IMG/VR virus record: IMGVR_UViG_3300049440_000066
Location: 1 to 55,303 of that record
Direction: 5' to 3' (one strand)
Source: a virus
Lineage: Duplodnaviria; Caudoviricetes
Length of the DNA stretch: 55,303 nt
The notes beneath the pieces are model-generated. The model ran no database searches. It was not told the DNA's origin and saw only the letters and a program-made list of their open reading frames with translations. Position 1 is the stretch's first letter, and every line of letters begins with the position of its first letter. The position numbers were made by a program, and so were the translations under genes. This document shows, in pieces, positions 1 through 55,303 of the stretch.

Positions 1-127
1 CACCTTGGAACGATTGTTGAGGTACGCGACGGGCCGGGAGACTTCGTTCTGATGAGCCGGGAGAACTGGCATCTCCTTCGAGGCTATCTCGATCTTGTGA
101 GTTACACACATATCGACTCTCTCTTGT
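1..127. repeat. Terminal direct repeat, copy 1 (circular contig overlap)
   Basis: 1-127 is identical to 55177-55303, and an ORF reads in frame across the junction. Confidence 0.97.
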
Positions 128-318
128 GGTGGACCGCCGAGAAATTCGGAATCAAGAAGGCCATGCTCGAAGAGTATGTCGTTCACGAAGACCATGACCG
201 CTCCGATCATAAGAGCAGGTGGGGCATTCACTCAAGCGACATCCACAGATTCATCGGACAGAGGAATGACGAATCCTGGGGCCTGCACGAAGTCACACTC
301 TCGGAGACGATGACATGA
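1..318 (+). CDS. 3' part of the origin-spanning GT-A (GT2-like) glycosyltransferase that starts at 54778
   Basis: In frame with 54778 through the repeat; GDFVLMSRENW and HxxH motifs; ATGA overlap with the next gene. Confidence 0.8.
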   Translation, partial: HLGTIVEVRDGPGDFVLMSRENWHLLRGYLDLVSYTHIDSLLWWTAEKFGIKKAMLEEYVVHEDHDRSDHKSRWGIHSSDIHRFIGQRNDESWGLHEVTLSETMT

Positions 319-1307
319 AGGTCGGACTTTTGTATCCGACAGTCGGAGCACTGTGCGAGAAGATGGCTTCGATATTTCCGGGCCTCACGGTTATCGGTCC
401 TCCCTGCGACGATCTCAATAAATGGCCGAAGGAAATACTTCCACTGGCAAAAGCCATCGACCGGCAAGCGGAATGGAAGGAACTCGGCCTCGACATCACT
501 TTCGAGGAAAAGCCCTACAGCGAGTGCGACTTCTCGAAATTCGATCTGCTCATCGAATCGGTGGAAACCTTCAACTATGCCGCCGACTGGAAGAATCATT
601 GCCACCGCCACGAATGCCCGACCATCGTGTTTGTCTGCTGGTACGACAATCCAAGCTACCTGCCGGCGAACTATCGGGAAAAGATCAGCAAAGTACCTAT
701 CCTGCTCGGAATGCCCTCGGCACTTCCGGCATGGCAACTCGAATATCCACAGGCTAAGGTTGTTCCTGTTCCAGTCGGCGACTGGTGGTTTCAAAACGAA
801 TGGACCGGGAAACGCGAAGAAGCCCTGTTCGTCCTCGCCGGCAAAGACCTCTGGCGTCCCGAAAAGTCAGTGTGCGGCGTGGATATTTTCGAGCGACTAT
901 CGGAACGCTTTCCGGGTAAGATGCACCACCACGACGGAGCAACAGATTTCAAGACCGGAAAGCAGATGGCCCAAATGTTCAGCGAGTACCGGGTATTCGT
1001 GAATCTCGACAATCAAGGCGCAAGGCCGCTTTGCACTTCGTTTACCGAGGCGCTTGCTGCCGGTATGCCAGTCGTCGCTCGGGACTTGCCGGGACTGAAC
1101 TACAAGAACTACATCGACGAGAATGGAGTTTGCACCGACGAGTTCGAGAAAATGTGCGACTTCCTTTGCATGTGTTTTTCGGGAGTCGGTTATACGAAGT
1201 ATGCGAGCAATCGAAGCAGGGAAATTGCCATGCAAAACTTTTCAATCAGTGCTGCTCGGCCACACTACGAATCGGCTGCCATCGAAGCGGGGATGAAGTT
1301 CAAATGA
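315..1307 (+). CDS. GT-B fold (GT4-like) glycosyltransferase
   Basis: C-terminal VFVNL...FTEALAAGMPVV signature. Confidence 0.8.
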   Translation: MKVGLLYPTVGALCEKMASIFPGLTVIGPPCDDLNKWPKEILPLAKAIDRQAEWKELGLDITFEEKPYSECDFSKFDLLIESVETFNYAADWKNHCHRHECPTIVFVCWYDNPSYLPANYREKISKVPILLGMPSALPAWQLEYPQAKVVPVPVGDWWFQNEWTGKREEALFVLAGKDLWRPEKSVCGVDIFERLSERFPGKMHHHDGATDFKTGKQMAQMFSEYRVFVNLDNQGARPLCTSFTEALAAGMPVVARDLPGLNYKNYIDENGVCTDEFEKMCDFLCMCFSGVGYTKYASNRSREIAMQNFSISAARPHYESAAIEAGMKFK

Positions 1308-2194
1308 TCTCTCTACTCTTGCCTTCCCGTAAACGTCCTGAAATCCTTGAACGAATGGTTAAATCCGTTCGCGATACCGCCACAAATCATGTGGAAATAG
1401 TTGTCCGCTTCGACGATGACGACTTGGAGAGTGCTGACGAAGCCCCCGGAGATGTGTCAACCAGCGACCATGTGGATGAAAGCGAATTGGATGTTCCCCC
1501 GGAATATGGCGTTGTCGCCATCGTAGGACCGCGCTATCGGAAAATGACGATCTACTGGAACGAATGCTTTGATGTCTGTGGCGGCGATATTGTCTGCCAA
1601 GCGAACGACGACATGCTATTCACGACTCCCGGCTGGGATGTGATGGTCGAGAAAGCCTTCGCCGAGGTTCCCGACAAGATGCTGCTCGTTCACGGTGACG
1701 ACGTTTTCGGGCATCGAGGTAACTTCGGTCCTCACGCCTTCGTGCATCGCAAATGGATCGAGACTCTCGGATATTTCATTCCGCCATACTTCTGCTCGGA
1801 CTTCGGAGACGCTTGGATCAATGAACTGGCCGACCGAATCGGTAGACGCAGATACGTTCCTTTCAATGTCGAGCATCGGCACTTCTCCCACGGATTCCCG
1901 GAAATGGAAGATGAAAACACCAAAGACCGACTCGCCCGACACGCCGAGGATGATCCCGACGCCATCTACTATAGCCAAGAGAAAATGGCCGAACGCGCAA
2001 GGGACGCGCAGAAGTTAGCAGCCCTCATGGATGCGGCAGTCGATACGCACGGCTGGACGCCTCCGAAGGAACGCTCGGGAATCCTGAGCATGGGCAAATG
2101 TCCGAAGTGCGGGAGTGTATCGACGGTGCCCGGAGCGAATGGAAAGATTCATTGCAACCAGGATGGACATGAGTGGGACCGAGTGAAGAAATGA
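1304..2194 (+). CDS. GT2-like glycosyltransferase with C-terminal Zn ribbon
   Basis: MISLLLPSRKR start (ATG 1304 overlaps the previous stop), EIVVRFDDDD, NDD motif, VEHRH; C-terminal CPKC...CNQD. Confidence 0.85.
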   Translation: MISLLLPSRKRPEILERMVKSVRDTATNHVEIVVRFDDDDLESADEAPGDVSTSDHVDESELDVPPEYGVVAIVGPRYRKMTIYWNECFDVCGGDIVCQANDDMLFTTPGWDVMVEKAFAEVPDKMLLVHGDDVFGHRGNFGPHAFVHRKWIETLGYFIPPYFCSDFGDAWINELADRIGRRRYVPFNVEHRHFSHGFPEMEDENTKDRLARHAEDDPDAIYYSQEKMAERARDAQKLAALMDAAVDTHGWTPPKERSGILSMGKCPKCGSVSTVPGANGKIHCNQDGHEWDRVKK

Positions 2195-2895
2195 AATGGG
2201 ACATCCTCTGCCTGACGATGCCAAGTCGGACTGAGTTTCTTGCCCGCTTACGGCAGAATATCGAACCGCAACTTAGAACTGGTGTTCGCTTCGTCGTAAA
2301 AGTTCACGATCCCGAACTGTCTCTAGGTTCCAATCGGCAAAGAATGCGAGAGGAATCGGACGCTCACTATGTATCGTTTGTGGACGACGATGACCTCGTA
2401 GCTGGCGATTATGTGTCACAAATTCTTCCTCGCCTTACGAGGGACTACGTTGGATTTTCGCTCCAAGCCTACGAAGATGGAGTTCCCCTTCCAGGCCCAA
2501 CTTACCATTCCCTGATGTGTGGAGGATGGTTTGATAAAACTTTTGCCGATGGAACGAAGGCTTGGTTTAGGGATATTTCGCATCTAAACCCAATCAAACG
2601 CAAACTTGCTCTGGCCGTTCCAATGTACGGCGGCTTTGCCGAAGATAGCCGATGGGCTGGCGAACTTCGGGCGCTGGGCATCGTAAAGACAGAGAATTTT
2701 ATAAATGAAGTCATGTATCACTATTATTCGAGACCAGGAAAGAAAGACGGTGTAAGTCCTGGGCCAGTAACGGCGGGAACCTGTCCGCATTGCCAATCAT
2801 TTTCTACGGTAATGATCGGGAAGGCCAAGATATTCTGCAATCGCTGCTCGTACGAAGGACCGTTAAGCGGACCATTGCCCCTTGCTGGTCAATGA
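2191..2895 (+). CDS. GT2-like glycosyltransferase with C-terminal Zn ribbon
   Basis: ILCLTMPSR, LGSNRQ, YVSFVDDDD, FAEDSRW, YHYY; C-terminal CPHC...CNRC. Confidence 0.85.
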   Translation: MKWDILCLTMPSRTEFLARLRQNIEPQLRTGVRFVVKVHDPELSLGSNRQRMREESDAHYVSFVDDDDLVAGDYVSQILPRLTRDYVGFSLQAYEDGVPLPGPTYHSLMCGGWFDKTFADGTKAWFRDISHLNPIKRKLALAVPMYGGFAEDSRWAGELRALGIVKTENFINEVMYHYYSRPGKKDGVSPGPVTAGTCPHCQSFSTVMIGKAKIFCNRCSYEGPLSGPLPLAGQ

Positions 2896-3426
2896 ATAGC
2901 CCGCTGCGAGATGGTTAAATCTAACGTGCGGCATGACTCCGGTTTTCAATCCCTTTCGGTTAATCTCATCGCAGATGGTGCCATCGACCTGATCGGCTCG
3001 GCATTCTCGGAACTCGGTCAGGATTCCCTTGCGAACGAAAGCTATCCCTCCGACCGCGTGCATTTCGATCACGTCCGCAAGTGGAACTTCATGGCCCGCC
3101 GGGAATAGGCCATCGCAAATACTTGTCGCCGAAAGAAGCCCGTACTCGGGATGCGCTTCGAGTGTCGCTACACCCTTCGAGATGAAGTCTTTCCCGAGAA
3201 TCAGGCAGTCCGCGTCGGCAATCACATAGATACTGGACGTGGCATTTTCCTCGGCAGCCTTCTTCGATTCGATATGGAAGTTCGGTCCTTCCCCGAAAAT
3301 TTCTTCGAGTCGGCAATCTTTTTGCAGGAGCCAGCGAGCGAGAACGGCCTGTGTCAATCCCGACCGAATGCCGATCTTATCGCAGCACATTTCGGTGTGG
3401 TGGATTCTTACGAAGGCGTCGATCAA
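2863..3426 (-). CDS. Small GT-A fold glycosyltransferase-like protein
   Basis: IYVIADADC (DxD), GGIAFVRK, VD, FNHL. Confidence 0.6.
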   Translation of the reverse strand: MIDAFVRIHHTEMCCDKIGIRSGLTQAVLARWLLQKDCRLEEIFGEGPNFHIESKKAAEENATSSIYVIADADCLILGKDFISKGVATLEAHPEYGLLSATSICDGLFPAGHEVPLADVIEMHAVGGIAFVRKGILTEFRECRADQVDGTICDEINRKGLKTGVMPHVRFNHLAAGYSLTSKGQWSA

Positions 3427-3671
3427 CTCTCAGCCTCTTCTTTGCCATCAGCCCAGAAGTCGCACACATAACTAGGGTCGATAGAGGCTTCGTCCTTTAG
3501 TCTTACGAGTTCGCAAACTCGATATTTGTCTACATCCCGAGTGTAAAAGTGGAAGCAATTACCGCACTTCTCCTCGCCTTCCGAATCCAAGTAGTTTGAT
3601 TCTTCCTCATTGAGCTTTACAGGGTGATTCTGCATTAAGCGGTCAGTGAGACTATGAAATTCGTTCGCCAT
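3423..3671 (-). CDS. HiPIP-like (high-potential Fe-S protein-like) small protein
   Basis: Y...CGNCFHF...CELV...I...VCDFW four-Cys pattern. Confidence 0.65.
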   Translation of the reverse strand: MANEFHSLTDRLMQNHPVKLNEEESNYLDSEGEEKCGNCFHFYTRDVDKYRVCELVRLKDEASIDPSYVCDFWADGKEEAES

Positions 3672-4078
3672 TACCGAACCTCCACTGGAGGAATTTCAAC
3701 GTCTGACGGTCGTGTACGGGCCTTTGCTTCGAGTGCCGCTAACTCATCCTCATTCAGTTCTGGAACCGGAACAGCGAGAGCACCGAACTTCTGGCCGCAT
3801 CCTCCGCAGAAAGTATCATCGGGTTCCGCAGCCTTGCCGCAGGAGCATTGCTTCCCGGCCATCAATCGAACGCCATCGGCGCGGCAGAAGGTGTCTCCGA
3901 CTCTCGGGACTTTAGCACATTGCGGGCAGACCATCGTGGAAACAGCAGAAGTCGTTTGCGGACGTTGCGCCGATCCGCGAATCATTTCTTGGACAGCCTT
4001 GTGACAACCACACCTACATTGAGAATCGTGGCATTCGGAGTGCTGACCGGACATGCAAAATTCTGCGAAACCGGGCAT
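3671..4078 (-). CDS. Cys-rich double zinc-ribbon protein
   Basis: CPQC..DTFC..DG..L...CSCG..DTFCGGCG, plus an N-terminal C/H cluster. Confidence 0.75.
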   Translation of the reverse strand: MPGFAEFCMSGQHSECHDSQCRCGCHKAVQEMIRGSAQRPQTTSAVSTMVCPQCAKVPRVGDTFCRADGVRLMAGKQCSCGKAAEPDDTFCGGCGQKFGALAVPVPELNEDELAALEAKARTRPSDVEIPPVEVR

Positions 4079-4258
4079 CTATTTCTCCACCGATTCTGGA
4101 TGCCAGCGGGCCATTGCTGCGGGCCGAGCACGCTTTTGATTTGCAGCAGTTTTTTTCGCAGATCGAACCCTTCCCCCTTTAGCGCCACGGCAACTTAAAC
4201 AGGGAAATGGTTTTCTGTGTATTGGGCATATCCCCCGAGTTCCTAATCCTCTAGGCAT
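4079..4258 (-). CDS. Small basic protein (CxxH/CxxC plus KGG...ARW), possible DNA-binding regulator
   Basis: ATG 4258 lies 8 nt after a predicted -10; K/R-rich. Confidence 0.55.
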   Translation of the reverse strand: MPRGLGTRGICPIHRKPFPCLSCRGAKGGRVRSAKKTAANQKRARPAAMARWHPESVEK

Positions 4259-4295
4259 GATGCCTAACAATACTAGTTTTTTGTTGGGCTTGCAA
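4252..4295 (-). promoter_or_regulatory. Sigma70-like promoter (TTGCAA-17-TATTGT) followed by palindrome TAGGCATGATGCCTA
   Basis: -35 at 4295-4290 and -10 at 4272-4267; perfect 7-1-7 palindrome at 4252-4266. Confidence 0.55.
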
Positions 4296-4326
4296 CATAA
4301 TTTGGAAAGATGTAGAGTCCTTCCGA

Positions 4327-4614
4327 ATGCCGAACATTCCCGAGTGCGCCAACCATCTGCAAGGTTCCTGCGAACGGTCGAATACGTTCGTCGAGGGTGA
4401 ACGCCACAACTGTTTTGTCATCAAGTGTCGAACATGCGGCGGAGTGAATATCTGGCCTTTCGACAAGGAAGAAAAACTCGGGAAATACACCAGTTTTCTT
4501 AAGCATCAAGCAGCAAGAGAAGCACAGCAGCGTTCCGAATCTCTCAGACGTTCTTACTCGTTGCCGACGAGCTATGGAGTAGGCAAGTTCACCAGTGGAG
4601 ATAAAACTCAATGA
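4327..4614 (+). CDS. Hypothetical Zn-binding protein
   Basis: CANH..C / CRTC; translationally coupled to the next gene. Confidence 0.65.
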   Translation: MPNIPECANHLQGSCERSNTFVEGERHNCFVIKCRTCGGVNIWPFDKEEKLGKYTSFLKHQAAREAQQRSESLRRSYSLPTSYGVGKFTSGDKTQ

Positions 4615-5141
4615 TGTCACCCGAGGCCCGCGCCGCCGCATCCGAGCGCATGAAGAAAATGCAAGCAGATCGAAAAGCCAAGAAAGCCGATCCTGCCTTA
4701 CAGGAAGCACTAGCCAAAGCTCCATTCATCACAGCAGTAAACACCGATCAGACAATGGCGCTCCCCACCTCGAAGCAGCCTTTTGACCAAGTTCTAGCCA
4801 TCGAATCTCCTGCCATTCGGGTGTCAATCGACTGGCAAAACATCCCCATTGCACAGGGGGAATCCTTCTACGCGATCCTGAAGAATGAGTTCGAGAAGGC
4901 CGGAAAGATACTCAATGGCCGGCACAGCGCCGAGCAGGATGGATATACGTGTTTCATGTGCCACAAGCACTACGCGGGACGCCCCGGCATGACCGACCTC
5001 AGCTACCAAGACCCGAAGACAGGACTTTTCCCTCGCGTTGACCTCTGTGGCGAGTTATGTGTGGTCAATTACCATAAGCTCCGCATTGACATGAGGACCG
5101 CCAAGCATCTCGACGAAGCCAAAGCATTGCAAGAGGCATAA
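4611..5141 (+). CDS. Hypothetical protein upstream of terminase (CxxC...CxxxC)
   Basis: 176 aa ORF with SD GGAG and overlapping start/stop. Confidence 0.7.
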   Translation: MMSPEARAAASERMKKMQADRKAKKADPALQEALAKAPFITAVNTDQTMALPTSKQPFDQVLAIESPAIRVSIDWQNIPIAQGESFYAILKNEFEKAGKILNGRHSAEQDGYTCFMCHKHYAGRPGMTDLSYQDPKTGLFPRVDLCGELCVVNYHKLRIDMRTAKHLDEAKALQEA

Positions 5142-5749
5142 TGGCAAAGCCAATTCTGATATTTTCTAGAAAGAAACCCGGTCCCCCACCCACCCCTCGC
5201 TGTGAGCAGAAAAGGAAATGGAAATCAAATAGAAACGCAAATGGACTTTGCTCTACTTGTCCAAATAGCCTAGATCGAATCGGAGTTATGTGCTCTACCT
5301 GCGCCGACAAAATGAGAGAGCGTGGCATAAAAGAACGTAAGCGATTGAAGAAATTGGGTATCTGTCGCTCTTGTAGGAAACAGCCCGTAAGCAATATTGG
5401 CGACTATATGTGCGAAACGTGCAGGGCGACGCATGTGGCGGGGAATAGGGAGTACGTTGAGAGATTAAAAATACAGATTTATGAAGCCTATGGAAACAAG
5501 TGCGCCTGCTGCGGAGAAACGAATCCAGGGTTCTTTACTTTGGATCATGTTCGTCAAGATGGGGCTGCCCATCGGAGAGAACTATTCGGTAGGAATATCG
5601 CCAGTCCAGTAGTCATGTATAAGTGGATCGTCAAAAACAATTACCCCGATAGAATTAGAATTTACTGCTGGAATTGCAATATGGCGTCCTACCGTCATGG
5701 CGGCATCTGCCCACATGAAATTGAAAGAAATAAGAAAGCTCAAGCATGA
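5141..5749 (+). CDS. HNH-type endonuclease with Cys-rich N-terminus (likely homing endonuclease)
   Basis: YGNKCACCGE...TLDHV..DGAAHR...CWNCN; more AT-rich than its neighbours. Confidence 0.8.
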   Translation: MAKPILIFSRKKPGPPPTPRCEQKRKWKSNRNANGLCSTCPNSLDRIGVMCSTCADKMRERGIKERKRLKKLGICRSCRKQPVSNIGDYMCETCRATHVAGNREYVERLKIQIYEAYGNKCACCGETNPGFFTLDHVRQDGAAHRRELFGRNIASPVVMYKWIVKNNYPDRIRIYCWNCNMASYRHGGICPHEIERNKKAQA

Positions 5750-7539
5750 AAAGCCACGAAACAACGTGGCTTGATAGGTCGAGACAACTTCTTACACGAT
5801 TGCCAATTCGCCATATATCAAGCCAAAGAATGGCCCCGTTTCAGTTCAATCCCAATCAGGAATTGCGCTGGCGAATGATCTGCGACCAGTGGAAGCGCGA
5901 GAAGAAAATTAGGGTGATCGACCTCAAAAGCCGACGTGTCGGAGTTTCGGCGCAAACCGATGCCCTGTTCTGGTGCTTTGCAATGTCTTTCTCCCACATG
6001 AACACGAAGATTGTGGCGCACCTTGCCGGATCAGCCGAAGAGTTGTTTCGCGTGCCTTCCGACCTTGCAAGGGCGTTTCCGGGCTTTCCGCTCGAAGACA
6101 TCCAGCAAAAGAGACTGCTTTTCAAGCATCCCGACGGCGATAGCCAAATGACGATGGCGACCGCCGGAACGCCTTCTGCCGGCCGTGGTGGAACTCTTTC
6201 GGCACTACATCTTTCCGAAGCGGCTTTCTATCCCTCCGACGAATCGTTTACGGCCATGATTTCATCGGTGTCGAAGGGCGAAGGCAGCGCAATCATCATC
6301 GAATCGACGGCGAATGGGCGTGAGGGTCCAGGAGAAGCCTTTGCCGAATATTGGGAGAACGCGGTCGCCGGCAGAAACGGGTATGTCCCTATCTTCCTCG
6401 GATGGTTGAACGACCCGCAATGCCGAAGACCAGCCGAGGAAGCGGAAGACGCTCCGAAAGACGACCTCGAAAAAGAACTGATGCTCCCGCCGTTCAATGC
6501 GACTCGGGAACAGATTGCATGGATGCGCCGAACCAAGGCCGACGACTGCCGCGATCAGGAAGTGAAATGGCTGACCGACTACCCGCATTGCCCGGAAGTG
6601 GCTTTTCAGGTGTCGGGCTTCCCTGCATTCCCTCGGGAAGAATTGGCCTACTGCGAATCGACGATAAAAGACCCTCTTTGCCGTGGAAAGTTTGTTCGCG
6701 CTGGCGCAGCAGTCAAATTCGAGCGCGACGATAATGGACCTGTATTCCTGTGGAAGTATCCCTATAACGAGCGCAAGCAACCGGACGGAATGCACTACTA
6801 CGTCGGCGCTGACGCGGCTCTCGGCACGGAAGAGGGAGACTTCGCCTGCTACGCTTGCATCTGCGGAGAAACCGGGGAAATGGCCTGCCGATTCGCCGAA
6901 CGCATTGCTCCAGAAGTGTTGGCCGACCAGATGGATATGTGCGGTCGCTTTTACAACATGGCGCTTGTGAATATCGAACTTACCGGAAACCTCGGACGTT
7001 GGGCACTTGTCGCGCTTCGGGACAAGTTCCGCTACCCGAAAATTTACCAGTGGAAAGGCCGTGACGACCGGAAACGCGGCAAGAGCCGAAGCATCGCTCT
7101 AGGATTCGAGATGAACCAAGCCACTCGTCGGCTGATTGTCGATGCGGCCAGAAGCGGAATCCGCATGGGACTAAAGGGCGAACCTGGGGCACTTGTAATT
7201 CGGGACCGCGCTTTGATGAGTCAACTTTCACTTATGACCATCAAGGAATGGCGATGGGACGTGGTTCGTGGGCATGATGACATTGCCGTAGCGTGGATGA
7301 TCGCTTGCTTGACGAGAGAACAGTATCCTCCGAATCGAATGAAGTTCGCACCGAAAAACGTCATGGACCCCGAAAGCCCGAAACAGATGCTTGAAGGATT
7401 GCCGATAAAAGAAGAAATGTCCGGTTTCCTACGAAGTGAGATGATGGCAGAGATGCGAAGGGCTGGTTTGCGTAGAGATGAAACTGGTTGGATGAGAGGG
7501 ACTGGAAGACGTAAGATCGACCGTCTCGTTGGCATCTAG
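5746..7539 (+). CDS. terL: Terminase large subunit
   Basis: LKSRRVGVS (Walker A-like), LHLSEAAF (Walker B), IESTANG, nuclease YVGAD...GD and HDD. Confidence 0.93.
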   Translation: MKSHETTWLDRSRQLLTRLPIRHISSQRMAPFQFNPNQELRWRMICDQWKREKKIRVIDLKSRRVGVSAQTDALFWCFAMSFSHMNTKIVAHLAGSAEELFRVPSDLARAFPGFPLEDIQQKRLLFKHPDGDSQMTMATAGTPSAGRGGTLSALHLSEAAFYPSDESFTAMISSVSKGEGSAIIIESTANGREGPGEAFAEYWENAVAGRNGYVPIFLGWLNDPQCRRPAEEAEDAPKDDLEKELMLPPFNATREQIAWMRRTKADDCRDQEVKWLTDYPHCPEVAFQVSGFPAFPREELAYCESTIKDPLCRGKFVRAGAAVKFERDDNGPVFLWKYPYNERKQPDGMHYYVGADAALGTEEGDFACYACICGETGEMACRFAERIAPEVLADQMDMCGRFYNMALVNIELTGNLGRWALVALRDKFRYPKIYQWKGRDDRKRGKSRSIALGFEMNQATRRLIVDAARSGIRMGLKGEPGALVIRDRALMSQLSLMTIKEWRWDVVRGHDDIAVAWMIACLTREQYPPNRMKFAPKNVMDPESPKQMLEGLPIKEEMSGFLRSEMMAEMRRAGLRRDETGWMRGTGRRKIDRLVGI

Positions 7540-7549
7540 GAGGTGTGAT

Positions 7550-7981
7550 ATTCCCGCGTATACGAAAGGCGAAGCCAGCCTAGAAAATTACATGCTCAAG
7601 ATCATCGCTGCTCTCTGCAAGATGAATGGCGGTGAACTTAGAATTAAGGGAGAACTAGTTGACATTATGGACCAACCTGTAATGCTGACGAAGTTCTGGG
7701 ATAGCGCCACGCAAGAATTGGTACTTACGACCCACATGGGAAGTTTCCCAGAAGTATTCATCGCTCGCCCTGAAAAGCAGAACACCAAGGAAGTCATCGC
7801 CGCTGACCCGATTCGTAAGCAAACACAAGAGGAAATACCGCTTACTCTTCCTCTCCGGCCCCGATCTTCTACACTCGACGATGAAAAAGCCATTGCGCTT
7901 GAGAAAAAAGTAGATAAGATGAGGCTGGCAAGAAAGATACGCGATGAGATGGACGCAGCTCATCGACAGGCAGGAGCCTAA
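7550..7981 (+). CDS. Hypothetical protein (start uncertain: ATT 7550 or ATG 7592)
   Basis: SD AGGAGG at 7538-7543; coupled to the downstream gene. Confidence 0.65.
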   Translation: MPAYTKGEASLENYMLKIIAALCKMNGGELRIKGELVDIMDQPVMLTKFWDSATQELVLTTHMGSFPEVFIARPEKQNTKEVIAADPIRKQTQEEIPLTLPLRPRSSTLDDEKAIALEKKVDKMRLARKIRDEMDAAHRQAGA

Positions 7982-8220
7982 TGGAAAATATAACCATCGT
8001 TCTGACGTACCATCCCGATACGCTAGAACTGGACGTTGACGCTCCGACACTTGCTCTCGACGTGGTAATTTCCTTCCTGCAACGCGCCATGCGGCAATGT
8101 GAGAATGCCGAAAAGATTGTGGTAGCGCAGCAAGTCACAGCAGCCGTTCGGGACGTGAACGCCAACGCCGCTTTCAACGAAATGCGGACTAAGAAAGTTC
8201 TTAGCAACATCAAAATGTAA
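7981..8220 (+). CDS. Hypothetical protein
   Basis: SD AGGAG, TAATG overlaps. Confidence 0.7.
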   Translation: MENITIVLTYHPDTLELDVDAPTLALDVVISFLQRAMRQCENAEKIVVAQQVTAAVRDVNANAAFNEMRTKKVLSNIKM

Positions 8221-8534
8221 TGTCCGAAGACACTCCAAACCGAGCACGCGAAGCCTACGATGCAATGTGGGCGCAGTTCGACAAGGACGCCGAAACGAAC
8301 TGGACCGAAGCCTGCCGAAACCTCAGACGCGCCCTTTGCCAGAACGCCGGGGAGCTTGTGCCGCTTTATTTTAATAGCAAGGATCACATGGAAGCCGTTT
8401 TCAAGGTGAAAGAGCAGATGAAGTCTGCCGAGAGGCCGGAAGAAGCGGGCGACCCGGTGGAAACGATGTCGAAATACTTGCGCGGGGAGATTGAATTGTC
8501 GAGAATCCCTCTTGAAGCGCCGAGGAAAAATTGA
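8220..8534 (+). CDS. Hypothetical protein
   Basis: Coupled ORF before the portal gene. Confidence 0.7.
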   Translation: MSEDTPNRAREAYDAMWAQFDKDAETNWTEACRNLRRALCQNAGELVPLYFNSKDHMEAVFKVKEQMKSAERPEEAGDPVETMSKYLRGEIELSRIPLEAPRKN

Positions 8535-10264
8535 GCATTTCTTACGTTCCGATAATGATGGGCACGGAGAAGAAAAGCTCTGGCCCGTCCAACCAAGAAC
8601 GACGCATCTCCCGGCAGATCGACGAATTGATGCGTATGTCACGCGCCGAGCGCGAACAGAAACAAGGCTCCGATCACGCGCAAGAAATGGTTCAGCTTTA
8701 CAACCTGCATAGCTACGCTACTTCCGCAGCACCATCCTTCCGGCCCCGAGTCATGCTTCCCGAAGTTCAATTTCTGATGATGTGCGAGGCCACGGATTTA
8801 ACGAATGACACGCCGAAGGTTTACATCTCCGTGGACGGCAAAGCGGACGAACAGCGCGAGAAGGCTTTCAATGCCGCATGGCGACTCGGGATGTTCAACA
8901 ACCGGATATTTGACGCGGTGCTTTGGTCGCAATTCGTCAATCCCTCATGGATTCAGTTGGGATACGCGCCGGATGCCCGAAACGGCAAGGGCATGGTCTG
9001 GATTGCCGCCGACGATCCCTCCTCGGTTTATCCCGACCCGCACGCCATCAACGACCGCACGATGGCGTATCTCGTTAAGGAACGCTATTTCTACGTGGAC
9101 GAAATCAGGAGAGCCTATCCCGAGCGCGGGAAATACGTGAAGATCGGAGGCGGCTATGACGACTTCCAAGACAACGAGATGGAAGGTTCTCGATTCGATC
9201 TTTCGATGGAGTTACCGCCAGGTCCGCTCCGAGTTGATGCACCAGAGGGGTTCGAGCATCAAAGAAACGGGCCAAGAGTTCGTGTGCGATACCTCTGGGT
9301 CAAGGATTATGCGAAAGAGAGAATCGAGGAAATCGCTGGTGTAAAAGCGGGAAATGGATTCGAGCTTGTCATTCAGCCGAAGAGTAAGTGGAAATTCCCG
9401 AATGGCAGATTCATCGTCGAGTGCAACGGTATTATCCTTGCCGATGGCCCCAATTTCATTCCGCGCTTACCGGAAGACGATTTTGGAACTTTTCCGTTTG
9501 TTGGTGTCTGGTCGATGCCTCATCTCAACAGCATCTACGGCCCCGATCCCGTACGCTATGCGAAGAATCCGCAGGACATCGCTGAGAAATTGAGCACGCA
9601 GCTTGTCGAAAACGTAGTTCGCACTAACAACGTGCAATGTTGGATTCCAAAAGACGCGGGCATTGACATTGACGCCTACGGCGGGCTTCCCGGAGAAGTG
9701 CAAGTTTACGACGGCGATAAGCCTCCGACGATGAGTTCGCCGCCACAGATTCCGCAGCACATGACGCAACTGCCGGAATATTTTCTCGGGAAGGTAGGGC
9801 GTTACACTGGCACAACACCCGAGCGGCAGGGACAGGCCGGGGGAGGGAACATTTCACCGGAACTGTTCGATGCGGCTGTATTTCAAGGACAGACGTTTGT
9901 TCGGATGAAGGCGCGACTCTTAGCCGAATCGTATCAGCGCCTTGCAAGAATGACTTTTTACACGATGGCGAGATTCAAGCGGCAGGATGACATTCTTTCA
10001 GCGGCTCGCGGCAAGAGAAAATCATGCGCGTGGCTTCCGATTCCCGATGGGGCGGAATGCGACATCGAATTGGACGAGGCCGACCTAAAAGCCGTGTCTT
10101 CGTCGATGATGAAAAACTTAGTGATGGCCCTCTCGAAGACTGGCGCTCTCCCGCCGAAGTTTGTGTTCGAGACGCTCGGCCTTCCGAACGCTGATGAGCT
10201 TGCAGCGCAATCCACTCAGGCGCAAGAGCTTGCCGCTATTTCTAAATTGAGAAAGCCCCGATGA
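8531..10264 (+). CDS. Portal protein (podovirus/P22-like)
   Basis: 577 aa after terL; VYPDP, FPFV...IYG, PGEV, TG...QGQ patterns; TTG start. Confidence 0.85.
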   Translation: MSISYVPIMMGTEKKSSGPSNQERRISRQIDELMRMSRAEREQKQGSDHAQEMVQLYNLHSYATSAAPSFRPRVMLPEVQFLMMCEATDLTNDTPKVYISVDGKADEQREKAFNAAWRLGMFNNRIFDAVLWSQFVNPSWIQLGYAPDARNGKGMVWIAADDPSSVYPDPHAINDRTMAYLVKERYFYVDEIRRAYPERGKYVKIGGGYDDFQDNEMEGSRFDLSMELPPGPLRVDAPEGFEHQRNGPRVRVRYLWVKDYAKERIEEIAGVKAGNGFELVIQPKSKWKFPNGRFIVECNGIILADGPNFIPRLPEDDFGTFPFVGVWSMPHLNSIYGPDPVRYAKNPQDIAEKLSTQLVENVVRTNNVQCWIPKDAGIDIDAYGGLPGEVQVYDGDKPPTMSSPPQIPQHMTQLPEYFLGKVGRYTGTTPERQGQAGGGNISPELFDAAVFQGQTFVRMKARLLAESYQRLARMTFYTMARFKRQDDILSAARGKRKSCAWLPIPDGAECDIELDEADLKAVSSSMMKNLVMALSKTGALPPKFVFETLGLPNADELAAQSTQAQELAAISKLRKPR

Positions 10265-10749
10265 TGTCCGAAATACTTGGAAATATCGCGCAGCAAATGA
10301 GTCCATCCACATCAACCACTCAGCCACTAATGACTTCACCAAGCACTGATGCGAAGAACCAACCACAGTCAAAGTGGCCCGTTGGAATGTTAGAACCTCC
10401 AAACATAAATCTTTATGATCGGCCAACCGTTCACAATCCCGACGGGACGATTAGCAGCGTTCGTTCAATGTCATTTGAAGAAGATGGACATTCCATTGTA
10501 GTTCCCACAGTGAGTGACGATGGAAGGATTCTTTCCGAGAAAGAAGCTATCGACCAGTATCATAGAACTGGAAGACACTTAGGAAGATTTGCAACAACAG
10601 GTCTATTCCCTTGGCAGTTTTCTGATGCTTATTCACAGCAGCTACACGACGAATATGCTAAAGGAGAATATGGTGGACAAAGATCGGGACAAAGCATTGT
10701 GCCGCAAACTACTCCGTGGAATTTGACGATTCCAGCAGGAAAGAAATGA
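10261..10749 (+). CDS. Conserved phage hypothetical protein
   Basis: NINLYDRPTVHNPDGTISSVRSMSF...VPTV...RTGRHLGRF domain, recalled from other phages. Confidence 0.65.
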   Translation: MMSEILGNIAQQMSPSTSTTQPLMTSPSTDAKNQPQSKWPVGMLEPPNINLYDRPTVHNPDGTISSVRSMSFEEDGHSIVVPTVSDDGRILSEKEAIDQYHRTGRHLGRFATTGLFPWQFSDAYSQQLHDEYAKGEYGGQRSGQSIVPQTTPWNLTIPAGKK

Positions 10750-10913
10750 CCACTCAAGTCCAATGGGTCCGTGTCGGTGATGCTGCTCGCTACTACCAGA
10801 CGAGCACGCAGACGATTCGGAATTGGTGCAAAGTTGGACTCCTCGTACGTGTCGGATGCCAAGTAATGCGCGATCCGAACGGTCGCTGGCGCATCGCGCT
10901 CCCCGAAAAGTAA
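10746..10913 (+). CDS. MerR/excisionase-like helix-turn-helix DNA-binding protein
   Basis: VGDAARYYQTSTQTIRNWCKVG...PNGRWRI. Confidence 0.75.
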   Translation: MTTQVQWVRVGDAARYYQTSTQTIRNWCKVGLLVRVGCQVMRDPNGRWRIALPEK

Positions 10914-10971
10914 ACCTCTAAAACGCAAAATCCGCAAAATGGTCTATTGCCATCCCTTGACGTGTGCCTCA

Positions 10972-11204
10972 ATGTGTGCGCGGTGCGATACGAACTCATT
11001 CATCTCTCCGAGCACTCTCATCCGGGATACCAAGCTCCGATCTATCTCGTTCAATTTGCGATTGACGGAAAAGTTTCTCCGCCTTTCTGGTCCTCGAAGC
11101 AATCCCGCATTGAACTCGGAGAAGAGATGTGGTTTGAGAACTTGAAACTCGAAGCCGAAGCAGCCCTGCAAGAGAGCGGGCCAAGCCGAGCACTGACGAA
11201 TTAG
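10972..11204 (+). CDS. Hypothetical protein
   Basis: Plus-strand ORF in the head module; start uncertain. Confidence 0.5.
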
Positions 11205-11214
11205 GGAGAACAAC

Positions 11215-11298
11215 ATGGCGCGAAGAGGGAAACGCGGTTCGATGAATACGAAGATGGCTGGCCGGAATCCCGGCGCTCGCAAGGCTGGCCGCTACTAA
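11215..11298 (+). CDS. 27-aa basic microprotein MARRGKRGSMNTKMAGRNPGARKAGRY
   Basis: SD GGGAG 6 nt upstream; below the ORF-track cutoff. Confidence 0.65.
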   Translation: MARRGKRGSMNTKMAGRNPGARKAGRY

Positions 11299-11308
11299 GA
11301 GTTTGCAG

Positions 11309-11343
11309 TTGGGGGTCTCCCCTGAAAAACAGGGTGCCCAACT
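11309..11343 (+). other. Intergenic RNA hairpin (AGTTGGG...CCCTG-AAAAA-CAGGG...CCCAACT)
   Basis: Nested inverted repeats between two microORFs. Confidence 0.55.
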
Positions 11344-11360
11344 AGAAAGGAGACACTGAA

Positions 11361-11399
11361 ATGGCGCGACATCGTGGACGCAAAGCCAAGCGGCGTTAG
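11361..11399 (+). CDS. 12-aa protamine-like microprotein MARHRGRKAKRR
   Basis: Strong SD AAGGAG 8 nt upstream; begins MAR like its neighbour. Confidence 0.55.
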   Translation: MARHRGRKAKRR

Positions 11400-11477
11400 T
11401 TTTTGGCGCGGAAGGCACTAAGTATGGCGGCTGGGCGGGTGACGTGAAACACTCGCCCTTGCTGCACGGGAGAAGAA

Positions 11478-11675
11478 ATGGCAACGAATAACGGGCGTGA
11501 TGATCGGATCGACGTAGCGCAGATCGAGCGCAATCGCCGTTTGACCGAGGAATCGACACAGGAAACGCCTTTCAACGAAGAGATTATGGCTGGAGAGGCA
11601 AATTACGGCGAAGCACTTTACGACAACATGCCCGAGGACAAAGTTGGATTCATGCCGACGTGGAAAAGGAGATAG
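11478..11675 (+). CDS. Small acidic head-module protein
   Basis: SD GGGAG. Confidence 0.7.
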   Translation: MATNNGRDDRIDVAQIERNRRLTEESTQETPFNEEIMAGEANYGEALYDNMPEDKVGFMPTWKRR

Positions 11676-11677
11676 CG

Positions 11678-11860
11678 ATGGCGAAAAACGATTATTTCTC
11701 AAACTTTGACACTCCGTACCAGACGCAGCCGCCGAAGGGTGCTGCCGAGGGTGGGATTGATTACGGCGGGGTAACGGCTATTCCCGAAGCGAACGATCCG
11801 ATGGGTGTGATGCCGAAAGACGCGAAGCCCCGGAATATCGGGCCGTCCTCAAAGGAATAA
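11678..11860 (+). CDS. Small Pro/Gly-rich head-module protein
   Basis: SD AAGGAG before ATG 11678. Confidence 0.7.
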   Translation: MAKNDYFSNFDTPYQTQPPKGAAEGGIDYGGVTAIPEANDPMGVMPKDAKPRNIGPSSKE

Positions 11861-11865
11861 CTTGA

Positions 11866-12285
11866 TTGGCTTCGCCGCCAAATCCGTTGCAAGGGGCAGG
11901 TGCTCCGCCATCCGGCGGTGGGATGCTCGGGACGATTTTAGGCGCTCTGTCCAACAGGGCTTCTACGAATCCGGGACAGGATTACTCCGAGCAATCCGCC
12001 GCCTTACAGGGTGCCGACCCTTCGATGATTTTGCGGCAACTCGAACAGATCAACCAGGTGCTCGGCGTTCTGTTCGTCAAGACGTTTCAAACGCTGCCGA
12101 ATGTAGCAAATCAGATTAGCACGACGATGAAGGCTCTCAGCCGTGCAATTAAAGAGGGCCAGCAAGCCTCGAATGTCGGGGAAGTGGTAAAGAACTCAGA
12201 GAATCAAGGTTCACAGCCGATCAGTTTCAGTGCTGTACAGCAGGGGCAACCGCCGACCGGAAATGAAGCCCCCGCCAGCATGTAA
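11866..12285 (+). CDS. Head-module hypothetical protein
   Basis: TTG start with SD; Q/G/P-rich termini. Confidence 0.65.
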   Translation: MASPPNPLQGAGAPPSGGGMLGTILGALSNRASTNPGQDYSEQSAALQGADPSMILRQLEQINQVLGVLFVKTFQTLPNVANQISTTMKALSRAIKEGQQASNVGEVVKNSENQGSQPISFSAVQQGQPPTGNEAPASM

Positions 12286-12300
12286 AGGGAGAGAAAACTT

Positions 12301-13122
12301 ATGAGCGTCGATCAGATCAAAAAGTTTCTTGAGCAAGCGCAGGAATATCCTGACAACACGCCAATCCGAATCGGCGATCAGGAGATTCCTCTCGGTTCTC
12401 TTCGGCAACTGAATGCCTCGGAACGCAATACGCTTTCCGAACGGCTCAAGGGAGTCGAAACAAAGGAAGCCGAACTCAACACTCGGCAGCAATCCATCGT
12501 GGACCTCGCGCAGAAAGCGCAAGCGGCGTATCAGGCCGCCGAAGAAGCCCGTGCCAAAGCGGGACAGGCACCTCTTCCGAATCCCGGCGCGGACCCATTC
12601 GCCGATCCGTGGCTTGCTCCGGTGAAATCGGCTCTTGACGCACGCGACAAGAAGATCGAAGAACTCTCGAACCTTGCCAAGAACCTGCAATCGACGCTCG
12701 GGCAAGCGGCCACCGTGTTTATGAAGCGCGAGTGGCAGCGCGAGTACGACGGCCTGAACTTCGGCAAGCGCGACAAGAAGCCGAGTCGGGACGAAATCCT
12801 GAAGTACGCGAACGAAAACAAGATCATCGACCAGGACGGAATGCCATCGGTGCGGCTTGCTTGGGAAAAGATGTCGGAAACTGACCGCCTCGAAGAAGCG
12901 CGTCAAGCGGCACTGGAAAAGGGACGCGAAGAGGGCCGCATGGAAGCGATGGCCGCTCGGGTTACGCCTCCCGGAGTTTCTGGCATCGGGCAAGGGCCGG
13001 CAGCGGCTCCGAAGAGAATCGGTCCCGAGACGGACGTTCTCGGCGATATGTACGGAGAGGCTTTGAAAGACCCTGAACTGCGGCAACTGATCGAGCAGAT
13101 GGGTCCGGGAATGATGCAGTAA
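12301..13122 (+). CDS. Capsid scaffolding protein (putative)
   Basis: Coiled-coil E/K/A-rich protein directly before the capsid gene. Confidence 0.75.
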   Translation: MSVDQIKKFLEQAQEYPDNTPIRIGDQEIPLGSLRQLNASERNTLSERLKGVETKEAELNTRQQSIVDLAQKAQAAYQAAEEARAKAGQAPLPNPGADPFADPWLAPVKSALDARDKKIEELSNLAKNLQSTLGQAATVFMKREWQREYDGLNFGKRDKKPSRDEILKYANENKIIDQDGMPSVRLAWEKMSETDRLEEARQAALEKGREEGRMEAMAARVTPPGVSGIGQGPAAAPKRIGPETDVLGDMYGEALKDPELRQLIEQMGPGMMQ

Positions 13123-13153
13123 CGCTTTTTAATCGAAAAAGGAGCCATAAAAC

Positions 13154-14158
13154 ATGGCCTTCATTACAGGAACAGGAATCAACCAGCCTAGCGCGACACT
13201 GGTAAACACGCTCCAGTCGATCTCGCAGAAGATGATCTACCCGAAGGTTGCGGACCTCGTGTTCCAGCCGTCGCCGACATTCTCATTCCTGAACCAATAC
13301 GCCAAAAAGTACAATGCAGGGGCCGAAATCGTCTATCCCTTGCTGACCACGAAGATTACGACTCGTGGCGCGTATTGGGGCGACCAGCTTTTGCCGACTT
13401 CGGCGATTGACGCCATCCAACCCGCTGACCAGGTGTGGCGCGGCTATTTCCAGGCCGTGACGCTGCCGGTCATGGACATCGTTATCGGTCGCGGCGGTCC
13501 TGTGGGTCTCGATCTTGTGAAGACCTACGTGCAGGCTGCTGCCGGTTCGATGCTCGACATGCTGGCCGAAGCGGTCGCGGGCAATGCGCCGTTCAACTCC
13601 TCGATTGACCTCGATTCGATCAGCGCATGGGTACTGTCCACCACGAACACGATTGCCGGAATCAACCGCACAACGAACTCATTCTGGCAACCAGCGGCGA
13701 ACCAAGCCATCGGCGGACACCTCACTCCGATCAAGCTCTTGCCGGCGTACTTCCTGACGACTTTCGGCTATGACGAGCCGAACCTGTTGATTCTGAACAA
13801 CACTGACTTTGCGAACTTCGAGGGACAGTTCACGCAAAACTCGAACGCCTCGGCATCGACGACCATTATCCGCGCGAGCGACAATTACGCGGACACGGCC
13901 CCGATCCAGACTTCCTTCCGGTATCACATGCGGTTCAAAAATGCGGTAGTCCTTGCGGATCAACACTTTCCAGCAGGAACCGGTTACCTGCTGAACACGA
14001 AGTACATCTGGATGATCTATAATCTTGGCAGTTATTTCCGCATGACTCCGTGGATTATGCCGTCGAACCAGGACGTTATCACCGCGAGGATTCACTTGAT
14101 CGCGCAACTCGGCTGCAATCGTCCTTTGGCCCAGGTTGCGCTCACGACTTTGAGCTAA
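13154..14158 (+). CDS. Major capsid protein
   Basis: 334 aa with strong SD, after the scaffold gene; GINR...FWQ, V.D...P.GT.YLLNT, LGCN.P..Q motifs. Confidence 0.85.
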   Translation: MAFITGTGINQPSATLVNTLQSISQKMIYPKVADLVFQPSPTFSFLNQYAKKYNAGAEIVYPLLTTKITTRGAYWGDQLLPTSAIDAIQPADQVWRGYFQAVTLPVMDIVIGRGGPVGLDLVKTYVQAAAGSMLDMLAEAVAGNAPFNSSIDLDSISAWVLSTTNTIAGINRTTNSFWQPAANQAIGGHLTPIKLLPAYFLTTFGYDEPNLLILNNTDFANFEGQFTQNSNASASTTIIRASDNYADTAPIQTSFRYHMRFKNAVVLADQHFPAGTGYLLNTKYIWMIYNLGSYFRMTPWIMPSNQDVITARIHLIAQLGCNRPLAQVALTTLS

Positions 14159-14188
14159 GAACGATCTGATTCTTTTAAGGAGCCTTCG

Positions 14189-14695
14189 ATGGCCTTGAAT
14201 ATTGGAGTTGAACGTACATTCCCAGGAGCAGGCGTATCCACACGCCAAACGATCCAGACCGTCACCGGACTGGCGATTACCTCGGGAACCACGTATTACC
14301 TTCCGGGAACTTCGCTGAACACGGTGGTCGGACTGCTTCAGCCGACGGTCACGATTTGCAAAGTGCGCGTGAAGATTTACAACGGCGCTGGAACCTCGCC
14401 CACGCTCACCAAATTGCAGATCATGGGCTATGACGGGACGAACTCCGTGGTCATCGCGGACTGGAACTTCTCCACCGCCGTCACGCTCTCGACGACAAGC
14501 TGGTTTGACGGATTTGCCTTCTGCATGGCGGATACGGCTACCGGAGCGACGAGCGGCGGCGCGGTCGGCCAACTCATCAGCGGGTCGAGCGCCACGTCCG
14601 GCAACGGCGGAATGATCGCCGTGAAGATTATCCCGACGCTTGGCGGCACTTCACCGGCGGCTACGATGGACGCGGAAATCTTCGGCCTCATTTAA
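14189..14695 (+). CDS. Capsid decoration/minor structural protein
   Basis: T/G-rich beta-type protein immediately after the major capsid gene; SD AAGGAG. Confidence 0.6.
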   Translation: MALNIGVERTFPGAGVSTRQTIQTVTGLAITSGTTYYLPGTSLNTVVGLLQPTVTICKVRVKIYNGAGTSPTLTKLQIMGYDGTNSVVIADWNFSTAVTLSTTSWFDGFAFCMADTATGATSGGAVGQLISGSSATSGNGGMIAVKIIPTLGGTSPAATMDAEIFGLI

Positions 14696-14714
14696 GCCGA
14701 AGCTAAATTTCTCC

Positions 14715-14775
14715 ACTGGTCGGCAACGGGCCGGGCTAGGCTTCCCTCAGAGCTTGGCTTGGCCCGTACCAGTTT
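14715..14775 (+). terminator. Long stem-loop after the capsid genes (terminator or processing site)
   Basis: 17-bp stem 14726-14742/14751-14767 (4 G-U pairs), outer ACTGGT/ACCAGT, then TT. Confidence 0.65.
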
Positions 14776-14786
14776 AGGGGCACGAA

Positions 14787-14972
14787 ATGCCAAATGATCT
14801 CTACAAGAAAGCCGATGACAAGACTCCATTCCGGCCCTTGCTCGACTCTCCTGCGGACCCCGACCCGCAAAGGACTCTTGGCATACCGGATCGGGATGTA
14901 GAACGGGCGCGTCAAGTAGCGCGTGAGGCCGGAGCGTACAGAACGACAAGCAGGAGAAGCGCGAGACGCTAA
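14787..14972 (+). CDS. Small protein with Arg-rich C-terminus (...RRSARR)
   Basis: 61 aa, abuts the next gene. Confidence 0.6.
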   Translation: MPNDLYKKADDKTPFRPLLDSPADPDPQRTLGIPDRDVERARQVAREAGAYRTTSRRSARR

Positions 14973-15167
14973 ATGGCAACGACAAGAAACTTACGGAAGG
15001 CCGTCCGCGACGAAGAGAAGGCCGTGCAGGATTACCAGCGGTCGGCAGACACGGCGCAATCGGAAGATAAGCCTGTCACAGCGCGGAAATTCAGGCATGT
15101 TCGCAAGGAAGAAAAGCAGCACAAGCGGGAATTTAGCAAGCTGCTGAAAAGAACTTCGAGGCGCTAA
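14973..15167 (+). CDS. Half-rubrerythrin/ferritin-like two-helix protein with basic tail
   Basis: NL..A...E..A...Y...A..A..E....A..F.....EE..H pattern; ends KRTSRR. Confidence 0.7.
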   Translation: MATTRNLRKAVRDEEKAVQDYQRSADTAQSEDKPVTARKFRHVRKEEKQHKREFSKLLKRTSRR

Positions 15168-16427
15168 GTGGCTACAACTCCCATTGCATTGTTCACAGGT
15201 TCGCTCATCGGTGACGTGCTCGTACAGGCCCGCGAAACCGTACCGGATATGCCTCCGAGTTTGCCTGCTCCAGTAGCGGTGGCTGTGGTTACGACTCCCG
15301 GAACTGGCACGCTCGCGGCTGGCACGTATTTCGTCGAAGTGACGCAATGGAATCAATGGGGCGAAACGCTTGCCTCGACCGAATCTCTCCAACTTACGGT
15401 TCTAGCGACAAACGGCATTCAGATCACGTCGGCCTTGCAGGTGGGCGCGACCAAGATTCGAGCATATCTCACTCAGGTCAATGGCTCATCGGGAAGCGAG
15501 TCTCAGTATGTCGAATCCACCGTATCGCCGTTCACGATCCTTGCGAATCCGGTGCTTGCCGGCAGTCCTCCGGTACGCGGTACGGCATGGCTTCCCGACT
15601 CGGATGGCGGCTTTATCTCGGCAGGAGCGATTTACAGGTGGCTGAACGCAGGGCTTGAAATCATCGCTCGCGGTACAGGGGGATTCCAAGACTATTCGGC
15701 CATCGGCTCGACCATCAATCAGCCGCTTTATCAGATTCCCGCGAACTGGAACTCGATCACCGCAATCTGGTACGACGGTTACTGGATGACGGGCGGCGAT
15801 CCTGGCTACTTCTGGAAACGCAACTCGATCACCAGCCAAGTGCTTGCAAATGCACATATTTCTCACAACGGTTCGCGCACGATTCTCGAAGTGTACCCGC
15901 AACCGGCCAGAACTTCGCTCGTCACGACTCTGGCAGCGCCAATGAGCACTACGGACACGACAGCGACACTTACGAGCGCGGCTTTTGTTCTGCCGTTTGG
16001 ATTCGTTTCTATCGGTTCAGAGATTATGGCCTATGCGACGATAAATGGAAATCAGTTGACGGGCCTCATCCGGGGACTTGGCGGAACAAGTATCATCGCG
16101 CATGTCGCAACCGAAGTAGCGACGGAATGCAACATCGCATGGATGGGCAAACGGCAATCGACGCAGACCTATACGCCCGGACAATCTACAGCAACTCTTC
16201 CGATTGTTTCGGGATGGGATCAGCTTCTCATTTCATATATTGCAGGACGGGCCAAGATCGTCGAGCATGATTTACAGTCGATGAGTGCATTCAATCAGGA
16301 CATGGAAAAGCAGGTAAAAGGTTGGGCGCAAACGGCGGGATCGGTGGTTCGCAGAAGGCAAGTGGGAGGACCGAGCAAGCCTGGAGTGTACTTCCCAGAC
16401 GTTGCGGGAGGTATTCTTATCCAATAA
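15168..16427 (+). CDS. Head-tail adaptor-like protein with inserted beta domains
   Basis: Position; IYRWLNAG, YQIP.NW, LEVYPQP, P...WDQLLISY core, plus an FN3-like GTLAAGTYFV...GETLAS insert. Confidence 0.65.
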   Translation: MATTPIALFTGSLIGDVLVQARETVPDMPPSLPAPVAVAVVTTPGTGTLAAGTYFVEVTQWNQWGETLASTESLQLTVLATNGIQITSALQVGATKIRAYLTQVNGSSGSESQYVESTVSPFTILANPVLAGSPPVRGTAWLPDSDGGFISAGAIYRWLNAGLEIIARGTGGFQDYSAIGSTINQPLYQIPANWNSITAIWYDGYWMTGGDPGYFWKRNSITSQVLANAHISHNGSRTILEVYPQPARTSLVTTLAAPMSTTDTTATLTSAAFVLPFGFVSIGSEIMAYATINGNQLTGLIRGLGGTSIIAHVATEVATECNIAWMGKRQSTQTYTPGQSTATLPIVSGWDQLLISYIAGRAKIVEHDLQSMSAFNQDMEKQVKGWAQTAGSVVRRRQVGGPSKPGVYFPDVAGGILIQ

Positions 16428-16433
16428 TAATTT

Positions 16434-19259
16434 ATGGCCTACCAACCACAACTGTCCGGGCCTTTCTTAAAAGGCCTCGTCGCGTCCAATCAGCCTCTCG
16501 CGCAGCCGAAAGGCTCGTTTCCGCGTGGCTCGAACCTTGTGATGATGGAACGTGGCGCTCTGACTCCGTGCGATGGGTCGGGAATCATCAACTGGTTCAA
16601 TGGAGCGGTGCAAACGAATGTCGGGCGTTTCATGTCCACGTTTCTTTATGAGCCGACCGGAGTGAATCCGTACTATCTGGCGATTAAGCAGGCGCTTGAC
16701 GAGCATCTTGGAGCACCGCATATCAATTCAGCCACAGCATCGACAGGTGGCACGCTCTCTTCAGGAACGACCTATTTCTACAAGATCACGGCACTTGATG
16801 GCGTTGGCGGGGAAACGACAGCTTCCAATGAGGTAAGCGCGACACCCTCCGGCGGCAATTTGTCCGTAACTCTTGTGTGGAATGTCGTGCCGAACGCCTT
16901 TGGCTATAACATTTATCGGGCGACTTCTTCTGGTGCCGAAGTCTTGGTCATAGGAACAAAATTCCCTGCGCTTCAGCCGAATCCTTTGACCGCAACCGTG
17001 ACATTTATCGACGACGGAAGCGGGTCAGTCGCTCCTCTGACCTTTACGATCACTACGGCAACCCGTCTAAGTACCAATACGAACCAGATATTTCTTACTA
17101 CCCAACCGCCTTCTACGATTCTGAATCAATTAGCTACTGTTTCAGGAAATTCCGGCTCTGTTTTCAACAGAACCGGACGTATTATTTCCATCGGAACAAA
17201 TTCGGTAGTGCAACAAGTCAGTTCTATTCCATTCGCTCCCGGTACTGGGACTGGTGGAACATTGACTGTATCGGGGGTAGGACCGCCGATTGCCGACACT
17301 ACGCAGCAAACAGTGCTATTCCAAATGCCAGGTGGAGTAGTTCCAGTCACCTATAGCGATTCCAATATTGTCGCTTTCTATCCAGCTTCCATCGGCACGC
17401 TTGGACAGGTTCCGACTGGTGGATCGGGCGGAAGTGGAACAACTGGTCCTGGCATTAACGGGCAGGGCAGTTCCACGCCTTCTGGTGGTGTTGCGGGCCT
17501 CGTAGGTCCGTTGCCACAATTCAAGCAATTTACGAATCGCGCCGTAATTGCACTTGGCAACGGTTTCTCGATGCAACTGTTTTGGGATTCCACAGGCAGC
17601 CCGGTGAATACCGCCCCTACGGGACCGATTGCTTCCGTGGCTGTGTCGAACGACCAGGTAACTGTGACTGTAGCGGCATCCGTGACACTGAGCACGACCG
17701 ATCCTACAAAGAATGGATTCATGCCCGTCGGAACAAACGTCATCCTTTCGGGGATGAGCGATGCAACCTACGATGGCGTGTTTCCAGTCATTTCGGTAAC
17801 TCCTGGCGCTGGCGGAACATTCGTAGTCCGAAATCCTACCGCATCTGGTGGAGCATCAACGGGCACATTCACTGTCTCGACGACTCCGATCATCAGTACC
17901 TTCACTCCTTCTTTTCCGGCATGGACAGCAAGCACCGCTGTTGCCGCCGGCGACGTGTACGTTCCGAAAACGCAACCCGGAGCGGCAAATATCTACATCG
18001 TAGCAACACAGGGCGGAGTTACTGGATCGGTCGAACCGACTTGGCAGGCAGTTACCGCTACAGGCCAGCATTTTCCTACAGGCAACATCGCCGATGGAAG
18101 CGGTGTGATCTGGCAGGAGGCTGGCTACCTCACCTCACCTCAACCCCCCGGCGCGGGGCATATCGAAATCTACGCAGGATCGCTGTGGGCCTTAAATACA
18201 TCCCCAACGAACACAACGAATGGACTCGATGGCCCCACCGCTCTGAGGATGACGAACACAAATGATCCCTTTGGTTGGAACTCGGTCAATCAGGCGTTTC
18301 TCGACAAGGACGATGGTGCGGAAGGGATGGGCCTCGGCAAATTCACGATTACGGCGCTCGGGATTCCGCCCGAAGGCTCGCTCATCGCCTTCAAATACCG
18401 CGTTCCCTATCAGATCATCGGGGTATTCGGCGCAAACAACTTTGCGATTCAGCCTGTTTCCTCGGACATGGGATGCCTTGCTCCGAGAACGATTCAATTC
18501 GTTCCGGGCTACGGTCTTGTGCGTTACTGCCATCTCGGATACGCGGTATTCAATGGGTTCAAGGATGAAGTTATCAGCGAGCAGATCAGGCCCTACCTGT
18601 TTCCGGTGAACGACTTCGACGCGCAAGACATTACCGTGGCCGATGCGAACTACATTCCGCTGTCCTGGGGAGCGCAGACCGCGAATCCTCCCATGTACGC
18701 GATAGCTGTTCCGATTGGAAACAGTGGCGGGCAGTTGACGCGCATATTCCTGTTCGATTTGATTCTGAAATGCTGGGCCGCGCCTGTCGATCTGCCCTTC
18801 CCGATTGGATGCATGTCTCAGGTTCAGCCGGTCACATCGAATCCTTTGACGATCATCGGTGGATTTAATGATGGAGCCTTGCAACGCTGGCAGGCCGGTG
18901 ACACGAACTGGTATACAGGCGGCGGAGTATCGGCAGCAGCCGTTTTGTGGTCGAAGAGAACTATTACGGTCGCCTCACAGGATTCCAGCCAGCGCGTTTG
19001 GGCAAGAAGGCTGATTATCCGAGGCACGAATGCAGGAGCAAGCGGAAAGATTACGGTGCAGCCTCGCGTTTCCGGTGTGTCGCAGGCTGCGGTTCAGTAT
19101 AGAATCCCTGCGAGCGGAGACTTCGACCTATTCGCCGACGTGGGACTTACCGGATTGCGATTCGACGCGGACATTAGCGGCACCGTGCATGTCGAGATTG
19201 ACGGAGAGACTTGGAACATAGAACCAAGACCTTCGGGCGTTCCAGTTGGAGCTATTTAG
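16434..19259 (+). CDS. Tail nozzle/stabilisation protein (P22 gp10/T7 gp12-like) with FN3-like and other inserts
   Basis: F.KGL start, beta-propeller-like SLIAFK, MGCLAPRTI, ISEQIRP; YFYKITA...GYNIYR insert. Confidence 0.7.
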   Translation: MAYQPQLSGPFLKGLVASNQPLAQPKGSFPRGSNLVMMERGALTPCDGSGIINWFNGAVQTNVGRFMSTFLYEPTGVNPYYLAIKQALDEHLGAPHINSATASTGGTLSSGTTYFYKITALDGVGGETTASNEVSATPSGGNLSVTLVWNVVPNAFGYNIYRATSSGAEVLVIGTKFPALQPNPLTATVTFIDDGSGSVAPLTFTITTATRLSTNTNQIFLTTQPPSTILNQLATVSGNSGSVFNRTGRIISIGTNSVVQQVSSIPFAPGTGTGGTLTVSGVGPPIADTTQQTVLFQMPGGVVPVTYSDSNIVAFYPASIGTLGQVPTGGSGGSGTTGPGINGQGSSTPSGGVAGLVGPLPQFKQFTNRAVIALGNGFSMQLFWDSTGSPVNTAPTGPIASVAVSNDQVTVTVAASVTLSTTDPTKNGFMPVGTNVILSGMSDATYDGVFPVISVTPGAGGTFVVRNPTASGGASTGTFTVSTTPIISTFTPSFPAWTASTAVAAGDVYVPKTQPGAANIYIVATQGGVTGSVEPTWQAVTATGQHFPTGNIADGSGVIWQEAGYLTSPQPPGAGHIEIYAGSLWALNTSPTNTTNGLDGPTALRMTNTNDPFGWNSVNQAFLDKDDGAEGMGLGKFTITALGIPPEGSLIAFKYRVPYQIIGVFGANNFAIQPVSSDMGCLAPRTIQFVPGYGLVRYCHLGYAVFNGFKDEVISEQIRPYLFPVNDFDAQDITVADANYIPLSWGAQTANPPMYAIAVPIGNSGGQLTRIFLFDLILKCWAAPVDLPFPIGCMSQVQPVTSNPLTIIGGFNDGALQRWQAGDTNWYTGGGVSAAAVLWSKRTITVASQDSSQRVWARRLIIRGTNAGASGKITVQPRVSGVSQAAVQYRIPASGDFDLFADVGLTGLRFDADISGTVHVEIDGETWNIEPRPSGVPVGAI

Positions 19260-19260
19260 G

Positions 19261-19656
19261 ATGGTGACCGTTCGCACACTACGAGAGGACGAACCGTTTC
19301 CACAGCATCTCGGAACTGGCTTCGAGGCTATGCCTGTGATGAAGTCGTTTTGCTGGGTCGCCGAGCACGAAGGCCGGATAGTAGGAATGTTGATGGCAGC
19401 GCCGTGTCACGGACTTGCTTTCTTTGTGCGGCTGCGCGTTGATAAAGGCGCACCGATTTCGGTTACGTCTATCTTGTTTCGGAAGTGCATCAAGGATTGC
19501 GAGAAGCGAGGACTCAAGGGATATTTCACGTTTATCGATCCATCGCTTGACCTTGAGAGAAGGATGATTTCGATTTGTCATCGAGCGAAAGGGTTCCAGA
19601 TTCCGTCCATGCAAGTAGGCCTTGTAGGACGGATCGAGGATGCAGCGAGGTTCTAA
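19261..19656 (+). CDS. GNAT-fold protein of the podovirus tail module
   Basis: VRTLRED, CWVAEHEGRIVG; lies between the nozzle and ejection-type genes. Confidence 0.65.
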   Translation: MVTVRTLREDEPFPQHLGTGFEAMPVMKSFCWVAEHEGRIVGMLMAAPCHGLAFFVRLRVDKGAPISVTSILFRKCIKDCEKRGLKGYFTFIDPSLDLERRMISICHRAKGFQIPSMQVGLVGRIEDAARF

Positions 19657-20096
19657 TGCCACAGATTATTCCAGCAATCGTAGGGTTTTTGGCTGCAAAC
19701 GCTCCCGCCATCGGAGCAGCTTCGGCGATTGCCGGGGCGGGAACATCTATTGGAGAGGCCATCGCTAATAGGGGCGGACCAGCTACGCCAACGACTCCAA
19801 CGGCTCCAACGGCTCCAACGCCTACACCACCGAACTTAAATCAACTTTTGCAGGAACGGCAATTAGTTGGAAGTCAGGCTTCCAATCTGGAAAGCGCCAC
19901 ATCAGGAGCGGCTGGACCGGATTTTCTCAAGTTGTTTGCGCCATTCCTTGCAGGCATATCGGGTCAACCAGGGGCAAGCGGAGCAGGGACATACGCAGCA
20001 AATCAGGCTTGGGCGCCGGCGAACAGCCAGCCAACAAATGCGGCAGTACAGGGGCAACCAGTAAATTTGAGCGATTTCATCAGTAGCAACACATAG
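19656..20096 (+). CDS. Internal virion/ejection protein (putative)
   Basis: A/G-rich hydrophobic N-terminus and Pro-Thr linker. Confidence 0.6.
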   Translation: MPQIIPAIVGFLAANAPAIGAASAIAGAGTSIGEAIANRGGPATPTTPTAPTAPTPTPPNLNQLLQERQLVGSQASNLESATSGAAGPDFLKLFAPFLAGISGQPGASGAGTYAANQAWAPANSQPTNAAVQGQPVNLSDFISSNT

Positions 20097-20104
20097 GCGG
20101 TCAA

Positions 20105-20761
20105 ATGAGCGAAGTACTTGGAAATATCGGAAACTTCTTTAGTAGCGCAGCAGGTAAGGGGCTCGGTGAAATTGCTGGCCTCGGAGCGACTGGGGCTGGA
20201 CTCGTCGGCAATCTCGCGGCGGATCGGCAACGCTCTAAAGCTGCGAAACTGGCTCAAGCGAACGCCAATCTGACGCCCGCGCAACTCGCTGGTCGGGTGA
20301 ACGCAGCTACGCTTCCCTTGAATGCCAATCTCGTCCAGGCGATAACCGGCAACGTCAACGCGAACATGGCCGAGCAGGGATTGTCGCAAGCTCCGGGACT
20401 TCAGGCTGCGGCTATCGCTCAGGGGCTTGCAGGACCGGAACAGGCGCAACAGCAGGCCGCGCTTCAGCTTGTGATGAGGCAACTTGGATTGCCGGCGGAA
20501 TTTGCATCGACAATCCCGCCAAACTCTCCACTTGCGCCTCTGATTGCCATGCTGATGAAGGGATTCGGAACGCCTGGGAGTCCAGTGACAGGGAAATCAA
20601 TTACTGGTGGAGCGCCTGGTAGTTTCCCTACTATGCCATTTCCCATCGAAGCAGCAGGCGCGATGCCAAGTCCAAATATGCCGACTGATTGGCTCGGCCT
20701 CACTCCGAATCAACAGAACTTACCGCCGGACATGACACCTCCCGACATTGGAGGCTTCTAA
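20105..20761 (+). CDS. Internal virion/ejection protein (putative)
   Basis: G/A/Q-rich, with AEQGLSQ-type motif. Confidence 0.6.
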   Translation: MSEVLGNIGNFFSSAAGKGLGEIAGLGATGAGLVGNLAADRQRSKAAKLAQANANLTPAQLAGRVNAATLPLNANLVQAITGNVNANMAEQGLSQAPGLQAAAIAQGLAGPEQAQQQAALQLVMRQLGLPAEFASTIPPNSPLAPLIAMLMKGFGTPGSPVTGKSITGGAPGSFPTMPFPIEAAGAMPSPNMPTDWLGLTPNQQNLPPDMTPPDIGGF

Positions 20762-21720
20762 TGGGCTGGTTCGGAAGAGGTATCGGAGACTTCGGATCGC
20801 AAGTCGGCCAAGGGTACGACATAAACCTCGGCTGGAAGGAACGTCTTCAGCAGATGGCGATGGAGCAAGCCCGTCAGAAGCTCGCCGATCTGAAAGGCCC
20901 ACTTGAACTCCAAGAACTTCAGCAGCGCATTAAGCAAATGGGCCAGCCGCAGCCAGCCGGAATCGTCAAAGGACCGGGCGGAGAGACTTCGGGCGTGACG
21001 TTCGACCCAGCTACGAGCACGTATTCGATCAAGACGCTCATCCCCGGTGCTGCACCTGAACCTAAATTCCCGACCTTACAGGCAGCAGCAGCGTATTACA
21101 CGCAGCACGGCGACTGGGAGAAGCTGAAGCTCATCAATGACGAAATTGACCGGAATAAACCACAGCAGAAAACCACAGAGGGGTTTTCTGATGTGCGCCC
21201 CGACATTCACGGTAGATTGTGGGGCTTCAATAAACAGACTAATCAATGGGAACTAGTCCCAGTGAATGCAAGGTTCCCGATTCCGCACGAAGGGCAGGGT
21301 AGCGCACCGGGAGACGTAGACGCCCTTGCATACGATATTGCAGCAGGGAAAGCCTTGCTTCCAGGAGGCAAGTTCGGCGCTCAAGTAGCGACTCGAATGA
21401 AGCAACTCGGACTTGAGCCGCCGCTTCGGAAACCTCCTAAACCAGTACCGCCGGATGTGCTGGCTATGCTCAACGGTCCTATTCCAAAGAATCCGACTCC
21501 AGAACAGAGTCGCAGACTTGCAGACGCGGCCGATCGGATGTTCGGGGGAACCGCCTACAAGCAAGATTTGATCGACCGTGGACGGCGTTCACCTTTACTT
21601 GGATTGCGTTCCCCCTACTCAGCGCAGGGGTACGACGAGGGCGAATACGCTTCCATCGTTAACCACCTAAAGGAAGCGGCTCAAGCACCGCCTAGCGATT
21701 TCAGTGAGGTAGTGAAGTAA
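20761..21720 (+). CDS. Internal virion/ejection protein (putative)
   Basis: MGWFGRGIG start, Q-rich coiled coil, syntenic position. Confidence 0.6.
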   Translation: MGWFGRGIGDFGSQVGQGYDINLGWKERLQQMAMEQARQKLADLKGPLELQELQQRIKQMGQPQPAGIVKGPGGETSGVTFDPATSTYSIKTLIPGAAPEPKFPTLQAAAAYYTQHGDWEKLKLINDEIDRNKPQQKTTEGFSDVRPDIHGRLWGFNKQTNQWELVPVNARFPIPHEGQGSAPGDVDALAYDIAAGKALLPGGKFGAQVATRMKQLGLEPPLRKPPKPVPPDVLAMLNGPIPKNPTPEQSRRLADAADRMFGGTAYKQDLIDRGRRSPLLGLRSPYSAQGYDEGEYASIVNHLKEAAQAPPSDFSEVVK

Positions 21721-23817
21721 ATGGCTCAAGACCAATACGCGGAATATGAATCCGTCCGGCGCAATCCTAAAACTGGACAGATGATCGGTCTGAAAAATGG
21801 ACAGTGGACGCCAATCGTGTCCCAAACGGCTGCTACTCCTGTGGCAGCACAATTCCCTACCGGAGCGATGCAGGCGAAGCCAGGCGGACCAATTCTGGAT
21901 GCTTTTCAGCAGCAGCATCCGATTCGTGCCATTCCTGCCACAATTCTTCAGTCATTCGGTATTGATCCATCCCAGGTTGAGGGGGCTAAGAGTTACATAG
22001 ATGCTCTCAAGGGTGCTGGGAGCGACGTAGCGAATGCAACTGGCGAACAGATGTTCGAGTCGATGATTCACGCTGGCCCTCTTGCTCCAGTGGACATGCT
22101 CCGCAAGGGAATCGAAGGAGTAGCCAATGGAATCGAGGATGGTAGCAAGCAGGCGTATGCCTCTTATCGCAATGGAGACAGGTTCGGGCTGACGCAAGGG
22201 CTAACCAAGGTCGCTTCATCGCTCGGGCAGCTTGCTCTTTTGAAGGAATCCAAGCCAGCAGTTGAAAAGTCTGTGGAATTAACAGGAAAAGGCGTACGTG
22301 CTGGGTTCCGAGCGCCACTTGGTATTGGTCCATCGGCTGAACGACTGGCTGCTGAAGATAGAGCCACAGAAGTTGCCGCAAACGAGCACGCCAATCGTGA
22401 GGCTGCACGCCAAATCGCAGAGAAAAATCAGGAAATAACGACTAAAAACATTCAATCTGTGTCCAATGCGAAACAAACCAGCGAAGAGGCTGTCAGAAAA
22501 ATAGAGGAGCAGAATGCTAAAGCACAAGCCGATTACGAACAGAACAAGCGAAGGATAGACGCCCAATACAAGCGCGACACGCAGAAATTCGAGCAGGCCA
22601 GATCGGGACAATCGCTCACTTCGCAGGGTCGTGGAACTCGTCCCTCGGTGACAAATGAGGCTGCGGGCGCGACAAGAGCGCGCCTGAACGCATGGTCGGA
22701 TAAGGTGGTAGACATCGCAGGGAAAACAAAAGCAAATCTAAAGGAATCCTTTAATAAACGCTATAACGCTTTCCGGGAAGCTATTTCCGACAAGGACGCA
22801 AACGGAAATTCTGTCCCTGCGAAAGTAAACTGGAGTCCTATTCAAGGGGCCGTCAAAAACGCAGAGGACAACATCCTGCAAGGTTCACCGGAAAGTATCA
22901 CTCTCTTCCGAAACATTATGAAAGAGGGTCCACAACTTGATGAGGCGAGCGTATTCCGTTCATCTCAAGGGAACGAGGCGGCGCAAAATCTAAAGGAACT
23001 GCTTCGTTCAAAGCAGATCGGTCCCAAGGGATTCGACAGAATGATGGCGGAACTTCACGCGCAAGGAGTTCCAACTGAAAATATTGAAAGTGCCCCGTCA
23101 AATACAATCACGAAAGGTCTTCAAATTCCCCACGAAGATGCTTGGGGCTACGCGCAAGAACTTAACGCCAAGTTGCATGGAGCGCAACTGCCGAGTGACG
23201 TGTACCGCGCCTTAACGAGCGTAAAAGAGGCCATTGATGAAGGACTCCAAGAAACTGCGGACCTAAAAAATGCTGGCGGGATATGGAAAACAATCCAAAA
23301 CGATTATAGCGAGTACGCGCAACGCTTTCTCGACAAGGACTCTCCGGCGTACAAACTGATGAATGCCACGAATCCAGAAGATCGGCTCTCAATTATCACT
23401 GGAAAGGAAGGGCAAAACCTTATTGACGCACTGCACAAGTATCGAGGTTTTGGGGGAGATACCGAGATTGCTGGAAAAATCAGGGCATTGCGTGCGGCTG
23501 GCTCCAAGATCGTTGACCAACTTACTGAGCCAGTGCGGGGAGAGTATCCAGGAGCGCCAACACCGAAGTCTCTTCCAACCGAGTCGTCATATCCTGCACT
23601 AACGCAACCGGAAACTCTCGATCCTTCCAAGTTGAAGTCAACGGAGCCATTCAGTCCCGAAGAGTGGCGCAAAGCACGTCTGCGGAAATACCAAGAGACG
23701 CTTGCAATGAGACAGCCACCGTCACAATGGCAGTTTTTGCAACTACCATTCTTTCGTGCGATTAGTGCGCTGTATTCAAATCCGGCGTTTGTGAAGATGG
23801 TTCTTGGGATTAAGTGA
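21721..23817 (+). CDS. Large ejection/internal virion protein (putative)
   Basis: 698 aa, helical; NPKTGQMIGLKNGQW N-terminal motif. Confidence 0.65.
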   Translation: MAQDQYAEYESVRRNPKTGQMIGLKNGQWTPIVSQTAATPVAAQFPTGAMQAKPGGPILDAFQQQHPIRAIPATILQSFGIDPSQVEGAKSYIDALKGAGSDVANATGEQMFESMIHAGPLAPVDMLRKGIEGVANGIEDGSKQAYASYRNGDRFGLTQGLTKVASSLGQLALLKESKPAVEKSVELTGKGVRAGFRAPLGIGPSAERLAAEDRATEVAANEHANREAARQIAEKNQEITTKNIQSVSNAKQTSEEAVRKIEEQNAKAQADYEQNKRRIDAQYKRDTQKFEQARSGQSLTSQGRGTRPSVTNEAAGATRARLNAWSDKVVDIAGKTKANLKESFNKRYNAFREAISDKDANGNSVPAKVNWSPIQGAVKNAEDNILQGSPESITLFRNIMKEGPQLDEASVFRSSQGNEAAQNLKELLRSKQIGPKGFDRMMAELHAQGVPTENIESAPSNTITKGLQIPHEDAWGYAQELNAKLHGAQLPSDVYRALTSVKEAIDEGLQETADLKNAGGIWKTIQNDYSEYAQRFLDKDSPAYKLMNATNPEDRLSIITGKEGQNLIDALHKYRGFGGDTEIAGKIRALRAAGSKIVDQLTEPVRGEYPGAPTPKSLPTESSYPALTQPETLDPSKLKSTEPFSPEEWRKARLRKYQETLAMRQPPSQWQFLQLPFFRAISALYSNPAFVKMVLGIK

Positions 23818-23940
23818 GGAAAATAAATCCCAAACAGAAACGAAGGCGTATGCGGAATAGCAACAAGCCCAAAGAAGGGCATAGGCCACGAAGGGCGCAA
23901 GTAATATTAGGAGAAGGTACGCAATCAGAAGATCAAGCAT
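23776..23940 (-). CDS. 54-aa membrane protein (moron, possible superinfection exclusion)
   Basis: MLDLLIAYLLLILLAPFVAYALLWACC...; own promoter immediately upstream; not in the ORF track. Confidence 0.6.
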   Translation of the reverse strand: MLDLLIAYLLLILLAPFVAYALLWACCYSAYAFVSVWDLFSSLNPKNHLHKRRI

Positions 23941-23946
23941 GAGGGA

Positions 23947-23976
23947 ACGCTACCACAAGTTAGGCATAGGTGTCAA
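23947..23976 (-). promoter_or_regulatory. Sigma70-like promoter TTGACA-18-TAGCGT with operator in the spacer
   Basis: 21/22 identical to 46931-46952. Confidence 0.7.
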
Positions 23977-23980
23977 CTAG

Positions 23981-24262
23981 ATGGCGACTGAAAAAGAACG
24001 CGCCATGATGTCAAAGACGCGCGGCCAAGTAGCGGCTGGGATGCGTCCCGGCGAAGAAAAGAGAGAGTTCATCGCCCGACAGGGAAGAGAAGAAGCCCGA
24101 GGCAGAGAGGACATGCAATCGCTCGAACAGGAAGCCTATCGGCAACGCAATGTCAACGCCGTGGAAGGCTCGATGAGGAAGGGTGGCAAGGTCCGAAAGA
24201 CTGGTTTATACCGATTACATCGCGGCGAGCGCGTGGTTCCGAAGAGAACGAGAAGGCGGTGA
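23981..24262 (+). CDS. Small basic protein (KGGKVRKTGLYRLHRGERVVP motif), ends KRTRRR
   Basis: 93 aa ORF. Confidence 0.7.
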   Translation: MATEKERAMMSKTRGQVAAGMRPGEEKREFIARQGREEARGREDMQSLEQEAYRQRNVNAVEGSMRKGGKVRKTGLYRLHRGERVVPKRTRRR

Positions 24263-24265
24263 GGG

Positions 24266-24427
24266 ATGCCGGGAACTGAACATTTCAAGAGTCCAGAATC
24301 TTACAGAAAATACAGGGCATTCACACATATCCATCATATTCCTACACATGCCCGCGAAGTGGTGGTCGGCGGGCGCAAGCATAAGGTAATTCACAAACGC
24401 GAGACGAGGAAAGGAAGGCGAAGATAA
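24266..24427 (+). CDS. 53-aa His/Arg-rich protein, ends RKGRRR
   Basis: MPGTEHFKSPESYRKY...; TAATG-coupled to the next gene; not in the ORF track. Confidence 0.65.
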   Translation: MPGTEHFKSPESYRKYRAFTHIHHIPTHAREVVVGGRKHKVIHKRETRKGRRR

Positions 24428-24639
24428 TGGCCCGAAAAAAGAAGGACAAGAAGTTCATCCAGAAAGCCACCGAGCGCATGGAAGAAAAAGGAACTGTGGG
24501 TAGTTTCGGCAAGGCCACACCCTCGAAGATTGAACACGCGAAGGAGCATGGCGGTCTTGAGAAGAAACGCGCCGTGTTCGCCCAGAATATGAAGCGTATC
24601 GCAGCGAAGCGTCACCATCGGAAGTCGAGTCGGCGATGA
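24427..24639 (+). CDS. Small basic phage protein (KKFIQKA...KKRAVFAQNMK), ends RKSSRR
   Basis: 70 aa, coupled. Confidence 0.75.
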   Translation: MARKKKDKKFIQKATERMEEKGTVGSFGKATPSKIEHAKEHGGLEKKRAVFAQNMKRIAAKRHHRKSSRR

Positions 24640-24713
24640 TCGCAAATAGCAAAAAGACGAGCGGTAGTGAGCAGGGCTACGGTCGGAAGCCGCGTCGATC
24701 TAAGAGGGCATGA
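24636..24713 (+). CDS. 25-aa basic microprotein MIANSKKTSGSEQGYGRKPRRSKRA
   Basis: ATGA overlaps at both ends. Confidence 0.45.
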   Translation: MIANSKKTSGSEQGYGRKPRRSKRA

Positions 24714-25897
24714 TGAAGAAACTGTTTCTAGTTGCGGCTTTGTTGTTCTTCCCCGCGTTGTGTCGGGCGCAGAACACAACTATCGTCGCCACGATCACCG
24801 ATCCGACGGGACGGTTCTATACGTTTCTCACCGGAAGCGCCTCGATCCAGTGTCCCGGCAATGAGCAACCGACCTTCAATGGTTCTCCTCTCGCTCGCAC
24901 TATCCCGATCACTGGCGGGGACGGAAATGGACACTTTACGCAAGTCCTTTGGGATACGAGTAAAATTCTTCCTGCTGGATGCACTTGGCGTTGGGCGATA
25001 ACGTGGCAAGACGGGATTACTAATTTCACAACCGGAAATATTGGAGGCGTGACAGGCACCGGGCCAGTCGATCTTTCTTCTGCCATCTCCGCATTTTCCG
25101 TCCCTCTTCCGAATACGGCAGGATTCGTTCTCGGCGTATCGGCTACAGCGCCTATTGTGTCCTCGATGGGAGTTGCGCCAGTAATTTCCTGTCCGACATG
25201 CACGACAAGTGCCGCTGCACTGACACTAAATCAGCTTATTCTCGGTGCTGGCTTGCAGGCCGAAGCCGCACTCGGAAGTCTCGGGACGACTACCACGGTC
25301 CTGCATGGGAACGCCGGCGGAGCGCCTTCGTTTAGTGCCGTAAATCTAGCCACTGATGTTACTGGATCATTGCCTGTCGGCGATCTGACCGGACAAATAC
25401 CAATCTCGCAGGTAGGGAGCGCCGGTCTAAGCGGAACGGCTCCCATTTCCATTGCTGCTACAGGGGCTATAAGTTGTTCGACTTGCTTAACCACAACATC
25501 AACGTCCGTTCCATGGGTTGCCATCTGTGACCAGTTTAATGCCGGTGGCAGTCAACTTGGTTGCTACGGCGGGTTTGCAAGCGGATCGCAGTCGATATGG
25601 GCAGAGACTATACTTCCAACAGCCCATACGTTGCTTCGTTTTACTATCTATATGACTGCTGGAGTAACAAGTTGTACGACATATCCAGTCATATCGTTTC
25701 GGGACGAAACATCAAATACGACTCTCGCGTCGCTAACGCTGCCAAATAGTGTTGGACCTGATTTTCTAGACTCTGGGATTCTTTCCGTCGCACTAACTTC
25801 TGGCGACACATTTTCCGTAAAAACAACGACTGCTGGAGACACGTGTGTGAATACGGTGGGTTATCAAAACTGGGAAGCAACGGCAATATACCAATGA
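24710..25897 (+). CDS. Tail-fibre-like protein with Sec-type signal peptide
   Basis: MKKLFLVAALLFFPALCRA|Q; repeated (S/G)ATAPI...ISCxTC; fibre-like GTTTTVLHGNAGGAPSF...L..DVTG.LP. Confidence 0.7.
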   Translation: MMKKLFLVAALLFFPALCRAQNTTIVATITDPTGRFYTFLTGSASIQCPGNEQPTFNGSPLARTIPITGGDGNGHFTQVLWDTSKILPAGCTWRWAITWQDGITNFTTGNIGGVTGTGPVDLSSAISAFSVPLPNTAGFVLGVSATAPIVSSMGVAPVISCPTCTTSAAALTLNQLILGAGLQAEAALGSLGTTTTVLHGNAGGAPSFSAVNLATDVTGSLPVGDLTGQIPISQVGSAGLSGTAPISIAATGAISCSTCLTTTSTSVPWVAICDQFNAGGSQLGCYGGFASGSQSIWAETILPTAHTLLRFTIYMTAGVTSCTTYPVISFRDETSNTTLASLTLPNSVGPDFLDSGILSVALTSGDTFSVKTTTAGDTCVNTVGYQNWEATAIYQ

Positions 25898-25923
25898 TAA
25901 GGAGATATTATCGAGACAATACA

Positions 25924-28671
25924 ATGAGAAAGCTAATAGTACTTTCGATGATCTTAGCCATGTGTTCTGTGGCAAAAGCGCAACAAAAGCAGGCACTCAG
26001 CGCGGCTTCGGCCAGTTGTACGGCCACGTCATGCCTTGGGGTCACAGTCGATCAGACCCAAGGTGGCGCTACATTCACGATCACAGCCAACGCCTCGGGC
26101 AACACGATAGTTTTTGAAGCCTCCGGGGATGGCGGCACAACCAGAGTTGCGCTCAACGTGACTCCGAGCAATAGCACCACGGCGGTCACTTCGACTACGG
26201 GAACAGGAACCTGGCAGGCCAACACAGCCGGCTATACCAATGTCTACATGCGAATGTCGAACCTTGTCGGCGGAACCACGACTGTTTCGATCATTCAATC
26301 GACCGCCTCTGCCAGAGCTGGGGGAGGCGGTGGAGGCGGCAGTGGCTCCATCGTCTCCTGCACCGCTCCAGCCGCGAATGGAGCCATCCTCTTCCAGAAT
26401 GGAACAACGGACACAGCAACGTGCGATCCAAACCTCGTATGGAATCCGACAGGTGGCGGTCTTGGCGCTCTGGAAGTAACCGCCGATGGCGTCAACGCAT
26501 GGTATGCAATGGCTCCGATAGTGCAGGGGTCAACGATTACCGGGAATCAGCAGATGGCCGGCCTATTCGCTGAAGGCAATACAACGATCAATTCGCCGAA
26601 TACGAACGCGGACTCTGTAGCGGGCATTCTTGGAGATGCGTTGGGAGCGGGGAGCGGCACCTTTAATGAATTAGTTGGATCGTCTTTTAATGCCGGTTAT
26701 AGCGGTACAGGCACAGTCACTCTAATGAACGATTACCGGGCGCAGGGAGGTACAAATACCGGCGGCGGCACGGTTACTCATCTTAGCGGCTATTACTGCA
26801 ACGATATTCATGGCATAGCCTCGACGCTGAATACATGCTTCTATGCTGAAAATCAGGGTGCAGGCGCGAATGACTATGCGCTGTATCTGGCCGGAGGGAA
26901 GGCGCACATCGCCGCTATAGGTGCTTCAACTCCAGTTTGCACAGATAGTGGCAGCAACTTAGGGTCTTGCAATACATCTCTCCCGGCAGGTCAATTCTTG
27001 TTGGAGACGAATTGCGGGAGCCTAACAAACTGTTTCCAAGTTCACGCAGATGGTCAGCTAGTCACCGATCCAGTATTCACGGCTGGAAGTCACACCGTCA
27101 CTTCAGCTACAGCAGCGTTCTGTGGTGGAAGTGGACCAGCCTGCACAGCCGCACAGATCGCACGCGGTCACACGACGGATGTAGGGACAATCGCTGTGGG
27201 GCTTGATAATTGCCTGTCAGTAAACGAAATGGCCTGCACTTATAACTGCGCGCAAACGACGATTGCCACGGTAGCGAGCGCGACCAGTATTACTCTTACG
27301 GGAACATGTACTAGAAATTCTTCAGCCACAGCCAAATCGAATACCTTCTACTGGGGCCAGGATGACGGCGCTCAAATACAAGCGGCCAACCTTGCTTTGG
27401 ATACGGCTGCGAAGACAGCGCCAGCGGGCTTGAAATTACCATGCGGAATTATGCTGACCAGCCTTAATCCATTCATCGACCAATTCATAAACCGGCCCTT
27501 TAACATCGGTATTGATGGATGTGCGCCCGGAACTGTAAGCACGATCATTCCCCTACCTAAGATGGATTGTAATTTAGGCGTGAATGAGGGATGCCTGATC
27601 TACAGCAACTTTTCGCAGAAAGCTCTCGGGATTATTGGCTTGTCGGACAAGTTCAGGGACATTCTTTTCCTCGGCGCAGGCGTTCCCGACAAAGATTCGA
27701 CAGCTACTTATTCTGCGAGCACCAGCGGTATCTATATTCAGTTCCTTGACGAACTTGATGATGTGATGGTCGAAGGTTGGGACTGGAACCGAGCATCAGG
27801 AACTCCGGTCTACGGCATCAAGTGCATCGGCTGCACGCTGTTTAACTCTGGCTCTTATGCCGGAGGTAATTACGGCTGCTACTTAATATCGAACTCGCTC
27901 GTTGCTGCAAACATGCATGGTGGCCTTTGCGGTGGTTCGTCGTTTAATTCTCTTACCATCGGTACAGGTGCCTCAAATGGGGTATCGACATACGGTGTCT
28001 ACATCAATGGGACGAATGCCGGAGTGTTTGGAACAAAGACGACCTATGGTGTTTATAATGACGGCGGTTTGTGGAACGACTATGGCAGCGTCGTCGGTAC
28101 GGGTATTTGGCAGGACTTGGGGACGAGCGCGTTGTATGGAACCTGGGACAATGGTCTATCAAACTTCAACATCAACTTGGCGGGCGGCACGATCAAACTC
28201 TCCAACGCCCACATGGATGCCAATGCAAACATAACAGGCGGAACGCTCATAGATCAGTGCGGAAATACGAGCTTCCCTACGGGTATCACTTTCGTAGCTG
28301 GGACCATGTTAAGCGATTGCGTCGTGGGCGGGGATACGCAACTAGCGTTAGCGACGGCTCAGACAGCAAAAACAGTTTTCACTGTCGGGGCGGCAACCGT
28401 ACTTTTTCGAGTCCACATTTCGGTAGAGTGTACGACGACTTCTGCAAGCGCCACGGTTACACCTGCCGTGCTTTACACGGATACATCGAACACGGCGCAG
28501 ACGGTCACGGGCACGGCAGCGACCTGCACGGCTCTTGGAGCTGCTAGCAATACGAGCCAAGATGTAACATTTAGGGCCAAGAATGCGACTACTATCCAGT
28601 ATCAGACGACAATCGTCAACACCCCAACATATGATGTGAGTGTGACTGTCGAACAGTTGGGTTTACGCTAA
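25924..28671 (+). CDS. Tailspike/beta-helix-like protein with Sec-type signal peptide
   Basis: MRKLIVLSMILAMCSVAKA|Q; DG...GQDDGAQIQAA...LP.G pectate-lyase-like head; very T/G/N/C-rich. Confidence 0.7.
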   Translation: MRKLIVLSMILAMCSVAKAQQKQALSAASASCTATSCLGVTVDQTQGGATFTITANASGNTIVFEASGDGGTTRVALNVTPSNSTTAVTSTTGTGTWQANTAGYTNVYMRMSNLVGGTTTVSIIQSTASARAGGGGGGGSGSIVSCTAPAANGAILFQNGTTDTATCDPNLVWNPTGGGLGALEVTADGVNAWYAMAPIVQGSTITGNQQMAGLFAEGNTTINSPNTNADSVAGILGDALGAGSGTFNELVGSSFNAGYSGTGTVTLMNDYRAQGGTNTGGGTVTHLSGYYCNDIHGIASTLNTCFYAENQGAGANDYALYLAGGKAHIAAIGASTPVCTDSGSNLGSCNTSLPAGQFLLETNCGSLTNCFQVHADGQLVTDPVFTAGSHTVTSATAAFCGGSGPACTAAQIARGHTTDVGTIAVGLDNCLSVNEMACTYNCAQTTIATVASATSITLTGTCTRNSSATAKSNTFYWGQDDGAQIQAANLALDTAAKTAPAGLKLPCGIMLTSLNPFIDQFINRPFNIGIDGCAPGTVSTIIPLPKMDCNLGVNEGCLIYSNFSQKALGIIGLSDKFRDILFLGAGVPDKDSTATYSASTSGIYIQFLDELDDVMVEGWDWNRASGTPVYGIKCIGCTLFNSGSYAGGNYGCYLISNSLVAANMHGGLCGGSSFNSLTIGTGASNGVSTYGVYINGTNAGVFGTKTTYGVYNDGGLWNDYGSVVGTGIWQDLGTSALYGTWDNGLSNFNINLAGGTIKLSNAHMDANANITGGTLIDQCGNTSFPTGITFVAGTMLSDCVVGGDTQLALATAQTAKTVFTVGAATVLFRVHISVECTTTSASATVTPAVLYTDTSNTAQTVTGTAATCTALGAASNTSQDVTFRAKNATTIQYQTTIVNTPTYDVSVTVEQLGLR

Positions 28672-28672
28672 A

Positions 28673-29257
28673 ATGAAAAAGAATCTACAACTCGCCGCTT
28701 TTCTGATGGTCGGAGTTTTGCTCGGGAACCTCTTGGGCGGGTTCGTTCACGCGCAGACCTATCTGATTGCAACCGAAGTCCCGCGTGGCACGATTCTACT
28801 AATGGCGGCTGCATGTCCAACCGGATATGTGGAAGTCACAGCTCTTAACGGAGCGATGCCTCTTGGGACACTTGCCGCGAACGGAGATGTCGGCACAACA
28901 GGCGGCTCAAACACGATCACGCCCACTGTGGCCAGCCTGACGGCGGCGGCGCAAACTGTTTCATGGCCTGTCGGAGTTCCGACATTTGCAGGTTCGACAT
29001 TGGCGGCAACGACGTTCGCTATTGCTACCGGCAGCGGTTCTTTCAAAGGGACAAGCAGCGGAGGATTCTCTACCGTGGGCGGCGCGGCTCCGGGTTCGGC
29101 GGGAGCTACCACATCGAAAAGTCCAGGAACGCCTGCCGGGACTGTGGCATGGCCTGCCGGAGTGCCTACAAATTCCACGTCCTCAGTTACAGGTACGCTA
29201 AACAGTTTCGATAGCCGCTCGGCATTCGTGAGGGTGATATTTTGTCAAAAGTCCTGA
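28673..29257 (+). CDS. Tail-collar-like fibre protein with signal peptide
   Basis: ...FVHA|Q; VPRGTI...ACPTGY...GTTGG...VIFCQK collar pattern. Confidence 0.7.
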   Translation: MKKNLQLAAFLMVGVLLGNLLGGFVHAQTYLIATEVPRGTILLMAAACPTGYVEVTALNGAMPLGTLAANGDVGTTGGSNTITPTVASLTAAAQTVSWPVGVPTFAGSTLAATTFAIATGSGSFKGTSSGGFSTVGGAAPGSAGATTSKSPGTPAGTVAWPAGVPTNSTSSVTGTLNSFDSRSAFVRVIFCQKS

Positions 29258-29535
29258 TTGCGGCAATATTGCTCCTGATGCAATCTGCTCCTCCGATTGC
29301 GGTGTCGGTTTCTCCCGACAATGCGGAAGTGGCAAAAGGCCAGCAGCAACTCTATACAGCGACGGTGGCGAACGATCCGACAAACAGCGGAGTGACATGG
29401 ACACTAAAGGATGAAAATGGGAATCCATGCTCTCCCGGCTGCGGCACGCTGACGATGGTGACTCCGTTCACGGCAGTCTATACCGCGCCGAACGCGCCTG
29501 ATCCACCAACGGATTTGAAGGTGATCGTGATATGA
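29242..29535 (+). CDS. Ig-like domain protein with hydrophobic N-terminus
   Basis: VSVSP....V..GQ.Q.YTATV....NSGVTW...CGTL...YTAP. Confidence 0.7.
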   Translation: MSKVLIAAILLLMQSAPPIAVSVSPDNAEVAKGQQQLYTATVANDPTNSGVTWTLKDENGNPCSPGCGTLTMVTPFTAVYTAPNAPDPPTDLKVIVI

Positions 29536-29909
29536 AATCTTCCATACTCGAACGGTGGGAAGAAATCGGCAGGCAGATCAATGCCTTGCAAAAAGAGCGT
29601 GTCGAACTGCGAAGGATTATCCTCGACAAGATCGGGGCTTTCAGCGGGTCGAGACTCACAAGGCGGGAACGGGAAGTTCTGTCATTTCTTACGAGCGATC
29701 CCGGAATCGCCAACAAGGAAATCGCCGATAAACTGAACTGCGCCGAGAGAACGGTCAAGTTTCATCTAAGTTCGATGTTCGAGAAGTACAATGTCACAAA
29801 CAGGCGCGACTTGGTGCTGATGGCAACCGAAGAAATGGAGAGTAAAGCCGATGAAACGATTCCTGTTATGCGTGCCCCTGTTCCTGATGTGCGCCGCATC
29901 GCCAATTAG
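29532..29909 (+). CDS. LuxR/GerE-type HTH regulator with N-terminal coiled coil
   Basis: LTRREREVL...NKEIADKLNCAERTVKFHLSSMFEK. Confidence 0.88.
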   Translation: MKSSILERWEEIGRQINALQKERVELRRIILDKIGAFSGSRLTRREREVLSFLTSDPGIANKEIADKLNCAERTVKFHLSSMFEKYNVTNRRDLVLMATEEMESKADETIPVMRAPVPDVRRIAN

Positions 29910-30423
29910 AGCGCAGCACAAAGTCACTCTGACATGGACAAACTCGCCCGACACGAATAACACGTTCGTCTATCGGCTAACCGGACCTTGCCCGACGCCG
30001 CTGGCCGGATTTACGAAGCTCACCGCTTCCCCGGTTACGACCGCGACTTATGCCGATTCGGCTGTGAACGCCGGAACGACGTACGCTTACTATGCGACTG
30101 CATTCCTGAACAACCTCGAAAGCGTACCGAGTAATTGTGTTTCTGCGACCGTGCCAGTAGCGCCTCCGACTGGACTGGCAATCAGCAGCGTAGCGATTCT
30201 CCGACAAGGCACTCAGGACCGCTTGCAAGCCGACTGGACCGACACGAATGGTGTGGCTACAGCCTTCACGATCTTCGGCGGGCAGGGACAAGTTCTAAAG
30301 CAAGGTTCGCAAACCACTGGGAATGGGATATATTCTTTCGCAATCTTGGTGCCTCCGCAGAGTGGCGTGTTTTCGGTCTGCGATAGCAAGGGCTGCGTAA
30401 CTCAAGCGTTTACGGGCATCTGA
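29851..30423 (+). CDS. Secreted fibronectin type III-like protein
   Basis: ...PIRA|Q signal; VTLTW...VYR...Y.D..V.AGTTYAYYATA....ES.PSN. Confidence 0.75.
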   Translation: MKRFLLCVPLFLMCAASPIRAQHKVTLTWTNSPDTNNTFVYRLTGPCPTPLAGFTKLTASPVTTATYADSAVNAGTTYAYYATAFLNNLESVPSNCVSATVPVAPPTGLAISSVAILRQGTQDRLQADWTDTNGVATAFTIFGGQGQVLKQGSQTTGNGIYSFAILVPPQSGVFSVCDSKGCVTQAFTGI

Positions 30424-30959
30424 TGTTCGGACTTCATTGGCGGAAACGAATGGGCGAACATGACGACAAGCACCACGGCAAACCAGCGGAATCGCACGAC
30501 GAGCAGATCATTGCCCGTCTCGACTTCATCGAAGCACAGCTTGACGACATCATTGCTTTACTTCGGCCCAAGGCAGCAAGTATTCAGTTCCAGGTCAAGT
30601 TCAAAGGTCAAATCTTAGGAGGAAATCAAATGGTAGCACTCGATCCAACCAATAATGCGTACGATCTCGTTGTGACGGGCGAACTCGATGCGGCTGGAAA
30701 TCCGGTAGCTCTGCCGGCCATCGCATTTGGCTTCGCAGTCAGTGATCCGAACCTCGGCATAATGACCGTCAACGCCGATGGCAGGAGCGGGACTTTTGTG
30801 GCAAATAAGGCACAGACGGCCAGTTCCGCAGGTTCTATCGTGATTACGGACCCAGTTGTCGGTATCACGGCAGAATCGCATTTCACCTTCACCGTGCCGC
30901 CGCCTCCCGTGGCCGCCACGATCCAATTTAGTGAGAGCGCACCTCACCCTTCCGTCTAG
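30423..30959 (+). CDS. Ig-like protein with internal in-frame start at 30630
   Basis: LDAAGNPV, VSDP beta-rich domain; internal SD AGGAGG at 30617-30622. Confidence 0.6.
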   Translation: MFGLHWRKRMGEHDDKHHGKPAESHDEQIIARLDFIEAQLDDIIALLRPKAASIQFQVKFKGQILGGNQMVALDPTNNAYDLVVTGELDAAGNPVALPAIAFGFAVSDPNLGIMTVNADGRSGTFVANKAQTASSAGSIVITDPVVGITAESHFTFTVPPPPVAATIQFSESAPHPSV

Positions 30960-30967
30960 GAGGCTCG

Positions 30968-31237
30968 GTGCAAGACACTTGGTGGAATCACAACACCGAT
31001 AAGCTGATCCTGCTTCTCTTGGCTGCCGGCCTATGGTCGAGCACCATGTGGGCAGCGATGCACATTTTCCACCATGACCTCGACAACATGGCGGCGCTGG
31101 CTTTCATTTCTTTTATGACAGGATCGGTGAGCACGGTTCTCGGTGCATTGATCCTGATTCTAACGGGCCGAACATTCAGGGCTGACAATCCGACGCCTGC
31201 GCCATCTGTTCCGAGTCCAGAACAGCCCAAACCGTGA
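30968..31237 (+). CDS. Two-TM membrane protein (holin-like)
   Basis: Two hydrophobic helices; SD AGGAGG. Confidence 0.6.
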   Translation: MQDTWWNHNTDKLILLLLAAGLWSSTMWAAMHIFHHDLDNMAALAFISFMTGSVSTVLGALILILTGRTFRADNPTPAPSVPSPEQPKP

Positions 31238-31476
31238 ACGAAACCTCGATCATCAGCATGGTTCTGGTTATCCTTGCCTGGGCCGGTTCCGGGCTTATCA
31301 CTTGGGGCGTAATGAAGGGCAAGATGGAGGACTTCGAGCGCCGACTTGATGAAATCGAGGAAGACAGCAAGGGGCTACTTCCGAGGATCGAATACGATAA
31401 TCGGCACGCCGACCTAGTACGCCTGCTGACGCGCATCGAAGACAAGCTCGACCGGGAATTGAGGCATGAGAACTGA
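31234..31476 (+). CDS. TM plus coiled-coil lysis-cassette protein
   Basis: N-terminal TM, RIEDKLD coiled coil. Confidence 0.65.
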   Translation: MNETSIISMVLVILAWAGSGLITWGVMKGKMEDFERRLDEIEEDSKGLLPRIEYDNRHADLVRLLTRIEDKLDRELRHEN

Positions 31477-31495
31477 TGTGGGTTTATAATAAGCC

Positions 31496-31975
31496 ATGCA
31501 CGCAAAGCTATCCAACCCAGAATTGAGATTATGCGCTAGGAATGTTTGCCGTAAACCTTTTCTATCTGATTGGTCTGACAAACAGTACTGTATCCGCTTA
31601 TGTAAAATAAAAGAGGCCAATGAGCGGCACCGTCAGAGATTCCCAGAACGAGCACTTCAAAGGTCTAGGGATTTTGAAGCTCGCCATCCACACAGAGGAA
31701 AAGCCTACGCTAGAAAGTTCAAATATGGAATCAGCCAAGAGAAATTCGAGGCGATGATCCTAGAGCAAAAGAATTTCTGTAAACTGTGCGGGTTGCCTTT
31801 TGGTGAAGGCATTGTCCCTCGCGTAGATCACAATCATAAGACGGGGAAAGTGCGCGGACTTCTGCATGACAAATGCAATACTGGGATCGGCTTCTTTTCA
31901 GATGACCCATCTCTATGTCGGAAAGCTGCGAAGTACTTAGAGGATTCTGATGTCTTGGATATACGTTCAAAATAG
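31496..31975 (+). CDS. Endonuclease VII-like (HNH) homing endonuclease
   Basis: KYGIS...Q...CKLC...[25 protein letters not shown]. Confidence 0.9.
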
Positions 31976-32336
31976 CGGTCAACTGATTTCACCAGCGGGT
32001 GGCCTTATGGCAACTGGTTATAGTGGCGCGGGCACAGGAAAAAACGCGCCTACCGAGGAGAACGTGCAAAATGTCGGACCAATACCCGAAGGATGGTATG
32101 ACATCGAAGCGCCGGAAAATTCACCTACGCACGGGCCATTTGCCTTACGCCTTTTGCCGGACGCCGGAAACGCCATGTATGGACGCTCTGAGTTCCTTAT
32201 CCACGGTGACAGTATCGAGCGCCCCGGCCAAGCGAGCGAAGGTTGTATTATTTTGCCTCGATTTGCCCGAGAAGCCATCTGGAACGGCGGGGATCACCGA
32301 TTGCAGGTAGTCAAGGAACTGCCGACCAAGACATGA
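31950..32336 (+). CDS. Tlde1/DUF2778-family peptidoglycan-acting protein (probable endolysin)
   Basis: [37 protein letters not shown]. Confidence 0.85.
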
Positions 32337-32518
32337 AAGACCTAGACCCACGCATCATGTTCGGCTTCTGCTTACTCCTCGCGGTTGCCATTCTTGCCGG
32401 GATTATCGCGCTCGGCCATGTCGAACAGACCACCAGCCACGGCCTCGACATCGTGCTCGGCTCACTTGCTACGCTGGCAGGCGGGTTTTCCAACTGGGCT
32501 TTCACAAAGAAAGACTAG
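32333..32518 (+). CDS. Two-TM holin-like protein
   Basis: 61 aa with two hydrophobic segments, after the lysin. Confidence 0.6.
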   Translation: MKDLDPRIMFGFCLLLAVAILAGIIALGHVEQTTSHGLDIVLGSLATLAGGFSNWAFTKKD

Positions 32519-32521
32519 CCA

Positions 32522-32555
32522 GCGTGGACCGGCCTTCCCCTAAGTCGATCCACGC
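32522..32555. terminator. Hairpin between convergent transcription units
   Basis: GCGTGGACCGGC / GTCGATCCACGC. Confidence 0.55.
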
Positions 32556-32576
32556 CAGCCGGGACAACGGCCAACT

Positions 32577-32747
32577 CTACAGTTTCCAATCTTCGAGATG
32601 TCGGAAAAGTGTCATTACAGCAGATAGGAACACCAGCAAAAGAAGTACTGATTGATGCGTTGTGATCATTTTGCTGTCTGGATCAGTGATTAAACCTATG
32701 CCAGCAAAGAAACAGCAATATATAAAGAATCGAGCAAGATGCTTCAT
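32577..32747 (-). CDS. Small two-TM protein
   Basis: SD GGGAGG; hydrophobic. Confidence 0.6.
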   Translation of the reverse strand: MKHLARFFIYCCFFAGIGLITDPDSKMITTHQSVLLLLVFLSAVMTLFRHLEDWKL

Positions 32748-32967
32748 ATTCCTCCCTAATTGAATCGAAGCAGTCGGCATCTCAGCCGAGACTTTTTCCT
32801 TTGGCCTTGGATACTCGCCTACAGTACTGACTCGTCGGCTAGCACCCGCGTCGCAACTCTCAATACTGCCCGCTCTGCGCGGTTCTGCCTCGAACTTGGA
32901 CTGCTAAACTCATGCCGCGCTTCCCGCAGACTCGGCGCGGCGCGAGGCCCAGTCTCGTTCTGCGGAA

Positions 32968-33153
32968 CTAGGATGTCGGCGGTAATCCGGCCAAGAGTTG
33001 CTTAATCAGCGCTGTGTTTGCAGTTGTTTGCGCGTCGGCAGCCGCTAGAATCTGATCGTCGGTCAATCCGTTCTGCGCCTTGATTCCATGAATGATGTTC
33101 ACGATGGCGTTGATTCCAGCGATTGCTTCTCCGATTATGCTGATCGGGTCCAT
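32968..33153 (-). CDS. Small amphipathic protein paired with the lipoprotein
   Basis: SD AGGAG; abuts 33154. Confidence 0.65.
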   Translation of the reverse strand: MDPISIIGEAIAGINAIVNIIHGIKAQNGLTDDQILAAADAQTTANTALIKQLLAGLPPTS

Positions 33154-33612
33154 TTAGTTTGCTCCTAGTGCGGTAATCGCAGAATTGACAGCACCGACAA
33201 TCGAGTTCGCTATCTGTGTGACATTGGCCTGAGACTTCGGATTGCTCACTTTCAGGGCCGCAAGTGTAGCCGGATCGCCGATCCCCGAGGCAAGAGACTT
33301 CGCACAGGCCGAGAATCCGCCTACTTTGGTTTGCGTGTGCGCTACCCGGATGCAGCCAATGTACTGCGCGTTTACGACGTTCACCAGGTTCGACCATCCG
33401 AGAATGTTGCGTTCTTCGGTGGCGTTCAGAAGTCCTTGCACCCGCCAAGCATCGACCAAAGCATCGCCGTTGTTCACCGATAGAGCCACATCATCGGCTA
33501 GACGAGATGCAATGCTGTAAGGCGTCGATGGCGCGGTCCCACCTGCCGGATTCTGCGCCGCGCATCCGGTCATCGAAACAGCCAGAACCAAAGCCAGTAC
33601 GATTCGCTTCAT
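33154..33612 (-). CDS. Lipoprotein
   Basis: MKRIVLALVLAVSMTG|C lipobox. Confidence 0.8.
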   Translation of the reverse strand: MKRIVLALVLAVSMTGCAAQNPAGGTAPSTPYSIASRLADDVALSVNNGDALVDAWRVQGLLNATEERNILGWSNLVNVVNAQYIGCIRVAHTQTKVGGFSACAKSLASGIGDPATLAALKVSNPKSQANVTQIANSIVGAVNSAITALGAN

Positions 33613-34058
33613 TTAACCTCCAATTTGACTTGTGTGTTTTTATACGCCGCTCTCGACGTAGATACTACATCAACCGCGCCCGCTCCAATCCACCAATAAT
33701 TTGCCGTTTTTATGTAGGGATCGGGCCGATGCGTGTGCAGCCAATGATCCATTGTAATCAATGTCCACGAACTGCCGAGGTCGATCAGCAGAACTTTGTG
33801 GAAGTCGGGATGCCGACCATAGAGAAACGAGTTCGCCTCATTGCAGTTCGGGAGTCGCTGGCAGTTGGCCGTGGTCGTAGCGTCGGCGAAGTCGGCTCCA
33901 ATCTCGGCAAGCGCCATCAGGTTCCAGGCAGGATGCCGAAACGTCACAAAGTCGATGCCAGTCTGTTTCACTTCATGGCCGATATTCGAGAGCAGTTTCT
34001 TCGGGCCAGCCGAAGCGGGAAGGGCCGACAGCAAGACAAGCGCAAGGATTCGTTTCAT
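33609..34058 (-). CDS. Exported/membrane protein
   Basis: Signal MKRILALVLLSALPASA; AD..TT...C.E.N..L.G..P motif. Confidence 0.7.
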   Translation of the reverse strand: MKRILALVLLSALPASAGPKKLLSNIGHEVKQTGIDFVTFRHPAWNLMALAEIGADFADATTTANCQRLPNCNEANSFLYGRHPDFHKVLLIDLGSSWTLITMDHWLHTHRPDPYIKTANYWWIGAGAVDVVSTSRAAYKNTQVKLEVK

Positions 34059-34214
34059 GGCTTTCCTCTTCCTCTCCGAGACTCACAAATTTTTAGGCCA
34101 GCGCGTCCGTAGAAGTCACTGGCCCATGATGATTGCCGCGCTGCATACGCTGCCCGAAGGTCGATAACGCGCTCGCCGCAGCTATGGCCCTTTCGACTAG
34201 GGCAACCATCAAGA

Positions 34215-34421
34215 TCAATCTCGTTTTACCTTCCCCGCCTTCCGCCTGACTCGCGGGCGCGGGCCGATCCGTCGCATAAATTCTTGACCAACAAAGAATC
34301 CAGCATCGACTCGAAAAGACGTTCCGTTGGGAGCGCGTTCATGTATCTTCGTAACGCATCGGCCTCCGCCAACAATCGGCCCGTATGAAACAGTTTGCCC
34401 GACCCGAAACTTGTCAGCCAT
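34215..34421 (-). CDS. Hypothetical SH3-like small protein
   Basis: KFRVGQTV start; SD GGAGGAG. Confidence 0.55.
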   Translation of the reverse strand: MADKFRVGQTVSYGPIVGGGRCVTKIHERAPNGTSFRVDAGFFVGQEFMRRIGPRPRVRRKAGKVKRD

Positions 34422-34887
34422 TCGTCTCCTCCGGCGCTCCGGCAGCGGCAGTTTCATTCATACGGATGATGTTATTGTGTTCCTCTCGCGTGATATATCG
34501 CTCGGCCACGGCTTCCGGTGCCAACCAGCCAGCTTGGATCAACTCATTTTGTGCTTCAGCTGCGATATGGGCGTCGTGCCTGTCGAGGTCCGGCTGGTCG
34601 GTGGGGATGGCAAGGATGTGCTTCGTCCATACGCGGGGATCAATTTCGTAGGAATCAGCGTTCTGATTAAATCCACAAGAGCAATACACCCATACTTTTC
34701 TCGTTGTATCGTTAATTGCGAGCATCGGCTGGTGCGCAGCCACCTGCCGCACAATCGCGGCCTGATTCAGCGCCAGTTCGTCGGTTAGAGCATCGATGGT
34801 GTCGAGAAAACGCCTGAACATACGTGGATCATTTGGAGGATTTAGCTTTCTAAGTTCGTCCAACCCTTCCTTCGACAATCGACTCAT
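34414..34887 (-). CDS. Hypothetical protein
   Basis: Coupled ORF; CSCG...W..H. Confidence 0.6.
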   Translation of the reverse strand: MSRLSKEGLDELRKLNPPNDPRMFRRFLDTIDALTDELALNQAAIVRQVAAHQPMLAINDTTRKVWVYCSCGFNQNADSYEIDPRVWTKHILAIPTDQPDLDRHDAHIAAEAQNELIQAGWLAPEAVAERYITREEHNNIIRMNETAAAGAPEETNG

Positions 34888-35348
34888 CTCTTTTGCTTCC
34901 TTTCCGGCGTGGCGGCAGGCTCGCCCAGGGCGGCGAGGAGTTCGCGCACAGTTTTGATCCAATGACGTACCTTTTCTCGATGCTGATAAACAAACTCGCG
35001 CGTCCGATTACTTTTGTCCAACTCGACCTCGGCAGCCCACGCCAGATTGCCTGCTGCTTCTCGCAGTTCCCTCACCCGGTCGATCTGCGCTTGCAGGGCT
35101 GCTGTTTTCCTGTCGGCCTGTTCTTCATCCAACAACATCATGTCGATTTGTTCGGTATATCCAGTGATTTTTTGTTTTAGCTGCCCCTCCAACTCCTCAA
35201 TCCTGCGGTCCTTCGCGGCGAAGTCGGCTCGAAGAAGAGTTGCACATGATCGTAACTGCTGCCCGCGAATCGCGTTAGTCGTATGCAACGCTTTAGCGAT
35301 CTCATGCAATTCGTCGAGTAATAGTTCCGTGCGCGGTTTCTCGGTCAT
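34884..35348 (-). CDS. Coiled-coil hypothetical protein
   Basis: AKDRRIEELE; SD GGAG. Confidence 0.65.
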   Translation of the reverse strand: MTEKPRTELLLDELHEIAKALHTTNAIRGQQLRSCATLLRADFAAKDRRIEELEGQLKQKITGYTEQIDMMLLDEEQADRKTAALQAQIDRVRELREAAGNLAWAAEVELDKSNRTREFVYQHREKVRHWIKTVRELLAALGEPAATPERKQKR

Positions 35349-35352
35349 GGCG

Positions 35353-35580
35353 TCAGTCTCCCCGGCGAATGCGCCGCCATTTTCTTTCCATCAAAGTCCA
35401 ACTGCTTTCATAAGCATCCTCGACCGGCTTGCCGTTGTGAGATATTTTCCTGGCCAGGATTGATTCTTCTCCGACTGCTGTAATGCGAATCACCGTGGGG
35501 CCATAACCCTCATTCCCGACGAGCCGTGTCCCGGCCTTCCAGCCGTTCCGCTTGCATTTTTCGACCGTGCCGTCGTTCAT
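35353..35580 (-). CDS. Hypothetical protein flanked by a 17-bp direct repeat
   Basis: MNDGTVEK...; repeat at 35345-35361 and 35577-35593. Confidence 0.7.
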   Translation of the reverse strand: MNDGTVEKCKRNGWKAGTRLVGNEGYGPTVIRITAVGEESILARKISHNGKPVEDAYESSWTLMERKWRRIRRGD

Positions 35581-35888
35581 GGCGTCAGTCTCCGAATTAC
35601 GTCTTCCAAAGAAAAGCACAAGAGATACACTCCCCCGGCCCGCGTGAACTCGACCTCAAATTCTTTCTGTACCTGGGATTGGAAACCATTGTCAGCTTTT
35701 ACTTCAATCCCGAAAATATTCCCCGCGATCACGGCAAAAATATCAGGTCCGCCCTTTGGACCGAACTTCACAAAACGGCGCTTCCCTTTATAGGTTCCGA
35801 CCATCGCGCCAGAATTTGACCTCCATGCAAAAATCCTCTTATGTTTCAGCCAATCCAAGATTTGTTTTTGGATGGCGTGTTCTGACAG
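35577..35888 (-). CDS. VRR-NUC (PD-(D/E)xK) nuclease/resolvase; probable CTG start
   Basis: [20 protein letters not shown]...GG. Confidence 0.85.
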
Positions 35889-36363
35889 ATTTAGGCCTCC
35901 GGTTTTTCGCCTGTGCGGAACGCGTGGCCCAGGTGCAATTGGAAGGTTCGTAGTTCCCATCGTTGTCGATCCTTTCAATGGTCAATCCGTCAGGACATTT
36001 CCCCATATCTTTTAAGAAGTTTTCAAAATTTAGCCAGGAATTGCAGACGCGTATTCCTCTACCTCCATAATAGGGATAGGCTTGACTATTTGATTTGGTG
36101 CAACGCTCAACAAGATTTCGCCATGATGCATACGTTCTGGACGAACGACCTCCGACCGTATGGCCATGCTTAACGTGAATACCCTTTCTGTTGCATCCAC
36201 AGCTTTTTGTATTTCCACTTAGCAAACGGGCCGCCCGCACTATTGTTAGATTCCCGCAACTGCAAGAGCAAAGCCACATTGCACGCTTGCCTAATATCGG
36301 CCATCTTGGTGTCAGCTTGCCAATTGTTCTGTTTGTTAGGTCTTGTCTGTCCCCGAAGCGCAT
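35839..36363 (-). CDS. HNH homing endonuclease
   Basis: [42 protein letters not shown]. Confidence 0.9.
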
Positions 36364-36720
36364 TCATCCGACCTTCCCCGACATGACGTGGACGTGCTTC
36401 AGCCGATGAAACTCTGGGCAGACCCATCTGAGGTTGTGACGGCACCAACATCGGTCGTCAGTGCCTCCCCCCACGACATGATCCATATGTCCATTCCATC
36501 CGACAAGATGAGCAACTTCGCAACCGATGCACATGCCCCGGTCACGGTCGTAGATTTCCTGCCTTCGATTTCTAGCATCGTCTCCAAATAGGTATTCATG
36601 TCCGGCATTGGTCCAGTAGCTCCGCTTGTCGAGGAAGTGCGCCTCTTCGGTTTTGGTCCGATCCACGTTATGTGCTTTTCGGGTCAACGGGCTTCTCCGA
36701 CAATCGGGCATAGATCGCAT
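36364..36720 (-). CDS. HNH endonuclease-like protein (start uncertain)
   Basis: RDRGMCIGC...MDHV...NLRWVC..FH..KH. Confidence 0.7.
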   Translation of the reverse strand: MRSMPDCRRSPLTRKAHNVDRTKTEEAHFLDKRSYWTNAGHEYLFGDDARNRRQEIYDRDRGMCIGCEVAHLVGWNGHMDHVVGGGTDDRCWCRHNLRWVCPEFHRLKHVHVMSGKVG

Positions 36721-36955
36721 CGAACTCGGGATTCGTTTGCAGCCATGCCTCTTCCTGCTGAAGAATCCTTATCTCCCGAGCCATTGTCTGCACTGTCAGT
36801 TCCAGTTGGCGCAGTTCCGTCTCCTTCCTCTGGCGTTCAGCCCTCATGCGCTCGACGAGATAGCGGCTTCGGACAGGCTCTTTCATCGCTTCGAGCTTCG
36901 ACGCTACTTCACCGACGATCGGCGGGGGCGCATTCTTTCTCTTGTCTCCGAACAT
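36668..36955 (-). CDS. Coiled-coil hypothetical protein
   Basis: SD GAGG; helical. Confidence 0.55.
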   Translation of the reverse strand: MFGDKRKNAPPPIVGEVASKLEAMKEPVRSRYLVERMRAERQRKETELRQLELTVQTMAREIRILQQEEAWLQTNPEFDAIYARLSEKPVDPKST

Positions 36956-37262
36956 TCGATTCCTCACTTTCAATCTCCGGCGGATTCGATGCGTACAGGT
37001 CTTTATAGAAAATCCTCAACGAATAAATGGCTTCGAGATGGAGCCGAAATACGTGAGATTCGAGATACTTGCCACTGATTGTTTTAGCTGCCGCTTGGAA
37101 ATTTCTGTGGCTCTCATCCCCGCAAGTGAAGATTGAATGCATTGTTAAGCAGCGACCGCAAGATAGAAACTCAAAGGGAAATCTGCCGCTACGCCATCGC
37201 TCATACAATTCCGAATCATTGAGCTTATTCAGTTCTTCGAGAGAAATAAACTGGTCGGACAT
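36909..37262 (-). CDS. Hypothetical protein
   Basis: SD GGAGG; coupled. Confidence 0.55.
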   Translation of the reverse strand: MSDQFISLEELNKLNDSELYERWRSGRFPFEFLSCGRCLTMHSIFTCGDESHRNFQAAAKTISGKYLESHVFRLHLEAIYSLRIFYKDLYASNPPEIESEESNVRRQEKECAPADRR

Positions 37263-37516
37263 TAGAAATTCCTCCATTCCTCGTCGGTCATTTGCCGGAA
37301 ATGCTGCAACATGCACTCGTACAGGGCAGTGAACGCAGCGCAAGACTCGGATGAGTTCTTCTTTTCGAGCGTGTCAATGTCGGGAATCGCAATGCCTTTC
37401 TTAGCCGCCAGTTCCAGTTCAAACTCTTTCCAGCCCTGATATATCGAAAGCCCTATCGGACGGTAAAGAATGCGCCAGTCCGTAGCCTCAGGGGTCTTGG
37501 GAGTCGATTCGGTCAT
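37262..37516 (-). CDS. Hypothetical protein
   Basis: SD GGAG; coupled. Confidence 0.6.
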   Translation of the reverse strand: MTESTPKTPEATDWRILYRPIGLSIYQGWKEFELELAAKKGIAIPDIDTLEKKNSSESCAAFTALYECMLQHFRQMTDEEWRNF

Positions 37517-37518
37517 CG

Positions 37519-37788
37519 TTAATCTCCAGAGTGGCCTTCCGTGTGGCGTTTGAAGGCAGAACTGGGGGCTTTACGAGGCTTCCCCAATGCCGCTAGACTC
37601 CGAAAACTAACCGATTTGATCGGAACATCCCAATACCAGGCTTGTCGACCACTCTTTCGATTCTGTAAACCGTACCTTTTCACCATCTTACGTGCCATCG
37701 AAGGCCAACTTGACACACAAATATGAGCCATTTGGTCGACCTGATCGAGCCGCACAATGACCTCGGCTTCTTCTTTTCGGCCATTCAT
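37519..37788 (-). CDS. Hypothetical protein
   Basis: Coupled to the RHH-like gene. Confidence 0.6.
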   Translation of the reverse strand: MNGRKEEAEVIVRLDQVDQMAHICVSSWPSMARKMVKRYGLQNRKSGRQAWYWDVPIKSVSFRSLAALGKPRKAPSSAFKRHTEGHSGD

Positions 37789-37985
37789 GCTTTCTTTCCT
37801 TTCGGCTTCGGCTCGCAATTTTCGGCAATCCGGGCCTGCGCTCGTTTCACGTCCCCGGTTCGGCGAAGTAGAACGCGGATCACGAAGCTAACCGACACCA
37901 TGTCCCTTTCGGCAAGCCACTCCAGAGCATTCTTCAGGCTCGGCTCGACGGCCACATGAATGACTTCGCTCATTTGTTCAGGCAT
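37785..37985 (-). CDS. Ribbon-helix-helix-like regulator
   Basis: VIHVAVEPSLKNALEWLAERDMVSVSFVIR. Confidence 0.65.
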   Translation of the reverse strand: MPEQMSEVIHVAVEPSLKNALEWLAERDMVSVSFVIRVLLRRTGDVKRAQARIAENCEPKPKGKKA

Positions 37986-37991
37986 GATCGG

Positions 37992-38020
37992 CTTGTATCA
38001 CTTTCATCAAAAACTGTCAA
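37992..38020 (-). promoter_or_regulatory. Promoter TTGACA-17-TACAAG, leaderless to ATG 37985
   Basis: Perfect -35, extended TG, ATG 6 nt after the -10. Confidence 0.6.
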
Positions 38021-38235
38021 GACCTCTTTCCGAAATACAGCGTGCCGCACCTCGGGCAACTGGCCGGGAGAAATGCGGCAGTGAGGACTTTCGGGCACGT
38101 GGGATTCGGGCAATGGAAACGCTCTCCCTCAAAGAATGGTCCCGTGCTGCCCTCGCGCATTGCTGCATTTCTGTCCCGGCCTCGATCTTCGGCCCGCAAT
38201 GTCCACAGGAAGCCGCTTGTGTCCGAACGCTTCAT
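38017..38235 (-). CDS. Small Zn-ribbon protein
   Basis: CPNPTC...CPRC. Confidence 0.55.
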   Translation of the reverse strand: MKRSDTSGFLWTLRAEDRGRDRNAAMREGSTGPFFEGERFHCPNPTCPKVLTAAFLPASCPRCGTLYFGKRS

Positions 38236-38360
38236 GGCCACACTCGATCAAGCCATCGCCAAATATGAATCACGATTGGTCCAGCTAGCCCAAAAAGAAA
38301 CAGCATTGACAGCATTACACCGAAAATCCCGAAAAAGCTGACTTTGTACTCTTCGCTCAT
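38232..38360 (-). CDS. 42-aa single-TM peptide
   Basis: MSEEYKVSFFGIFGVMLSMLFLFGLAGPIVIHIW...; SD GAGGA; not in the ORF track. Confidence 0.6.
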   Translation of the reverse strand: MSEEYKVSFFGIFGVMLSMLFLFGLAGPIVIHIWRWLDRVWP

Positions 38361-38385
38361 CGACTAGTTCCTCGCTTCTGAAATC

Positions 38386-38691
38386 TCATGGCCGAGTATG
38401 CCTTTTGGCTCTTTCTCGAAGCACTTCAATCGGCTGCGCTGCCATTCTTTCATTGCTTCGAGTATTGTTGCATTTCTTACAAGCCGCTACTCGCCGACGT
38501 TCACCTGGATGCTTGCCCCTTGTCGGCTCCCATCGGTCATCCAAATGGTCGAGCGTTGCGCGATTGTCGGGATCAGAGACGTGCCGCAGTTCCGTGCGAA
38601 TCAGGATCATTTCGACCTTGCACCAATGACATAGGCCGCCTTGTCTGGTAAACAGACGGTCAATCTGTCCGGGATGTCCACTACGTGTCAT
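38386..38691 (-). CDS. HNH endonuclease
   Basis: QGGLCHWC...ATLDHL...VAACKKCN. Confidence 0.8.
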   Translation of the reverse strand: MTRSGHPGQIDRLFTRQGGLCHWCKVEMILIRTELRHVSDPDNRATLDHLDDRWEPTRGKHPGERRRVAACKKCNNTRSNERMAAQPIEVLRERAKRHTRP

Positions 38692-38716
38692 CGACTCGCT
38701 CCTGTATCCGAACGCT

Positions 38717-38890
38717 TCATGGCCGGGGCCAGTTCCGAAGTTCGGCAATCAGCTCTGGCCTTAGAATCTCATCGAGTTTCTGGGCAATGCTCAGGAATTG
38801 CATCTCGACGCTCCATGCCACCGTTAATCTGGCGGCTGCGAATGCCATATCCCTTGCTTCGGTGATTATTTTCAGTTCTTCGGCATTCAT
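38717..38890 (-). CDS. Hypothetical protein
   Basis: SD AGGAG; follows a cassette repeat. Confidence 0.6.
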   Translation of the reverse strand: MNAEELKIITEARDMAFAAARLTVAWSVEMQFLSIAQKLDEILRPELIAELRNWPRP

Positions 38891-38958
38891 CGACTCGCTC
38901 CTCAGTGCGTCACCGGGCCTTGCCATCGACGCAAGAGAACTGCGTCAAATTGGTCGCT

Positions 38959-39282
38959 TCACATCCTTACTTTCGGCGCCATGTGCAGCAATTTTCCGAG
39001 CAATTGCCAAGATAGCTTGAAATTGCCAACGTCATTAGCCTCGATGACCCCACTAACTAAAGTACGAATGTGCTCACTGTCGGAATCGGAGATCGCATAC
39101 CAGTCTATCTTTGGATTGGCCTTCAGAATCGCATCTCTAAGCTGTTGTTCATTTGGAAAGTCATAACTCATCCCGACTTCGTGGCACAATGCCCCGCCAA
39201 CGCAATAATCATCGTAAGCCGCCCTGCTAGCGCAAGCTGGATGTGGATATTTCTTTTTTAGCTTTGTTACCGATACGCTCAT
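38959..39282 (-). CDS. Hypothetical cassette protein
   Basis: SD GGAGG; YCVGGAL. Confidence 0.7.
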   Translation of the reverse strand: MSVSVTKLKKKYPHPACASRAAYDDYCVGGALCHEVGMSYDFPNEQQLRDAILKANPKIDWYAISDSDSEHIRTLVSGVIEANDVGNFKLSWQLLGKLLHMAPKVRM

Positions 39283-39309
39283 TGCTCTTTCCTCCGAACG
39301 CTCAGTGCG

Positions 39310-39690
39310 TCACCTGCCAAAATCCGGCAATCCAAACACGGCTAGTATTCTTCGGCGACGAGCAGGAAGTACTCGGCGCTCGCGGATAATCCTAGCTTTA
39401 CTTGCTTGGAAACTCATGGTTGGATCATCGCAATCAGGATCAGGTTCTATCTCTCCGATTACTTCCACCTCGTAAACGCTAACTGTCCGATGAGGAGCCA
39501 TTGACGCAAACATCTCAGCAGCAGCGAAAAGCGAACTCAGATAGACCTTATCCGTCCGATGTGGATTTGGTCGAGCTTTCGATCCCATGCTTTTTATCGA
39601 ATCGGAGCAGGAATAGACTTTCGTCTCCTCTGGTGGAAGGATAAAACCGCACGCACTCAACCCTGCTGGACCTCCATGAAATAGTTTCAC
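39310..39690 (-). CDS. Arr-like ADP-ribosyltransferase-fold protein
   Basis: LFHGG...ILPP...KVY...A..FA...VYEVE..GEIEPDPD. Confidence 0.65.
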   Translation of the reverse strand: MKLFHGGPAGLSACGFILPPEETKVYSCSDSIKSMGSKARPNPHRTDKVYLSSLFAAAEMFASMAPHRTVSVYEVEVIGEIEPDPDCDDPTMSFQASKARIIRERRVLPARRRRILAVFGLPDFGR

Positions 39691-39738
39691 TAATCCGCTC
39701 CTCCAGTTTCAGTGCGTCACCGGCCCTTGCCCTACAGG

Positions 39739-40071
39739 TTACGTTCCCCATCCGACGCCGAGACCATCATCGGCCTGTTCTTGCTCTCGAAGCCATTTCT
39801 TGCATTCCTTTTCGTCGAACCGCTCGATTAATCGAATCAAGTTTTCCCGCGTTCCCGGTCCATTGGTGCAAATCAGGATGTCGTAATCCGCAGCATATTT
39901 GTGACAGGCAAGCGTAAAACTGACCTCGGCTGTCGTCAGGACTTCTGCTTCGATAGTGAGTCCCGCCTTCCGAATCTTTGCTAGTTTCGCACGCAATGAA
40001 TCAGGCACATCGACCGAGACTTCGCGTTGTCGGCCATCCGGCAACAGATATTGGGTGAGATGGATTTCCAT
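39739..40071 (-). CDS. Hypothetical cassette protein
   Basis: TQYLLPDGR...EAEVL...VSFT...NGP. Confidence 0.7.
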   Translation of the reverse strand: MEIHLTQYLLPDGRQREVSVDVPDSLRAKLAKIRKAGLTIEAEVLTTAEVSFTLACHKYAADYDILICTNGPGTRENLIRLIERFDEKECKKWLREQEQADDGLGVGWGT

Positions 40072-40085
40072 TTTGGTCCTTTCGC

Positions 40086-40367
40086 TCAGTGCGTCACCGG
40101 GCCTTGGCCTGCACGGAGTTCCTTCCGAAGTTCGTCATCTCTTTGCCCGCTTCGGCCCTGGTGCACCGGGAATAGCCCTTGATACCCGCAAAGGATCGAC
40201 TGCTCAAGCACGTCTGCCGGATGGTCGCCTGTTGCCCGGTAAATCTCCAGCAACTTCTTGACCGCCAGCTTTCGGGCATAGTCGGTGAGCGGCTTCCGCA
40301 TCTTCTTGCGCGACTCTTCCCATCCGTTCCAGATTTCTTTGTCGATCCATTTCGGCAATTCGATCAT
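40086..40367 (-). CDS. Stand-alone phage replication-initiator C-terminal-like domain
   Basis: LPKWI..EIW..W...RK..RKPLT..A..L...L...VLEQSI..GYQGLF. Confidence 0.65.
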   Translation of the reverse strand: MIELPKWIDKEIWNGWEESRKKMRKPLTDYARKLAVKKLLEIYRATGDHPADVLEQSILCGYQGLFPVHQGRSGQRDDELRKELRAGQGPVTH

Positions 40368-40368
40368 T

Positions 40369-41184
40369 TTATCTCTCGCAAAGATTATAGATGCTCATGC
40401 ACTTCTTGGATTCTTCCCAAGGCAATTCAGCAAGAGTTTTCATATCTAAGTATGTGAACACATCTTCCGAAGTCGGGAAACTCTTCCCGCTTTTCACGTC
40501 GAAGCCTGTTTGGAATCGCTTAGGGATGTAATTCGGTGGAAAGAACGATCTGCCGCAGATTTCCTCAAGTCTTCGCACGCGACGCTTGAAGTCAGGACCG
40601 AGGATCGGATCGAGCAGGAATGCCTTCGCCTCACGATGGTTAATCAGCACGCAAGGAAAGCATCCCACGCGCCCGGCATTCATAAGATAAAGTGGATTCG
40701 GTTTGACGCCGTGTTTATGAGCGATTGCGAACACTTGCTCAACATTCCAAAATGCAAGTGGATGATTCACCCAGCAGTCGTACCAATCGGACCATTCGCG
40801 CTCTTGTAATTGGCTGCGACTATCGCTTTCATCGCGCCTTTTACCGTCGTAAAGCTCAAACTCATCCTCCACAGTTTTCAGGAACTCGATCATGGGCTTA
40901 ACTTTTAATTCCTCTGTGCAAAAGCGTGCCTTCGCCGAAGGCACGCGATGCTTGATCTCGACGAGCTTCTCCATTCCCATCGAAGGCAACGCATGAAACT
41001 CGACTCCCCTGAGAAGACTTTCTTTCATTTCTGCCAAATACCCGTACATCAATTCGTGCTCCCAGATCGTGTCATTGAAAACCACAATCAATTCAGAAGG
41101 ATCGAACCTCTCTTTTGCCCAGCACACAAGCGCAGTTGAATCTTTGCCCGTGCTGTAACCAAGGATTCTTTTCACTTGAGACAC
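40369..41184 (-). CDS. PAPS reductase family protein
   Basis: STGKDS PP-loop, DT..EH, RFCTEELK..P, G.RRDES..R, NPLY...RVGCFPC. Confidence 0.88.
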   Translation of the reverse strand: MSQVKRILGYSTGKDSTALVCWAKERFDPSELIVVFNDTIWEHELMYGYLAEMKESLLRGVEFHALPSMGMEKLVEIKHRVPSAKARFCTEELKVKPMIEFLKTVEDEFELYDGKRRDESDSRSQLQEREWSDWYDCWVNHPLAFWNVEQVFAIAHKHGVKPNPLYLMNAGRVGCFPCVLINHREAKAFLLDPILGPDFKRRVRRLEEICGRSFFPPNYIPKRFQTGFDVKSGKSFPTSEDVFTYLDMKTLAELPWEESKKCMSIYNLCER

Positions 41185-41514
41185 ACCCCCGTCTTTTCTC
41201 CTGCATTTACTCTTAGCCCGGATTGAACACACCCACACCCTACGCTATATGCAGTCGCCTGTTGTGAGACGGGTAGCACAGAGCAGGACTTTTTTCTAGT
41301 TTCGGGAATGGGCACAACGTGACCTTTACTCGCAGAAGTAATGTCATCAAGGCTGGCATGGATTGTGACAAAAGGCCCTCCATACAAGGGTAAGGAAAAG
41401 GGCGATGTGTATGGCACCGCCCCTTGATCCTCTGGCACCGAGACTTGCATCCCGGCCCCATATTCAATTTCTCGGCGCAATCTACCGCGAGTCTCGTTAG
41501 GAGTCAAGAGTTTT

Positions 41515-41721
41515 CTAGACCTGATTTTCGGCAACATTCGCCATTGCCTTTTTAGCGAAGAAACACGCCTCTTCGAGTTTGGTCTTAACGATTGCCAATT
41601 CTCGGCCCTCTGGACAAATCAAACTCAATCCTCCGAGAAGAGCACTGAAATCTCCGGCAATCTGGACCGCTTTTCCTTTTCCTGTTTCGTTGAGCATGTG
41701 GACTTCAAATAATGGGTACAT
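41515..41721 (-). CDS. Acb2/Tad1-like helical-hairpin protein (putative signalling-nucleotide sponge)
   Basis: CPEGRELAIVKTKLEEACFFAKKAMA; SD AGGAG before ATG 41721. Confidence 0.6.
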   Translation of the reverse strand: MYPLFEVHMLNETGKGKAVQIAGDFSALLGGLSLICPEGRELAIVKTKLEEACFFAKKAMANVAENQV

Positions 41722-41804
41722 TTTTCTCCTTTTAGTTTTCGGCACAAAGCCGCTTGCGCCGTAATGATGCCGCATAAATTGTTCGCTCGTGGGACCGTAT
41801 CGAC

Positions 41805-42017
41805 TCATCGGCCTTTTTCTGATTCTTTAAGAACGACGCGATAGAACTCCACACTTTGTCGGAGCGTTCTGTCCATTACAGCAGATCGATTATCGGCCCA
41901 TGCACAGGCGCAATATATAAGATGAATTCGAGCAAATTCTAATTTCTTTTTTATGTCTACAACTTTTGCAAATGGTCTATCAGTTTGTGGATCATGCGCT
42001 CCATTAGATTCGCTCAT
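41805..42017 (-). CDS. Hypothetical protein
   Basis: Co-oriented ORF. Confidence 0.5.
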   Translation of the reverse strand: MSESNGAHDPQTDRPFAKVVDIKKKLEFARIHLIYCACAWADNRSAVMDRTLRQSVEFYRVVLKESEKGR

Positions 42018-42040
42018 ATCACGCTCGTTCCGCCTCCGGG

Positions 42041-42280
42041 CTAGTCTGCCAGGATTTGATGCTCGCACAAAGCCAGCCCCGGCATAATGTCGATAATTTC
42101 CCTGTCTTCCGGGTGAACCTCGAATTGTTTTTCACCGCAAAAGAAAGTTCCACATGGCCTTACTCTAACTATTTTCCCGCGTGCCTTTTCCGGGCGCCCA
42201 TCGCTTTTTGCGAACCAATAGCAATCAGGATTATTAGTGTGAGCGATTATCACCACCGGCTGCCATCCTTGTTCGTCCAT
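42041..42280 (-). CDS. Hypothetical protein
   Basis: Co-oriented ORF. Confidence 0.55.
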   Translation of the reverse strand: MDEQGWQPVVIIAHTNNPDCYWFAKSDGRPEKARGKIVRVRPCGTFFCGEKQFEVHPEDREIIDIMPGLALCEHQILAD

Positions 42281-42283
42281 TGG

Positions 42284-42496
42284 TTAGTCTTTCCCTTCGA
42301 GGATGGCCGAAAGCTCGTCGGCATACACAATCATCCGGCTCATTTCGTTTTTGTGATACTCGAAGTCAGCATTCCTTAGTATTTCCGCGTGTTCTCGCCA
42401 TTTTTCGGGCAGCGCAAACAGTTTCTCGAAAGAAGCCTGCACTTCCAGCGGCGCATGTTGACTCCACAGCCAGTCTTTGATGGAGGTTCGGCTCAT
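42284..42496 (-). CDS. Hypothetical protein
   Basis: Coupled to the ERF gene. Confidence 0.6.
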   Translation of the reverse strand: MSRTSIKDWLWSQHAPLEVQASFEKLFALPEKWREHAEILRNADFEYHKNEMSRMIVYADELSAILEGKD

Positions 42497-43263
42497 GGGT
42501 TAGCCGCTTTCTTAGCCGACTGCGCCCAATGCACCGGGACATTGGCCCGTTTGCACATATCCTCGAAGGCGAAGGCGTTTGCCGCCGGGATCGTGACCAC
42601 GTTGCCATCGAGCTTGAATCCAAGGCCTTTCAGTTCTTCGGCTTCGATCTCAGCCTTGACGACGGCTAGACCGCCACCCGAGACAGCGACAAATCCTTCT
42701 TTCCATTCAGTCAGGGCCACGGCGTCATCGCCTTTCTTAGCTGCTGCTTTTCGGAGTTTGTCTCCAGCTACAGCGTTGGCCTCTTGTTTCGATCCCACTC
42801 CCGATGCTTTATTGCCGTCGTCATCCTCTTGGGCCACATTCGTCATGGCAGCAAGGCTATAGCGTCGAGCGTAGGTGACAGCCGATCCGACCGATTGAGC
42901 GTCGAAGCGTTCACGCATCATGGCCGGAAGAGTCAAGTCGGAAGCCATCCACTCGCCGGAAGTATGGGCCAGCATGGTCGTGACTGTAAGCATCTTGGCT
43001 TCATCGGAGCCGAACTGAGCGTGTGGCATTTGAATGACGGCCACGCCCTCGGCGGCAAGGTGTTTGCGCGTGGCTTCAATGATGGTGGGCAGGTCGGCAT
43101 ATTTAGACCTATAAGCCGGATTGTCGGCATCTTTGAGCACCGGATCGAACTTGAGAGAGGCTTTTGCAATCGCTTCGACCAGTTTGCCGATGGTCGGAGA
43201 CATGCTCCAACTCATTTTCGGCACTTCGGCCTGTTCTTTTAAAGCAGGTTCGGGAGTGCTCAT
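42493..43263 (-). CDS. erf: ERF-family single-strand annealing protein
   Basis: NP...SKYADL, H.SGEW, AQSVGSAVTYARRYSL, EDDDGN. Confidence 0.92.
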   Translation of the reverse strand: MSTPEPALKEQAEVPKMSWSMSPTIGKLVEAIAKASLKFDPVLKDADNPAYRSKYADLPTIIEATRKHLAAEGVAVIQMPHAQFGSDEAKMLTVTTMLAHTSGEWMASDLTLPAMMRERFDAQSVGSAVTYARRYSLAAMTNVAQEDDDGNKASGVGSKQEANAVAGDKLRKAAAKKGDDAVALTEWKEGFVAVSGGGLAVVKAEIEAEELKGLGFKLDGNVVTIPAANAFAFEDMCKRANVPVHWAQSAKKAANP

Positions 43264-43529
43264 CGAGGCTCCGTTTCCACGTCAGCTACAGTATTAAATG
43301 AAACCTTAGTTTTTCGTTTAGAGAGAGGCTTTTTAAGGATTTTCTTCGGATCATGGTGCGCTTTCATCCATTTTGTCAAAATCGGCGTTGCTTCACTTAG
43401 GCTTAACCCGAAGGCTTCTCGCAGATAAGTTCCCGCGCCGAACATATTCGTATCCCCGGACTGCCGCAAATCTTCAAGGAAATCGAACATTTCTTGCTCC
43501 CTAGCATTGTCACCTTTGATGTAGCTCAT
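43260..43529 (-). CDS. Conserved phage hypothetical protein
   Basis: FLEDLRQSG.TNMFGA..YL...FGL...A..IL..WM. Confidence 0.75.
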   Translation of the reverse strand: MSYIKGDNAREQEMFDFLEDLRQSGDTNMFGAGTYLREAFGLSLSEATPILTKWMKAHHDPKKILKKPLSKRKTKVSFNTVADVETEPR

Positions 43530-43717
43530 TTTCCCTCTCTTTCAGCTTTTCGGAGATAGTCGGCTCGGTCGGCCATCCGGTCGAAAAACTCATCTGTAGC
43601 CTTGCGGTACATTTCGTATTGCACGTCATTGGGCAAGTCCCAATACTCCACAATGCGACCGAACTTTTCATGCACCATTTCCTCGAAGATGGCCTGAATT
43701 TCATCTTTGTAGCTCAT
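43526..43717 (-). CDS. Hypothetical protein
   Basis: Coupled. Confidence 0.65.
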   Translation of the reverse strand: MSYKDEIQAIFEEMVHEKFGRIVEYWDLPNDVQYEMYRKATDEFFDRMADRADYLRKAEREGK

Positions 43718-43917
43718 AAGCCCTCATTCTCGGCGCTCAGAATATCCGAGGCGTCCTCCGGTTCGTAATGGCTCGTTTGCGAATAGTCATTGACATATCC
43801 GATGAGACATTGATTCGTAGAACTGTGATTGCTCCAAGATTCGCCGCAATTCCGGCAAGGTGGATGCACATCCGACACCCCGGAGCGTTCCTGCAATTCT
43901 TCATCGGGAGTGAGCAT
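43714..43917 (-). CDS. Small acidic Zn-binding protein
   Basis: CRNC...H...C; SD GGAGG. Confidence 0.55.
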
Positions 43918-44266
43918 TAGGAACCTCCGCTTTCTTGAAATCAACGGACGGATCAAACCAATCGTCATTGACGATATGGCCGATGGCATGAACCTTTGAA
44001 TGTTCGCAACGTACGCGGATTGTTTTTCCTGGCAACTTCGACCACTCTGTAACGCCTGCAACTTCCATACATCGCCATATGAAATGTCCGGCACAAGAGT
44101 TCAAATCATGGTGCGAGAATGACTTTGGGAGATACAAAGCATAGCCTCCGAATCCTTGGCAGCCTTGATCACCGTAATCTAAATTTAGCCATGCGGACAA
44201 TAGGCCATGATCTTCGGAAGTGATTTGCACGCTTTGAATGACAGCATTTCGTGTTTCAATCTCCAT
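43901..44266 (-). CDS. Conserved phage hypothetical protein
   Basis: NA.I......EDHG...L..G...QGFGGY.L...IGHI..D.WF.P. Confidence 0.75.
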
Positions 44267-44453
44267 CGGCTTGCCTCCAGGTAGGATCGAAAAGACACTC
44301 ACAAACAAGACACCGATAAATGCCGGTGTATCCGGTCGGATGTTCGAGCGTGAAGATTTCGATAGACGGGCCGCTGCAACAAGGGCTAATGCGCGTAACG
44401 ATTCCCCTGCGTGATTGCTCGTACAAAGCAAAGGCGTCGGATTCAATCGACAT
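44256..44453 (-). CDS. Small Zn-binding protein
   Basis: SPCC...YRCLVC; SD GAGGAGG. Confidence 0.55.
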
Positions 44454-44692
44454 TAGAGCAGTCCTCCTCGAAGTAAATGAATCGTCCACAAAACACAAGC
44501 GACAGCAACAATAGCGCCGACAATAGCAAGCCATTTCGGAATAGTGGGTGAAGGTTTGTAGGTCCACTGGTCGATAATCCGGTGATACTCTTCATCGGAC
44601 ATATGCCAGATCGCGTCGGCGCGTGCCAGGCGTTCTTCGGCAGCTTCGTTCATGGCTTCGTTCGACAACTTGATGCGTTCGGATAGTTTCAT
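44453..44692 (-). CDS. Small protein with C-terminal TM
   Basis: WLAIVGAIVAVACVLW. Confidence 0.6.
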   Translation of the reverse strand: MKLSERIKLSNEAMNEAAEERLARADAIWHMSDEEYHRIIDQWTYKPSPTIPKWLAIVGAIVAVACVLWTIHLLRGGLL

Positions 44693-44696
44693 GGCG

Positions 44697-44846
44697 CTAT
44701 TCCTCCTCTTCCTCTTCGTGAAAGTTTGTGCCTTCGCAATAGGGGCAATGGATGAAATGGTCGGGATCGGCTTCGGTGCAAACAAGTTCATCAGGATCGC
44801 CGGACCAATTACATCCCTTCGATTCGCAATACAGTGTGGTGCTCAT
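44697..44846 (-). CDS. 49-aa acidic Zn-ribbon protein (ends EEEEEE)
   Basis: C....CNWSG...CPYC; not in the ORF track. Confidence 0.6.
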   Translation of the reverse strand: MSTTLYCESKGCNWSGDPDELVCTEADPDHFIHCPYCEGTNFHEEEEEE

Positions 44847-44956
44847 GGTTTCTTTTCGTCCCGCCAGAGCTTGCTACCGCAATTCGGGCACCTAAGCGGC
44901 GGCGTTTCGAGTCGGCCCAGCCATTCATGCTTACAGCGTTTACAGGTGAGTTTCAC
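44843..44956 (-). CDS. 37-aa Zn-ribbon protein MKLTCKRCKHEW...CPNCGSKLW
   Basis: C4 ribbon; coupled; not in the ORF track. Confidence 0.7.
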   Translation of the reverse strand: MKLTCKRCKHEWLGRLETPPLRCPNCGSKLWRDEKKP

Positions 44957-45063
44957 AAGTCCAATCCTTTCTTAATTATGCCGACAAGAGTCATTGCGCC
45001 GATTACGGCAAGCACAGCAACAAACATTTGACCGACTACTGCCCATACGAATTGCTCATTCAT
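44953..45063 (-). CDS. 36-aa single-TM peptide
   Basis: MNEQFVWAVVGQMFVAVLAVIGAMTLVGIIKK; SD GAGGA. Confidence 0.6.
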   Translation of the reverse strand: MNEQFVWAVVGQMFVAVLAVIGAMTLVGIIKKGLDL

Positions 45064-45216
45064 TTTGTCCTCGATTCGGCACAGCGTTTACAGGTCAGTT
45101 TCATCGAACCCTCTGAAAGTCTGGCCGAGCTTACCTACCCGGCCTGTGAGCAGTTACCAACTGCAAGGATGCCGATAGGACGGGAAAACAAAGAAAAGGC
45201 GCCCTACCGGGATGTC

Positions 45217-45414
45217 TCATGGCTGGCCTTCGGCTTTGCGAATGGCTGCCTGCACTTTTTCGAGCAAATTGTTTTCAGCCGGGCCTTGATGCGGCAGAAA
45301 CGTATTCACCCAGTCCTCAACAAACTTGCACGCTTCCAGCAACTCCGCATTGATGGCTCGAAGCTCGGCGATCTCGGCCCGATCGGTGAGTCTATTAATC
45401 GTTTTATCCGACAT
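45217..45414 (-). CDS. Hypothetical protein (ELLEAC...AAIRKAEG family)
   Basis: Common phage early-gene C-terminal motif. Confidence 0.65.
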   Translation of the reverse strand: MSDKTINRLTDRAEIAELRAINAELLEACKFVEDWVNTFLPHQGPAENNLLEKVQAAIRKAEGQP

Positions 45415-45733
45415 CGCCATCCCTCCCAGCTTCGGAATCAGTTCTAATCATGTGCTTGTGCTCCTCGAAAAACTTACGCAATGGGCCATTTTCGGGGAAC
45501 TTAGTCCAATCCTTGCTAACTTGCACCTCGTCGAGAATCGGCTTGCATTTTTCATGTAGGCAGAAGTCTTTTTCCAATCCGTCCATTCCGGCAATGTGGA
45601 CGTTTGTTCCGAATAGAATCTCGGTGAGGAAAGTATCGCCACAGATCGCACAGACACCCAAGTTACCGCCCGGCCCCGGCATGTTCCAAACCGCTTTGCG
45701 TGTCTCGGCCCCGGCAATCGTTTTATCGCTCAT
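45404..45733 (-). CDS. Hypothetical Zn-binding protein
   Basis: CAICG...HEKC. Confidence 0.6.
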   Translation of the reverse strand: MSDKTIAGAETRKAVWNMPGPGGNLGVCAICGDTFLTEILFGTNVHIAGMDGLEKDFCLHEKCKPILDEVQVSKDWTKFPENGPLRKFFEEHKHMIRTDSEAGRDGDVG

Positions 45734-46299
45734 GGTCGGCCTCCCCACTGTTCAGCCATCGCATCGGCAATTCCTTGAAGTGTACGGCTGCGATTCTTCC
45801 AGCGATCCGGGCTTGGTGGTTCCCGATGTACTCGCGCATACCTGCCTTCCACAATATCGGTAGGAACCAGCTTGGGCAATTTCTTGAGCCACAGGCACGT
45901 TGCTTTTGTTTCGGGATGTCCGAATTGCCACGGTTGAATGATCTGATCCGGCTTGCGCCAGTGGGTACTCAAAACTCCGATAGGATTCTCAATGGCAATC
46001 TTCGGAATGGTCAATTTAGCCAGAAACAGAACAAAGCTGATCGCCTTTAACTGCTCCTCACTCTTGTCCTTGAACCATCTGGCACCACTAACCGCCAAGT
46101 GTGTGCAAGGCGGAAAAGCAATCATCATGTTCCAATCGCGGATATGTCCATCTACAAGCGTTTCGGCAATCGTACATTGAAAATGGTATTTGGAATTGCG
46201 CTCACAAGGAAGAATGTCACAAGACCAAGCATCGTGACCCTGTTTTCGGAAGGCATCCCGCACAATTCCCGAAAATTCACAGGCAATCAATACTCGCAT
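45730..46299 (-). CDS. Short phage C5-cytosine DNA methyltransferase-like protein
   Basis: VLIACEFSG, SCD, FPPCT (catalytic PC), IENP, RSRT..GIA.AMAEQW. Confidence 0.8.
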   Translation of the reverse strand: MRVLIACEFSGIVRDAFRKQGHDAWSCDILPCERNSKYHFQCTIAETLVDGHIRDWNMMIAFPPCTHLAVSGARWFKDKSEEQLKAISFVLFLAKLTIPKIAIENPIGVLSTHWRKPDQIIQPWQFGHPETKATCLWLKKLPKLVPTDIVEGRYARVHREPPSPDRWKNRSRTLQGIADAMAEQWGGRP

Positions 46300-46356
46300 G
46301 CTTTCTCCTCTTGGTTCCCGATGGTATCGGGCTGTGTCGGCTTGTGCGTGCCGAGG

Positions 46357-46584
46357 TTACGCTGTGAACACGAAGACATAACCGCGCTTCGATGATCCAC
46401 CTGTGAGATTGCCAGTCCATCCCATTTTCGAGCACAGCGCATCAGCGGCCTTGCGGTGGACTGCTTCACCTGATAGCTCGTAAGGGTAGCTGATAGTCAC
46501 TTTGTTTCCATCCTCGTCCGATGCGATGATTCTAGAGCCTTTATAGTTCGTCGGCCCGACATACTTGGTGAAAATAGCTTTCAT
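46357..46584 (-). CDS. Conserved phage early hypothetical protein
   Basis: AI.TKY.GPTN.KGSRI.A...H..AA.AL...GW...GYVFV. Confidence 0.75.
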   Translation of the reverse strand: MKAIFTKYVGPTNYKGSRIIASDEDGNKVTISYPYELSGEAVHRKAADALCSKMGWTGNLTGGSSKRGYVFVFTA

Positions 46585-46598
46585 ACTTGCCTCCGTTT

Positions 46599-46670
46599 AA
46601 CGTCTTGGTAGACGAGTTATGCATTCCTGATTGCCCACGCATCGGCGCGCAGGCAATCGGCAAGGCACAA
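46599..46670 (-). ncRNA. Structured intergenic hairpin, copy B
   Basis: Homologous to 48399-48463 with pairing-preserving changes. Confidence 0.6.
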
Positions 46671-46671
46671 G

Positions 46672-46884
46672 CTAGGCCTGGTTCCACCTGAAACCAGGCA
46701 AAGACTCAACTTCGGCAATGAGACGAGCTGAAGCGGTATATTTCCGCTTGGCGTTCAAGTCCCATGCTTTGTTGAGCATATTCAAGGCTTTATGTGGATA
46801 ATCGCAGACAGCATAGGTGCGTTCTTCGCCCCACGATTCGACCTGAATGATTCGGGTATCTCGGACTTCATACTTGGCTGACAT
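46672..46884 (-). CDS. Early hypothetical protein
   Basis: SD GAGGAG; first gene after a promoter. Confidence 0.7.
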   Translation of the reverse strand: MSAKYEVRDTRIIQVESWGEERTYAVCDYPHKALNMLNKAWDLNAKRKYTASARLIAEVESLPGFRWNQA

Positions 46885-46922
46885 GTGTTTTCTCCTCAGC
46901 AGTTAGGTTACTGCCTACACGC

Positions 46923-46952
46923 ACGATAAAACAAGTTGGGCATAGGTGTCAA
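46923..46952 (-). promoter_or_regulatory. Promoter TTGACA-18-TATCGT with operator ATGCCCAACT
   Basis: Near-identical to 23955-23976. Confidence 0.7.
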
Positions 46953-47094
46953 GACAATTCTGCATCATTATGCAGATTTATTAGCAAGTGTTAGTATTTC
47001 CGCGATGATCCAGAGGATGCCGGCAAGTATAAGCGGTATTCCCCAGAAAAAGATAATCAACGCGAGTACGATGTCTCCGACCATAACGCACCTC

Positions 47095-47256
47095 TCAGTG
47101 TCTCGACTTCGACCGCTCGATAGCTTCCTCGGCACGCTCCCAGATACGCTCAAGGCTCTCGGCTCGGGCACAGAGTATCTGAATATCGACTAGGGCGGCA
47201 TAGACTACGCGTTCGGGCGTCGTTTCGGGTACGGGTTTGCGTTCTTGTCTCGGCAT
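47095..47256 (-). CDS. Hypothetical protein
   Basis: SD GAGG. Confidence 0.5.
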   Translation of the reverse strand: MPRQERKPVPETTPERVVYAALVDIQILCARAESLERIWERAEEAIERSKSRH

Positions 47257-47313
47257 GGCGTCACCTCTTAGGCGAATCGGCCAGCGCACCTAGGCGATGC
47301 GCTGAACGGGCGT

Positions 47314-47976
47314 CTAGCGTGCAAGTAGTTCAATTTCCAGTTTCATAAGAGCATCGCGGACGTTGTTTGTGCTGTCTTTGGCTATGCGTGCGAAGTCTGG
47401 GGAATCGTCCCTGATCGCTTGTCCAGACTCTCGACACCACACGCAAGAAAGCAATTCGGCCAGAGACTCACGCATCCCATAATTGCTAAACTCTAAGACT
47501 CGGCAACGGGACAAAAATCGCTTTTCTAGGCCATCGGTTGAGTTGCAAGTGAAAATCCAAATGGTTGCCGGCGGCGCCGCAGTTGAGTCTAACTTAGAGA
47601 GGAGTGCAAGCTGGGCGCCTTCAGTCATACGGTCGGCTTCGTCCACGCATACCACGTGGAAACCATTGACTTTGGGAGTGCAATACCAGCACATACGCAC
47701 GGTTTCATCTATGGCGCGCGCGTCACACTTCTGCGACGGGATGTGATGCCATTCGCCGCCGATCGTCTCGCACAGAGCTTGCGCCATCGTAGTCTTCCCT
47801 GTACCTGGATTCCCGGTAAAAACCCATGCACTCGGCGCCGGCCGAAGACTGAACGAGGAAAGCACTTTCTTAACCTTGTCTAGACCGATAAAATCGGAGA
47901 TCACATGCGGACGATACTTTTCGGCTAGTGGCGCTGGGAACGGTAAACCTTGAATTGGTTCGCTAAATAGACTCAT
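47314..47976 (-). CDS. AAA+ ATPase, clamp-loader/RFC/DnaX-like
   Basis: LAEKYRP...DFIG, GNPGTGKT, VDEAD, AQLALL, FLSRC, RDAL. Confidence 0.88.
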   Translation of the reverse strand: MSLFSEPIQGLPFPAPLAEKYRPHVISDFIGLDKVKKVLSSFSLRPAPSAWVFTGNPGTGKTTMAQALCETIGGEWHHIPSQKCDARAIDETVRMCWYCTPKVNGFHVVCVDEADRMTEGAQLALLSKLDSTAAPPATIWIFTCNSTDGLEKRFLSRCRVLEFSNYGMRESLAELLSCVWCRESGQAIRDDSPDFARIAKDSTNNVRDALMKLEIELLAR

Positions 47977-48383
47977 GCTCGCACCCATCCTTCCGATTTG
48001 AGATACTTTTCCCAGTGTCCAGACCGAAAACGTGTTTCGATTCCCTTACGTACTTTCGGACATTCAATGGAAACGGTCTCTCGGAGAATTGCTTGTGTTT
48101 GGCCAGCGTTGACAAGGCGAATTTGAAAGTGGGAACCATTGCCGCGATACAGGTCATAAAGACCGCTAGAGCAATCGTATAGCGGTACAGAGTCATTCTC
48201 TTTTAGCTCTGGGATAGTGTATTCAACGTCCTGTCTGTGGATTGTTTCCGACGCTGGCCAGTAGAGGAAATCGGCTTCCGGCTTGTCACCCATGATTACA
48301 GTGTGACGTACGCACAGAAAGCCGATATTGATATTTCCACTGTCTTTCGGCATGAAGACTAGAACATTTTCGCCATCTTTCAT
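47973..48383 (-). CDS. Early hypothetical protein
   Basis: SD AGGAG. Confidence 0.65.
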   Translation of the reverse strand: MKDGENVLVFMPKDSGNINIGFLCVRHTVIMGDKPEADFLYWPASETIHRQDVEYTIPELKENDSVPLYDCSSGLYDLYRGNGSHFQIRLVNAGQTQAILRETVSIECPKVRKGIETRFRSGHWEKYLKSEGWVRA

Positions 48384-48398
48384 TGTTTTCTCTCCTAG

Positions 48399-48463
48399 AA
48401 CGCCTTGGTTTGTGCGTTCTGGGCCGCCCGCGCATCGAAGCGTAGGCCACCCGGGAAGCACAA
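48399..48463 (-). ncRNA. Structured intergenic hairpin, copy A
   Basis: Homologous to 46599-46670. Confidence 0.6.
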
Positions 48464-48464
48464 G

Positions 48465-48869
48465 TTAGGCTGAAAGGAATTTAGTCATATTGGCAGCATT
48501 GAGAAACACATGGGCCGTTGCTGCCTTGCCGCAAAACGTACCAGCAGAAACAAGCGCGAATCCTTCCGGCAAGACTTTCAGTGTCACATTGCCAACATGA
48601 TCGGATTCGACGATCTCATTGGATTGATTGGCCATTCCACGCGCGGCCACGTCGAAGTAGGGATGCGAACTAGTAGGCAATGATTTGCGCTGCATTGTGG
48701 CCAGTTCGACGATAGCGAACTCGTCACGCGATCCGCCGTCCCAATAGGAATTGATTTGCATAGGGCTAAATTCGGACAGGTAAGCGCGGTGTTTCTTATA
48801 ACCCGGAAATGCGGCTGTAATGACTTGTTTCACTTCGGGTGCATTTTTGAGTGATTCGATGATATTCAT
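48465..48869 (-). CDS. Conserved phage early hypothetical protein
   Basis: AFPGY, SYWDGGSR, FCGK motifs; SD GAGGAG. Confidence 0.75.
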   Translation of the reverse strand: MNIIESLKNAPEVKQVITAAFPGYKKHRAYLSEFSPMQINSYWDGGSRDEFAIVELATMQRKSLPTSSHPYFDVAARGMANQSNEIVESDHVGNVTLKVLPEGFALVSAGTFCGKAATAHVFLNAANMTKFLSA

Positions 48870-48913
48870 TGCGTTTCTCCTCTCGACTAAGGGCGCTACC
48901 CTTGTCTACAGAC

Positions 48914-48942
48914 ACCTTAATCTAGTTAGGCATTACTGTCAA
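48914..48942 (-). promoter_or_regulatory. Promoter TTGACA-17-TAAGGT with operator ATGCCTAACT
   Basis: Consensus -35; same spacer motif as the other two promoters. Confidence 0.7.
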
Positions 48943-49592
48943 GTGTTTTCTTGCACTTCGACAAACATTTTTGCAAGTCTTCGGCAATCAACCGATTATC
49001 ACGTGCCAATTCCCGACACTGGACACGTATTTATTCTTACAAGGGATGTGCTTTTTGCTTGCACGCGCACGGCGGACCGCGCTACGCTCCATTTCAGGAC
49101 CATGCTATCGTGAAGACACTTGCGGCTACTTTAGCGTCTAAGAGAATGCACGCTGCGCTCCCAGCGCACGTACGCAAGGCTTGGGGTTTCCGTCTGCGAT
49201 GTATTCAAGGAGGACGCGCCTCTCAACGCGCCGCACGTCTGCGCGGATTCGATACGATGGCCTATGCTCGCAGTTTCAGATGGCCAAAGGTTGACAACAA
49301 GACGCGCACAAGTTAGGGATTAACTCACACCGATACATAAACCTAGTGTAATCAATCACACCGACATACTAGTTATTATCAGACGTTAGTTAGGCATGGC
49401 CATTCACTCGGCAATCAATCGGCAATCAACTGGCAGAGCTTTGGCCGGCTCCCGCGCGCGCGAAGACCTGGCCCGCTTTTCAGGGTACCCCATAGCGAAT
49501 TGTCGAAGCCTGGGGGAACTTGCACGCGCTCCGGGCGAGTGGCTACCACTAGACCTCTGAGCATCCCAACTAAATTCTGTGCCTAACTTGTT

Positions 49593-49674
49593 GTAATACA
49601 AAATCCTCTTGACATGTAATACAGTGGCGTGTAATACGTAATACGGACGGCTCGTAATACAGGGAACGTAATAC
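49593..49674 (+). promoter_or_regulatory. Promoter (TTGACA 49609-49614) overlaid by six GTAATAC direct repeats
   Basis: Copies at 49593, 49616, 49631, 49638, 49654 and 49668. Confidence 0.8.
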
Positions 49675-49995
49675 ATGAAGACGACGATCAGCCTGCGGGT
49701 AGAGGTAGAGGAGAAGGAGAAGTGGGAAGCGAAGGCAGGGGAGCGGACGTTGACGGAGTGGATTCGGGAGAGATGTAACGGGGAGTCCAGCGGGAAGGAG
49801 GAAAGTGGGACGAGTAATCGAGTATCGGACGTGTCTGGGGGTGCTGAAGTTCGAGCGCCGAAGCGACGGGAGCCTGATGCCGGTGGACCTCTTGCAGCAG
49901 TTAAGTGTTCCCACTGTGGACACGACAAGTCGATTCACAAGGGACCGATGCGAAGTTGTGTTTACGGAGACTGTAGATGTGGAGGGTTCCGATGA
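49675..49995 (+). CDS. RHH DNA-binding protein with C-terminal Zn finger
   Basis: TTISLRVEVEEKEKWEAKAGERTLTEWIR; CSHCGH...H...C....CRC. Confidence 0.75.
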   Translation: MKTTISLRVEVEEKEKWEAKAGERTLTEWIRERCNGESSGKEESGTSNRVSDVSGGAEVRAPKRREPDAGGPLAAVKCSHCGHDKSIHKGPMRSCVYGDCRCGGFR

Positions 49996-50168
49996 TCGAG
50001 ATGCCAGACAAGGGGAAAGGGTACCTGCACGCAGCCTATGAGGTGGTTGAGCCTCACACGGCGGAATCTGTGTGGCAGGATTGCATGTGTGCATCGTGCC
50101 AGGACGTGCGGGAAGTGAAGAAACTGCCTCGGGGAACGACCTTTCGGAACAAGGATGAGAAGTATTGA
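49992..50168 (+). CDS. Small Cys-containing protein
   Basis: Coupled; CMCASC. Confidence 0.55.
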   Translation: MIEMPDKGKGYLHAAYEVVEPHTAESVWQDCMCASCQDVREVKKLPRGTTFRNKDEKY

Positions 50169-50350
50169 GCGTCATAAACATCCCGTATGATGGGCCGAAA
50201 ACGATGTGGGATGCTATGGTTCGGGGTGTGGACCGCTATAAGTTGAACTACGACCTAGCCTTTTCGGATCAGTGCATTGTCGATGGCCGGCGCAAGCACC
50301 GATTTGATCCGAAAACGAAGCGTTGTACCCTCTGTGGAGCGAAAAAGTGA
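50165..50350 (+). CDS. Small Zn-binding protein
   Basis: Coupled; H...CTLC. Confidence 0.55.
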   Translation: MSVINIPYDGPKTMWDAMVRGVDRYKLNYDLAFSDQCIVDGRRKHRFDPKTKRCTLCGAKK

Positions 50351-50544
50351 TAGTCGAAAGGATGAAGAGAGTCTGCCCGAGCGGAAAAACTAAATTTTTC
50401 GATAAAACTACGGCTAAAATGGTGGCAAAAAAGGATCGAAAAGTGACCGGACATTTTATCGTTCCTTACCCATGTCCACAGTGCGGTTGGTGGCACGTCG
50501 GTCATTCCGATCACTATACCGAGAAAAAGGAAACCAAAAATTGA
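50347..50544 (+). CDS. Small phage Zn-finger protein
   Basis: CPSGK..F....A...YPCPQCGWWHVGH. Confidence 0.7.
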   Translation: MIVERMKRVCPSGKTKFFDKTTAKMVAKKDRKVTGHFIVPYPCPQCGWWHVGHSDHYTEKKETKN

Positions 50545-51362
50545 CGGATCGAATCTGCGTCTGCGGACTCGGCAAGGTTGGCAGGCCGATCCTCAACATG
50601 CTCCGACAGAAAGGCTTTACCGCTGTCGGCTACGACCACATCCCGAAGCACTCCGAAGTTAGCCTCAGTCAGGCAGTCGATCAGTCCGATGCATGCATCT
50701 TCATTGTCCAGACGCCTTCCCTTCCCGATGGCTCGTTCTCGAACGATTACCTCATGGATGCCCTGAATCGTTTTACTGTGGCTGCTAGAGCCGCCCGAAA
50801 AACGGATTACCTCTACATCGTAACGAGCACCACGAATCCCGGTTCCTGCGACCAGTTTCGGCACATCGTCGGCGATAACATCGTCTATAAGCCGGAATTT
50901 ATCAGGCTGGAGCATGTCGATGCCGACCTTCTCACTCCCAGCTTCATCCTCATCGGGGAAGGGTGCAAAGAAGCCGGAGATAGGGCGGTAGGCATTTACA
51001 GCGACCTGTTTAGGTTCCATCCCATCTTCAGAGGCACCGACATCCCCATCAAGCGCATGTCCCTCATCGAAGCCGAACTCGCCAAGATCACCCTCAACTG
51101 CGCCTTGACCATGAAAATTTCCCTCGCGAATCAACTCTACCTCGTCGCCCGAAAACTCGGTGCCGACCCTCGAAAGATCATGGATGCCGTCGGTGCGGAC
51201 CCGAGAATCAATCCCCACTACCTCGAACCGGGACGCCCTTACTCCGGCCCATGCCTTCCTCGGGATAATCGCATGTTCCAGTTTACCGCCGAAAAAGCGG
51301 GAGTCTTCGCGGCCCTCTCTATCGCCGCCGATGTCATCAACGGGATGCTCGATAATGAATGA
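50541..51362 (+). CDS. UDP-glucose/GDP-mannose dehydrogenase family protein (C-terminal domain absent)
   Basis: GLGKVG, VQTP, ST..PG, PEFIR, AELAK...N, DPRI, GPCLPRD. Confidence 0.88.
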   Translation: MTDRICVCGLGKVGRPILNMLRQKGFTAVGYDHIPKHSEVSLSQAVDQSDACIFIVQTPSLPDGSFSNDYLMDALNRFTVAARAARKTDYLYIVTSTTNPGSCDQFRHIVGDNIVYKPEFIRLEHVDADLLTPSFILIGEGCKEAGDRAVGIYSDLFRFHPIFRGTDIPIKRMSLIEAELAKITLNCALTMKISLANQLYLVARKLGADPRKIMDAVGADPRINPHYLEPGRPYSGPCLPRDNRMFQFTAEKAGVFAALSIAADVINGMLDNE

Positions 51363-52143
51363 AATCTCCGAGTATTGGGACAGAAGGCCGTGCAATGTCG
51401 GCCACGGAATATCTCCCGTTGGAACCGAAGAGTGGTCCACGGAAGTAGCCATTCGCAAATATTTTGTCGAGCCTCATATCGTCTGGTTCGCGGACTTCGC
51501 AAGATGGAAGGACAAAAAAGTTTTAGAAATTGGCTGCGGCATCGGAACCGATACCCGTGAATTTATACGTCATGGCGTAGGCCATATTGATGCGATGGAT
51601 ATTTCCAGTGGGAGTTTGAACCTCGCTGCAAAGAGATCGTGGCAGGTTCTAAATAAAAGACAGTTGAACCTTCCTGACAAACTCGCTTGGGATAATCCCG
51701 TTGCCACATTCCATCTGGCAAATGCTGAGGATTTCCAGCCTCTCGGACCATTCAATCTCATATACAGCTTCGGAGTTCTGCATCATACGCCGAATCCCAA
51801 AAAAGTTTTAGAAATTGCGAGAAGGGGGCTTGCTCCAGACGGCGAGCTTCGCATCATGATCTATGCGAAGTATTCCTGGAAGCATCTCTTCACCCTCCAG
51901 CAGCCCGAAGCGCAAGCCGGATGTCCGTACGTGAAGTGGTACTCGAAACGAGAAGCCCGAAAACTATTGGAGTCCTGCGGCTTTAAGGTCGTGTCGATCA
52001 CCAAGACGCACATCTTTCCGTGGCGCATCCCCGAATATAGAAACCACCTTTACAAGAAAGCATTTCCGTGGAGCCTTATCTCCGAGAAATATTTTGAACG
52101 CTTCCTCGGCCATCACCTTCTGATCGTCGCGGTGAAAGCGTGA
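51355..52143 (+). CDS. Class I SAM-dependent methyltransferase
   Basis: VLEIGCGIG, DIS, NAE, IYSFGVLHHTP. Confidence 0.88.
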   Translation: MNEISEYWDRRPCNVGHGISPVGTEEWSTEVAIRKYFVEPHIVWFADFARWKDKKVLEIGCGIGTDTREFIRHGVGHIDAMDISSGSLNLAAKRSWQVLNKRQLNLPDKLAWDNPVATFHLANAEDFQPLGPFNLIYSFGVLHHTPNPKKVLEIARRGLAPDGELRIMIYAKYSWKHLFTLQQPEAQAGCPYVKWYSKREARKLLESCGFKVVSITKTHIFPWRIPEYRNHLYKKAFPWSLISEKYFERFLGHHLLIVAVKA

Positions 52144-52340
52144 ACGAAGCACATTGGGCTTATCCAAATTGCGGGTTGCTGTGCTCCTATTGTGCCTCGA
52201 TTATGGATGGCTCCGAATCTGATCATTCCGACTGGCCGTTCAAATTCATCTGGACATGCCGGAACAAAGCGTGTGCCCACTTCGGAATCCGTTACAGAAT
52301 GTCGCGCGAGCAAGGCGTTAAGCTGGAGAGAATCGCGTGA
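52140..52340 (+). CDS. Small Zn-binding protein
   Basis: CSYC...CRNKAC; coupled at both ends. Confidence 0.6.
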   Translation: MNEAHWAYPNCGLLCSYCASIMDGSESDHSDWPFKFIWTCRNKACAHFGIRYRMSREQGVKLERIA

Positions 52341-53362
52341 AAGCCGCCCTCGTCGTCACTTCGATCAACGATTGCACCGAACTTCTGAACGGCTACCTCG
52401 CCAACTTTGCAAAGTATGGACGCCAAGCGAAAATATTCCTTATCCCCGACAAGAAAACTCCCAAGCAGGAATTGCAACATTGCGCCATTGTCCCAACGAT
52501 TTCCGGGCAGCAAGACTTCCTATCGCGGGTTGGATTTCCGTACGAAGACATTCCCCTGAACTCCGACAACCGGCGCAATGTCGGCTATCTCATGGCTCTC
52601 GATTCTGGCGCGGAAGTGATCGTGTCCATCGACGATGACAACTACTGCCCGAAGGACGAAGATTTCATCGCGCAGCATAGACTACCAATGGGTAGCCATT
52701 ATCCTTCGACGGATACGCCGTGGGTTAATAATTGCGATCTTCTGTTCCGCAAATGCGTAGCCTATCCGAGGGGATTTCCATACTTTGCCAGAAACTACAA
52801 AAAAGTAAGGTATGAAAGAGTCCACGATCTATTCGAGATTCGCATAAATGCAGGGATGTGGATTGGCGATCCCGATTTCGATGCAATCACTTGGTTGTCG
52901 AATCCTCCAACGACAGCTACGACTTCAAAAGAAATAACATTGGGAAAGAATGCGTGGTGTCCGATCAACTCCCAAAACACAGCCGTCCACCGCGACCTCA
53001 TGCCCGCGTACTACTTTATCCGCATGATTCCCCCGAGTGACCGCTTCGGTGACATCTTTCAAGGCTACTTCGCCCTCAAGGTCGCAAAGCACATGGGCTG
53101 GACCGCACGCTTCGGCTCGCCCGTCGTGACCCATCGCCGGAACTCGCATGTCTACCTGAAGGATGTGCAAAAGGAAATCGAACCGATCCTCATGCTCGAA
53201 GAACTGCTTCCCAAACTCATCGAGCACAAACTGACCGGAACCACGGTCCACGAAAGCTACTTGTCATTGGCTGACTTTGTGGAAAGCCAGGACACGGAAT
53301 TTTATCGAGGAACCGCGCGTCTCATGCGACAATGGGCGGAGACGTGCAAACGAATTGGCTGA
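52337..53362 (+). CDS. RGP/UDP-arabinopyranose mutase (GT75)/STELLO-like protein
   Basis: RRNVGYL, IDDDN, PRGFPY, GMW.GDPDFDA, PINSQNTA, RFGDIFQGY...K. Confidence 0.8.
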   Translation: MKAALVVTSINDCTELLNGYLANFAKYGRQAKIFLIPDKKTPKQELQHCAIVPTISGQQDFLSRVGFPYEDIPLNSDNRRNVGYLMALDSGAEVIVSIDDDNYCPKDEDFIAQHRLPMGSHYPSTDTPWVNNCDLLFRKCVAYPRGFPYFARNYKKVRYERVHDLFEIRINAGMWIGDPDFDAITWLSNPPTTATTSKEITLGKNAWCPINSQNTAVHRDLMPAYYFIRMIPPSDRFGDIFQGYFALKVAKHMGWTARFGSPVVTHRRNSHVYLKDVQKEIEPILMLEELLPKLIEHKLTGTTVHESYLSLADFVESQDTEFYRGTARLMRQWAETCKRIG

Positions 53363-53415
53363 GGCGCGGCTAGGTCTGGCTCGTCCTGCTGCGGTGAGTT
53401 TTGGCATGGTGAGGT
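53361..53415 (+). repeat. Degenerate pentamer array (NNGGY)x11
   Basis: GAGGC GCGGC TAGGT CTGGC TCGTC CTGCT GCGGT GAGTT TTGGC ATGGT GAGGT. Confidence 0.75.
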
Positions 53416-53422
53416 TTAATTT

Positions 53423-54781
53423 ATGGCTAAAGTTATTCTAGCTGGCGGCCCGAGTTTTGCCTTGTTCAATCCGAGCTTGCACGCCTCCCTCGGTCTGCTC
53501 TATCTCGGTGCGGCTCTCCGCGAAGCAGGCCACGAAGTTAAGATCATCGACTGCCACCGTATCTCGACATTCGATCCCGAAACGAACAAGCTGAAAGTCG
53601 ATCCCGACAAGATGGAAGAATGCGACATCCTCGGCGTGTCCATCGTCACTCCAAATGCCGAGTTTGGCGGACAACTCGCCGCGCTCTGGCCCGCGAAAGT
53701 AAAAGTGGCCGGCGGTCCTCACGTCACCTACATCGTAGATGGTCCTCATGCCCAGTTCAAGCAGAAGAAATACTTCGATGGCTTTGATTTCCTGATGACC
53801 GGAGAGTGCGAGGAATCGTTCGTCGATTTCTGCAACGCTTTCGACAAGGGCGAGGACGTAACCAAAGTGGCCGGAGTCGCGTGGTTCAATCCGTTCGGGA
53901 TGCAGCACAATCCGACTCCGCCGCTTCCCGACGTGACCAAGATGTCAATTCCGGCTTACGACCTGTGGGAAAACTACTCCAAGGGAGGGCTTCAAGTTGC
54001 CTCTATCCACGGACATTCTATTGATGCCTCTGAACGTACTATCGGCTCTCTTTGGACCGCGCGCGGATGTCCTTATGGCTGCTCGTTCTGCGCAGATGCT
54101 CGCACGAAACTCCGGGAAGAAACCTTCGAGCAAATCGAAGCGGAAGTCAAAGCCCTCGCGGAAATCGGCGTCACCGCCCTCCGTGTTTGGGATGACGTTC
54201 TAACCATCAAGGCCAAGCGATGCCGAGAGTTGGCCGCTCTTTTTCACGACTACGGAATGCTCTGGCGCGGCTGGTCGAGAGTCAATCTCATGGACCCACA
54301 ACTCTTCAAAGACCTTGCCAAGCTCGGCTGCACCGAAATGGGCTTCGGCGTCGAGCATGGTTCTCCGAGGATGCTGAAGGCTATGAACAAGGGCACTACT
54401 CCAGAGGCAAATGAGCGTGGCGTGAAAATATGCCAAGATTCGGGAATATCGGCTCGCGTTTATCTTCTGATCGGCTTTCCGGGAGAAACTTGGGAGTCCA
54501 TCGGAGAAATTAGGGACTGGCTGGACCGAGTTCGCCCGGATGCAGCCAGTCTCCATATGTTCCAGCCCTATCCAGGGTGCGAAGTGTGGAACACGCCCGA
54601 AAAGTTTGGAGTCACAATTCCCGCCGAATCTTTCAGTAAGATGTGGGAACTTTGCGACGACGACCCAAGCACGACAGTTCTCGATTTGCCAACCATGAGC
54701 ACGACGGAATTGTTTCAAGCTAGAAAAGAATTGCACGACTGGATTACGGAAAATATCTCCCTTCGATTGGCAACTAGGTGA
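53423..54781 (+). CDS. B12-binding radical SAM protein (class B methylase-like)
   Basis: LGLLYLGAAL...GGPH..GECE; RGCPYGCSFC; GVEHGS; IGFPGET. Confidence 0.92.
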   Translation: MAKVILAGGPSFALFNPSLHASLGLLYLGAALREAGHEVKIIDCHRISTFDPETNKLKVDPDKMEECDILGVSIVTPNAEFGGQLAALWPAKVKVAGGPHVTYIVDGPHAQFKQKKYFDGFDFLMTGECEESFVDFCNAFDKGEDVTKVAGVAWFNPFGMQHNPTPPLPDVTKMSIPAYDLWENYSKGGLQVASIHGHSIDASERTIGSLWTARGCPYGCSFCADARTKLREETFEQIEAEVKALAEIGVTALRVWDDVLTIKAKRCRELAALFHDYGMLWRGWSRVNLMDPQLFKDLAKLGCTEMGFGVEHGSPRMLKAMNKGTTPEANERGVKICQDSGISARVYLLIGFPGETWESIGEIRDWLDRVRPDAASLHMFQPYPGCEVWNTPEKFGVTIPAESFSKMWELCDDDPSTTVLDLPTMSTTELFQARKELHDWITENISLRLATR

Positions 54782-55303
54782 ATCTTAGCGTGGTCATGGC
54801 TGGCCGCAACGATGGATATGGTGGCGGAGACTATCTCTCCCGAATGCACCGATGCCTTGCGAGCGTGGTTCCGCTCGGCTGTGAAATCATCTTCGTCGAA
54901 TGGAATCCGCCGCAAGACAGGCCGACACTCATCGAAAAGATCGGCTACAAGGGTATTCATCTAATCACCGTTTCTCACGATCTTCACTCACGGATGCACG
55001 GCGAAGACCTCATGCCGATGTTCGAGTATCGCGCCAAGAATGTCGGCATCCGGCGAGCGAAGGGCGATTGGATTCTAGTAATGAACTCGGACATCGAACT
55101 GACCGAAGCGATGCGGGTGAGGCTCCAAAAAGAACTCTACTGCGATTATATCTACGGAGCCAAGCGGCACGACATTCACCTTGGAACGATTGTTGAGGTA
55201 CGCGACGGGCCGGGAGACTTCGTTCTGATGAGCCGGGAGAACTGGCATCTCCTTCGAGGCTATCTCGATCTTGTGAGTTACACACATATCGACTCTCTCT
55301 TGT
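54778..55303 (+). CDS. 5' part of the origin-spanning GT2-like glycosyltransferase (238 aa on the circle)
   Basis: GTG 54778; LSVVMAGRNDGYGG, EIIFVEWNPP, AKNVGIRRAKGDWILVMNSD. Confidence 0.8.
   Translation, partial: MNLSVVMAGRNDGYGGGDYLSRMHRCLASVVPLGCEIIFVEWNPPQDRPTLIEKIGYKGIHLITVSHDLHSRMHGEDLMPMFEYRAKNVGIRRAKGDWILVMNSDIELTEAMRVRLQKELYCDYIYGAKRHDIHLGTIVEVRDGPGDFVLMSRENWHLLRGYLDLVSYTHIDSLL
55177..55303. repeat. Terminal direct repeat, copy 2
   Basis: Identical to 1-127. Confidence 0.97.

What the first reader, a model, noticed from the sequence alone, without database searches (positions are those of the whole stretch)
11215..24713. Family of unrelated small proteins sharing a C-terminal basic Arg-Arg tag: candidate capsid cargo-loading signal
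Seen: six small ORFs in the virion operon end in [RK][RK]xxRR-stop. They are RKAKRR (11361-11399), RRSARR (14787-14972), KRTSRR (14973-15167), KRTRRR (23981-24262), RKGRRR (24266-24427) and RKSSRR (24427-24639). Two more have similar basic ends, RKAGRY (11215-11298) and RRSKRA (24636-24713). The bodies of these proteins are unrelated, and four of the eight fall below the ORF-track cutoff but have SDs or coupled starts. Known: encapsulin cargo and P22 scaffold bind the shell through short C-terminal peptides. Inference: a shared tag loads diverse microproteins into the head, or they act as protamine-like DNA condensers.
Basis: partly seen in the sequence, partly recalled or inferred. Interest (0 to 1): 0.82.

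Follow-up and report, generated by a model that had tools for sequence, protein, structure and literature searches.

The report
Shared basic tails on small phage proteins
An uncultured 55-kb phage and its relatives encode, inside the virion gene block, a set of small, very basic and mutually unrelated proteins, one of them a mini-ferritin, that all end in the same short arginine-rich tail; the tail is real and selected, probably sticks them to DNA or the capsid interior, and is partly shaped by the ribosome-binding site of the next gene.

Summary
All eight ORFs exist with the stated ends. The strict motif ends 8 of 1195 + strand reading segments against 0.27 expected, and 0 of 1417 on the other strand. 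Two of the eight hits are noise.

Substitution patterns show six of the ORFs are real genes. Relatives carry the same or other small proteins with such tails at the same two places.

The refined motif is [KR](-6)-x-Ser(-4)-x-Arg(-2)-[KR](-1)-stop.

That does not explain the tail:
- Ser(-4) and [KR](-6) use many codons.
- Only 4 of 146 control junctions end basic.
- An uncoupled, conserved 12-residue peptide carries the motif without AGG.

The 64-residue protein is a two-helix di-iron half-ferritin, built like encapsulin cargo but below those families' cut-offs.

Best reading (0.4): virion-associated polycations whose tail is an electrostatic anchor. Packaging, DNA binding and capsid docking are all unshown.

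The parts
11215..11298 (+). 27-aa basic protein (net +9), ends RKAGRY. It is not coupled to a downstream gene.
   Evidence: ORF and SD. tblastn matches in 12 related loci at 63-96% identity. Across 10 distinct homologous DNA sequences, 129 differences fall at codon position 3 against 46 and 37 at positions 1 and 2. Possible distant relatives ending HRRRY in L027 and L029.
11361..11399 (+). 12-codon micro-ORF, MARHRGRKAKRR (net +7), with a strong SD (AGGAGA). It amounts to a free-standing copy of the tail motif.
   Evidence: Found in 19 sources, giving 13 distinct DNA versions; 8 read MAR[RK]RGRHSKRK and the other 5 differ further at the N-terminal end. The peptide is kept through many synonymous changes: Arg by CGN and AGR codons, Ser by TCN and AGY codons. 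Arg(-2) is CGC/CGT/CGG, never AGG, and the next start lies 11-79 nt away.
14787..14972 (+). 61-aa protein, ends RRSARR. It lies in the variable gap between the 168-aa head-associated gene and the adaptor-like gene.
   Evidence: Homologues or paralogues in L001/L024 (two copies), L004, L009 and L017 share the C-terminal ...AGAYRKTxKRSxRR. Third-position excess of substitutions.
14973..15167 (+). 64-aa half-ferritin: a two-helix hairpin with Glu14, Tyr21, His42, Glu47 and His50. Ends KRTSRR.
   Evidence: Pfam Rubrerythrin 30.2 bits (cut-off 22.8) and Ferritin 27.9 (24.5). NCBIfam EncB_fam 28.6 (cut-off 90) and TIGR04535 25.8 (125). Metal-ligand columns are invariant in 24 short homologues. AlphaFold2 pLDDT 93.3, helices 2-30 and 34-63. 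Foldseek: rubrerythrin/sulerythrin halves at TM 0.88-0.94, EncB/EncC at 0.72-0.75, all with E above 0.03.
15158..15161 (+). GAGG, the Shine-Dalgarno core of the next gene (GTG at 15168). It is read in frame as the last base of Ser(-3) plus Arg(-2) of the half-ferritin. This is an example of the dual coding seen at most tails.
   Evidence: Tail codons AAA AGA ACT TCG AGG CGC TAA followed by GTG. Across 35 tail ORFs, codon -2 is AGG in 22.
23981..24262 (+). 93-aa basic protein (net +13), ends KRTRRR.
   Evidence: G001 homologue at 66% identity ends KRSRRK. Third-position excess of substitutions.
24266..24427 (+). 53-aa His-rich basic protein (net +11), ends RKGRRR.
   Evidence: Homologues in G001-G004 end KRR, RRS, RRR and RRK. 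10 database relatives. Third-position excess of substitutions.
24427..24639 (+). 70-aa Lys/Ala-rich protein (net +16), ends RKSSRR. It belongs to a wide phage family with a conserved core and a variable basic tail.
   Evidence: 247 relatives, all unnamed. 58 of the 120 listed have at least 4 K/R in the last six residues. 80 viral loci fetched. The tail is basic whether or not a gene follows directly. Neighbours are head, tail or packaging genes in 8 of 15 sampled loci.
24636..24713 (+). 25-aa basic protein, ends RRSKRA. It is a shortened member of a 33-45-aa family.
   Evidence: Relatives read by eye in G001-G004 start MFAKKxxGSQ. Those of G001, G003 and G004 end KRxSKR[AS], while that of G002 ends YAARR. 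tblastn with the 25-aa query found none.
13154..14158 (+).
   Evidence: phrog_9953 major head protein, E = 1.1e-22. 29 related loci at 41-98% identity.

Best explanation
What it is. These are real, translated, small polycationic proteins of the phage's late (virion) gene block. They fall into at least seven mutually unrelated families plus a 12-residue peptide.

Shared feature. All carry a C-terminal arm with the register [KR](-6)-x-Ser(-4)-x-Arg(-2)-[KR](-1)-COOH.

Proposed mechanism (inferred). The arm is an electrostatic anchor. It holds the proteins on a polyanion, most likely the phage DNA and possibly an acidic surface of the procapsid or scaffold. They would then travel with the particle as internal counter-ion or cargo proteins.

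The cargo would include a di-iron half-ferritin. That protein would act like a miniature Dps, handling iron and oxidants next to the DNA.

Dual coding (shown). Because these genes are packed stop-to-start, the last two or three codons of the arm also serve as the Shine-Dalgarno site of the next gene. This fixes Arg(-2) as AGG and forces a G-ending codon at -3.

Shown: existence, coding, conservation, the motif register, dual coding, the ferritin-like fold and ligands, and the structural-module context.

Inferred: virion location, the binding partner, and function.
For: - Enrichment: 8 observed against 0.27 expected, all on the + strand.
- Coding: third-codon-position excess of substitutions in six ORFs. 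The 12-mer is kept through synonymous changes.
- Position-defined test: in the two variable gaps of 14 genomes or loci, 17 of 32 ORFs under 100 aa end with at least 4 K/R, against 2 of 11 larger ones. Control gene junctions give 4 of 146 and early-strand small ORFs 0 of 135.
- Motif profile over 35 ORFs: -6 is K/R in 33, using at least 6 codons. -4 is Ser in 21, using TCG, TCA, AGC and TCC. -2 is Arg in 34. -1 is K/R in 26.
- Charge: these are the only proteins with pI above 10 between the scaffold gene and the tail fibres (net +4 to +16).
- Wider 70-aa family: its basic tail persists without a coupled downstream gene, 9 of 20 uncoupled against 11 of 37 coupled with at least 4 K/R. The family sits beside head, tail or packaging genes, often with further small basic proteins.
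- Half-ferritin.
- Dual coding: AGG at -2 in 22 of 35. AGA/AGG codons make up 48% of tail Arg codons, against 22% in the bodies and 19.5% genome-wide.
Against: - There is no virion proteomics, no cultured relative and no binding data.
- DNA is threaded naked through the portal, so a DNA binder still needs a way into the procapsid, and none is identified.
- The list of tail ORFs behind the motif profile was chosen for basic ends and contains close homologues. Its counts therefore overstate independence.
- The scaffold-like protein does not share the tail; it ends GPGMMQ.
- The first 40 residues of the capsid protein hold only one acidic residue (sequence). This is unlike the acidic N-arm that receives the P22 scaffold (passages of PMC9965877).
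- The proteins could act in the cell, on RNA, ribosomes or the nucleoid, and never enter particles.
Confidence: 0.4

Rival explanations
1. Specific cargo-loading tag. The tail is a docking peptide read by a defined site on the capsid, scaffold or portal. It loads varied small cargo, including the half-ferritin, into the procapsid, as encapsulin targeting peptides or the P22 scaffold C-terminus do.
For: - The register is fixed relative to the free C-terminus, with a conserved Ser(-4) encoded by both Ser codon families.
- A free-standing 12-mer carries the same register.
- The exact motif is specific to this phage lineage, while the wider 70-aa family has other tails.
- The genes sit beside the capsid gene, and their content varies between close relatives as accessory cargo would.
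- One member has encapsulin-cargo architecture.
- Known ferritin-cargo targeting peptides of Myxococcus end ...GSLRR, the same Ser-x-Arg-Arg end (Discussion passage of PMC10960027).
- The P22 scaffold binds coat through basic C-terminal residues (passages of PMC9965877).
Against: - The tails lack the two or three Leu/Ile/Val that define encapsulin peptide binding.
- The scaffold-like protein has no such tail.
- The bodies are basic throughout, and in the wider family tail length runs from 2 to 37 residues, as expected for non-specific charge.
- A four-residue likeness can arise by chance.
Confidence: 0.2
2. Intracellular nucleic-acid binders. The proteins are made late but act in the cell, on host or phage RNA, ribosomes or the nucleoid, and are not packaged.
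For: High K/R content, Lys/Ala-rich helices and low-confidence or disordered models. Nothing shows a virion location.
Against: They are consistently placed inside head and tail gene blocks in many phage lineages. None was seen in the early, opposite-strand region.
Confidence: 0.2
3. By-product of translational coupling. The purine-rich end and the embedded Shine-Dalgarno site of the next gene are what selection sees, and the Arg/Lys tail is a passive reading of that DNA.
For: - In 29 of the 34 tail ORFs, a following ORF of at least 24 aa starts within -3 to +4 nt of the stop.
- Codon -2 is AGG in 22 of 35, and codon -3 ends in G in most.
- AGA/AGG usage doubles in the tails.
- An acidic neighbour (11478-11675) ends WKRR over the next gene's SD, and the ends of its likely counterparts in G004 and G005 differ.
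Against: - 92 control junctions with an embedded SD read it in all three frames (Arg 21, Glu 41, Gly 30), and only 4 of 146 control junctions end with at least 4 K/R.
- Positions -6, -4 and -1 lie outside the SD core, yet are conserved through many codons.
- The 12-mer and 20 uncoupled members of the 70-aa family keep basic tails without AGG.
Confidence: 0.1

Closest known systems
Encapsulin family 1 ferritin-like cargo (EncFtn, Myxococcus EncB/EncC) with C-terminal targeting peptides
   Same: A roughly 60-residue two-helix di-iron hairpin followed by a short C-terminal peptide, encoded next to an HK97-type shell gene. The end Ser-x-Arg-Arg equals the end of the Myxococcus peptides as printed in PMC10960027.
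   Different: - Scores lie far below both curated cut-offs (28.6 against 90; 25.8 against 125).
- The tail is polybasic and has none of the hydrophobic residues that bind the shell pocket.
- The shell belongs to a phage with terminase and portal.
- The same tail sits on at least six other families.
P22 scaffolding protein C-terminal coat-binding domain (also used to load foreign cargo into P22 shells)
   Same: A C-terminal, basic, electrostatic attachment to the inner capsid surface. Removing the last 11 residues abolishes binding (passages of PMC9965877).
   Different: In P22 the domain is a folded helix-turn-helix that meets an acidic N-arm. Here the tail is six to ten residues long, the capsid N-arm has one acidic residue, and the scaffold-like protein lacks the tail.
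Viral core polycations: adenovirus VII and mu, T4 internal proteins, protamines
   Same: Small, Arg/Lys-rich proteins, proposed here to accompany the genome. Ser residues are interspersed in the Arg runs.
   Different: T4 internal proteins use an N-terminal targeting sequence removed by a head protease. No protease was found among the 35 window ORFs scanned. No tailed phage with a C-terminal shared tail came up in my three literature searches.
Dps-type DNA-binding mini-ferritins with Lys/Arg-rich terminal tails (recalled)
   Same: A di-iron ferritin-like unit joined to a basic tail, which would place iron and oxidant chemistry on DNA.
   Different: Dps is a four-helix bundle that forms dodecamers. 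Here there is only half a bundle, which must at least dimerise, and its assembly state is unknown.
Basic C-terminal tails on unrelated proteins of giant viruses
   Same: A portable Arg/Lys tail on unrelated small proteins, read as a DNA or virion address label. In one case the tail codons also serve as the next gene's start signal.
   Different: Those are eukaryotic giant viruses, mostly with a Gly-Gly hinge and a candidate protease. They are unchecked AI notes on other genomes and were not tested here.

Membership tests
Encapsulin ferritin-like cargo (EncFtn / EncB family) | Two-helix ferritin-like hairpin with a Glu on helix 1 and Glu-x-x-His on helix 2 | tested here: met
   Pfam Rubrerythrin and Ferritin above their cut-offs. 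E14, Y21, H42, E47 and H50 are invariant in 24 short homologues. Model pLDDT 93.3, two helices.
Encapsulin ferritin-like cargo (EncFtn / EncB family) | Reaches the curated score of NCBIfam EncB_fam (90 bits) or TIGR04535 (125 bits) | tested here: not met
   28.6 and 25.8 bits.
Encapsulin ferritin-like cargo (EncFtn / EncB family) | C-terminal targeting peptide with two or three conserved Leu/Ile/Val (GSLxIGSLK type) | tested here: not met
   The tails KRTSRR, KRGSRR and KRSSRR have no Leu/Ile/Val in the last six residues. Peptide definition taken from passages of PMC10960027. Only the end Ser-x-Arg-Arg is shared with the Myxococcus peptides.
Encapsulin ferritin-like cargo (EncFtn / EncB family) | Encoded with a shell gene in a cellular operon without packaging machinery | tested here: not met
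   Same strand and block as large terminase, portal and major head protein. The whole record is a 55.3-kb virus contig.
Capsid-docking C-terminus of scaffold type (P22 gp8-like) | Basic C-terminal element that contacts acidic residues of the capsid protein N-arm | tested here: inconclusive
   Basic tails are present. The first 40 capsid residues contain one acidic residue. No structural evidence on contact is available.
Virion core polycations (protamine-like; T4 internal-protein-like) | Small, strongly basic and encoded with virion genes | tested here: met
   Net +4 to +16 and pI 10.1-12.0. Structural-module context.
Virion core polycations (protamine-like; T4 internal-protein-like) | Physically present in particles and bound to DNA | not testable with these tools
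   Uncultured phage. No cultured phage carries the 64-aa or 70-aa protein.
Virion core polycations (protamine-like; T4 internal-protein-like) | N-terminal targeting sequence removed by a head protease (T4 type) | tested here: not met
   No protease family among 30 window ORFs scanned with both Pfam and PHROGs, plus 7 with Pfam alone, 35 different ORFs in all. The shared element is C-terminal.
Passive product of an embedded Shine-Dalgarno site | Tail codons coincide with an SD core 5-9 nt before the next start | tested here: met
   AGG at -2 in 22 of 35 tail ORFs; in 29 of 34, a following ORF of at least 24 aa starts within -3 to +4 nt of the stop.
Passive product of an embedded Shine-Dalgarno site | The motif disappears where no gene follows, and nucleotides rather than residues are conserved | tested here: not met
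   The 12-mer keeps the motif with CGN at -2 and no adjacent start. 9 of 20 uncoupled relatives of the 70-aa protein still have at least 4 K/R in the last six. Ser(-4) is encoded by TCN and AGY, and K/R(-6) by at least 6 codons.

The most novel reading that the evidence does not exclude
A lineage of tailed phages uses a portable C-terminal peptide, [KR][KR]-Ser-x-Arg-[RK]-COOH, as an address label. The label loads interchangeable small cargo proteins into its HK97-fold capsid. The cargo includes a di-iron half-ferritin built like encapsulin cargo and ending in the same Ser-x-Arg-Arg as the Myxococcus ferritin-cargo peptides. This would be a virus-side counterpart, and possibly a relative, of encapsulin cargo loading.
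Probability: 0.15. Interest if true: 0.85.

Novelty: new variant of a known kind. Interest (0 to 1): 0.6.

Why it matters
If the tail carries these proteins into particles, tailed phages would have a simple, transferable loading signal for small cargo. No such signal is described for them in the papers my three searches returned.

A ferritin-like cargo beside a phage capsid gene would bear directly on how encapsulins and their cargo arose from HK97-fold viruses.

The proteins are also a caution for proteomics. They are 12-93 residues long and so rich in Arg and Lys that tryptic workflows would miss them.

The case also shows how a ribosome-binding site and a peptide motif can share the same codons. 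That overlap can mislead motif hunting in compact operons.

The 70-aa family (247 or more unnamed relatives) and the clusters of small basic proteins around it suggest the phenomenon is common in environmental phages.

Tried and rejected
Searches and predictions that led nowhere:
- Complex prediction of the capsid protein with the 61-aa protein gave no verdict (score 0.00, controls not run). It counts neither way.
- The AlphaFold2 model of the 70-aa protein was too uncertain to search with (pLDDT 63.6).
- The ESM Atlas gave no usable lead for the 93-aa or 53-aa proteins.
- Related-locus scans found nothing for the 698-aa protein, P0034 or P0076. The half-ferritin alignment was too diverse to scan with.
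- No cultured phage matched by DNA. The capsid protein matched three at 23-25% identity only. The 64-aa and 70-aa proteins matched none.
- A capsid profile against solved structures gave nothing meaningful.
- There is no Rfam family and no tRNA in the window.
- This scan held no earlier notes on this genome or on look-alikes of the 70-aa protein.

Methods with known weaknesses:
- My codon-usage gene caller is crude. It missed the 61-aa, 53-aa and 395-aa genes, so I used it only for control sets.
- The frame test (27 of 28 tails in the Arg frame against 21 of 92 controls) is circular for the tail set, which was chosen for Arg ends. Only its control half is used.
- The tail lists still contained the false ORF. 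One search repeats the profile without it.

Candidates rejected:
- 31620-31757 (ends KRNSRR) is out of frame inside an Endonuclease VII gene (64.3 bits against a 23.6 cut-off).
- 23814-23942 (42 aa, basic N-terminus, acidic end) has no homologue in relatives and is left out.

Full report
CONTEXT

The window is a whole 55,303-base virus record. Its + strand block from about 5.7 to 32.5 kb holds these genes:
- large terminase (5746-7539; phrog_2, E = 1.9e-21)
- portal (8531-10264; Pfam SU10_portal 37.1 bits, cut-off 30)
- a scaffold-like 273-aa gene (12301-13122)
- major capsid protein (13154-14158; phrog_9953, E = 1.1e-22)
- a 168-aa gene
- an adaptor-like 419-aa gene (weak SU10_adaptor match)
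- large tail and internal proteins

No cultured phage is close. There is no DNA match, and the capsid protein is 23-25% identical to three phages. IMG/VR holds 29 related loci with capsid identity of 41-98%. I fetched five complete relatives, G001-G005.

THE OBSERVATION

All eight ORFs exist with the stated ends.

Read in six frames, [RK][RK]xxRR-stop closes 8 of 1195 + strand segments, where the motif's internal frequency predicts 0.27 (P = 5e-10). It closes 0 of 1417 - strand segments. One has no start codon. One (31620-31757) is out of frame inside an Endonuclease VII gene.

G001 shows the same excess, 5 against 0.43. G002-G005 do not under the strict pattern, because their tails end RRK, RRS or RRR.

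The bodies are unrelated: in an all-against-all BLASTP no pair scored below E = 0.05.

ARE THEY GENES?

For the 27-, 61-, 64-, 93-, 53- and 70-aa ORFs, differences from homologues pile up at codon position 3. For the 27-aa ORF the counts are 129 against 46 and 37.

The 12-codon ORF has a strong ribosome-binding site. It occurs in 19 sources, in 13 distinct DNA versions; 8 of them read MAR[RK]RGRHSKRK and the other 5 differ further at the N-terminal end. The peptide is kept while Arg codons switch among CGN and AGR, and Ser switches between TCN and AGY.

The 25-aa ORF is a shortened member of a 33-45-aa family that I recognised by eye.

CONSERVATION OF THE TAIL

Related phages differ in what lies in two gaps: after the 168-aa gene, and after the large internal protein. 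The small ORFs there mostly end in the same kind of tail. Examples are KRSGRR, KRSARR, KRGSRR, KRSSRR, RKSARR, RKSRRS, RGHRRK, RVSRRK and SSGRRR.

Larger inserts do not carry such tails. These include a LAGLIDADG-like gene and 99-205-aa fibre-like genes.

When ORFs are defined by position only, 17 of 32 under 100 aa have at least 4 K/R in the last six residues, against 2 of 11 larger ones. The greedy ORF choice in that count picked some wrong frames.

Even relatives with about 43% capsid identity have a small basic-tailed ORF in the first gap (L028, L029).

Over 35 tail ORFs the profile is as follows:
- -6: K/R in 33
- -4: Ser in 21
- -3: K/R in 24, otherwise Ser, Ala or Gly
- -2: Arg in 34
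- -1: K/R in 26
- -10: K/R in 27

This set was chosen for basic ends and includes close homologues, so the counts describe the motif rather than test it.

THE RIBOSOME-BINDING-SITE COMPLICATION

In 29 of the 34 tail ORFs, a following ORF of at least 24 aa starts within -3 to +4 nt of the stop.

Codon -2 is AGG in 22 of 35, and codon -3 usually ends in G. The result is GAGG or GGAGG five to nine bases before the next start.

AGA/AGG codons are 48% of Arg codons in the tails, 22% in the same proteins' bodies and 19.5% in long genes. The exact '...R-R-stop' is therefore partly a reading of the next gene's Shine-Dalgarno site.

That does not account for the tail, for four reasons:
- Among 146 other tightly coupled junctions in the six genomes, 92 embed an SD core. 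They read it in all three frames (Arg 21, Glu 41, Gly 30). Only 4 of the 146 end with at least 4 K/R.
- Positions -6, -4 and -1 lie outside the core and are kept through many codons.
- The 12-mer has the same register (R-H-S-K-R-K), with CGN at -2 and no adjacent start.
- In 57 distinct relatives of the 70-aa protein from other phages, tails are basic whether a gene follows directly (11 of 37 with at least 4 K/R) or not (9 of 20).

WHAT THE PROTEINS ARE

They are the only strongly basic products of the block, with net charge +4 to +16 and pI 10.1-12.0.

The 64-aa protein:
- It passes Pfam Rubrerythrin and Ferritin.
- It matches encapsulin ferritin-cargo models only weakly: EncB_fam 28.6 bits against 90, and TIGR04535 25.8 against 125.
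- It keeps Glu14, Tyr21, His42, Glu47 and His50, which are invariant in 24 short homologues.
- It folds as a confident two-helix hairpin, pLDDT 93.3.
- The hairpin superposes on halves of rubrerythrin and sulerythrin (TM 0.88-0.94) and, less well, on EncB/EncC (0.72-0.75). All Foldseek E-values are above 0.03, as expected for so short a fold.
- A full-library profile search gave 209 hits at E up to 0.001. Many are single hairpins of 55-95 aa, and one of them ends RRGGRR.

The 70-aa protein belongs to a family of at least 247 unnamed proteins. The family has a conserved core and a basic tail of 2-37 residues. In 8 of 15 sampled viral loci its neighbours hit head, tail or packaging families. It is often flanked by other small basic proteins.

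The 53-, 93- and 61-aa proteins match no family.

HOW IT MOST LIKELY WORKS

The best-supported reading is that these are virion-associated polycations whose C-terminal arm is an electrostatic anchor, with DNA as the likeliest partner.

The variable tail length in the wider family and the overall basic bodies favour general polyanion binding. The fixed register, the conserved Ser and the lineage-specific motif leave room for a specific docking site.

Known precedents for docking:
- The P22 scaffold binds the coat N-arm through Arg293 and Lys296, and loses binding without its last 11 residues (passages of PMC9965877).
- Encapsulin cargo peptides bind through two or three hydrophobic residues plus a terminal Lys salt bridge (passages of PMC10960027).

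The phage tails lack those hydrophobic residues. They do share the end Ser-x-Arg-Arg with the Myxococcus ferritin-cargo peptides printed in that paper. That is a lead, not evidence.

None of the steps after translation (entry into the procapsid, partner, function) has been shown.

LITERATURE

I ran three searches: phage internal arginine-rich proteins, phage and encapsulated ferritin, and phage-encoded ferritin-like virion proteins. From the listings, none returned a paper describing such tails or a phage half-ferritin cargo.

I read passages only of PMC13669383. It compares encapsulin cargo hairpins with phage scaffold hairpins, and the shown passages do not mention a phage-encoded ferritin-like protein. 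Supplements were not opened.

Earlier notes of this scan describe basic C-terminal tails on unrelated proteins of giant viruses, once doubling as the next gene's start signal. These are unchecked and concern other genomes.

VERDICT

The finding is real and refined. Its mechanism remains open. The exact motif is partly dual-coded with the next gene's ribosome-binding site.

Noticed in passing
window 31496-31975 (+): Endonuclease VII family gene (Pfam 64.3 bits, cut-off 23.6) between the tail and lysis genes, probably a homing endonuclease. An out-of-frame ORF inside it (31620-31757) mimics the tail motif.
   Followed up: yes
L001 7139-7627, L003 11032-11529, L007 2151-2639, L021 11031-11522, L024 11018-11506: A 162-165-aa LAGLIDADG-like gene (L001 copy 22.1 bits, just under the 23.1 cut-off) is inserted between the capsid gene and the 168-aa gene in five relatives. 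It is absent from the window.
   Followed up: partly
window 24710-25897 (+); also G003 45980-47083 and G004 22472-24019: The 395-aa protein in the tail-fibre position starts with a signal-peptide-like stretch (MMKKLFLVAALLFFPALCRAQ). The stretch is conserved in relatives and is unusual for a virion fibre.
   Followed up: no
proteins P0005 (1957 aa), P0006 (1338 aa), P0010 (939 aa), P0011 (983 aa): Very long database proteins carry 6-9 tandem matches to the half-ferritin hairpin profile. Their origin and context are unknown.
   Followed up: no
proteins P0047 and P0076: Two short half-ferritins end in SLASLRKVKP and SLSSLRGKP. These resemble the GSLxIGSLK/R encapsulin targeting peptides quoted in PMC10960027. 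Relatives of P0047 in viral contigs (L130-L132) instead end MLKKLK and sit among other small basic proteins, upstream of an 886-aa gene.
   Followed up: partly
window 11478-11675 (+): An acidic 65-aa protein (pI 4.6) ends WKRR, because AAA AGG AGA overlies the SD of the next gene. The ends of its likely counterparts in G004 and G005 differ. This is a clean example of a basic end produced by a ribosome-binding site alone.
   Followed up: partly
window 31950-32336 (+): 128-aa protein with a Tlde1 domain (55.4 bits, cut-off 30.1), probably the cell-wall-acting lysis enzyme.
   Followed up: no
L054 4174-4377, L055 4171-4383, L057 4166-4369: Another small basic family (MP..VMHKFK...KNRKQAIAIMLSEK...) directly follows the 70-aa homologue in several unrelated viral contigs. 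Clusters of small basic proteins seem to recur in phage structural modules.
   Followed up: no
window 23814-23942 (+): A 42-aa GTG-started ORF has a very basic N-terminal half and an acidic end, and overlaps the stop of the 698-aa gene. It has no homologue in relatives, so its coding status is open.
   Followed up: partly

Follow-up and report, generated by a model that had tools for sequence, protein, structure and literature searches.

To our knowledge, the parts of tailed phages are all thought to be assembled in the cytoplasm. In the case of P22, attachment of the spike is a late, spontaneous step, and leaderless P22-type tailspikes can dock in vitro. In Bacteroidetes, exported proteins have been described to follow a Q-rule, by which the cut of signal peptidase I exposes a Gln that is cyclised to pyroglutamate in the periplasm (Bochtler 2018, PMC5837995); that paper mentions neither Acidobacteria nor phages. 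Five genes of unknown function in Porphyromonas gingivalis phages also obey the Q-rule, and the report on them, which never describes them as fibres or spikes, takes them to modify the outer membrane of the host (PMC10367356). This report is the nearest that our literature search retrieved; leader-bearing fibres or tailspikes are undescribed in the papers found.

Leader-bearing proteins are also encoded by two cultured podoviruses. In Cellulophaga phage phi18:3 (KC821620), the products of the neighbouring genes gp085, gp086 and gp087 have leaders cut at GYS|Q, VSA|Q and LNA|Q. They are annotated as "structural protein, experimental MS/MS", an annotation that is silent on the leader in the virion form, and the PHROG families to which they belong bear the names tail or virion structural protein; no paper on their leaders was found in the literature search. 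In Tunturiibacter phage Tunturi_1 (PP887698), which infects an acidobacterium, a series of large proteins with many cysteines (20, 10, 21 and 32), one of which is annotated as a tail spike, bears leaders of the Sec type. These leaders belong to gp12, 13, 14, 16 and 17, and Gln occupies +1 in four of the five. The terms signal peptide, tail fiber, tailspike and mass spectrometry do not occur in the main text of the Tunturi_1 paper (PMC11924767).

The window analysed here, a stretch of 55,303 nucleotides, is the complete genome of an uncultured podovirus (IMGVR_UViG_3300049440_000066) in which the proteins encoded at the fibre position carry predicted export leaders. These proteins, gpA to gpE, form a module within the late operon, with ejection-like genes on one side and the lysis cassette on the other (all coordinates below refer to the + strand). 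Two leaderless proteins contain FN3-like inserts, the adaptor (15168-16427; matched weakly by SU10_adaptor) and a protein of 941 aa called nozzle-like from its position alone (16434-19259); together (15168..19259) they are presumed to be the cytoplasm-built docking platform for the appendages. The lysis region (30968..32336) holds two holin-like genes for small membrane proteins (30968-31237 and 31234-31476) and a gene for endonuclease VII. It also encodes a candidate endolysin similar to Tlde1/L,D-transpeptidases (31950-32336), and since this protein is leaderless, a hole-forming holin would be required for lysis. No leaderless fibre candidate was seen among the window ORFs inspected and no integrase among those scanned.

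The host is probably not a member of Bacteroidota, as a Shine-Dalgarno motif lies upstream of 23 of 48 starts against a background of 12.5%, a frequency which argues against that phylum. The window has no tRNA genes, so a host clue from tRNAs is absent. In 50,697 phage records, tblastn gave no match for the portal, gpB, gpA or the nozzle-like protein and a distant one for the terminase (25% identity); these records thus offer no close cultured relative and no host lead.

A sequence-only reading of this DNA had proposed five signal-like N-termini, four of them cleaved before Gln. Those of gpA, gpB, gpC and gpE hold up as leaders of the Sec/signal-peptidase-I type. As read from the ORFs, each has a positive n-region (MMKK, MRK, MKKNLQ and MKR, respectively), a hydrophobic core of 13-19 residues and small residues at -3/-1. 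In gpA, gpB and gpE the cores have 13 residues and are followed by classic A-x-A|Q sites, while the core of gpC is longer (19 residues). The leader of gpA (residues 1-20, 24710-24769) reads MMKKLFLVAALLFFPALCRA|QNTT, that of gpB (residues 1-19, 25924-25980) MRKLIVLSMILAMCSVAKA|QQKQ and that of gpE (21 residues, 29851-29913) MKRFLLCVPLFLMCAASPIRA|QHKV, and the 27-residue leader of gpC (28673-28753) ends in LLGGFVHA|QTYL. The four sites named earlier (CRA|Q, AKA|Q, VHA|Q and IRA|Q) were all recovered as predicted sites, and Gln follows the predicted cut in 4 of 4 leaders. The fifth candidate, gpD (VLIAAILLLMQ), was not confirmed, since its hydrophobic run is just 10 residues long and an acceptable cleavage site is missing. 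A lipobox Cys at +1 and a core-adjacent twin-arginine motif are absent from the four leaders; Tat export was rejected, as the sole RR lies in an unlikely upstream extension of gpB, distant from the hydrophobic core.

In addition to the reading of the ORFs, a rule-based scorer, a crude one that misplaces some cleavage sites, was applied to a greedy non-overlapping ORF set of the entire window. Scores above 5 were obtained for gpA, gpB, gpE and one 54-aa minus-strand ORF, probably spurious, and gpC scored 4.1. By the scorer and the reading of the ORFs, canonical leaders are restricted to the gpA-gpE module within the window. gpA, gpB, gpC and gpE are very probably exported and folded in the periplasm.

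Ser and Thr account for 18-28% of residues in gpA-gpE versus 8-24% in 10 other head, tail and ejection-type proteins. The mature forms of gpA to gpE contain, in order, 10, 28, 2, 2 and 4 Cys, all even numbers; elsewhere there are 5 each in the portal and the nozzle-like protein, 1 each in the adaptor and the probable capsid protein, and none in the three ejection-like proteins. Among the matches listed, 62 of 66 gpA matches with a leader and 110 of 127 gpB matches with one have an even number of cysteines. Two pairs come and go as units: both cysteines of C442-C462 are present in 18 members and neither in 32, both of C507-C533 in 27 and neither in 13, and a single one never occurs in either pair. 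Such gain and loss in pairs supports disulfide bonding. Cys density was rejected as a general marker of export: it works in the gpA family (1.53 Cys per 100 residues in leader-bearing versus 0.98 in leaderless members) and fails in the gpB family (2.29 versus 2.46), in which some full-length leaderless relatives are just as Cys-rich. Taken together, the canonical leaders, the even and paired Cys and the Gln that is retained at +1 in gpA relatives (see below) lend good support to the suggestion that the proteins are exported and disulfide-bonded.

The largest member of the module, gpB (915 aa, 25924..28671), resembles a tailspike. Its start at 25924 is preferred to an upstream ATG at 25894, given the N-termini of homologues. 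Behind the leader comes a domain, here called N-domain B (residues 20-131, 25981-26316), then a linker of poly-Gly and, up to ~349, a segment of low confidence, and the remainder (residues 350-915, 26971-28668) is modelled as a right-handed beta-helix with a C-terminal beta-sandwich, with pLDDT >90 across most of its length in the monomer model. Foldseek returned 30 matches at E<=0.001 for gpB, similar extra chains of one entry being merged, and among the entries listed all are phage tailspikes or capsule depolymerases. In structural alignments, residues 350-915 matched Dettilon gp208 (Z 24.5, rmsd 9.7, 367 aligned), CBA120 TSP2 (Z 24.2, rmsd 2.8, 281 aligned), the epimerase AlgE4 (2pyh; Z 25.4, rmsd 2.9, 293 aligned) and WceF (6tgf; Z 17.8, rmsd 14.1, 354 aligned), the overall range for tailspikes and epimerases being Z 19-25. 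The beta-helix proposed earlier is thus borne out for gpB, as a right-handed parallel one, by Foldseek and structural alignment of the predicted model. Two side observations are leads only: look-alikes of N-domain B in the ESM Atlas belong to XepA-family clusters, at a score (0.87) below counting level, and Foldseek with gpB also listed YomS (6i5o; 110 columns, 23% identity), unplaced on gpB.

The first gene of the module, with AAGAGGG preceding its ATG, encodes gpA (395 aa, 24710..25897), in which the leader is followed by a conserved transthyretin-like N-domain (~21-130), fibre-type repeats with CxxC motifs and a variable C-terminus. In fold, the N-domain comes closest to the N-terminal part of the neck fibre of cyanophage A-1(L) (8keg_a; Z 8.4, rmsd 2.8, 93 aligned). 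The values for 9e7m_Ta are Z 7.3, rmsd 2.8 and 89 aligned, and for 7kjk_A3 Z 7.1, rmsd 3.0 and 89 aligned; the match list also includes chains of the tail tips of Ur-lambda and Bxb1 and of the XM1 neck, in each case by their N-termini. Transthyretin-like folds are widespread, and Z 7-8 is a range that common beta-sandwiches can reach by chance; the predicted N-domain resembles virion-docking domains weakly. gpA itself has zero Pfam matches, hence no Peptidase_S74 or K1-lyase_C; one or the other was found in relatives that have the central repeats of gpA (P0015, P0016, P0071 and P0076), and through these relatives the fibre character ascribed to gpA gains support.

The remaining proteins of the module are small. 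gpC (194 aa, 28673..29257) is rich in Gly, Thr and Ser, and its family comprises 201 relatives, mostly leader-bearing, many of which have long hydrophobic N-terminal segments. The tail-collar assignment once given to it found no backing in Pfam (E<=0.1), PHROG (E<=0.01) or PDB sequences (E<=1). In the case of gpD (97 aa, 29242..29535), which starts at a TTG at 29242 with GAGGG 7 nt upstream and has a doubtful leader, the suggested Ig motif has a weak counterpart in a Big_2 match (E 0.004) that, at 17.6 bits, stays below the Pfam cut-off of 22.8. A gpC-gpD frameshift fusion was considered and rejected, as inspection by eye showed no canonical slippery heptamer at 29230-29257 and gpD has a ribosome-binding site of its own. 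A LuxR/GerE-type helix-turn-helix regulator (29532..29909), leaderless and not exported, lies within the module and keeps the same position in three related phages. For gpE (190 aa, 29851..30423), the FN3 domain claimed earlier amounts to a weak match to PDB 3mpc (E 0.017); its counterparts in four related phages (L001, L002, L004 and L006) have leaders cut before Gln too.

At least seven related phages in IMG/VR also have leaders that place Gln at +1, and so do most metagenomic relatives. The same module encodes five leader-bearing proteins each in L001 and L002 and three to four each in L004, L006, L007, L009 and L010, the count for L007 including two leaders missed by the scorer and read by eye. 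The Gln is invariant in 9 of 9 gpA relatives though the leader sequence varies. By the crude rule, 66 of the 120 gpA matches listed and 127 of the 150 gpB representatives listed, from a family of 710, bear a leader, and among these Gln is the top +1 residue (39/66 and 71/127), compared with 3.2% Gln overall.

N-domain B occurs in 100 of the 150 gpB representatives listed, and its start is present in 94. It directly follows a leader of 15-45 residues in 93 of these, with [AGS]Q at the boundary in 81, and is internal in none. The N-domain is 60-88% identical while the C-termini diverge, a pattern that, as judged from sequence, is typical of receptor-binding proteins. In 8 of the 10 IMG/VR loci that contain N-domain B, it is accompanied by the adaptor and nozzle-like genes (63-83% identity). 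A P22-like phage (L011) encodes a leader-bearing protein with N-domain B at 46% identity and has no detectable relative of the adaptor, nozzle-like protein or portal of the window phage; there the gene is flanked by a 491-aa ORF and the portal gene, in a setting that suggests insertion as a cassette rather than membership of the tail genes. Scans of the genomes of 185,579 species with patterns from the gpA and N-domain B alignments gave no confirmed relative of either.

From the observed leaders, conservation, folds and Cys patterns we infer export itself, pyroglutamate, disulfides and, above all, docking. We consider it somewhat more likely than not that the window phage exports its host-recognition appendages and that these join the virion at or after lysis, the attachment being suggested by analogy with the leader-bearing, MS/MS-annotated structural proteins of phi18:3. 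The appendages would, with similar moderate confidence, comprise gpA as the fibre, gpB as a tailspike or depolymerase of beta-helix fold and the small partners gpC, gpE and perhaps gpD. That these are the receptor-binding parts, as had been proposed, is supported by fold, by position and by the absence of a leaderless fibre candidate among the ORFs inspected. The appendage proteins would be made late in infection with Sec leaders and cross the inner membrane unfolded; cleavage by signal peptidase I would leave an N-terminal Gln, possibly converted to pyroglutamate, and folding, oligomerisation and disulfide formation would take place in the periplasm. Capsid, portal, adaptor, nozzle-like protein and ejection proteins would meanwhile be built in the cytoplasm, and the two sets would stay apart until the holin opens a breach in the inner membrane, or until both are in the lysate. 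Docking onto the tail by way of the conserved N-terminal domains may then follow, in the manner of the leaderless P22-type spikes. Glycosylation by phage enzymes, also part of the earlier proposal, was not borne out: the sugar and methyl enzymes inspected are all leaderless, and the ORFs examined by eye include no multi-pass membrane oligosaccharyltransferase.

A possible, though rather unlikely, alternative is that the proteins are exported but never become part of the particle. As envelope enzymes or binders, a depolymerase included, they would act on host surface polysaccharide from the periplasm or from outside, in order to block superinfection, keep progeny off debris or aid release, with adsorption left to the nozzle-like and adaptor proteins. 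The leaders imply an extracytoplasmic site of action, which suits this explanation, and the fold of gpB is shared with AlgE4 and WceF, both exported and non-virion. L011 likewise encodes its leader-bearing N-domain B protein outside a tail module, in an unrelated phage, and the sole paper found on Q-rule leaders in phages assigns them to modification of the host outer membrane (PMC10367356). However, the phage would then, as far as the ORFs were inspected, lack a separate receptor-binding protein, and a strictly N-terminal domain that keeps 60-88% identity while the C-termini are exchanged is what characterises a docking module. The tail-fibre hallmarks in gpA relatives and the annotation of the phi18:3 proteins as MS-detected structural proteins also speak for appendages.

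Improbable in our view is that the hydrophobic N-termini stay uncleaved, as membrane anchors or assembly handles that, for example, hold fibres at the inner membrane until lysis, or that export is partial. The 19-residue core of gpC, the long hydrophobic N-termini of many of its relatives and the hydrophobic stretch of gpD, which has no cleavage site, fit such a role, but gpA, gpB and gpE combine short cores with A-x-A|Q sites, and the conserved Gln at +1 (9/9 gpA relatives; [AGS]Q in 81/94 for N-domain B) is hard to explain without a cut. Genes of moron or lysogenic-conversion type, which a prophage expresses and whose products appear on the surface of the host, are exemplified by lambda Lom and Bor and T5 Llp; those that bear leaders often adjoin tail-fibre genes, and leaders are present here too. 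Such an origin is nevertheless very improbable. Promoter-like sites (15 versus 11.5 expected) and terminator-like sites (18 versus 20.7 expected) are not in excess around the module, whose genes are continuous with the late operon. Moreover, no integrase appeared among the ORFs scanned, the patterns used found neither the gpA family nor N-domain B in the 185,579 species' genomes, and the proteins are large and modular, unlike small outer-membrane proteins.

If the appendages of whole phage lineages are indeed exported and attached late, an extracytoplasmic maturation step is missing from the textbook assembly pathway, and the final assembly step is necessarily coupled to lysis. Exported fibres and spikes could make use of disulfides, as the leader-bearing relatives appear to do, and their production would need the Sec machinery and signal peptidase of the host, perhaps also its Dsb system and its glutaminyl cyclase; these would be new host factors and possible routes of resistance. 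Biotechnological expression would call for export or oxidising strains, and pipelines that count a leader against a virion role would mislabel such proteins. Since cultured phages with the same feature are available (Tunturi 1/2 and phi18:3), the question is directly testable. We give an even chance to the broader proposition that, in two or more bacterial phyla, tailed phages are routinely two-compartment, with a cytoplasmic head and tail core and with all host-recognition appendages periplasmic, cut by signal peptidase, pyroglutamate-capped and disulfide-bonded, the two halves being joined just after the holin opens the inner membrane.

The Q-rule systems belong to Bacteroidota hosts, which the host of the window phage probably is not, and Tunturi_1, a phage of Acidobacteriota, also has Gln at +1. 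The portal, gpA and gpB of the window phage are unrelated in sequence to Tunturi_1. In the case of phi18:3, the host phylum (Bacteroidota) differs, the leader-bearing proteins have few Cys (0, 1 and 3), and a sequence relationship between gp085-087 and the window was not found. WceF of Pantoea stewartii, a trimer that is exported by Tat with a cleaved export signal (PMC7949094), and Azotobacter AlgE4 share the beta-helix tailspike fold with gpB and are polysaccharide enzymes that undergo export; unlike gpB, they are encoded in bacterial polysaccharide clusters, have no phage context and lack an N-terminal module common to neighbouring genes. The leaderless tailspikes and fibres that podoviruses add last to the particle (P22 gp9, Sf6, HK620, Dettilon gp208, CBA120 TSP2-4 and T7 gp17) have in common with gpB the right-handed beta-helix (Z 19-24.5), the layout, in which a linker joins a conserved N-terminal module to a variable body for catalysis or binding, and the place of the gene after the ejection genes. 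Those proteins are leaderless and fold in the cytoplasm, whereas gpA, gpB, gpC and gpE are predicted to have a Sec leader with the cut before Gln, and their Cys numbers are even.

The window, a single virus contig of 55,303 bases that makes up the entire record, is marked as that of a podovirus by its gene content, since portal, adaptor match, terminase, nozzle-like and ejection-like genes are all found in it. The portal gene (8531-10264) has Pfam matches of SU10 and P22 type, the adaptor gene (15168-16427) has a weak SU10-adaptor match, and the terminase large subunit shows 25% identity to its counterpart in Roseobacter phage CRP-7. The nozzle-like protein (941 aa, encoded after the adaptor) is named by position alone, and the ejection-like proteins, encoded up to 23817, by their Cys-free, Gly/Gln-rich and coiled-coil-looking appearance. 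The genes gpA (24710-25897), gpB (25924-28671), gpC (28673-29257), gpD (29242-29535) and gpE (29851-30423) come straight after the ejection-like genes with the plus strand unchanged. Two small, extremely basic ORFs rich in Lys, Arg and Glu (23981-24262, 93 aa; 24427-24639, 70 aa) separate gpA from the last of the ejection-like genes. The module is followed by genes for a pair of small membrane proteins, by an endonuclease VII gene and, adjoining the latter, by that for a leaderless Tlde1/L,D-transpeptidase-like protein (31950-32336, Pfam E 1.1e-14), which is likely the endolysin. Lysis enzymes differ among related phages, appearing by eye lysozyme-like in L001 and M15-like in L002. Between 14000 and 33500, neither promoter-like sites (15 found, 11.5 expected) nor terminator-like sites (18 versus 20.7) are enriched, and the gpA-gpE module therefore reads as part of a late operon. 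Within it lies a LuxR/GerE-type helix-turn-helix gene (29532-29909, Pfam E 2.6e-19) overlapping the gpE start by 59 nt; homologues occupy the equivalent position in L001, L002 and L006, and it is possibly a regulator of late or lysis timing.

Leaders, that is, putative Sec/signal-peptidase-I signal peptides, were called by our own rule-based scorer and reading by eye rather than by a trained predictor. The scorer was applied to a greedy non-overlapping ORF set of the entire window; +1 denotes the residue after the cut. The highest scores belong to gpA, gpB and gpE, with gpC slightly under 5; the only further ORF above 5 is a 54-aa antisense ORF, probably spurious. As read from the ORFs, the N-termini are of Sec/signal-peptidase-I type, with predicted cuts between MMKKLFLVAALLFFPALCRA and QNTT in gpA, which has a good ribosome-binding site upstream of its start, between MRKLIVLSMILAMCSVAKA and QQKQ in gpB, between ...GGFVHA and QTYL at the end of the gpC leader, and between MKRFLLCVPLFLMCAASPIRA and QHKV in gpE. 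An alternative gpB start, an ATG overlapping the gpA stop, is disfavoured; relatives start at the MRK/MKK position. The sequence-only reading had counted five signal-like N-termini here, and four of them are retained as classic leaders cut before Gln. The fifth, that of gpD, which starts at a TTG preceded by a separate GAGGG, is a doubtful leader, having a 10-residue hydrophobic run and no usable cleavage site.

The leaders recur in related phages. The conserved N-terminal domain of gpB (N-domain B, residues 20-131) is encoded at ten IMG/VR loci. Eight of the ten represent seven separate phage records of 50-56 kb, one pair of loci being from near-identical contigs, and at each of the eight the record has, in addition, the adaptor and nozzle-like genes of the window at 63-83% identity. 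In each of these seven phages the proteins encoded past the ejection genes bear leaders, mostly cut before Gln, with five such proteins each in L001 and L002 and three or four each in L004, L006, L007, L009 and L010; some of these cleavage sites were set by eye, the scorer being two residues off. Lipoprotein-like leaders were also seen on small proteins encoded within related modules or immediately behind them (L009:12013-12492, ...CFG before C; L006:14679-15266, ...LTG before C). The gpA family alignment has Gln at +1 in 9/9 members, with a drifting leader sequence, 110 conserved residues behind the Gln and divergent C-termini. The gpB family comprises 710 cluster representatives at E<=0.001. 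Among the 150 listed, a leader is called in 127, many of the other 23 being visibly truncated, and N-domain B is found in 100, never internally. Where the domain start is present (94 proteins), it stands directly behind a 15-45-residue leader in 93, and the boundary reads [AGS]Q in 81. Among the listed matches, Gln occupies +1 in 39/66 leader-bearing members of the gpA family and 71/127 of the gpB family, compared with 3.2% Gln overall and with no scoring bonus for Gln; a further 20 of the gpB family read R at +1, where inspection by eye indicates that the scorer set the site two residues early in ...RA before Q. Most of the 201 gpC-family matches also start with leaders.

No Pfam or PHROGs match was obtained for gpA, gpB, gpC or gpE. 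The gpB model, built from an 88-row alignment, is confident at residues 20-130 and 350-915, the larger part being a predicted right-handed beta-helix followed by a C-terminal sandwich. A Foldseek search of the PDB gave 30 matches at E<=0.001, and all among the matches listed are phage tailspikes or capsule depolymerases. VIA-align placed the secreted alginate epimerase AlgE4 in its first row (Z 25.4, rmsd 2.9, 293 aligned) and also returned Dettilon gp208 (Z 24.5, rmsd 9.7, 367 aligned) and CBA120 TSP2 (Z 24.2, rmsd 2.8, 281 aligned). The beta-helix motif claimed earlier thus holds for gpB, matching tailspikes in both searches. Some part of gpB also matched the prophage protein YomS (6i5o; 110 columns, 23% identity) in Foldseek, and the language-model look-alikes closest to N-domain B (25981-26316) belong to XepA-family clusters (score 0.87, no more than a lead). 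The gpA model is confident at residues 20-130 only, a transthyretin-like sandwich that most resembles the N-terminal end of the neck fibre of cyanophage A-1(L) (Z 8.4, rmsd 2.8, 93 aligned); the matches further include N-terminal chain segments of the Ur-lambda tail tip, XM1 neck and Bxb1 tail tip. This likeness to fibre, neck and tail-tip N-termini is no more than suggestive, with scores within the chance range of common folds. The central gpA repeats (...TTTVLHGN...LATDVTG..., with CxxC) are common to 169 metagenomic proteins, some bearing a Peptidase_S74 tail-fibre chaperone or K1-lyase C-terminal domain. Of the other motifs proposed from the sequence, FN3 and Ig survive weakly in gpE and gpD, respectively, and a tail-collar motif in gpC found no support in Pfam, PHROGs or PDB sequence searches. 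The leader-bearing proteins are predicted to be ordinary fibres and spikes sent through export.

Ser and Thr make up 18-28% of gpA-gpE, and the mature Cys counts of 10, 28, 2, 2 and 4, in gene order, are all even. Elsewhere the counts are 5 (portal), 1 (probable capsid protein), 1 (adaptor), 5 (nozzle-like) and 0 (three ejection-like proteins). Among the listed matches, even mature counts occur in 62/66 leader-bearing gpA-family and 110/127 leader-bearing gpB-family proteins, and even counts in 38/54 (12 with zero Cys) and 15/23 leaderless ones, respectively. Several gpB cysteines are gained or lost jointly, namely C442 with C462 (18 both, 32 neither, 0 single), C507 with C533 (27, 13, 0) and C32 with C37 (43, 5, 3), figures that shared ancestry can inflate. 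On the contrary side, gpB-family proteins have 2.29 Cys per 100 residues with a leader and 2.46 without, and a few full-length leaderless relatives are equally Cys-rich.

Glycosylation of these proteins by phage enzymes, also proposed earlier, found no support, as all sugar/methyl enzymes examined are leaderless and nothing ties them to the exported proteins; by reading, no multi-pass oligosaccharyltransferase was seen among the ORFs examined. These genes form a cluster at 51160-55303 (methyltransferase, RGP-like and GT2-like glycosyltransferases, B12-binding radical SAM), with more at 315-3426; the cluster includes further GT-like ORFs and probably runs on across the contig ends, and its target may be the host envelope or DNA. 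A PAPS-reductase-domain gene (40369-41238, minus strand, Pfam E 3.3e-22) lies among early genes, and L001 has, by eye, genes resembling adenylylsulfate kinase and sulfotransferase, a hint that phages of this group engage in sulfur or sulfation chemistry. A Shine-Dalgarno core precedes 23/48 putative starts in the window, compared with 12.5% at random positions, and this frequency argues against a Bacteroidota host. The Q-rule paper (PMC5837995) covers Bacteroidetes, its accessible part mentioning neither Acidobacteria nor phages; the +1 Gln habit occurs also in an Acidobacteriota phage, Tunturi_1. No host clue came from bacterial genomes (gpA and N-domain B profiles, 185,579 species' genomes), tRNA genes in the window or close cultured phages among 50,697 phage records.

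The most economical reading is a route of four steps, in which the appendages would leave the cytoplasm via Sec, be cleaved just ahead of Gln, undergo oxidation and assembly in the periplasm, and reach the cytoplasm-built particle only once the holin has opened the inner membrane. The absence of a leader on the likely endolysin implies that the holin forms holes. P22 tailspikes add spontaneously to completed heads in classical in-vitro complementation. We regard the predicted export as highly probable and the entire route, docking included, as somewhat better than an even bet. It is also conceivable, if rather unlikely, that these proteins are exported envelope-modifying enzymes that stay off the particle. 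The gpB fold is common to exported non-virion bacterial enzymes such as the Tat-exported WceF, and N-domain B recurs, with 46% identity, in the P22-like phage L011 (portal Pfam E 6e-53), where no relatives of the adaptor, nozzle-like protein or portal encoded in the window were detected. The gene there is flanked by a 491-aa ORF and the portal gene, a placement no less compatible with a mobile exported cassette than with a docking domain specific to tails; its leader-bearing product (L011:9869-12094) has 741 aa and 27 Cys.

The literature searched yielded no account of tailed-phage fibres or spikes that bear Sec leaders. Nearest is a remark on P. gingivalis phages, in which five proteins of unknown role have Q-rule leaders and are interpreted as host-membrane modifiers (PMC10367356). 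Tunturiibacter phage Tunturi_1 has five leader-bearing proteins of this kind, one annotated as a tail spike; the main text of its paper (PMC11924767) mentions neither signal peptide, tail fiber, tailspike nor mass spectrometry. The strongest outside support for the route of export followed by joining of the particle comes, by analogy, from the cultured Cellulophaga phage phi18:3. Its gp085-087, which likewise carry leaders with a cut ahead of Gln, have an MS/MS-based annotation as structural proteins, and the nine further MS-annotated proteins that were translated are leaderless.

Follow-up and report, generated by a model that had tools for sequence, protein, structure and literature searches.

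An uncultured phage that devotes a tightly packed operon to the building, tailoring and attachment of sugars raises the question of what the glycan is made of and to which acceptor it is transferred. The window, meaning the whole 55,303-nt stretch of DNA analysed, is a complete circular phage genome of 55,176 bp, to which the assembly adds an overlap of 127 nt: bases 1-127 repeat bases 55177-55303. The "origin" that a preliminary description placed within the operon is a mere contig break. The leading explanation, with a probability of about 0.5, is that the cassette is a self-contained cytoplasmic glycan builder and tailor, whose product is most probably an oligosaccharide on the phage's own virion proteins.

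Operon layout and conservation

The operon occupies 8.4 kb of the plus strand (15% of the 55-kb genome); it starts at 49675, crosses the contig join and ends at 2895, with all its genes in one orientation. Its genes mostly overlap, adjacent ones by 4-28 nt, the exception being a 60-nt gap ahead of the radical SAM gene. Zinc-ribbon ORFs are followed by a UDP-glucose dehydrogenase (UGDH)-family dehydrogenase, a methyltransferase, a GT75 protein, a B12-domain radical SAM enzyme, and three GT2-like and one GT4-like GT-B transferases; a fifth GT2-like gene lies downstream in convergent orientation. ORF calls and family searches placed all genes where the preliminary description had them, in the same co-oriented, overlapping run, and matches to Pfam, PHROG, PDB and structure models bore out its enzyme calls and its idea of a glycan-building pathway involving furanose formation and methylation. 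The search that it proposed for the same cluster in related phages recovered 13 related viral contigs, with the radical SAM enzyme and three transferases as the common core. Purifying selection acts on every cluster gene, as pN/pS ranges from 0.16 to 0.47 in comparisons with four relatives, at which distance synonymous sites are saturated; judging by these ratios and by the same gene order in relatives, the cassette appears to be a real, selected module.

The operon is headed by z1 (49675..49995; 106 aa), whose C-terminal part is Cys-rich and zinc-ribbon-like with a weak UPF0547 zinc-ribbon match, and whose N-terminus looks ribbon-helix-helix-like by eye only. In 7 of the 13 related loci a homologue of z1 (35-54% identity) precedes the cassette. 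The small overlapping Cys-rich ORFs z2, z3 and z4 (63, 61 and 73 aa; 49977..50544) gave no match above threshold in the family search; z2 is kept in seven of the 13 relatives, z3 in one (at the threshold used) and z4 in none. A further Cys-rich ORF, z5 (52140..52340; 66 aa), sits between the methyltransferase and GT75 genes and has a homologue in 0/13 relatives.

Predicted sugar chemistry

The GT75 (RGP-family) protein (52337..53362; 341 aa) matches PF03214 with 57.5 bits (cut-off 23.8) and is a predicted MtdL-like NDP-pyranose/furanose mutase. It had been likened to the plant UDP-arabinose mutases, a comparison that gives way to a bacterial one: the match to MtdL in the PDB reaches E 1e-72 with the single sequence (residues 4-315 aligned) and 1e-126 with the family profile, as against 2e-07 for the plant UDP-arabinopyranose mutase 8CID, which places the protein far nearer to bacterial MtdL than to plant RGPs at the sequence level. 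In the catalytic-residue check suggested at the outset, 18 of the 19 MtdL residues for Mn, nucleotide and sugar binding and catalysis that are named in PMC9937993 were identical, the only mismatch being MtdL Asn42, a Lys in the window protein. The conserved positions include the DDD motif, the catalytic Arg, the Mn ligands, the sugar-binding Asp, Ser, Gln and Arg, and the GDP-type Thr and Ser; since the last two are present, the substrate is more plausibly GDP-L-fucose or GDP-L-galactose than UDP-arabinose. MtdL of the A201A pathway and Hyg20 of the hygromycin A pathway are GDP-L-galactose/GDP-L-fucose pyranose-furanose mutases (PMC9937993), and entries of this type in the PDB are 7XPR, 7YUA, 7XPU and 8HL8. 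The window protein differs from MtdL in being phage-encoded and shorter (341 against 376 aa, with two loops and the C-terminal helices reduced; alignment A1), and in lying in a transferase operon rather than an antibiotic cluster, its activity being predicted. In the proposed pathway the host would supply GDP-L-fucose, GDP-L-galactose or a similar GDP-L-hexose, and the GT75 protein would turn the pyranose into the furanose form.

The radical SAM enzyme (53423..54781; 452 aa) matches PF04055 (75.7 bits) and PF02310 (37.8 bits), with an N-terminal B12-binding domain and a CxxxCxxC motif at residues 216-223. Its gene is better conserved than any other in the cassette (75-89% identity to relatives, pN/pS 0.16-0.18). 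GenK-type sugar C-methylases are class B radical SAM enzymes, and the combination of a B12-binding domain and a CxxxCxxC radical SAM core is shared with other members of the class (PhpK-type P-methyltransferases, HpnJ, AprD4). Unlike these, the window enzyme falls below every curated NCBIfam subfamily cut-off, the best being TIGR04479 (118.8 bits against 600), and among solved structures the diol-dehydratase AprD4 comes closest (E 2e-19). Because no curated cut-off is reached and the clade lies mostly on phage-sized contigs, the reaction is not transferable by homology. The family call of the preliminary description therefore stands, but class B membership as judged from sequence does not establish the C-methylation that it had suggested. 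In the proposed pathway this enzyme would modify a sugar carbon, either by C-methylation or by radical dehydration or rearrangement.

The dehydrogenase (50541..51362; 273 aa from a TTG start, with an alternative ATG at 50472) matches PF00984 (79.2 bits) and PF03721 (40.7 bits), has a pN/pS of 0.26-0.28, and carries GLGKVG in its Rossmann domain and the catalytic Cys motif GPCLPRD in its central domain. It resembles the UGDH/AlgD family in its NAD-binding and central domains and in the catalytic Cys, Lys, Asn and Asp positions, whereas about 28 residues of the N-domain and, in family and profile searches, the whole C-terminal UDP-binding domain PF03720 are missing. This short form is a conserved clade, given that the best 80 clusters measure 190-316 aa and have PF03720 in 0/80, as opposed to 32 of the next 40. 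The earlier assignment as an NDP-sugar dehydrogenase holds for the family; since the nucleotide-binding domain is gone, formation of a uronate at the NDP-sugar level is doubtful. The class I SAM-dependent methyltransferase (51355..52143; 262 aa) has a start that overlaps the dehydrogenase stop, matches PF13489 (67.5 bits, 1.5e-18) and phrog_22502 (7e-34), and has generic solved relatives only. Wherever it occurs among the 13 related loci, the short dehydrogenase is present too, the two being gained or lost as a pair. They may thus work as a coupled tailoring pair, and the loss of the nucleotide-binding domain from the dehydrogenase makes it probable that their substrate is a sugar already released from its nucleotide.

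Several of these enzymes have relatives in the synthesis of small molecules, and the cassette might yield a soluble product, for instance a small glycoside or a sugar nucleotide that has been modified, much as the MtdL/Hyg20 antibiotic pathways do. According to PMC9937993, characterised bacterial GT75 enzymes come only from nucleoside and aminocyclitol antibiotic pathways. AprD4 tailors an aminoglycoside, and a cellular copy of the radical SAM enzyme (73-74% identity) lies outside any glycan cluster and adjoins a GalT/HIT-family gene. However, aglycone or scaffold genes were not found in the window, five transferases imply an oligosaccharide, and the position of the cassette within the head module of a second phage lineage (see below) speaks against a diffusible product, which makes this explanation quite improbable.

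Transferases and candidate acceptors

GT-J, a GT2-like GT-A enzyme of 238 aa, is split by the contig join into a 5' part (54778..55303) and a 3' part (1..318); once the 127-nt repeat is collapsed, the frame resumes at base 128, is intact and is colinear with orthologues (alignment A5). Its PF00535 match of 23.3 bits lies exactly at the cut-off. GT-K (315..1307; 330 aa) has sub-threshold Pfam GT1 matches, and its predicted structure (pLDDT 80.4, pTM 0.81) retrieves ManT, PimA, MshA, BshA and SdgB in Foldseek (E 8e-11 to 1e-7), which suggests a GT-B fold of the GT4-like type. GT-L (1304..2194; 296 aa; phrog_14945, 1.3e-24) and GT-M (2173..2895, likely start ATG 2191; phrog_14775, 2e-26) are GT2-like GT-A enzymes, with PF00535 matched by 7/8 and 8/8 family members, respectively. 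GT-M carries a DDDD motif, and the C-terminal zinc ribbon of GT-L is conserved (alignment A6). The small convergent protein N (2863..3426, minus strand) measures 187 aa, or 175 aa if it starts at Met13; it contains a DAD motif and has no Pfam or PHROG match. Its Atlas model reaches TM 0.76-0.84 to GT2 clusters, and a separate model of our own was poor (pLDDT 54.8). Its homologues are confined to L096, L098 and L108, consistent with a variable accessory gene. All of the three GT-A, one GT-B and one convergent transferase-like genes described earlier were recovered, the convergent one being GT2-like at the structure level only. These five soluble transferases would build the glycan on an intracellular acceptor.

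A DNA acceptor has precedent, as glycosylation of phage DNA is well known, and the cassette could hypermodify the phage genome with sugars to evade restriction. Both GT-L and GT-M end in a C4 zinc ribbon, GATA-type DNA-binding fingers in the PDB are a weak match to the GT-M profile (E 8e-06), and the radical SAM chemistry leaves room for such a role. However, the ribbon is generic: Pfam GATA is touched by one of eight family members (E 0.0099), other ribbon families score alike, and it is absent from the homologues in Che8, phiAsp2 and the second lineage. Furthermore, neighbours of the radical SAM gene in other phages are NDP-sugar epimerases. As the preliminary description had noted, neither a thymidylate-synthase-like hydroxymethylase nor a family-A DNA polymerase was found in the ORFs scanned or in six frames (the control of the hydroxymethylase search worked), while a TET/JBP search of the window gave no match with a control that was also silent. 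A DNA target is thus highly improbable.

The cassette could instead remodel a host envelope glycan at the cytoplasmic face (LPS O-antigen, capsule, EPS or another lipid-linked intermediate), with a block to superinfection or altered released cell debris as a possible effect. Cellular GT75 homologues lie in typical surface-polysaccharide clusters with Bac_transf, WecG, Polysacc_synt, epimerases, GT2, GT4 and methyltransferases, and a GT-J homologue directly follows GT75 in three cellular loci; these placements also count against a virion target. In addition, PimA, ManT and WaaG, the best structural matches of the GT-K model, use lipid or polysaccharide acceptors. Hydrophobic spans are absent from all cluster proteins (maximum 19-residue Kyte-Doolittle mean 1.40), which favours a virion target, although a lipid-linked host acceptor is compatible with it because O-antigen transferases are also soluble. 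Likewise, neither a priming phosphoglycosyl transferase nor a flippase, polymerase or ligase appeared among the window ORFs scanned, and these include no integrase or repressor, a gene content that does not fit the usual setting of temperate seroconversion. The gene neighbourhoods considered below argue against this explanation as well, and it is regarded as unlikely.

Related loci and comparison with known systems

The preliminary description had inferred virion protein or host surface rather than DNA as the target, and the genomic context added here tips the balance towards the virion. A second podophage lineage (L102, L103, L105 and L106) has a related cassette of GT-L, GT-M or methyltransferase, radical SAM enzyme and dehydrogenase or epimerase among its head-module genes, with an SU10-type capsid gene upstream (L102, L103, L106) and an SU10 adaptor gene downstream (L103, L105, L106). 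This position and the homology to Che8 gp108 and phiAsp2 favour, by analogy, a virion target over a host glycan. Against it, the cassette of the window lineage lies outside the head module, between the replication and packaging modules, and that of L108 is oriented away from the terminase gene. The S/T content of structural proteins (8-25%) is not diagnostic for a virion target.

The closest parallels are the virion-glycosylation cassettes of the mycobacteriophages Che8 (gp108-110), Corndog and Myrna and the Pas33-35 trio of phiAsp2, which likewise encode soluble GT-A transferases and a methyltransferase. Virions of Che8 are described as glycosylated (PMC11256854; PMC12363180), and of its three annotated glycosyltransferases, gp108-110, gp110 is cited there as the essential one (PMC12363180). 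The GT-M domain is homologous to the N-terminal domain of gp108 (25% identity, E 1e-9; pairwise 2.7e-15) and to Pas33, its best isolate homologue (37%); such isolate relatives sit in virion-glycosylation-type cassettes, and Pas33-35 form a transferase-methyltransferase-transferase trio immediately after the tail genes. The Che8 link is a single domain at this identity, and pairwise comparison matched no cluster protein to gp109 or gp110. Beyond lacking homologues of these two proteins, the window cassette departs from the Che8 type in having a GT75 mutase, a truncated UGDH, a GT-B enzyme, a radical SAM enzyme with a B12 domain, and zinc-ribbon tails. Its best cellular relatives indicate that the host is not an actinobacterium.

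Giant viruses such as chloroviruses and mimiviruses likewise glycosylate the capsid by means of transferases, methyltransferases and enzymes for sugar-nucleotide tailoring that their own genomes encode. These are viruses of eukaryotes with very large genomes, whereas the window is a 55-kb phage, and the two are likened by description rather than by homology.

Genome ends and cassette layout

The phage was classed as tailed from scans of its ORFs against PHROGs (62 ORFs) and Pfam (76 ORFs), which located a large terminase (5746-7539), an SU10/P22-type portal (8531-10264), a major head protein (13154-14158) with further structural proteins beside it (14189-14695, 15168-16427), an Erf recombinase (42493-43263, -), a clamp-loader-like AAA protein (47314-47988, -), a DNA methyltransferase (45730-46299, -) and several HNH endonuclease genes. 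A scan for tRNA genes returned none in the window. In IMG/VR the record is flagged as carrying direct terminal repeats, and CheckV rates it 100% complete. Bases 1-127 are identical to 55177-55303, and this exact 127-nt terminal direct repeat is where a circular assembly overlaps itself, giving a unit genome of 55,176 bp (52.7% G+C).

The preliminary description placed a glycan-building operon across the origin of the genome. The co-oriented gene chain is real, running from 49675 through the contig join to 2895 (8,397 nt, 15.2% of the genome), but the origin is an arbitrary point, being only the join of the circular assembly. Neighbouring cassette genes overlap by 4-28 nt, with the sole exception of a 60-nt gap 5' of the radical SAM gene. 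The apparent frameshift in the GT2-like transferase GT-J was an artefact of naive end joining; once the repeat is collapsed, an intact 238-aa frame is obtained, which its orthologues match colinearly from residue 1 to residue 238. Promoter and terminator scans of the window gave counts no higher than those of shuffled controls and so do not define the operon borders. Pfam, PHROG and NCBIfam searches confirmed the families assigned earlier (UGDH-type dehydrogenase, SAM methyltransferase, RGP, B12 radical SAM enzyme and transferases), to which five small Cys-rich ORFs (49675-50544, 52140-52340) can be added. The cluster DNA had no match among INPHARED phages.

Three further genes of the window were recorded. 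A small protein with an Acb2/Tad1 hairpin domain (41515-41808, -; PF24729, E 9e-08) is, by domain content, a candidate sponge against defence signalling by cyclic nucleotides. The early region encodes a member of the PAPS-reductase family (40369-41238, -; PF01507, E 3e-22; phrog_424). Where the structural block ends, the genes of a Tlde1-domain protein (PF10908, E 1e-14; phrog_24118, E 3e-40) and an endonuclease VII lie side by side (31950-32336, +; 31496-31975, +).

Enzymes of the cassette

The GT75 protein (52337-53362, 341 aa) belongs to PF03214 (57.5 bits against a gathering cut-off of 23.8; aligned positions 57-339 of 342), in keeping with the earlier comparison with plant RGPs. Bacterial MtdL (7XPR/7YUA) is far nearer, at E 1e-72 against 2e-07 for the plant UDP-arabinopyranose mutase 8CID, and a 14-member family profile matches MtdL at 1e-126. 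Residue roles reported in PMC9937993 were transferred through a HMMER alignment of the two proteins. The DxD motif and Mn2+ ligands of MtdL (D109-D111, H287) correspond to D99-D101 and H266, and the catalytic or autoglycosylated arginine R159 to R145. The sugar-site residues D195, S228, Q229, R257 and D260 are matched by D180, S212, Q213, R236 and D239, as is D87, counted among them, by D77; the roles of R159 and the sugar site are backed by mutagenesis data in that paper. I15, D40, R90, N112, R289 and H292 are likewise retained as I10, D38, R80, N102, R268 and H271. In the family alignment the mapped active-site positions are mostly invariant, D99-D101 and H266 entirely so.

The sole mismatch among the mapped residues, N42 of MtdL, is K40 in the window and lysine throughout the family. 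It falls among the three GDP-type base selectors, the other two of which match (T13 as T8, S86 as S76), and Thr13 and Ser86 are those tied to selectivity for GDP over UDP in PMC9937993. Since these two are kept, a GDP-L-hexose (L-fucose or L-galactose) is the best substrate guess, and we strongly infer from the aligned residues that the enzyme would convert a GDP-L-hexopyranose to its furanose. The phage carries no enzyme making GDP-L-hexose, and the sugar would thus need to come from the host.

The radical SAM enzyme (53423-54781) has its CxxxCxxC motif as CPYGCSFC at residues 216-223, a core domain well above threshold (PF04055, 75.7 bits against 29.5) and an N-terminal B12-binding domain (PF02310, 37.8 against 32.1) for which cobalamin binding is predicted at most. 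It falls below every curated subfamily cut-off, all 28 of 28 NCBIfam matches being far short (the best, the PhpK family, 118.8 against 600). Its best solved relative is AprD4 (E 2e-19), a radical diol-dehydratase acting on an aminoglycoside sugar and likewise equipped with a B12-binding domain; the methylases TsrM, CysS and TokK score lower. C-methylation is thus just one option for this enzyme. The B12 radical SAM call of the preliminary description holds for the B12 domain and the radical SAM core, but no methylase subfamily cut-off is reached. The enzyme is the best-conserved cassette product across 13 related contigs (75-89% identity, against 30-78% for its neighbours), has a pN/pS of 0.16-0.18 and probably tailors a sugar. 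A radical SAM protein of Streptomyces phage SF3 (25% identity) was rejected as part of the same cassette, as it adjoins a thymidylate kinase and a NUDIX gene instead. On two larger viral contigs the gene matches in two pieces (6486-7136 and 8001-8900 in locus L109; 7998-8621 and 9657-10046 in L112), and the separation of ~0.9-1 kb suggests either that the gene is split or that it holds an inserted element such as an intron, an intein or a homing endonuclease.

The dehydrogenase (50541-51362, +) matches PF03721 (40.7 bits) and PF00984 (79.2 bits) and retains its Rossmann motif (GLGKVG), a Lys/Asn helix and the catalytic motif GPCLPRD. The earlier reading of an NDP-sugar dehydrogenase therefore stands for the NAD-binding and central domains and the catalytic Cys, but the C-terminal nucleotide-sugar-binding domain PF03720 is missing, with no match to it in the Pfam search. 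Against TIGR03026 the protein scores 125.7 (cut-off 189.8) and covers positions 70-293 of 413 only; its C-terminus lies ~25 residues past the catalytic Cys and its N-domain is ~28 residues short. Orthologous frames measure 263-314 aa, and pN/pS (0.26-0.28) is close to that of the terminase. The 80 best clusters in a protein database (54-78% identity, 190-316 aa) lack PF03720 throughout, against its presence in 32 of the next 40. A pseudogene was ruled out by this conserved short clade together with the ortholog lengths, pN/pS and gene overlap. The C-domain was also looked for as a separate gene, a reading that was rejected; a methyltransferase (51355-52143, +) lies directly 3' and the dehydrogenase frames of relatives are just as short.

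In this family it is the lost C-domain that holds the UDP or GDP moiety, so the substrate sugar would not be presented as a nucleotide sugar. The start of the methyltransferase overlaps the stop of the dehydrogenase, and the two would form a coupled oxidation and methylation pair acting past the nucleotide stage.

Among the transferases, the model of GT-K (pLDDT 80.4, pTM 0.81) matches the GT-B/GT4 enzymes ManT, PimA, MshA, BshA and SdgB (Foldseek E 8e-11 to 1e-7). PF00535 was matched by 7/8 family members of GT-L (1304-2194) and 8/8 of GT-M (2173-2895). The convergent ORF N (2863-3426, -) had no sequence-family match; for its ESM Atlas model (pTM 0.78), nine of the ten alignment rows are GT2 clusters (TM 0.76-0.84). 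A separate model of the same ORF (pLDDT 54.8), whose matches mix cytidylyltransferases with GT-A folds, was too poor for use. GT-L and GT-M carry homologous C4 zinc ribbons of the form CPxC...STV...CNxC in their C-terminal ~40 residues, the fourth Cys being replaced in the GT-L of the window. A GATA-finger reading was rejected because the weak resemblance is non-specific. None of the cluster proteins has a membrane-span-like segment, and together they would form a soluble assembly line with up to five transferases.

Viral and cellular relatives

A scan based on the radical SAM enzyme yielded 32 viral loci, and among the relatives found its clade lies mostly on phage-sized contigs. Close homologues (75-89% identity) occur on 13 contigs. 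GT-K and GT-L are present in all 13, GT-M in 12 (the thirteenth locus ends short of it), GT75 and GT-J in 11 each, and N in three. GT75 and GT-J occur together on ten contigs, each alone on one, and neither on one; N is present on both contigs without GT-J. The dehydrogenase and methyltransferase are both found on nine contigs and both missing from three, with one contig cut at its end. Such modular gain and loss of sub-cassettes provides natural experiments for assigning a step to each enzyme. In one relative (L096) the cassette shares 55-81% identity with that of the window, whereas the large terminase shares only 35%, which indicates exchange of the cassette between phage backbones. At places where the genes of the window overlap, relatives instead have 0.2-0.8 kb of inserted DNA separating conserved cassette genes (e.g., 4152-4853 in L001 and 12853-13554 in L002).

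A second lineage comprises 12 loci from 11 contigs (radical SAM identity 44-61%), with a GT-L homologue in seven and a UGDH homologue in four. Loci L102, L103, L105 and L106 share an order in which a double glycosyltransferase with a GT-L domain is followed by GT-M or a methyltransferase (neither seen in L106), the radical SAM gene, and a UGDH or NDP-sugar epimerase; the UGDH of this group is full-length (412-437 aa). In all four the block is placed among head-module genes, preceded in L102, L103 and L106 by a gene for an SU10-type major capsid protein (PF17236, E 1e-25 to 1e-30) and followed in L103, L105 and L106 by one for an SU10 adaptor (PF24175). In two larger phages (L099, L111) the radical SAM gene lies amid several NDP-sugar epimerases. 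The zinc-ribbon tail was absent from the GT-L and GT-M homologues of this lineage and of phages Che8 and phiAsp2.

Cellular GT75 homologues share 36-45% identity, with Acidobacteriota/Terriglobia MAGs on top, and are placed in ordinary surface-polysaccharide clusters. A GT-J homologue directly follows GT75 in three cellular loci. A GT-J profile searched against 80 cellular GT75 loci recovered only the three used to build it, so a general partnership of the two is not shown; GT-L gave three weak matches there, and GT-K, GT-M and N profiles none. Cellular radical SAM homologues of 73-74% identity were found in two Acidobacteriota MAGs (L125, 14060-15424; L127, 14623-15987), beside a GalT/HIT-family nucleotidyltransferase gene, a setting repeated neither in the viral loci nor in the window. 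The two loci are syntenic and count as one lineage and one observation, and their flanks (14-24 kb each side) matched no other window ORF. In Acidobacteriota genome samples the enzyme appeared in the centre genome only (1/301 for the phylum, 1/201 for the order and 1/151 for the family). The host may be an acidobacterium, at the level of a hint.

Target of the glycan and comparison with known phages

The sequences establish which genes make up the cassette, the families they belong to, and how they are conserved and vary as modules. Virion proteins are the favoured target, with a probability of about 0.5. This reading is supported by the head-module position of the second-lineage block, by the kinship of GT-M with Che8 and the phiAsp2 trio, and by the lack of priming, export and DNA-hydroxymethylation genes among the ORFs scanned. 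The GT domain of GT-M matched 55 phage records, all actinobacteriophages. The top match is Pas33 of Actinoplanes phage phiAsp2 (37% identity), part of a glycosyltransferase-methyltransferase-glycosyltransferase trio directly 3' of the tail genes. The middle gene of that trio, pas34 (7632-9422 in L121), is labelled 'DNA methyltransferase' in RefSeq, against the depositor's putative O-methyltransferase. An identical label on phrog_2675 accounts for the weak 'DNA methyltransferase' matches of GT-L-type domains.

The cassette could instead build a host envelope glycan, as the surface-polysaccharide setting of cellular GT75 homologues might suggest. In those cells the priming, export and polymerase genes of a Wzx/Wzy- or ABC-type pathway adjoin GT75, unlike in the window, where no priming phosphoglycosyl transferase, flippase/transporter or polymerase was detected among the ORFs scanned with Pfam and PHROGs. 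An envelope target is accordingly considered unlikely. A soluble product, with the second-lineage block lying in the head module, is less probable again.

Modification of DNA is the least probable target, by a small step. The scanned ORFs (62 against PHROGs, 76 plus 17 against Pfam) included none for an integrase, a DNA polymerase, a homologue of thymidylate synthase or a TET/JBP protein. Six-frame searches of the window gave no match to PF00303, with a control positive in 10/14 genomes, or to PF00476, with a working control, which agrees with the earlier remark that no thymidylate-synthase-like gene and no DNA polymerase was seen; the corresponding search for PF12851 was uninformative, its control being silent.

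With virion proteins as the target, one speculative and rather improbable extension is that the radical SAM enzyme, the UGDH without its nucleotide-binding domain and the paired methyltransferase make a sugar undescribed in any glycan and displayed on the capsid of a soil podophage. Such a sugar might, for instance, be an L-hexofuranose that is C-methylated or deoxygenated and then, once transferred, oxidised and methylated. If so, phages would possess sugar chemistry of their own, beyond borrowed host pathways. The GT75 and short UGDH proteins would be easy to express and assay; to our knowledge, only two bacterial GT75 members have been characterised.

A literature search for phage cassettes with a B12 radical SAM enzyme or GT75 retrieved no description, only passing mention of phage GT75 genes. 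In one such source, GT75 and GT2 genes of soil phages are mentioned as membrane or carbon-cycle 'auxiliary metabolic genes' (PMC12016548), a reading that would need revision if the target is the virion.

Among the closest known systems are those of glycosylated actinobacteriophages. According to PMC11256854 and PMC12363180, the virions of Che8, Corndog and Myrna are glycosylated and Che8 gp110 is essential; phage-encoded virion glycosylation, which shields particles from antibodies, is there documented in a few actinobacteriophages. Che8 genes 108-110 are the three annotated glycosyltransferases of that phage. The likeness to the present cassette is limited to the GT domain of gp108 (25% identity to that of GT-M, E 1e-9; pairwise E 2.7e-15), and no cluster protein significantly matched gp109 or gp110. 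Set beside these phages, the cassette would carry virion glycosylation over to as yet uncultured phages from soil, perhaps infecting Acidobacteriota, and would bring to phage particles enzymes new to them, namely a GT75 furanose mutase, a class-B-type radical SAM enzyme and a conserved UGDH minus its nucleotide-binding domain.
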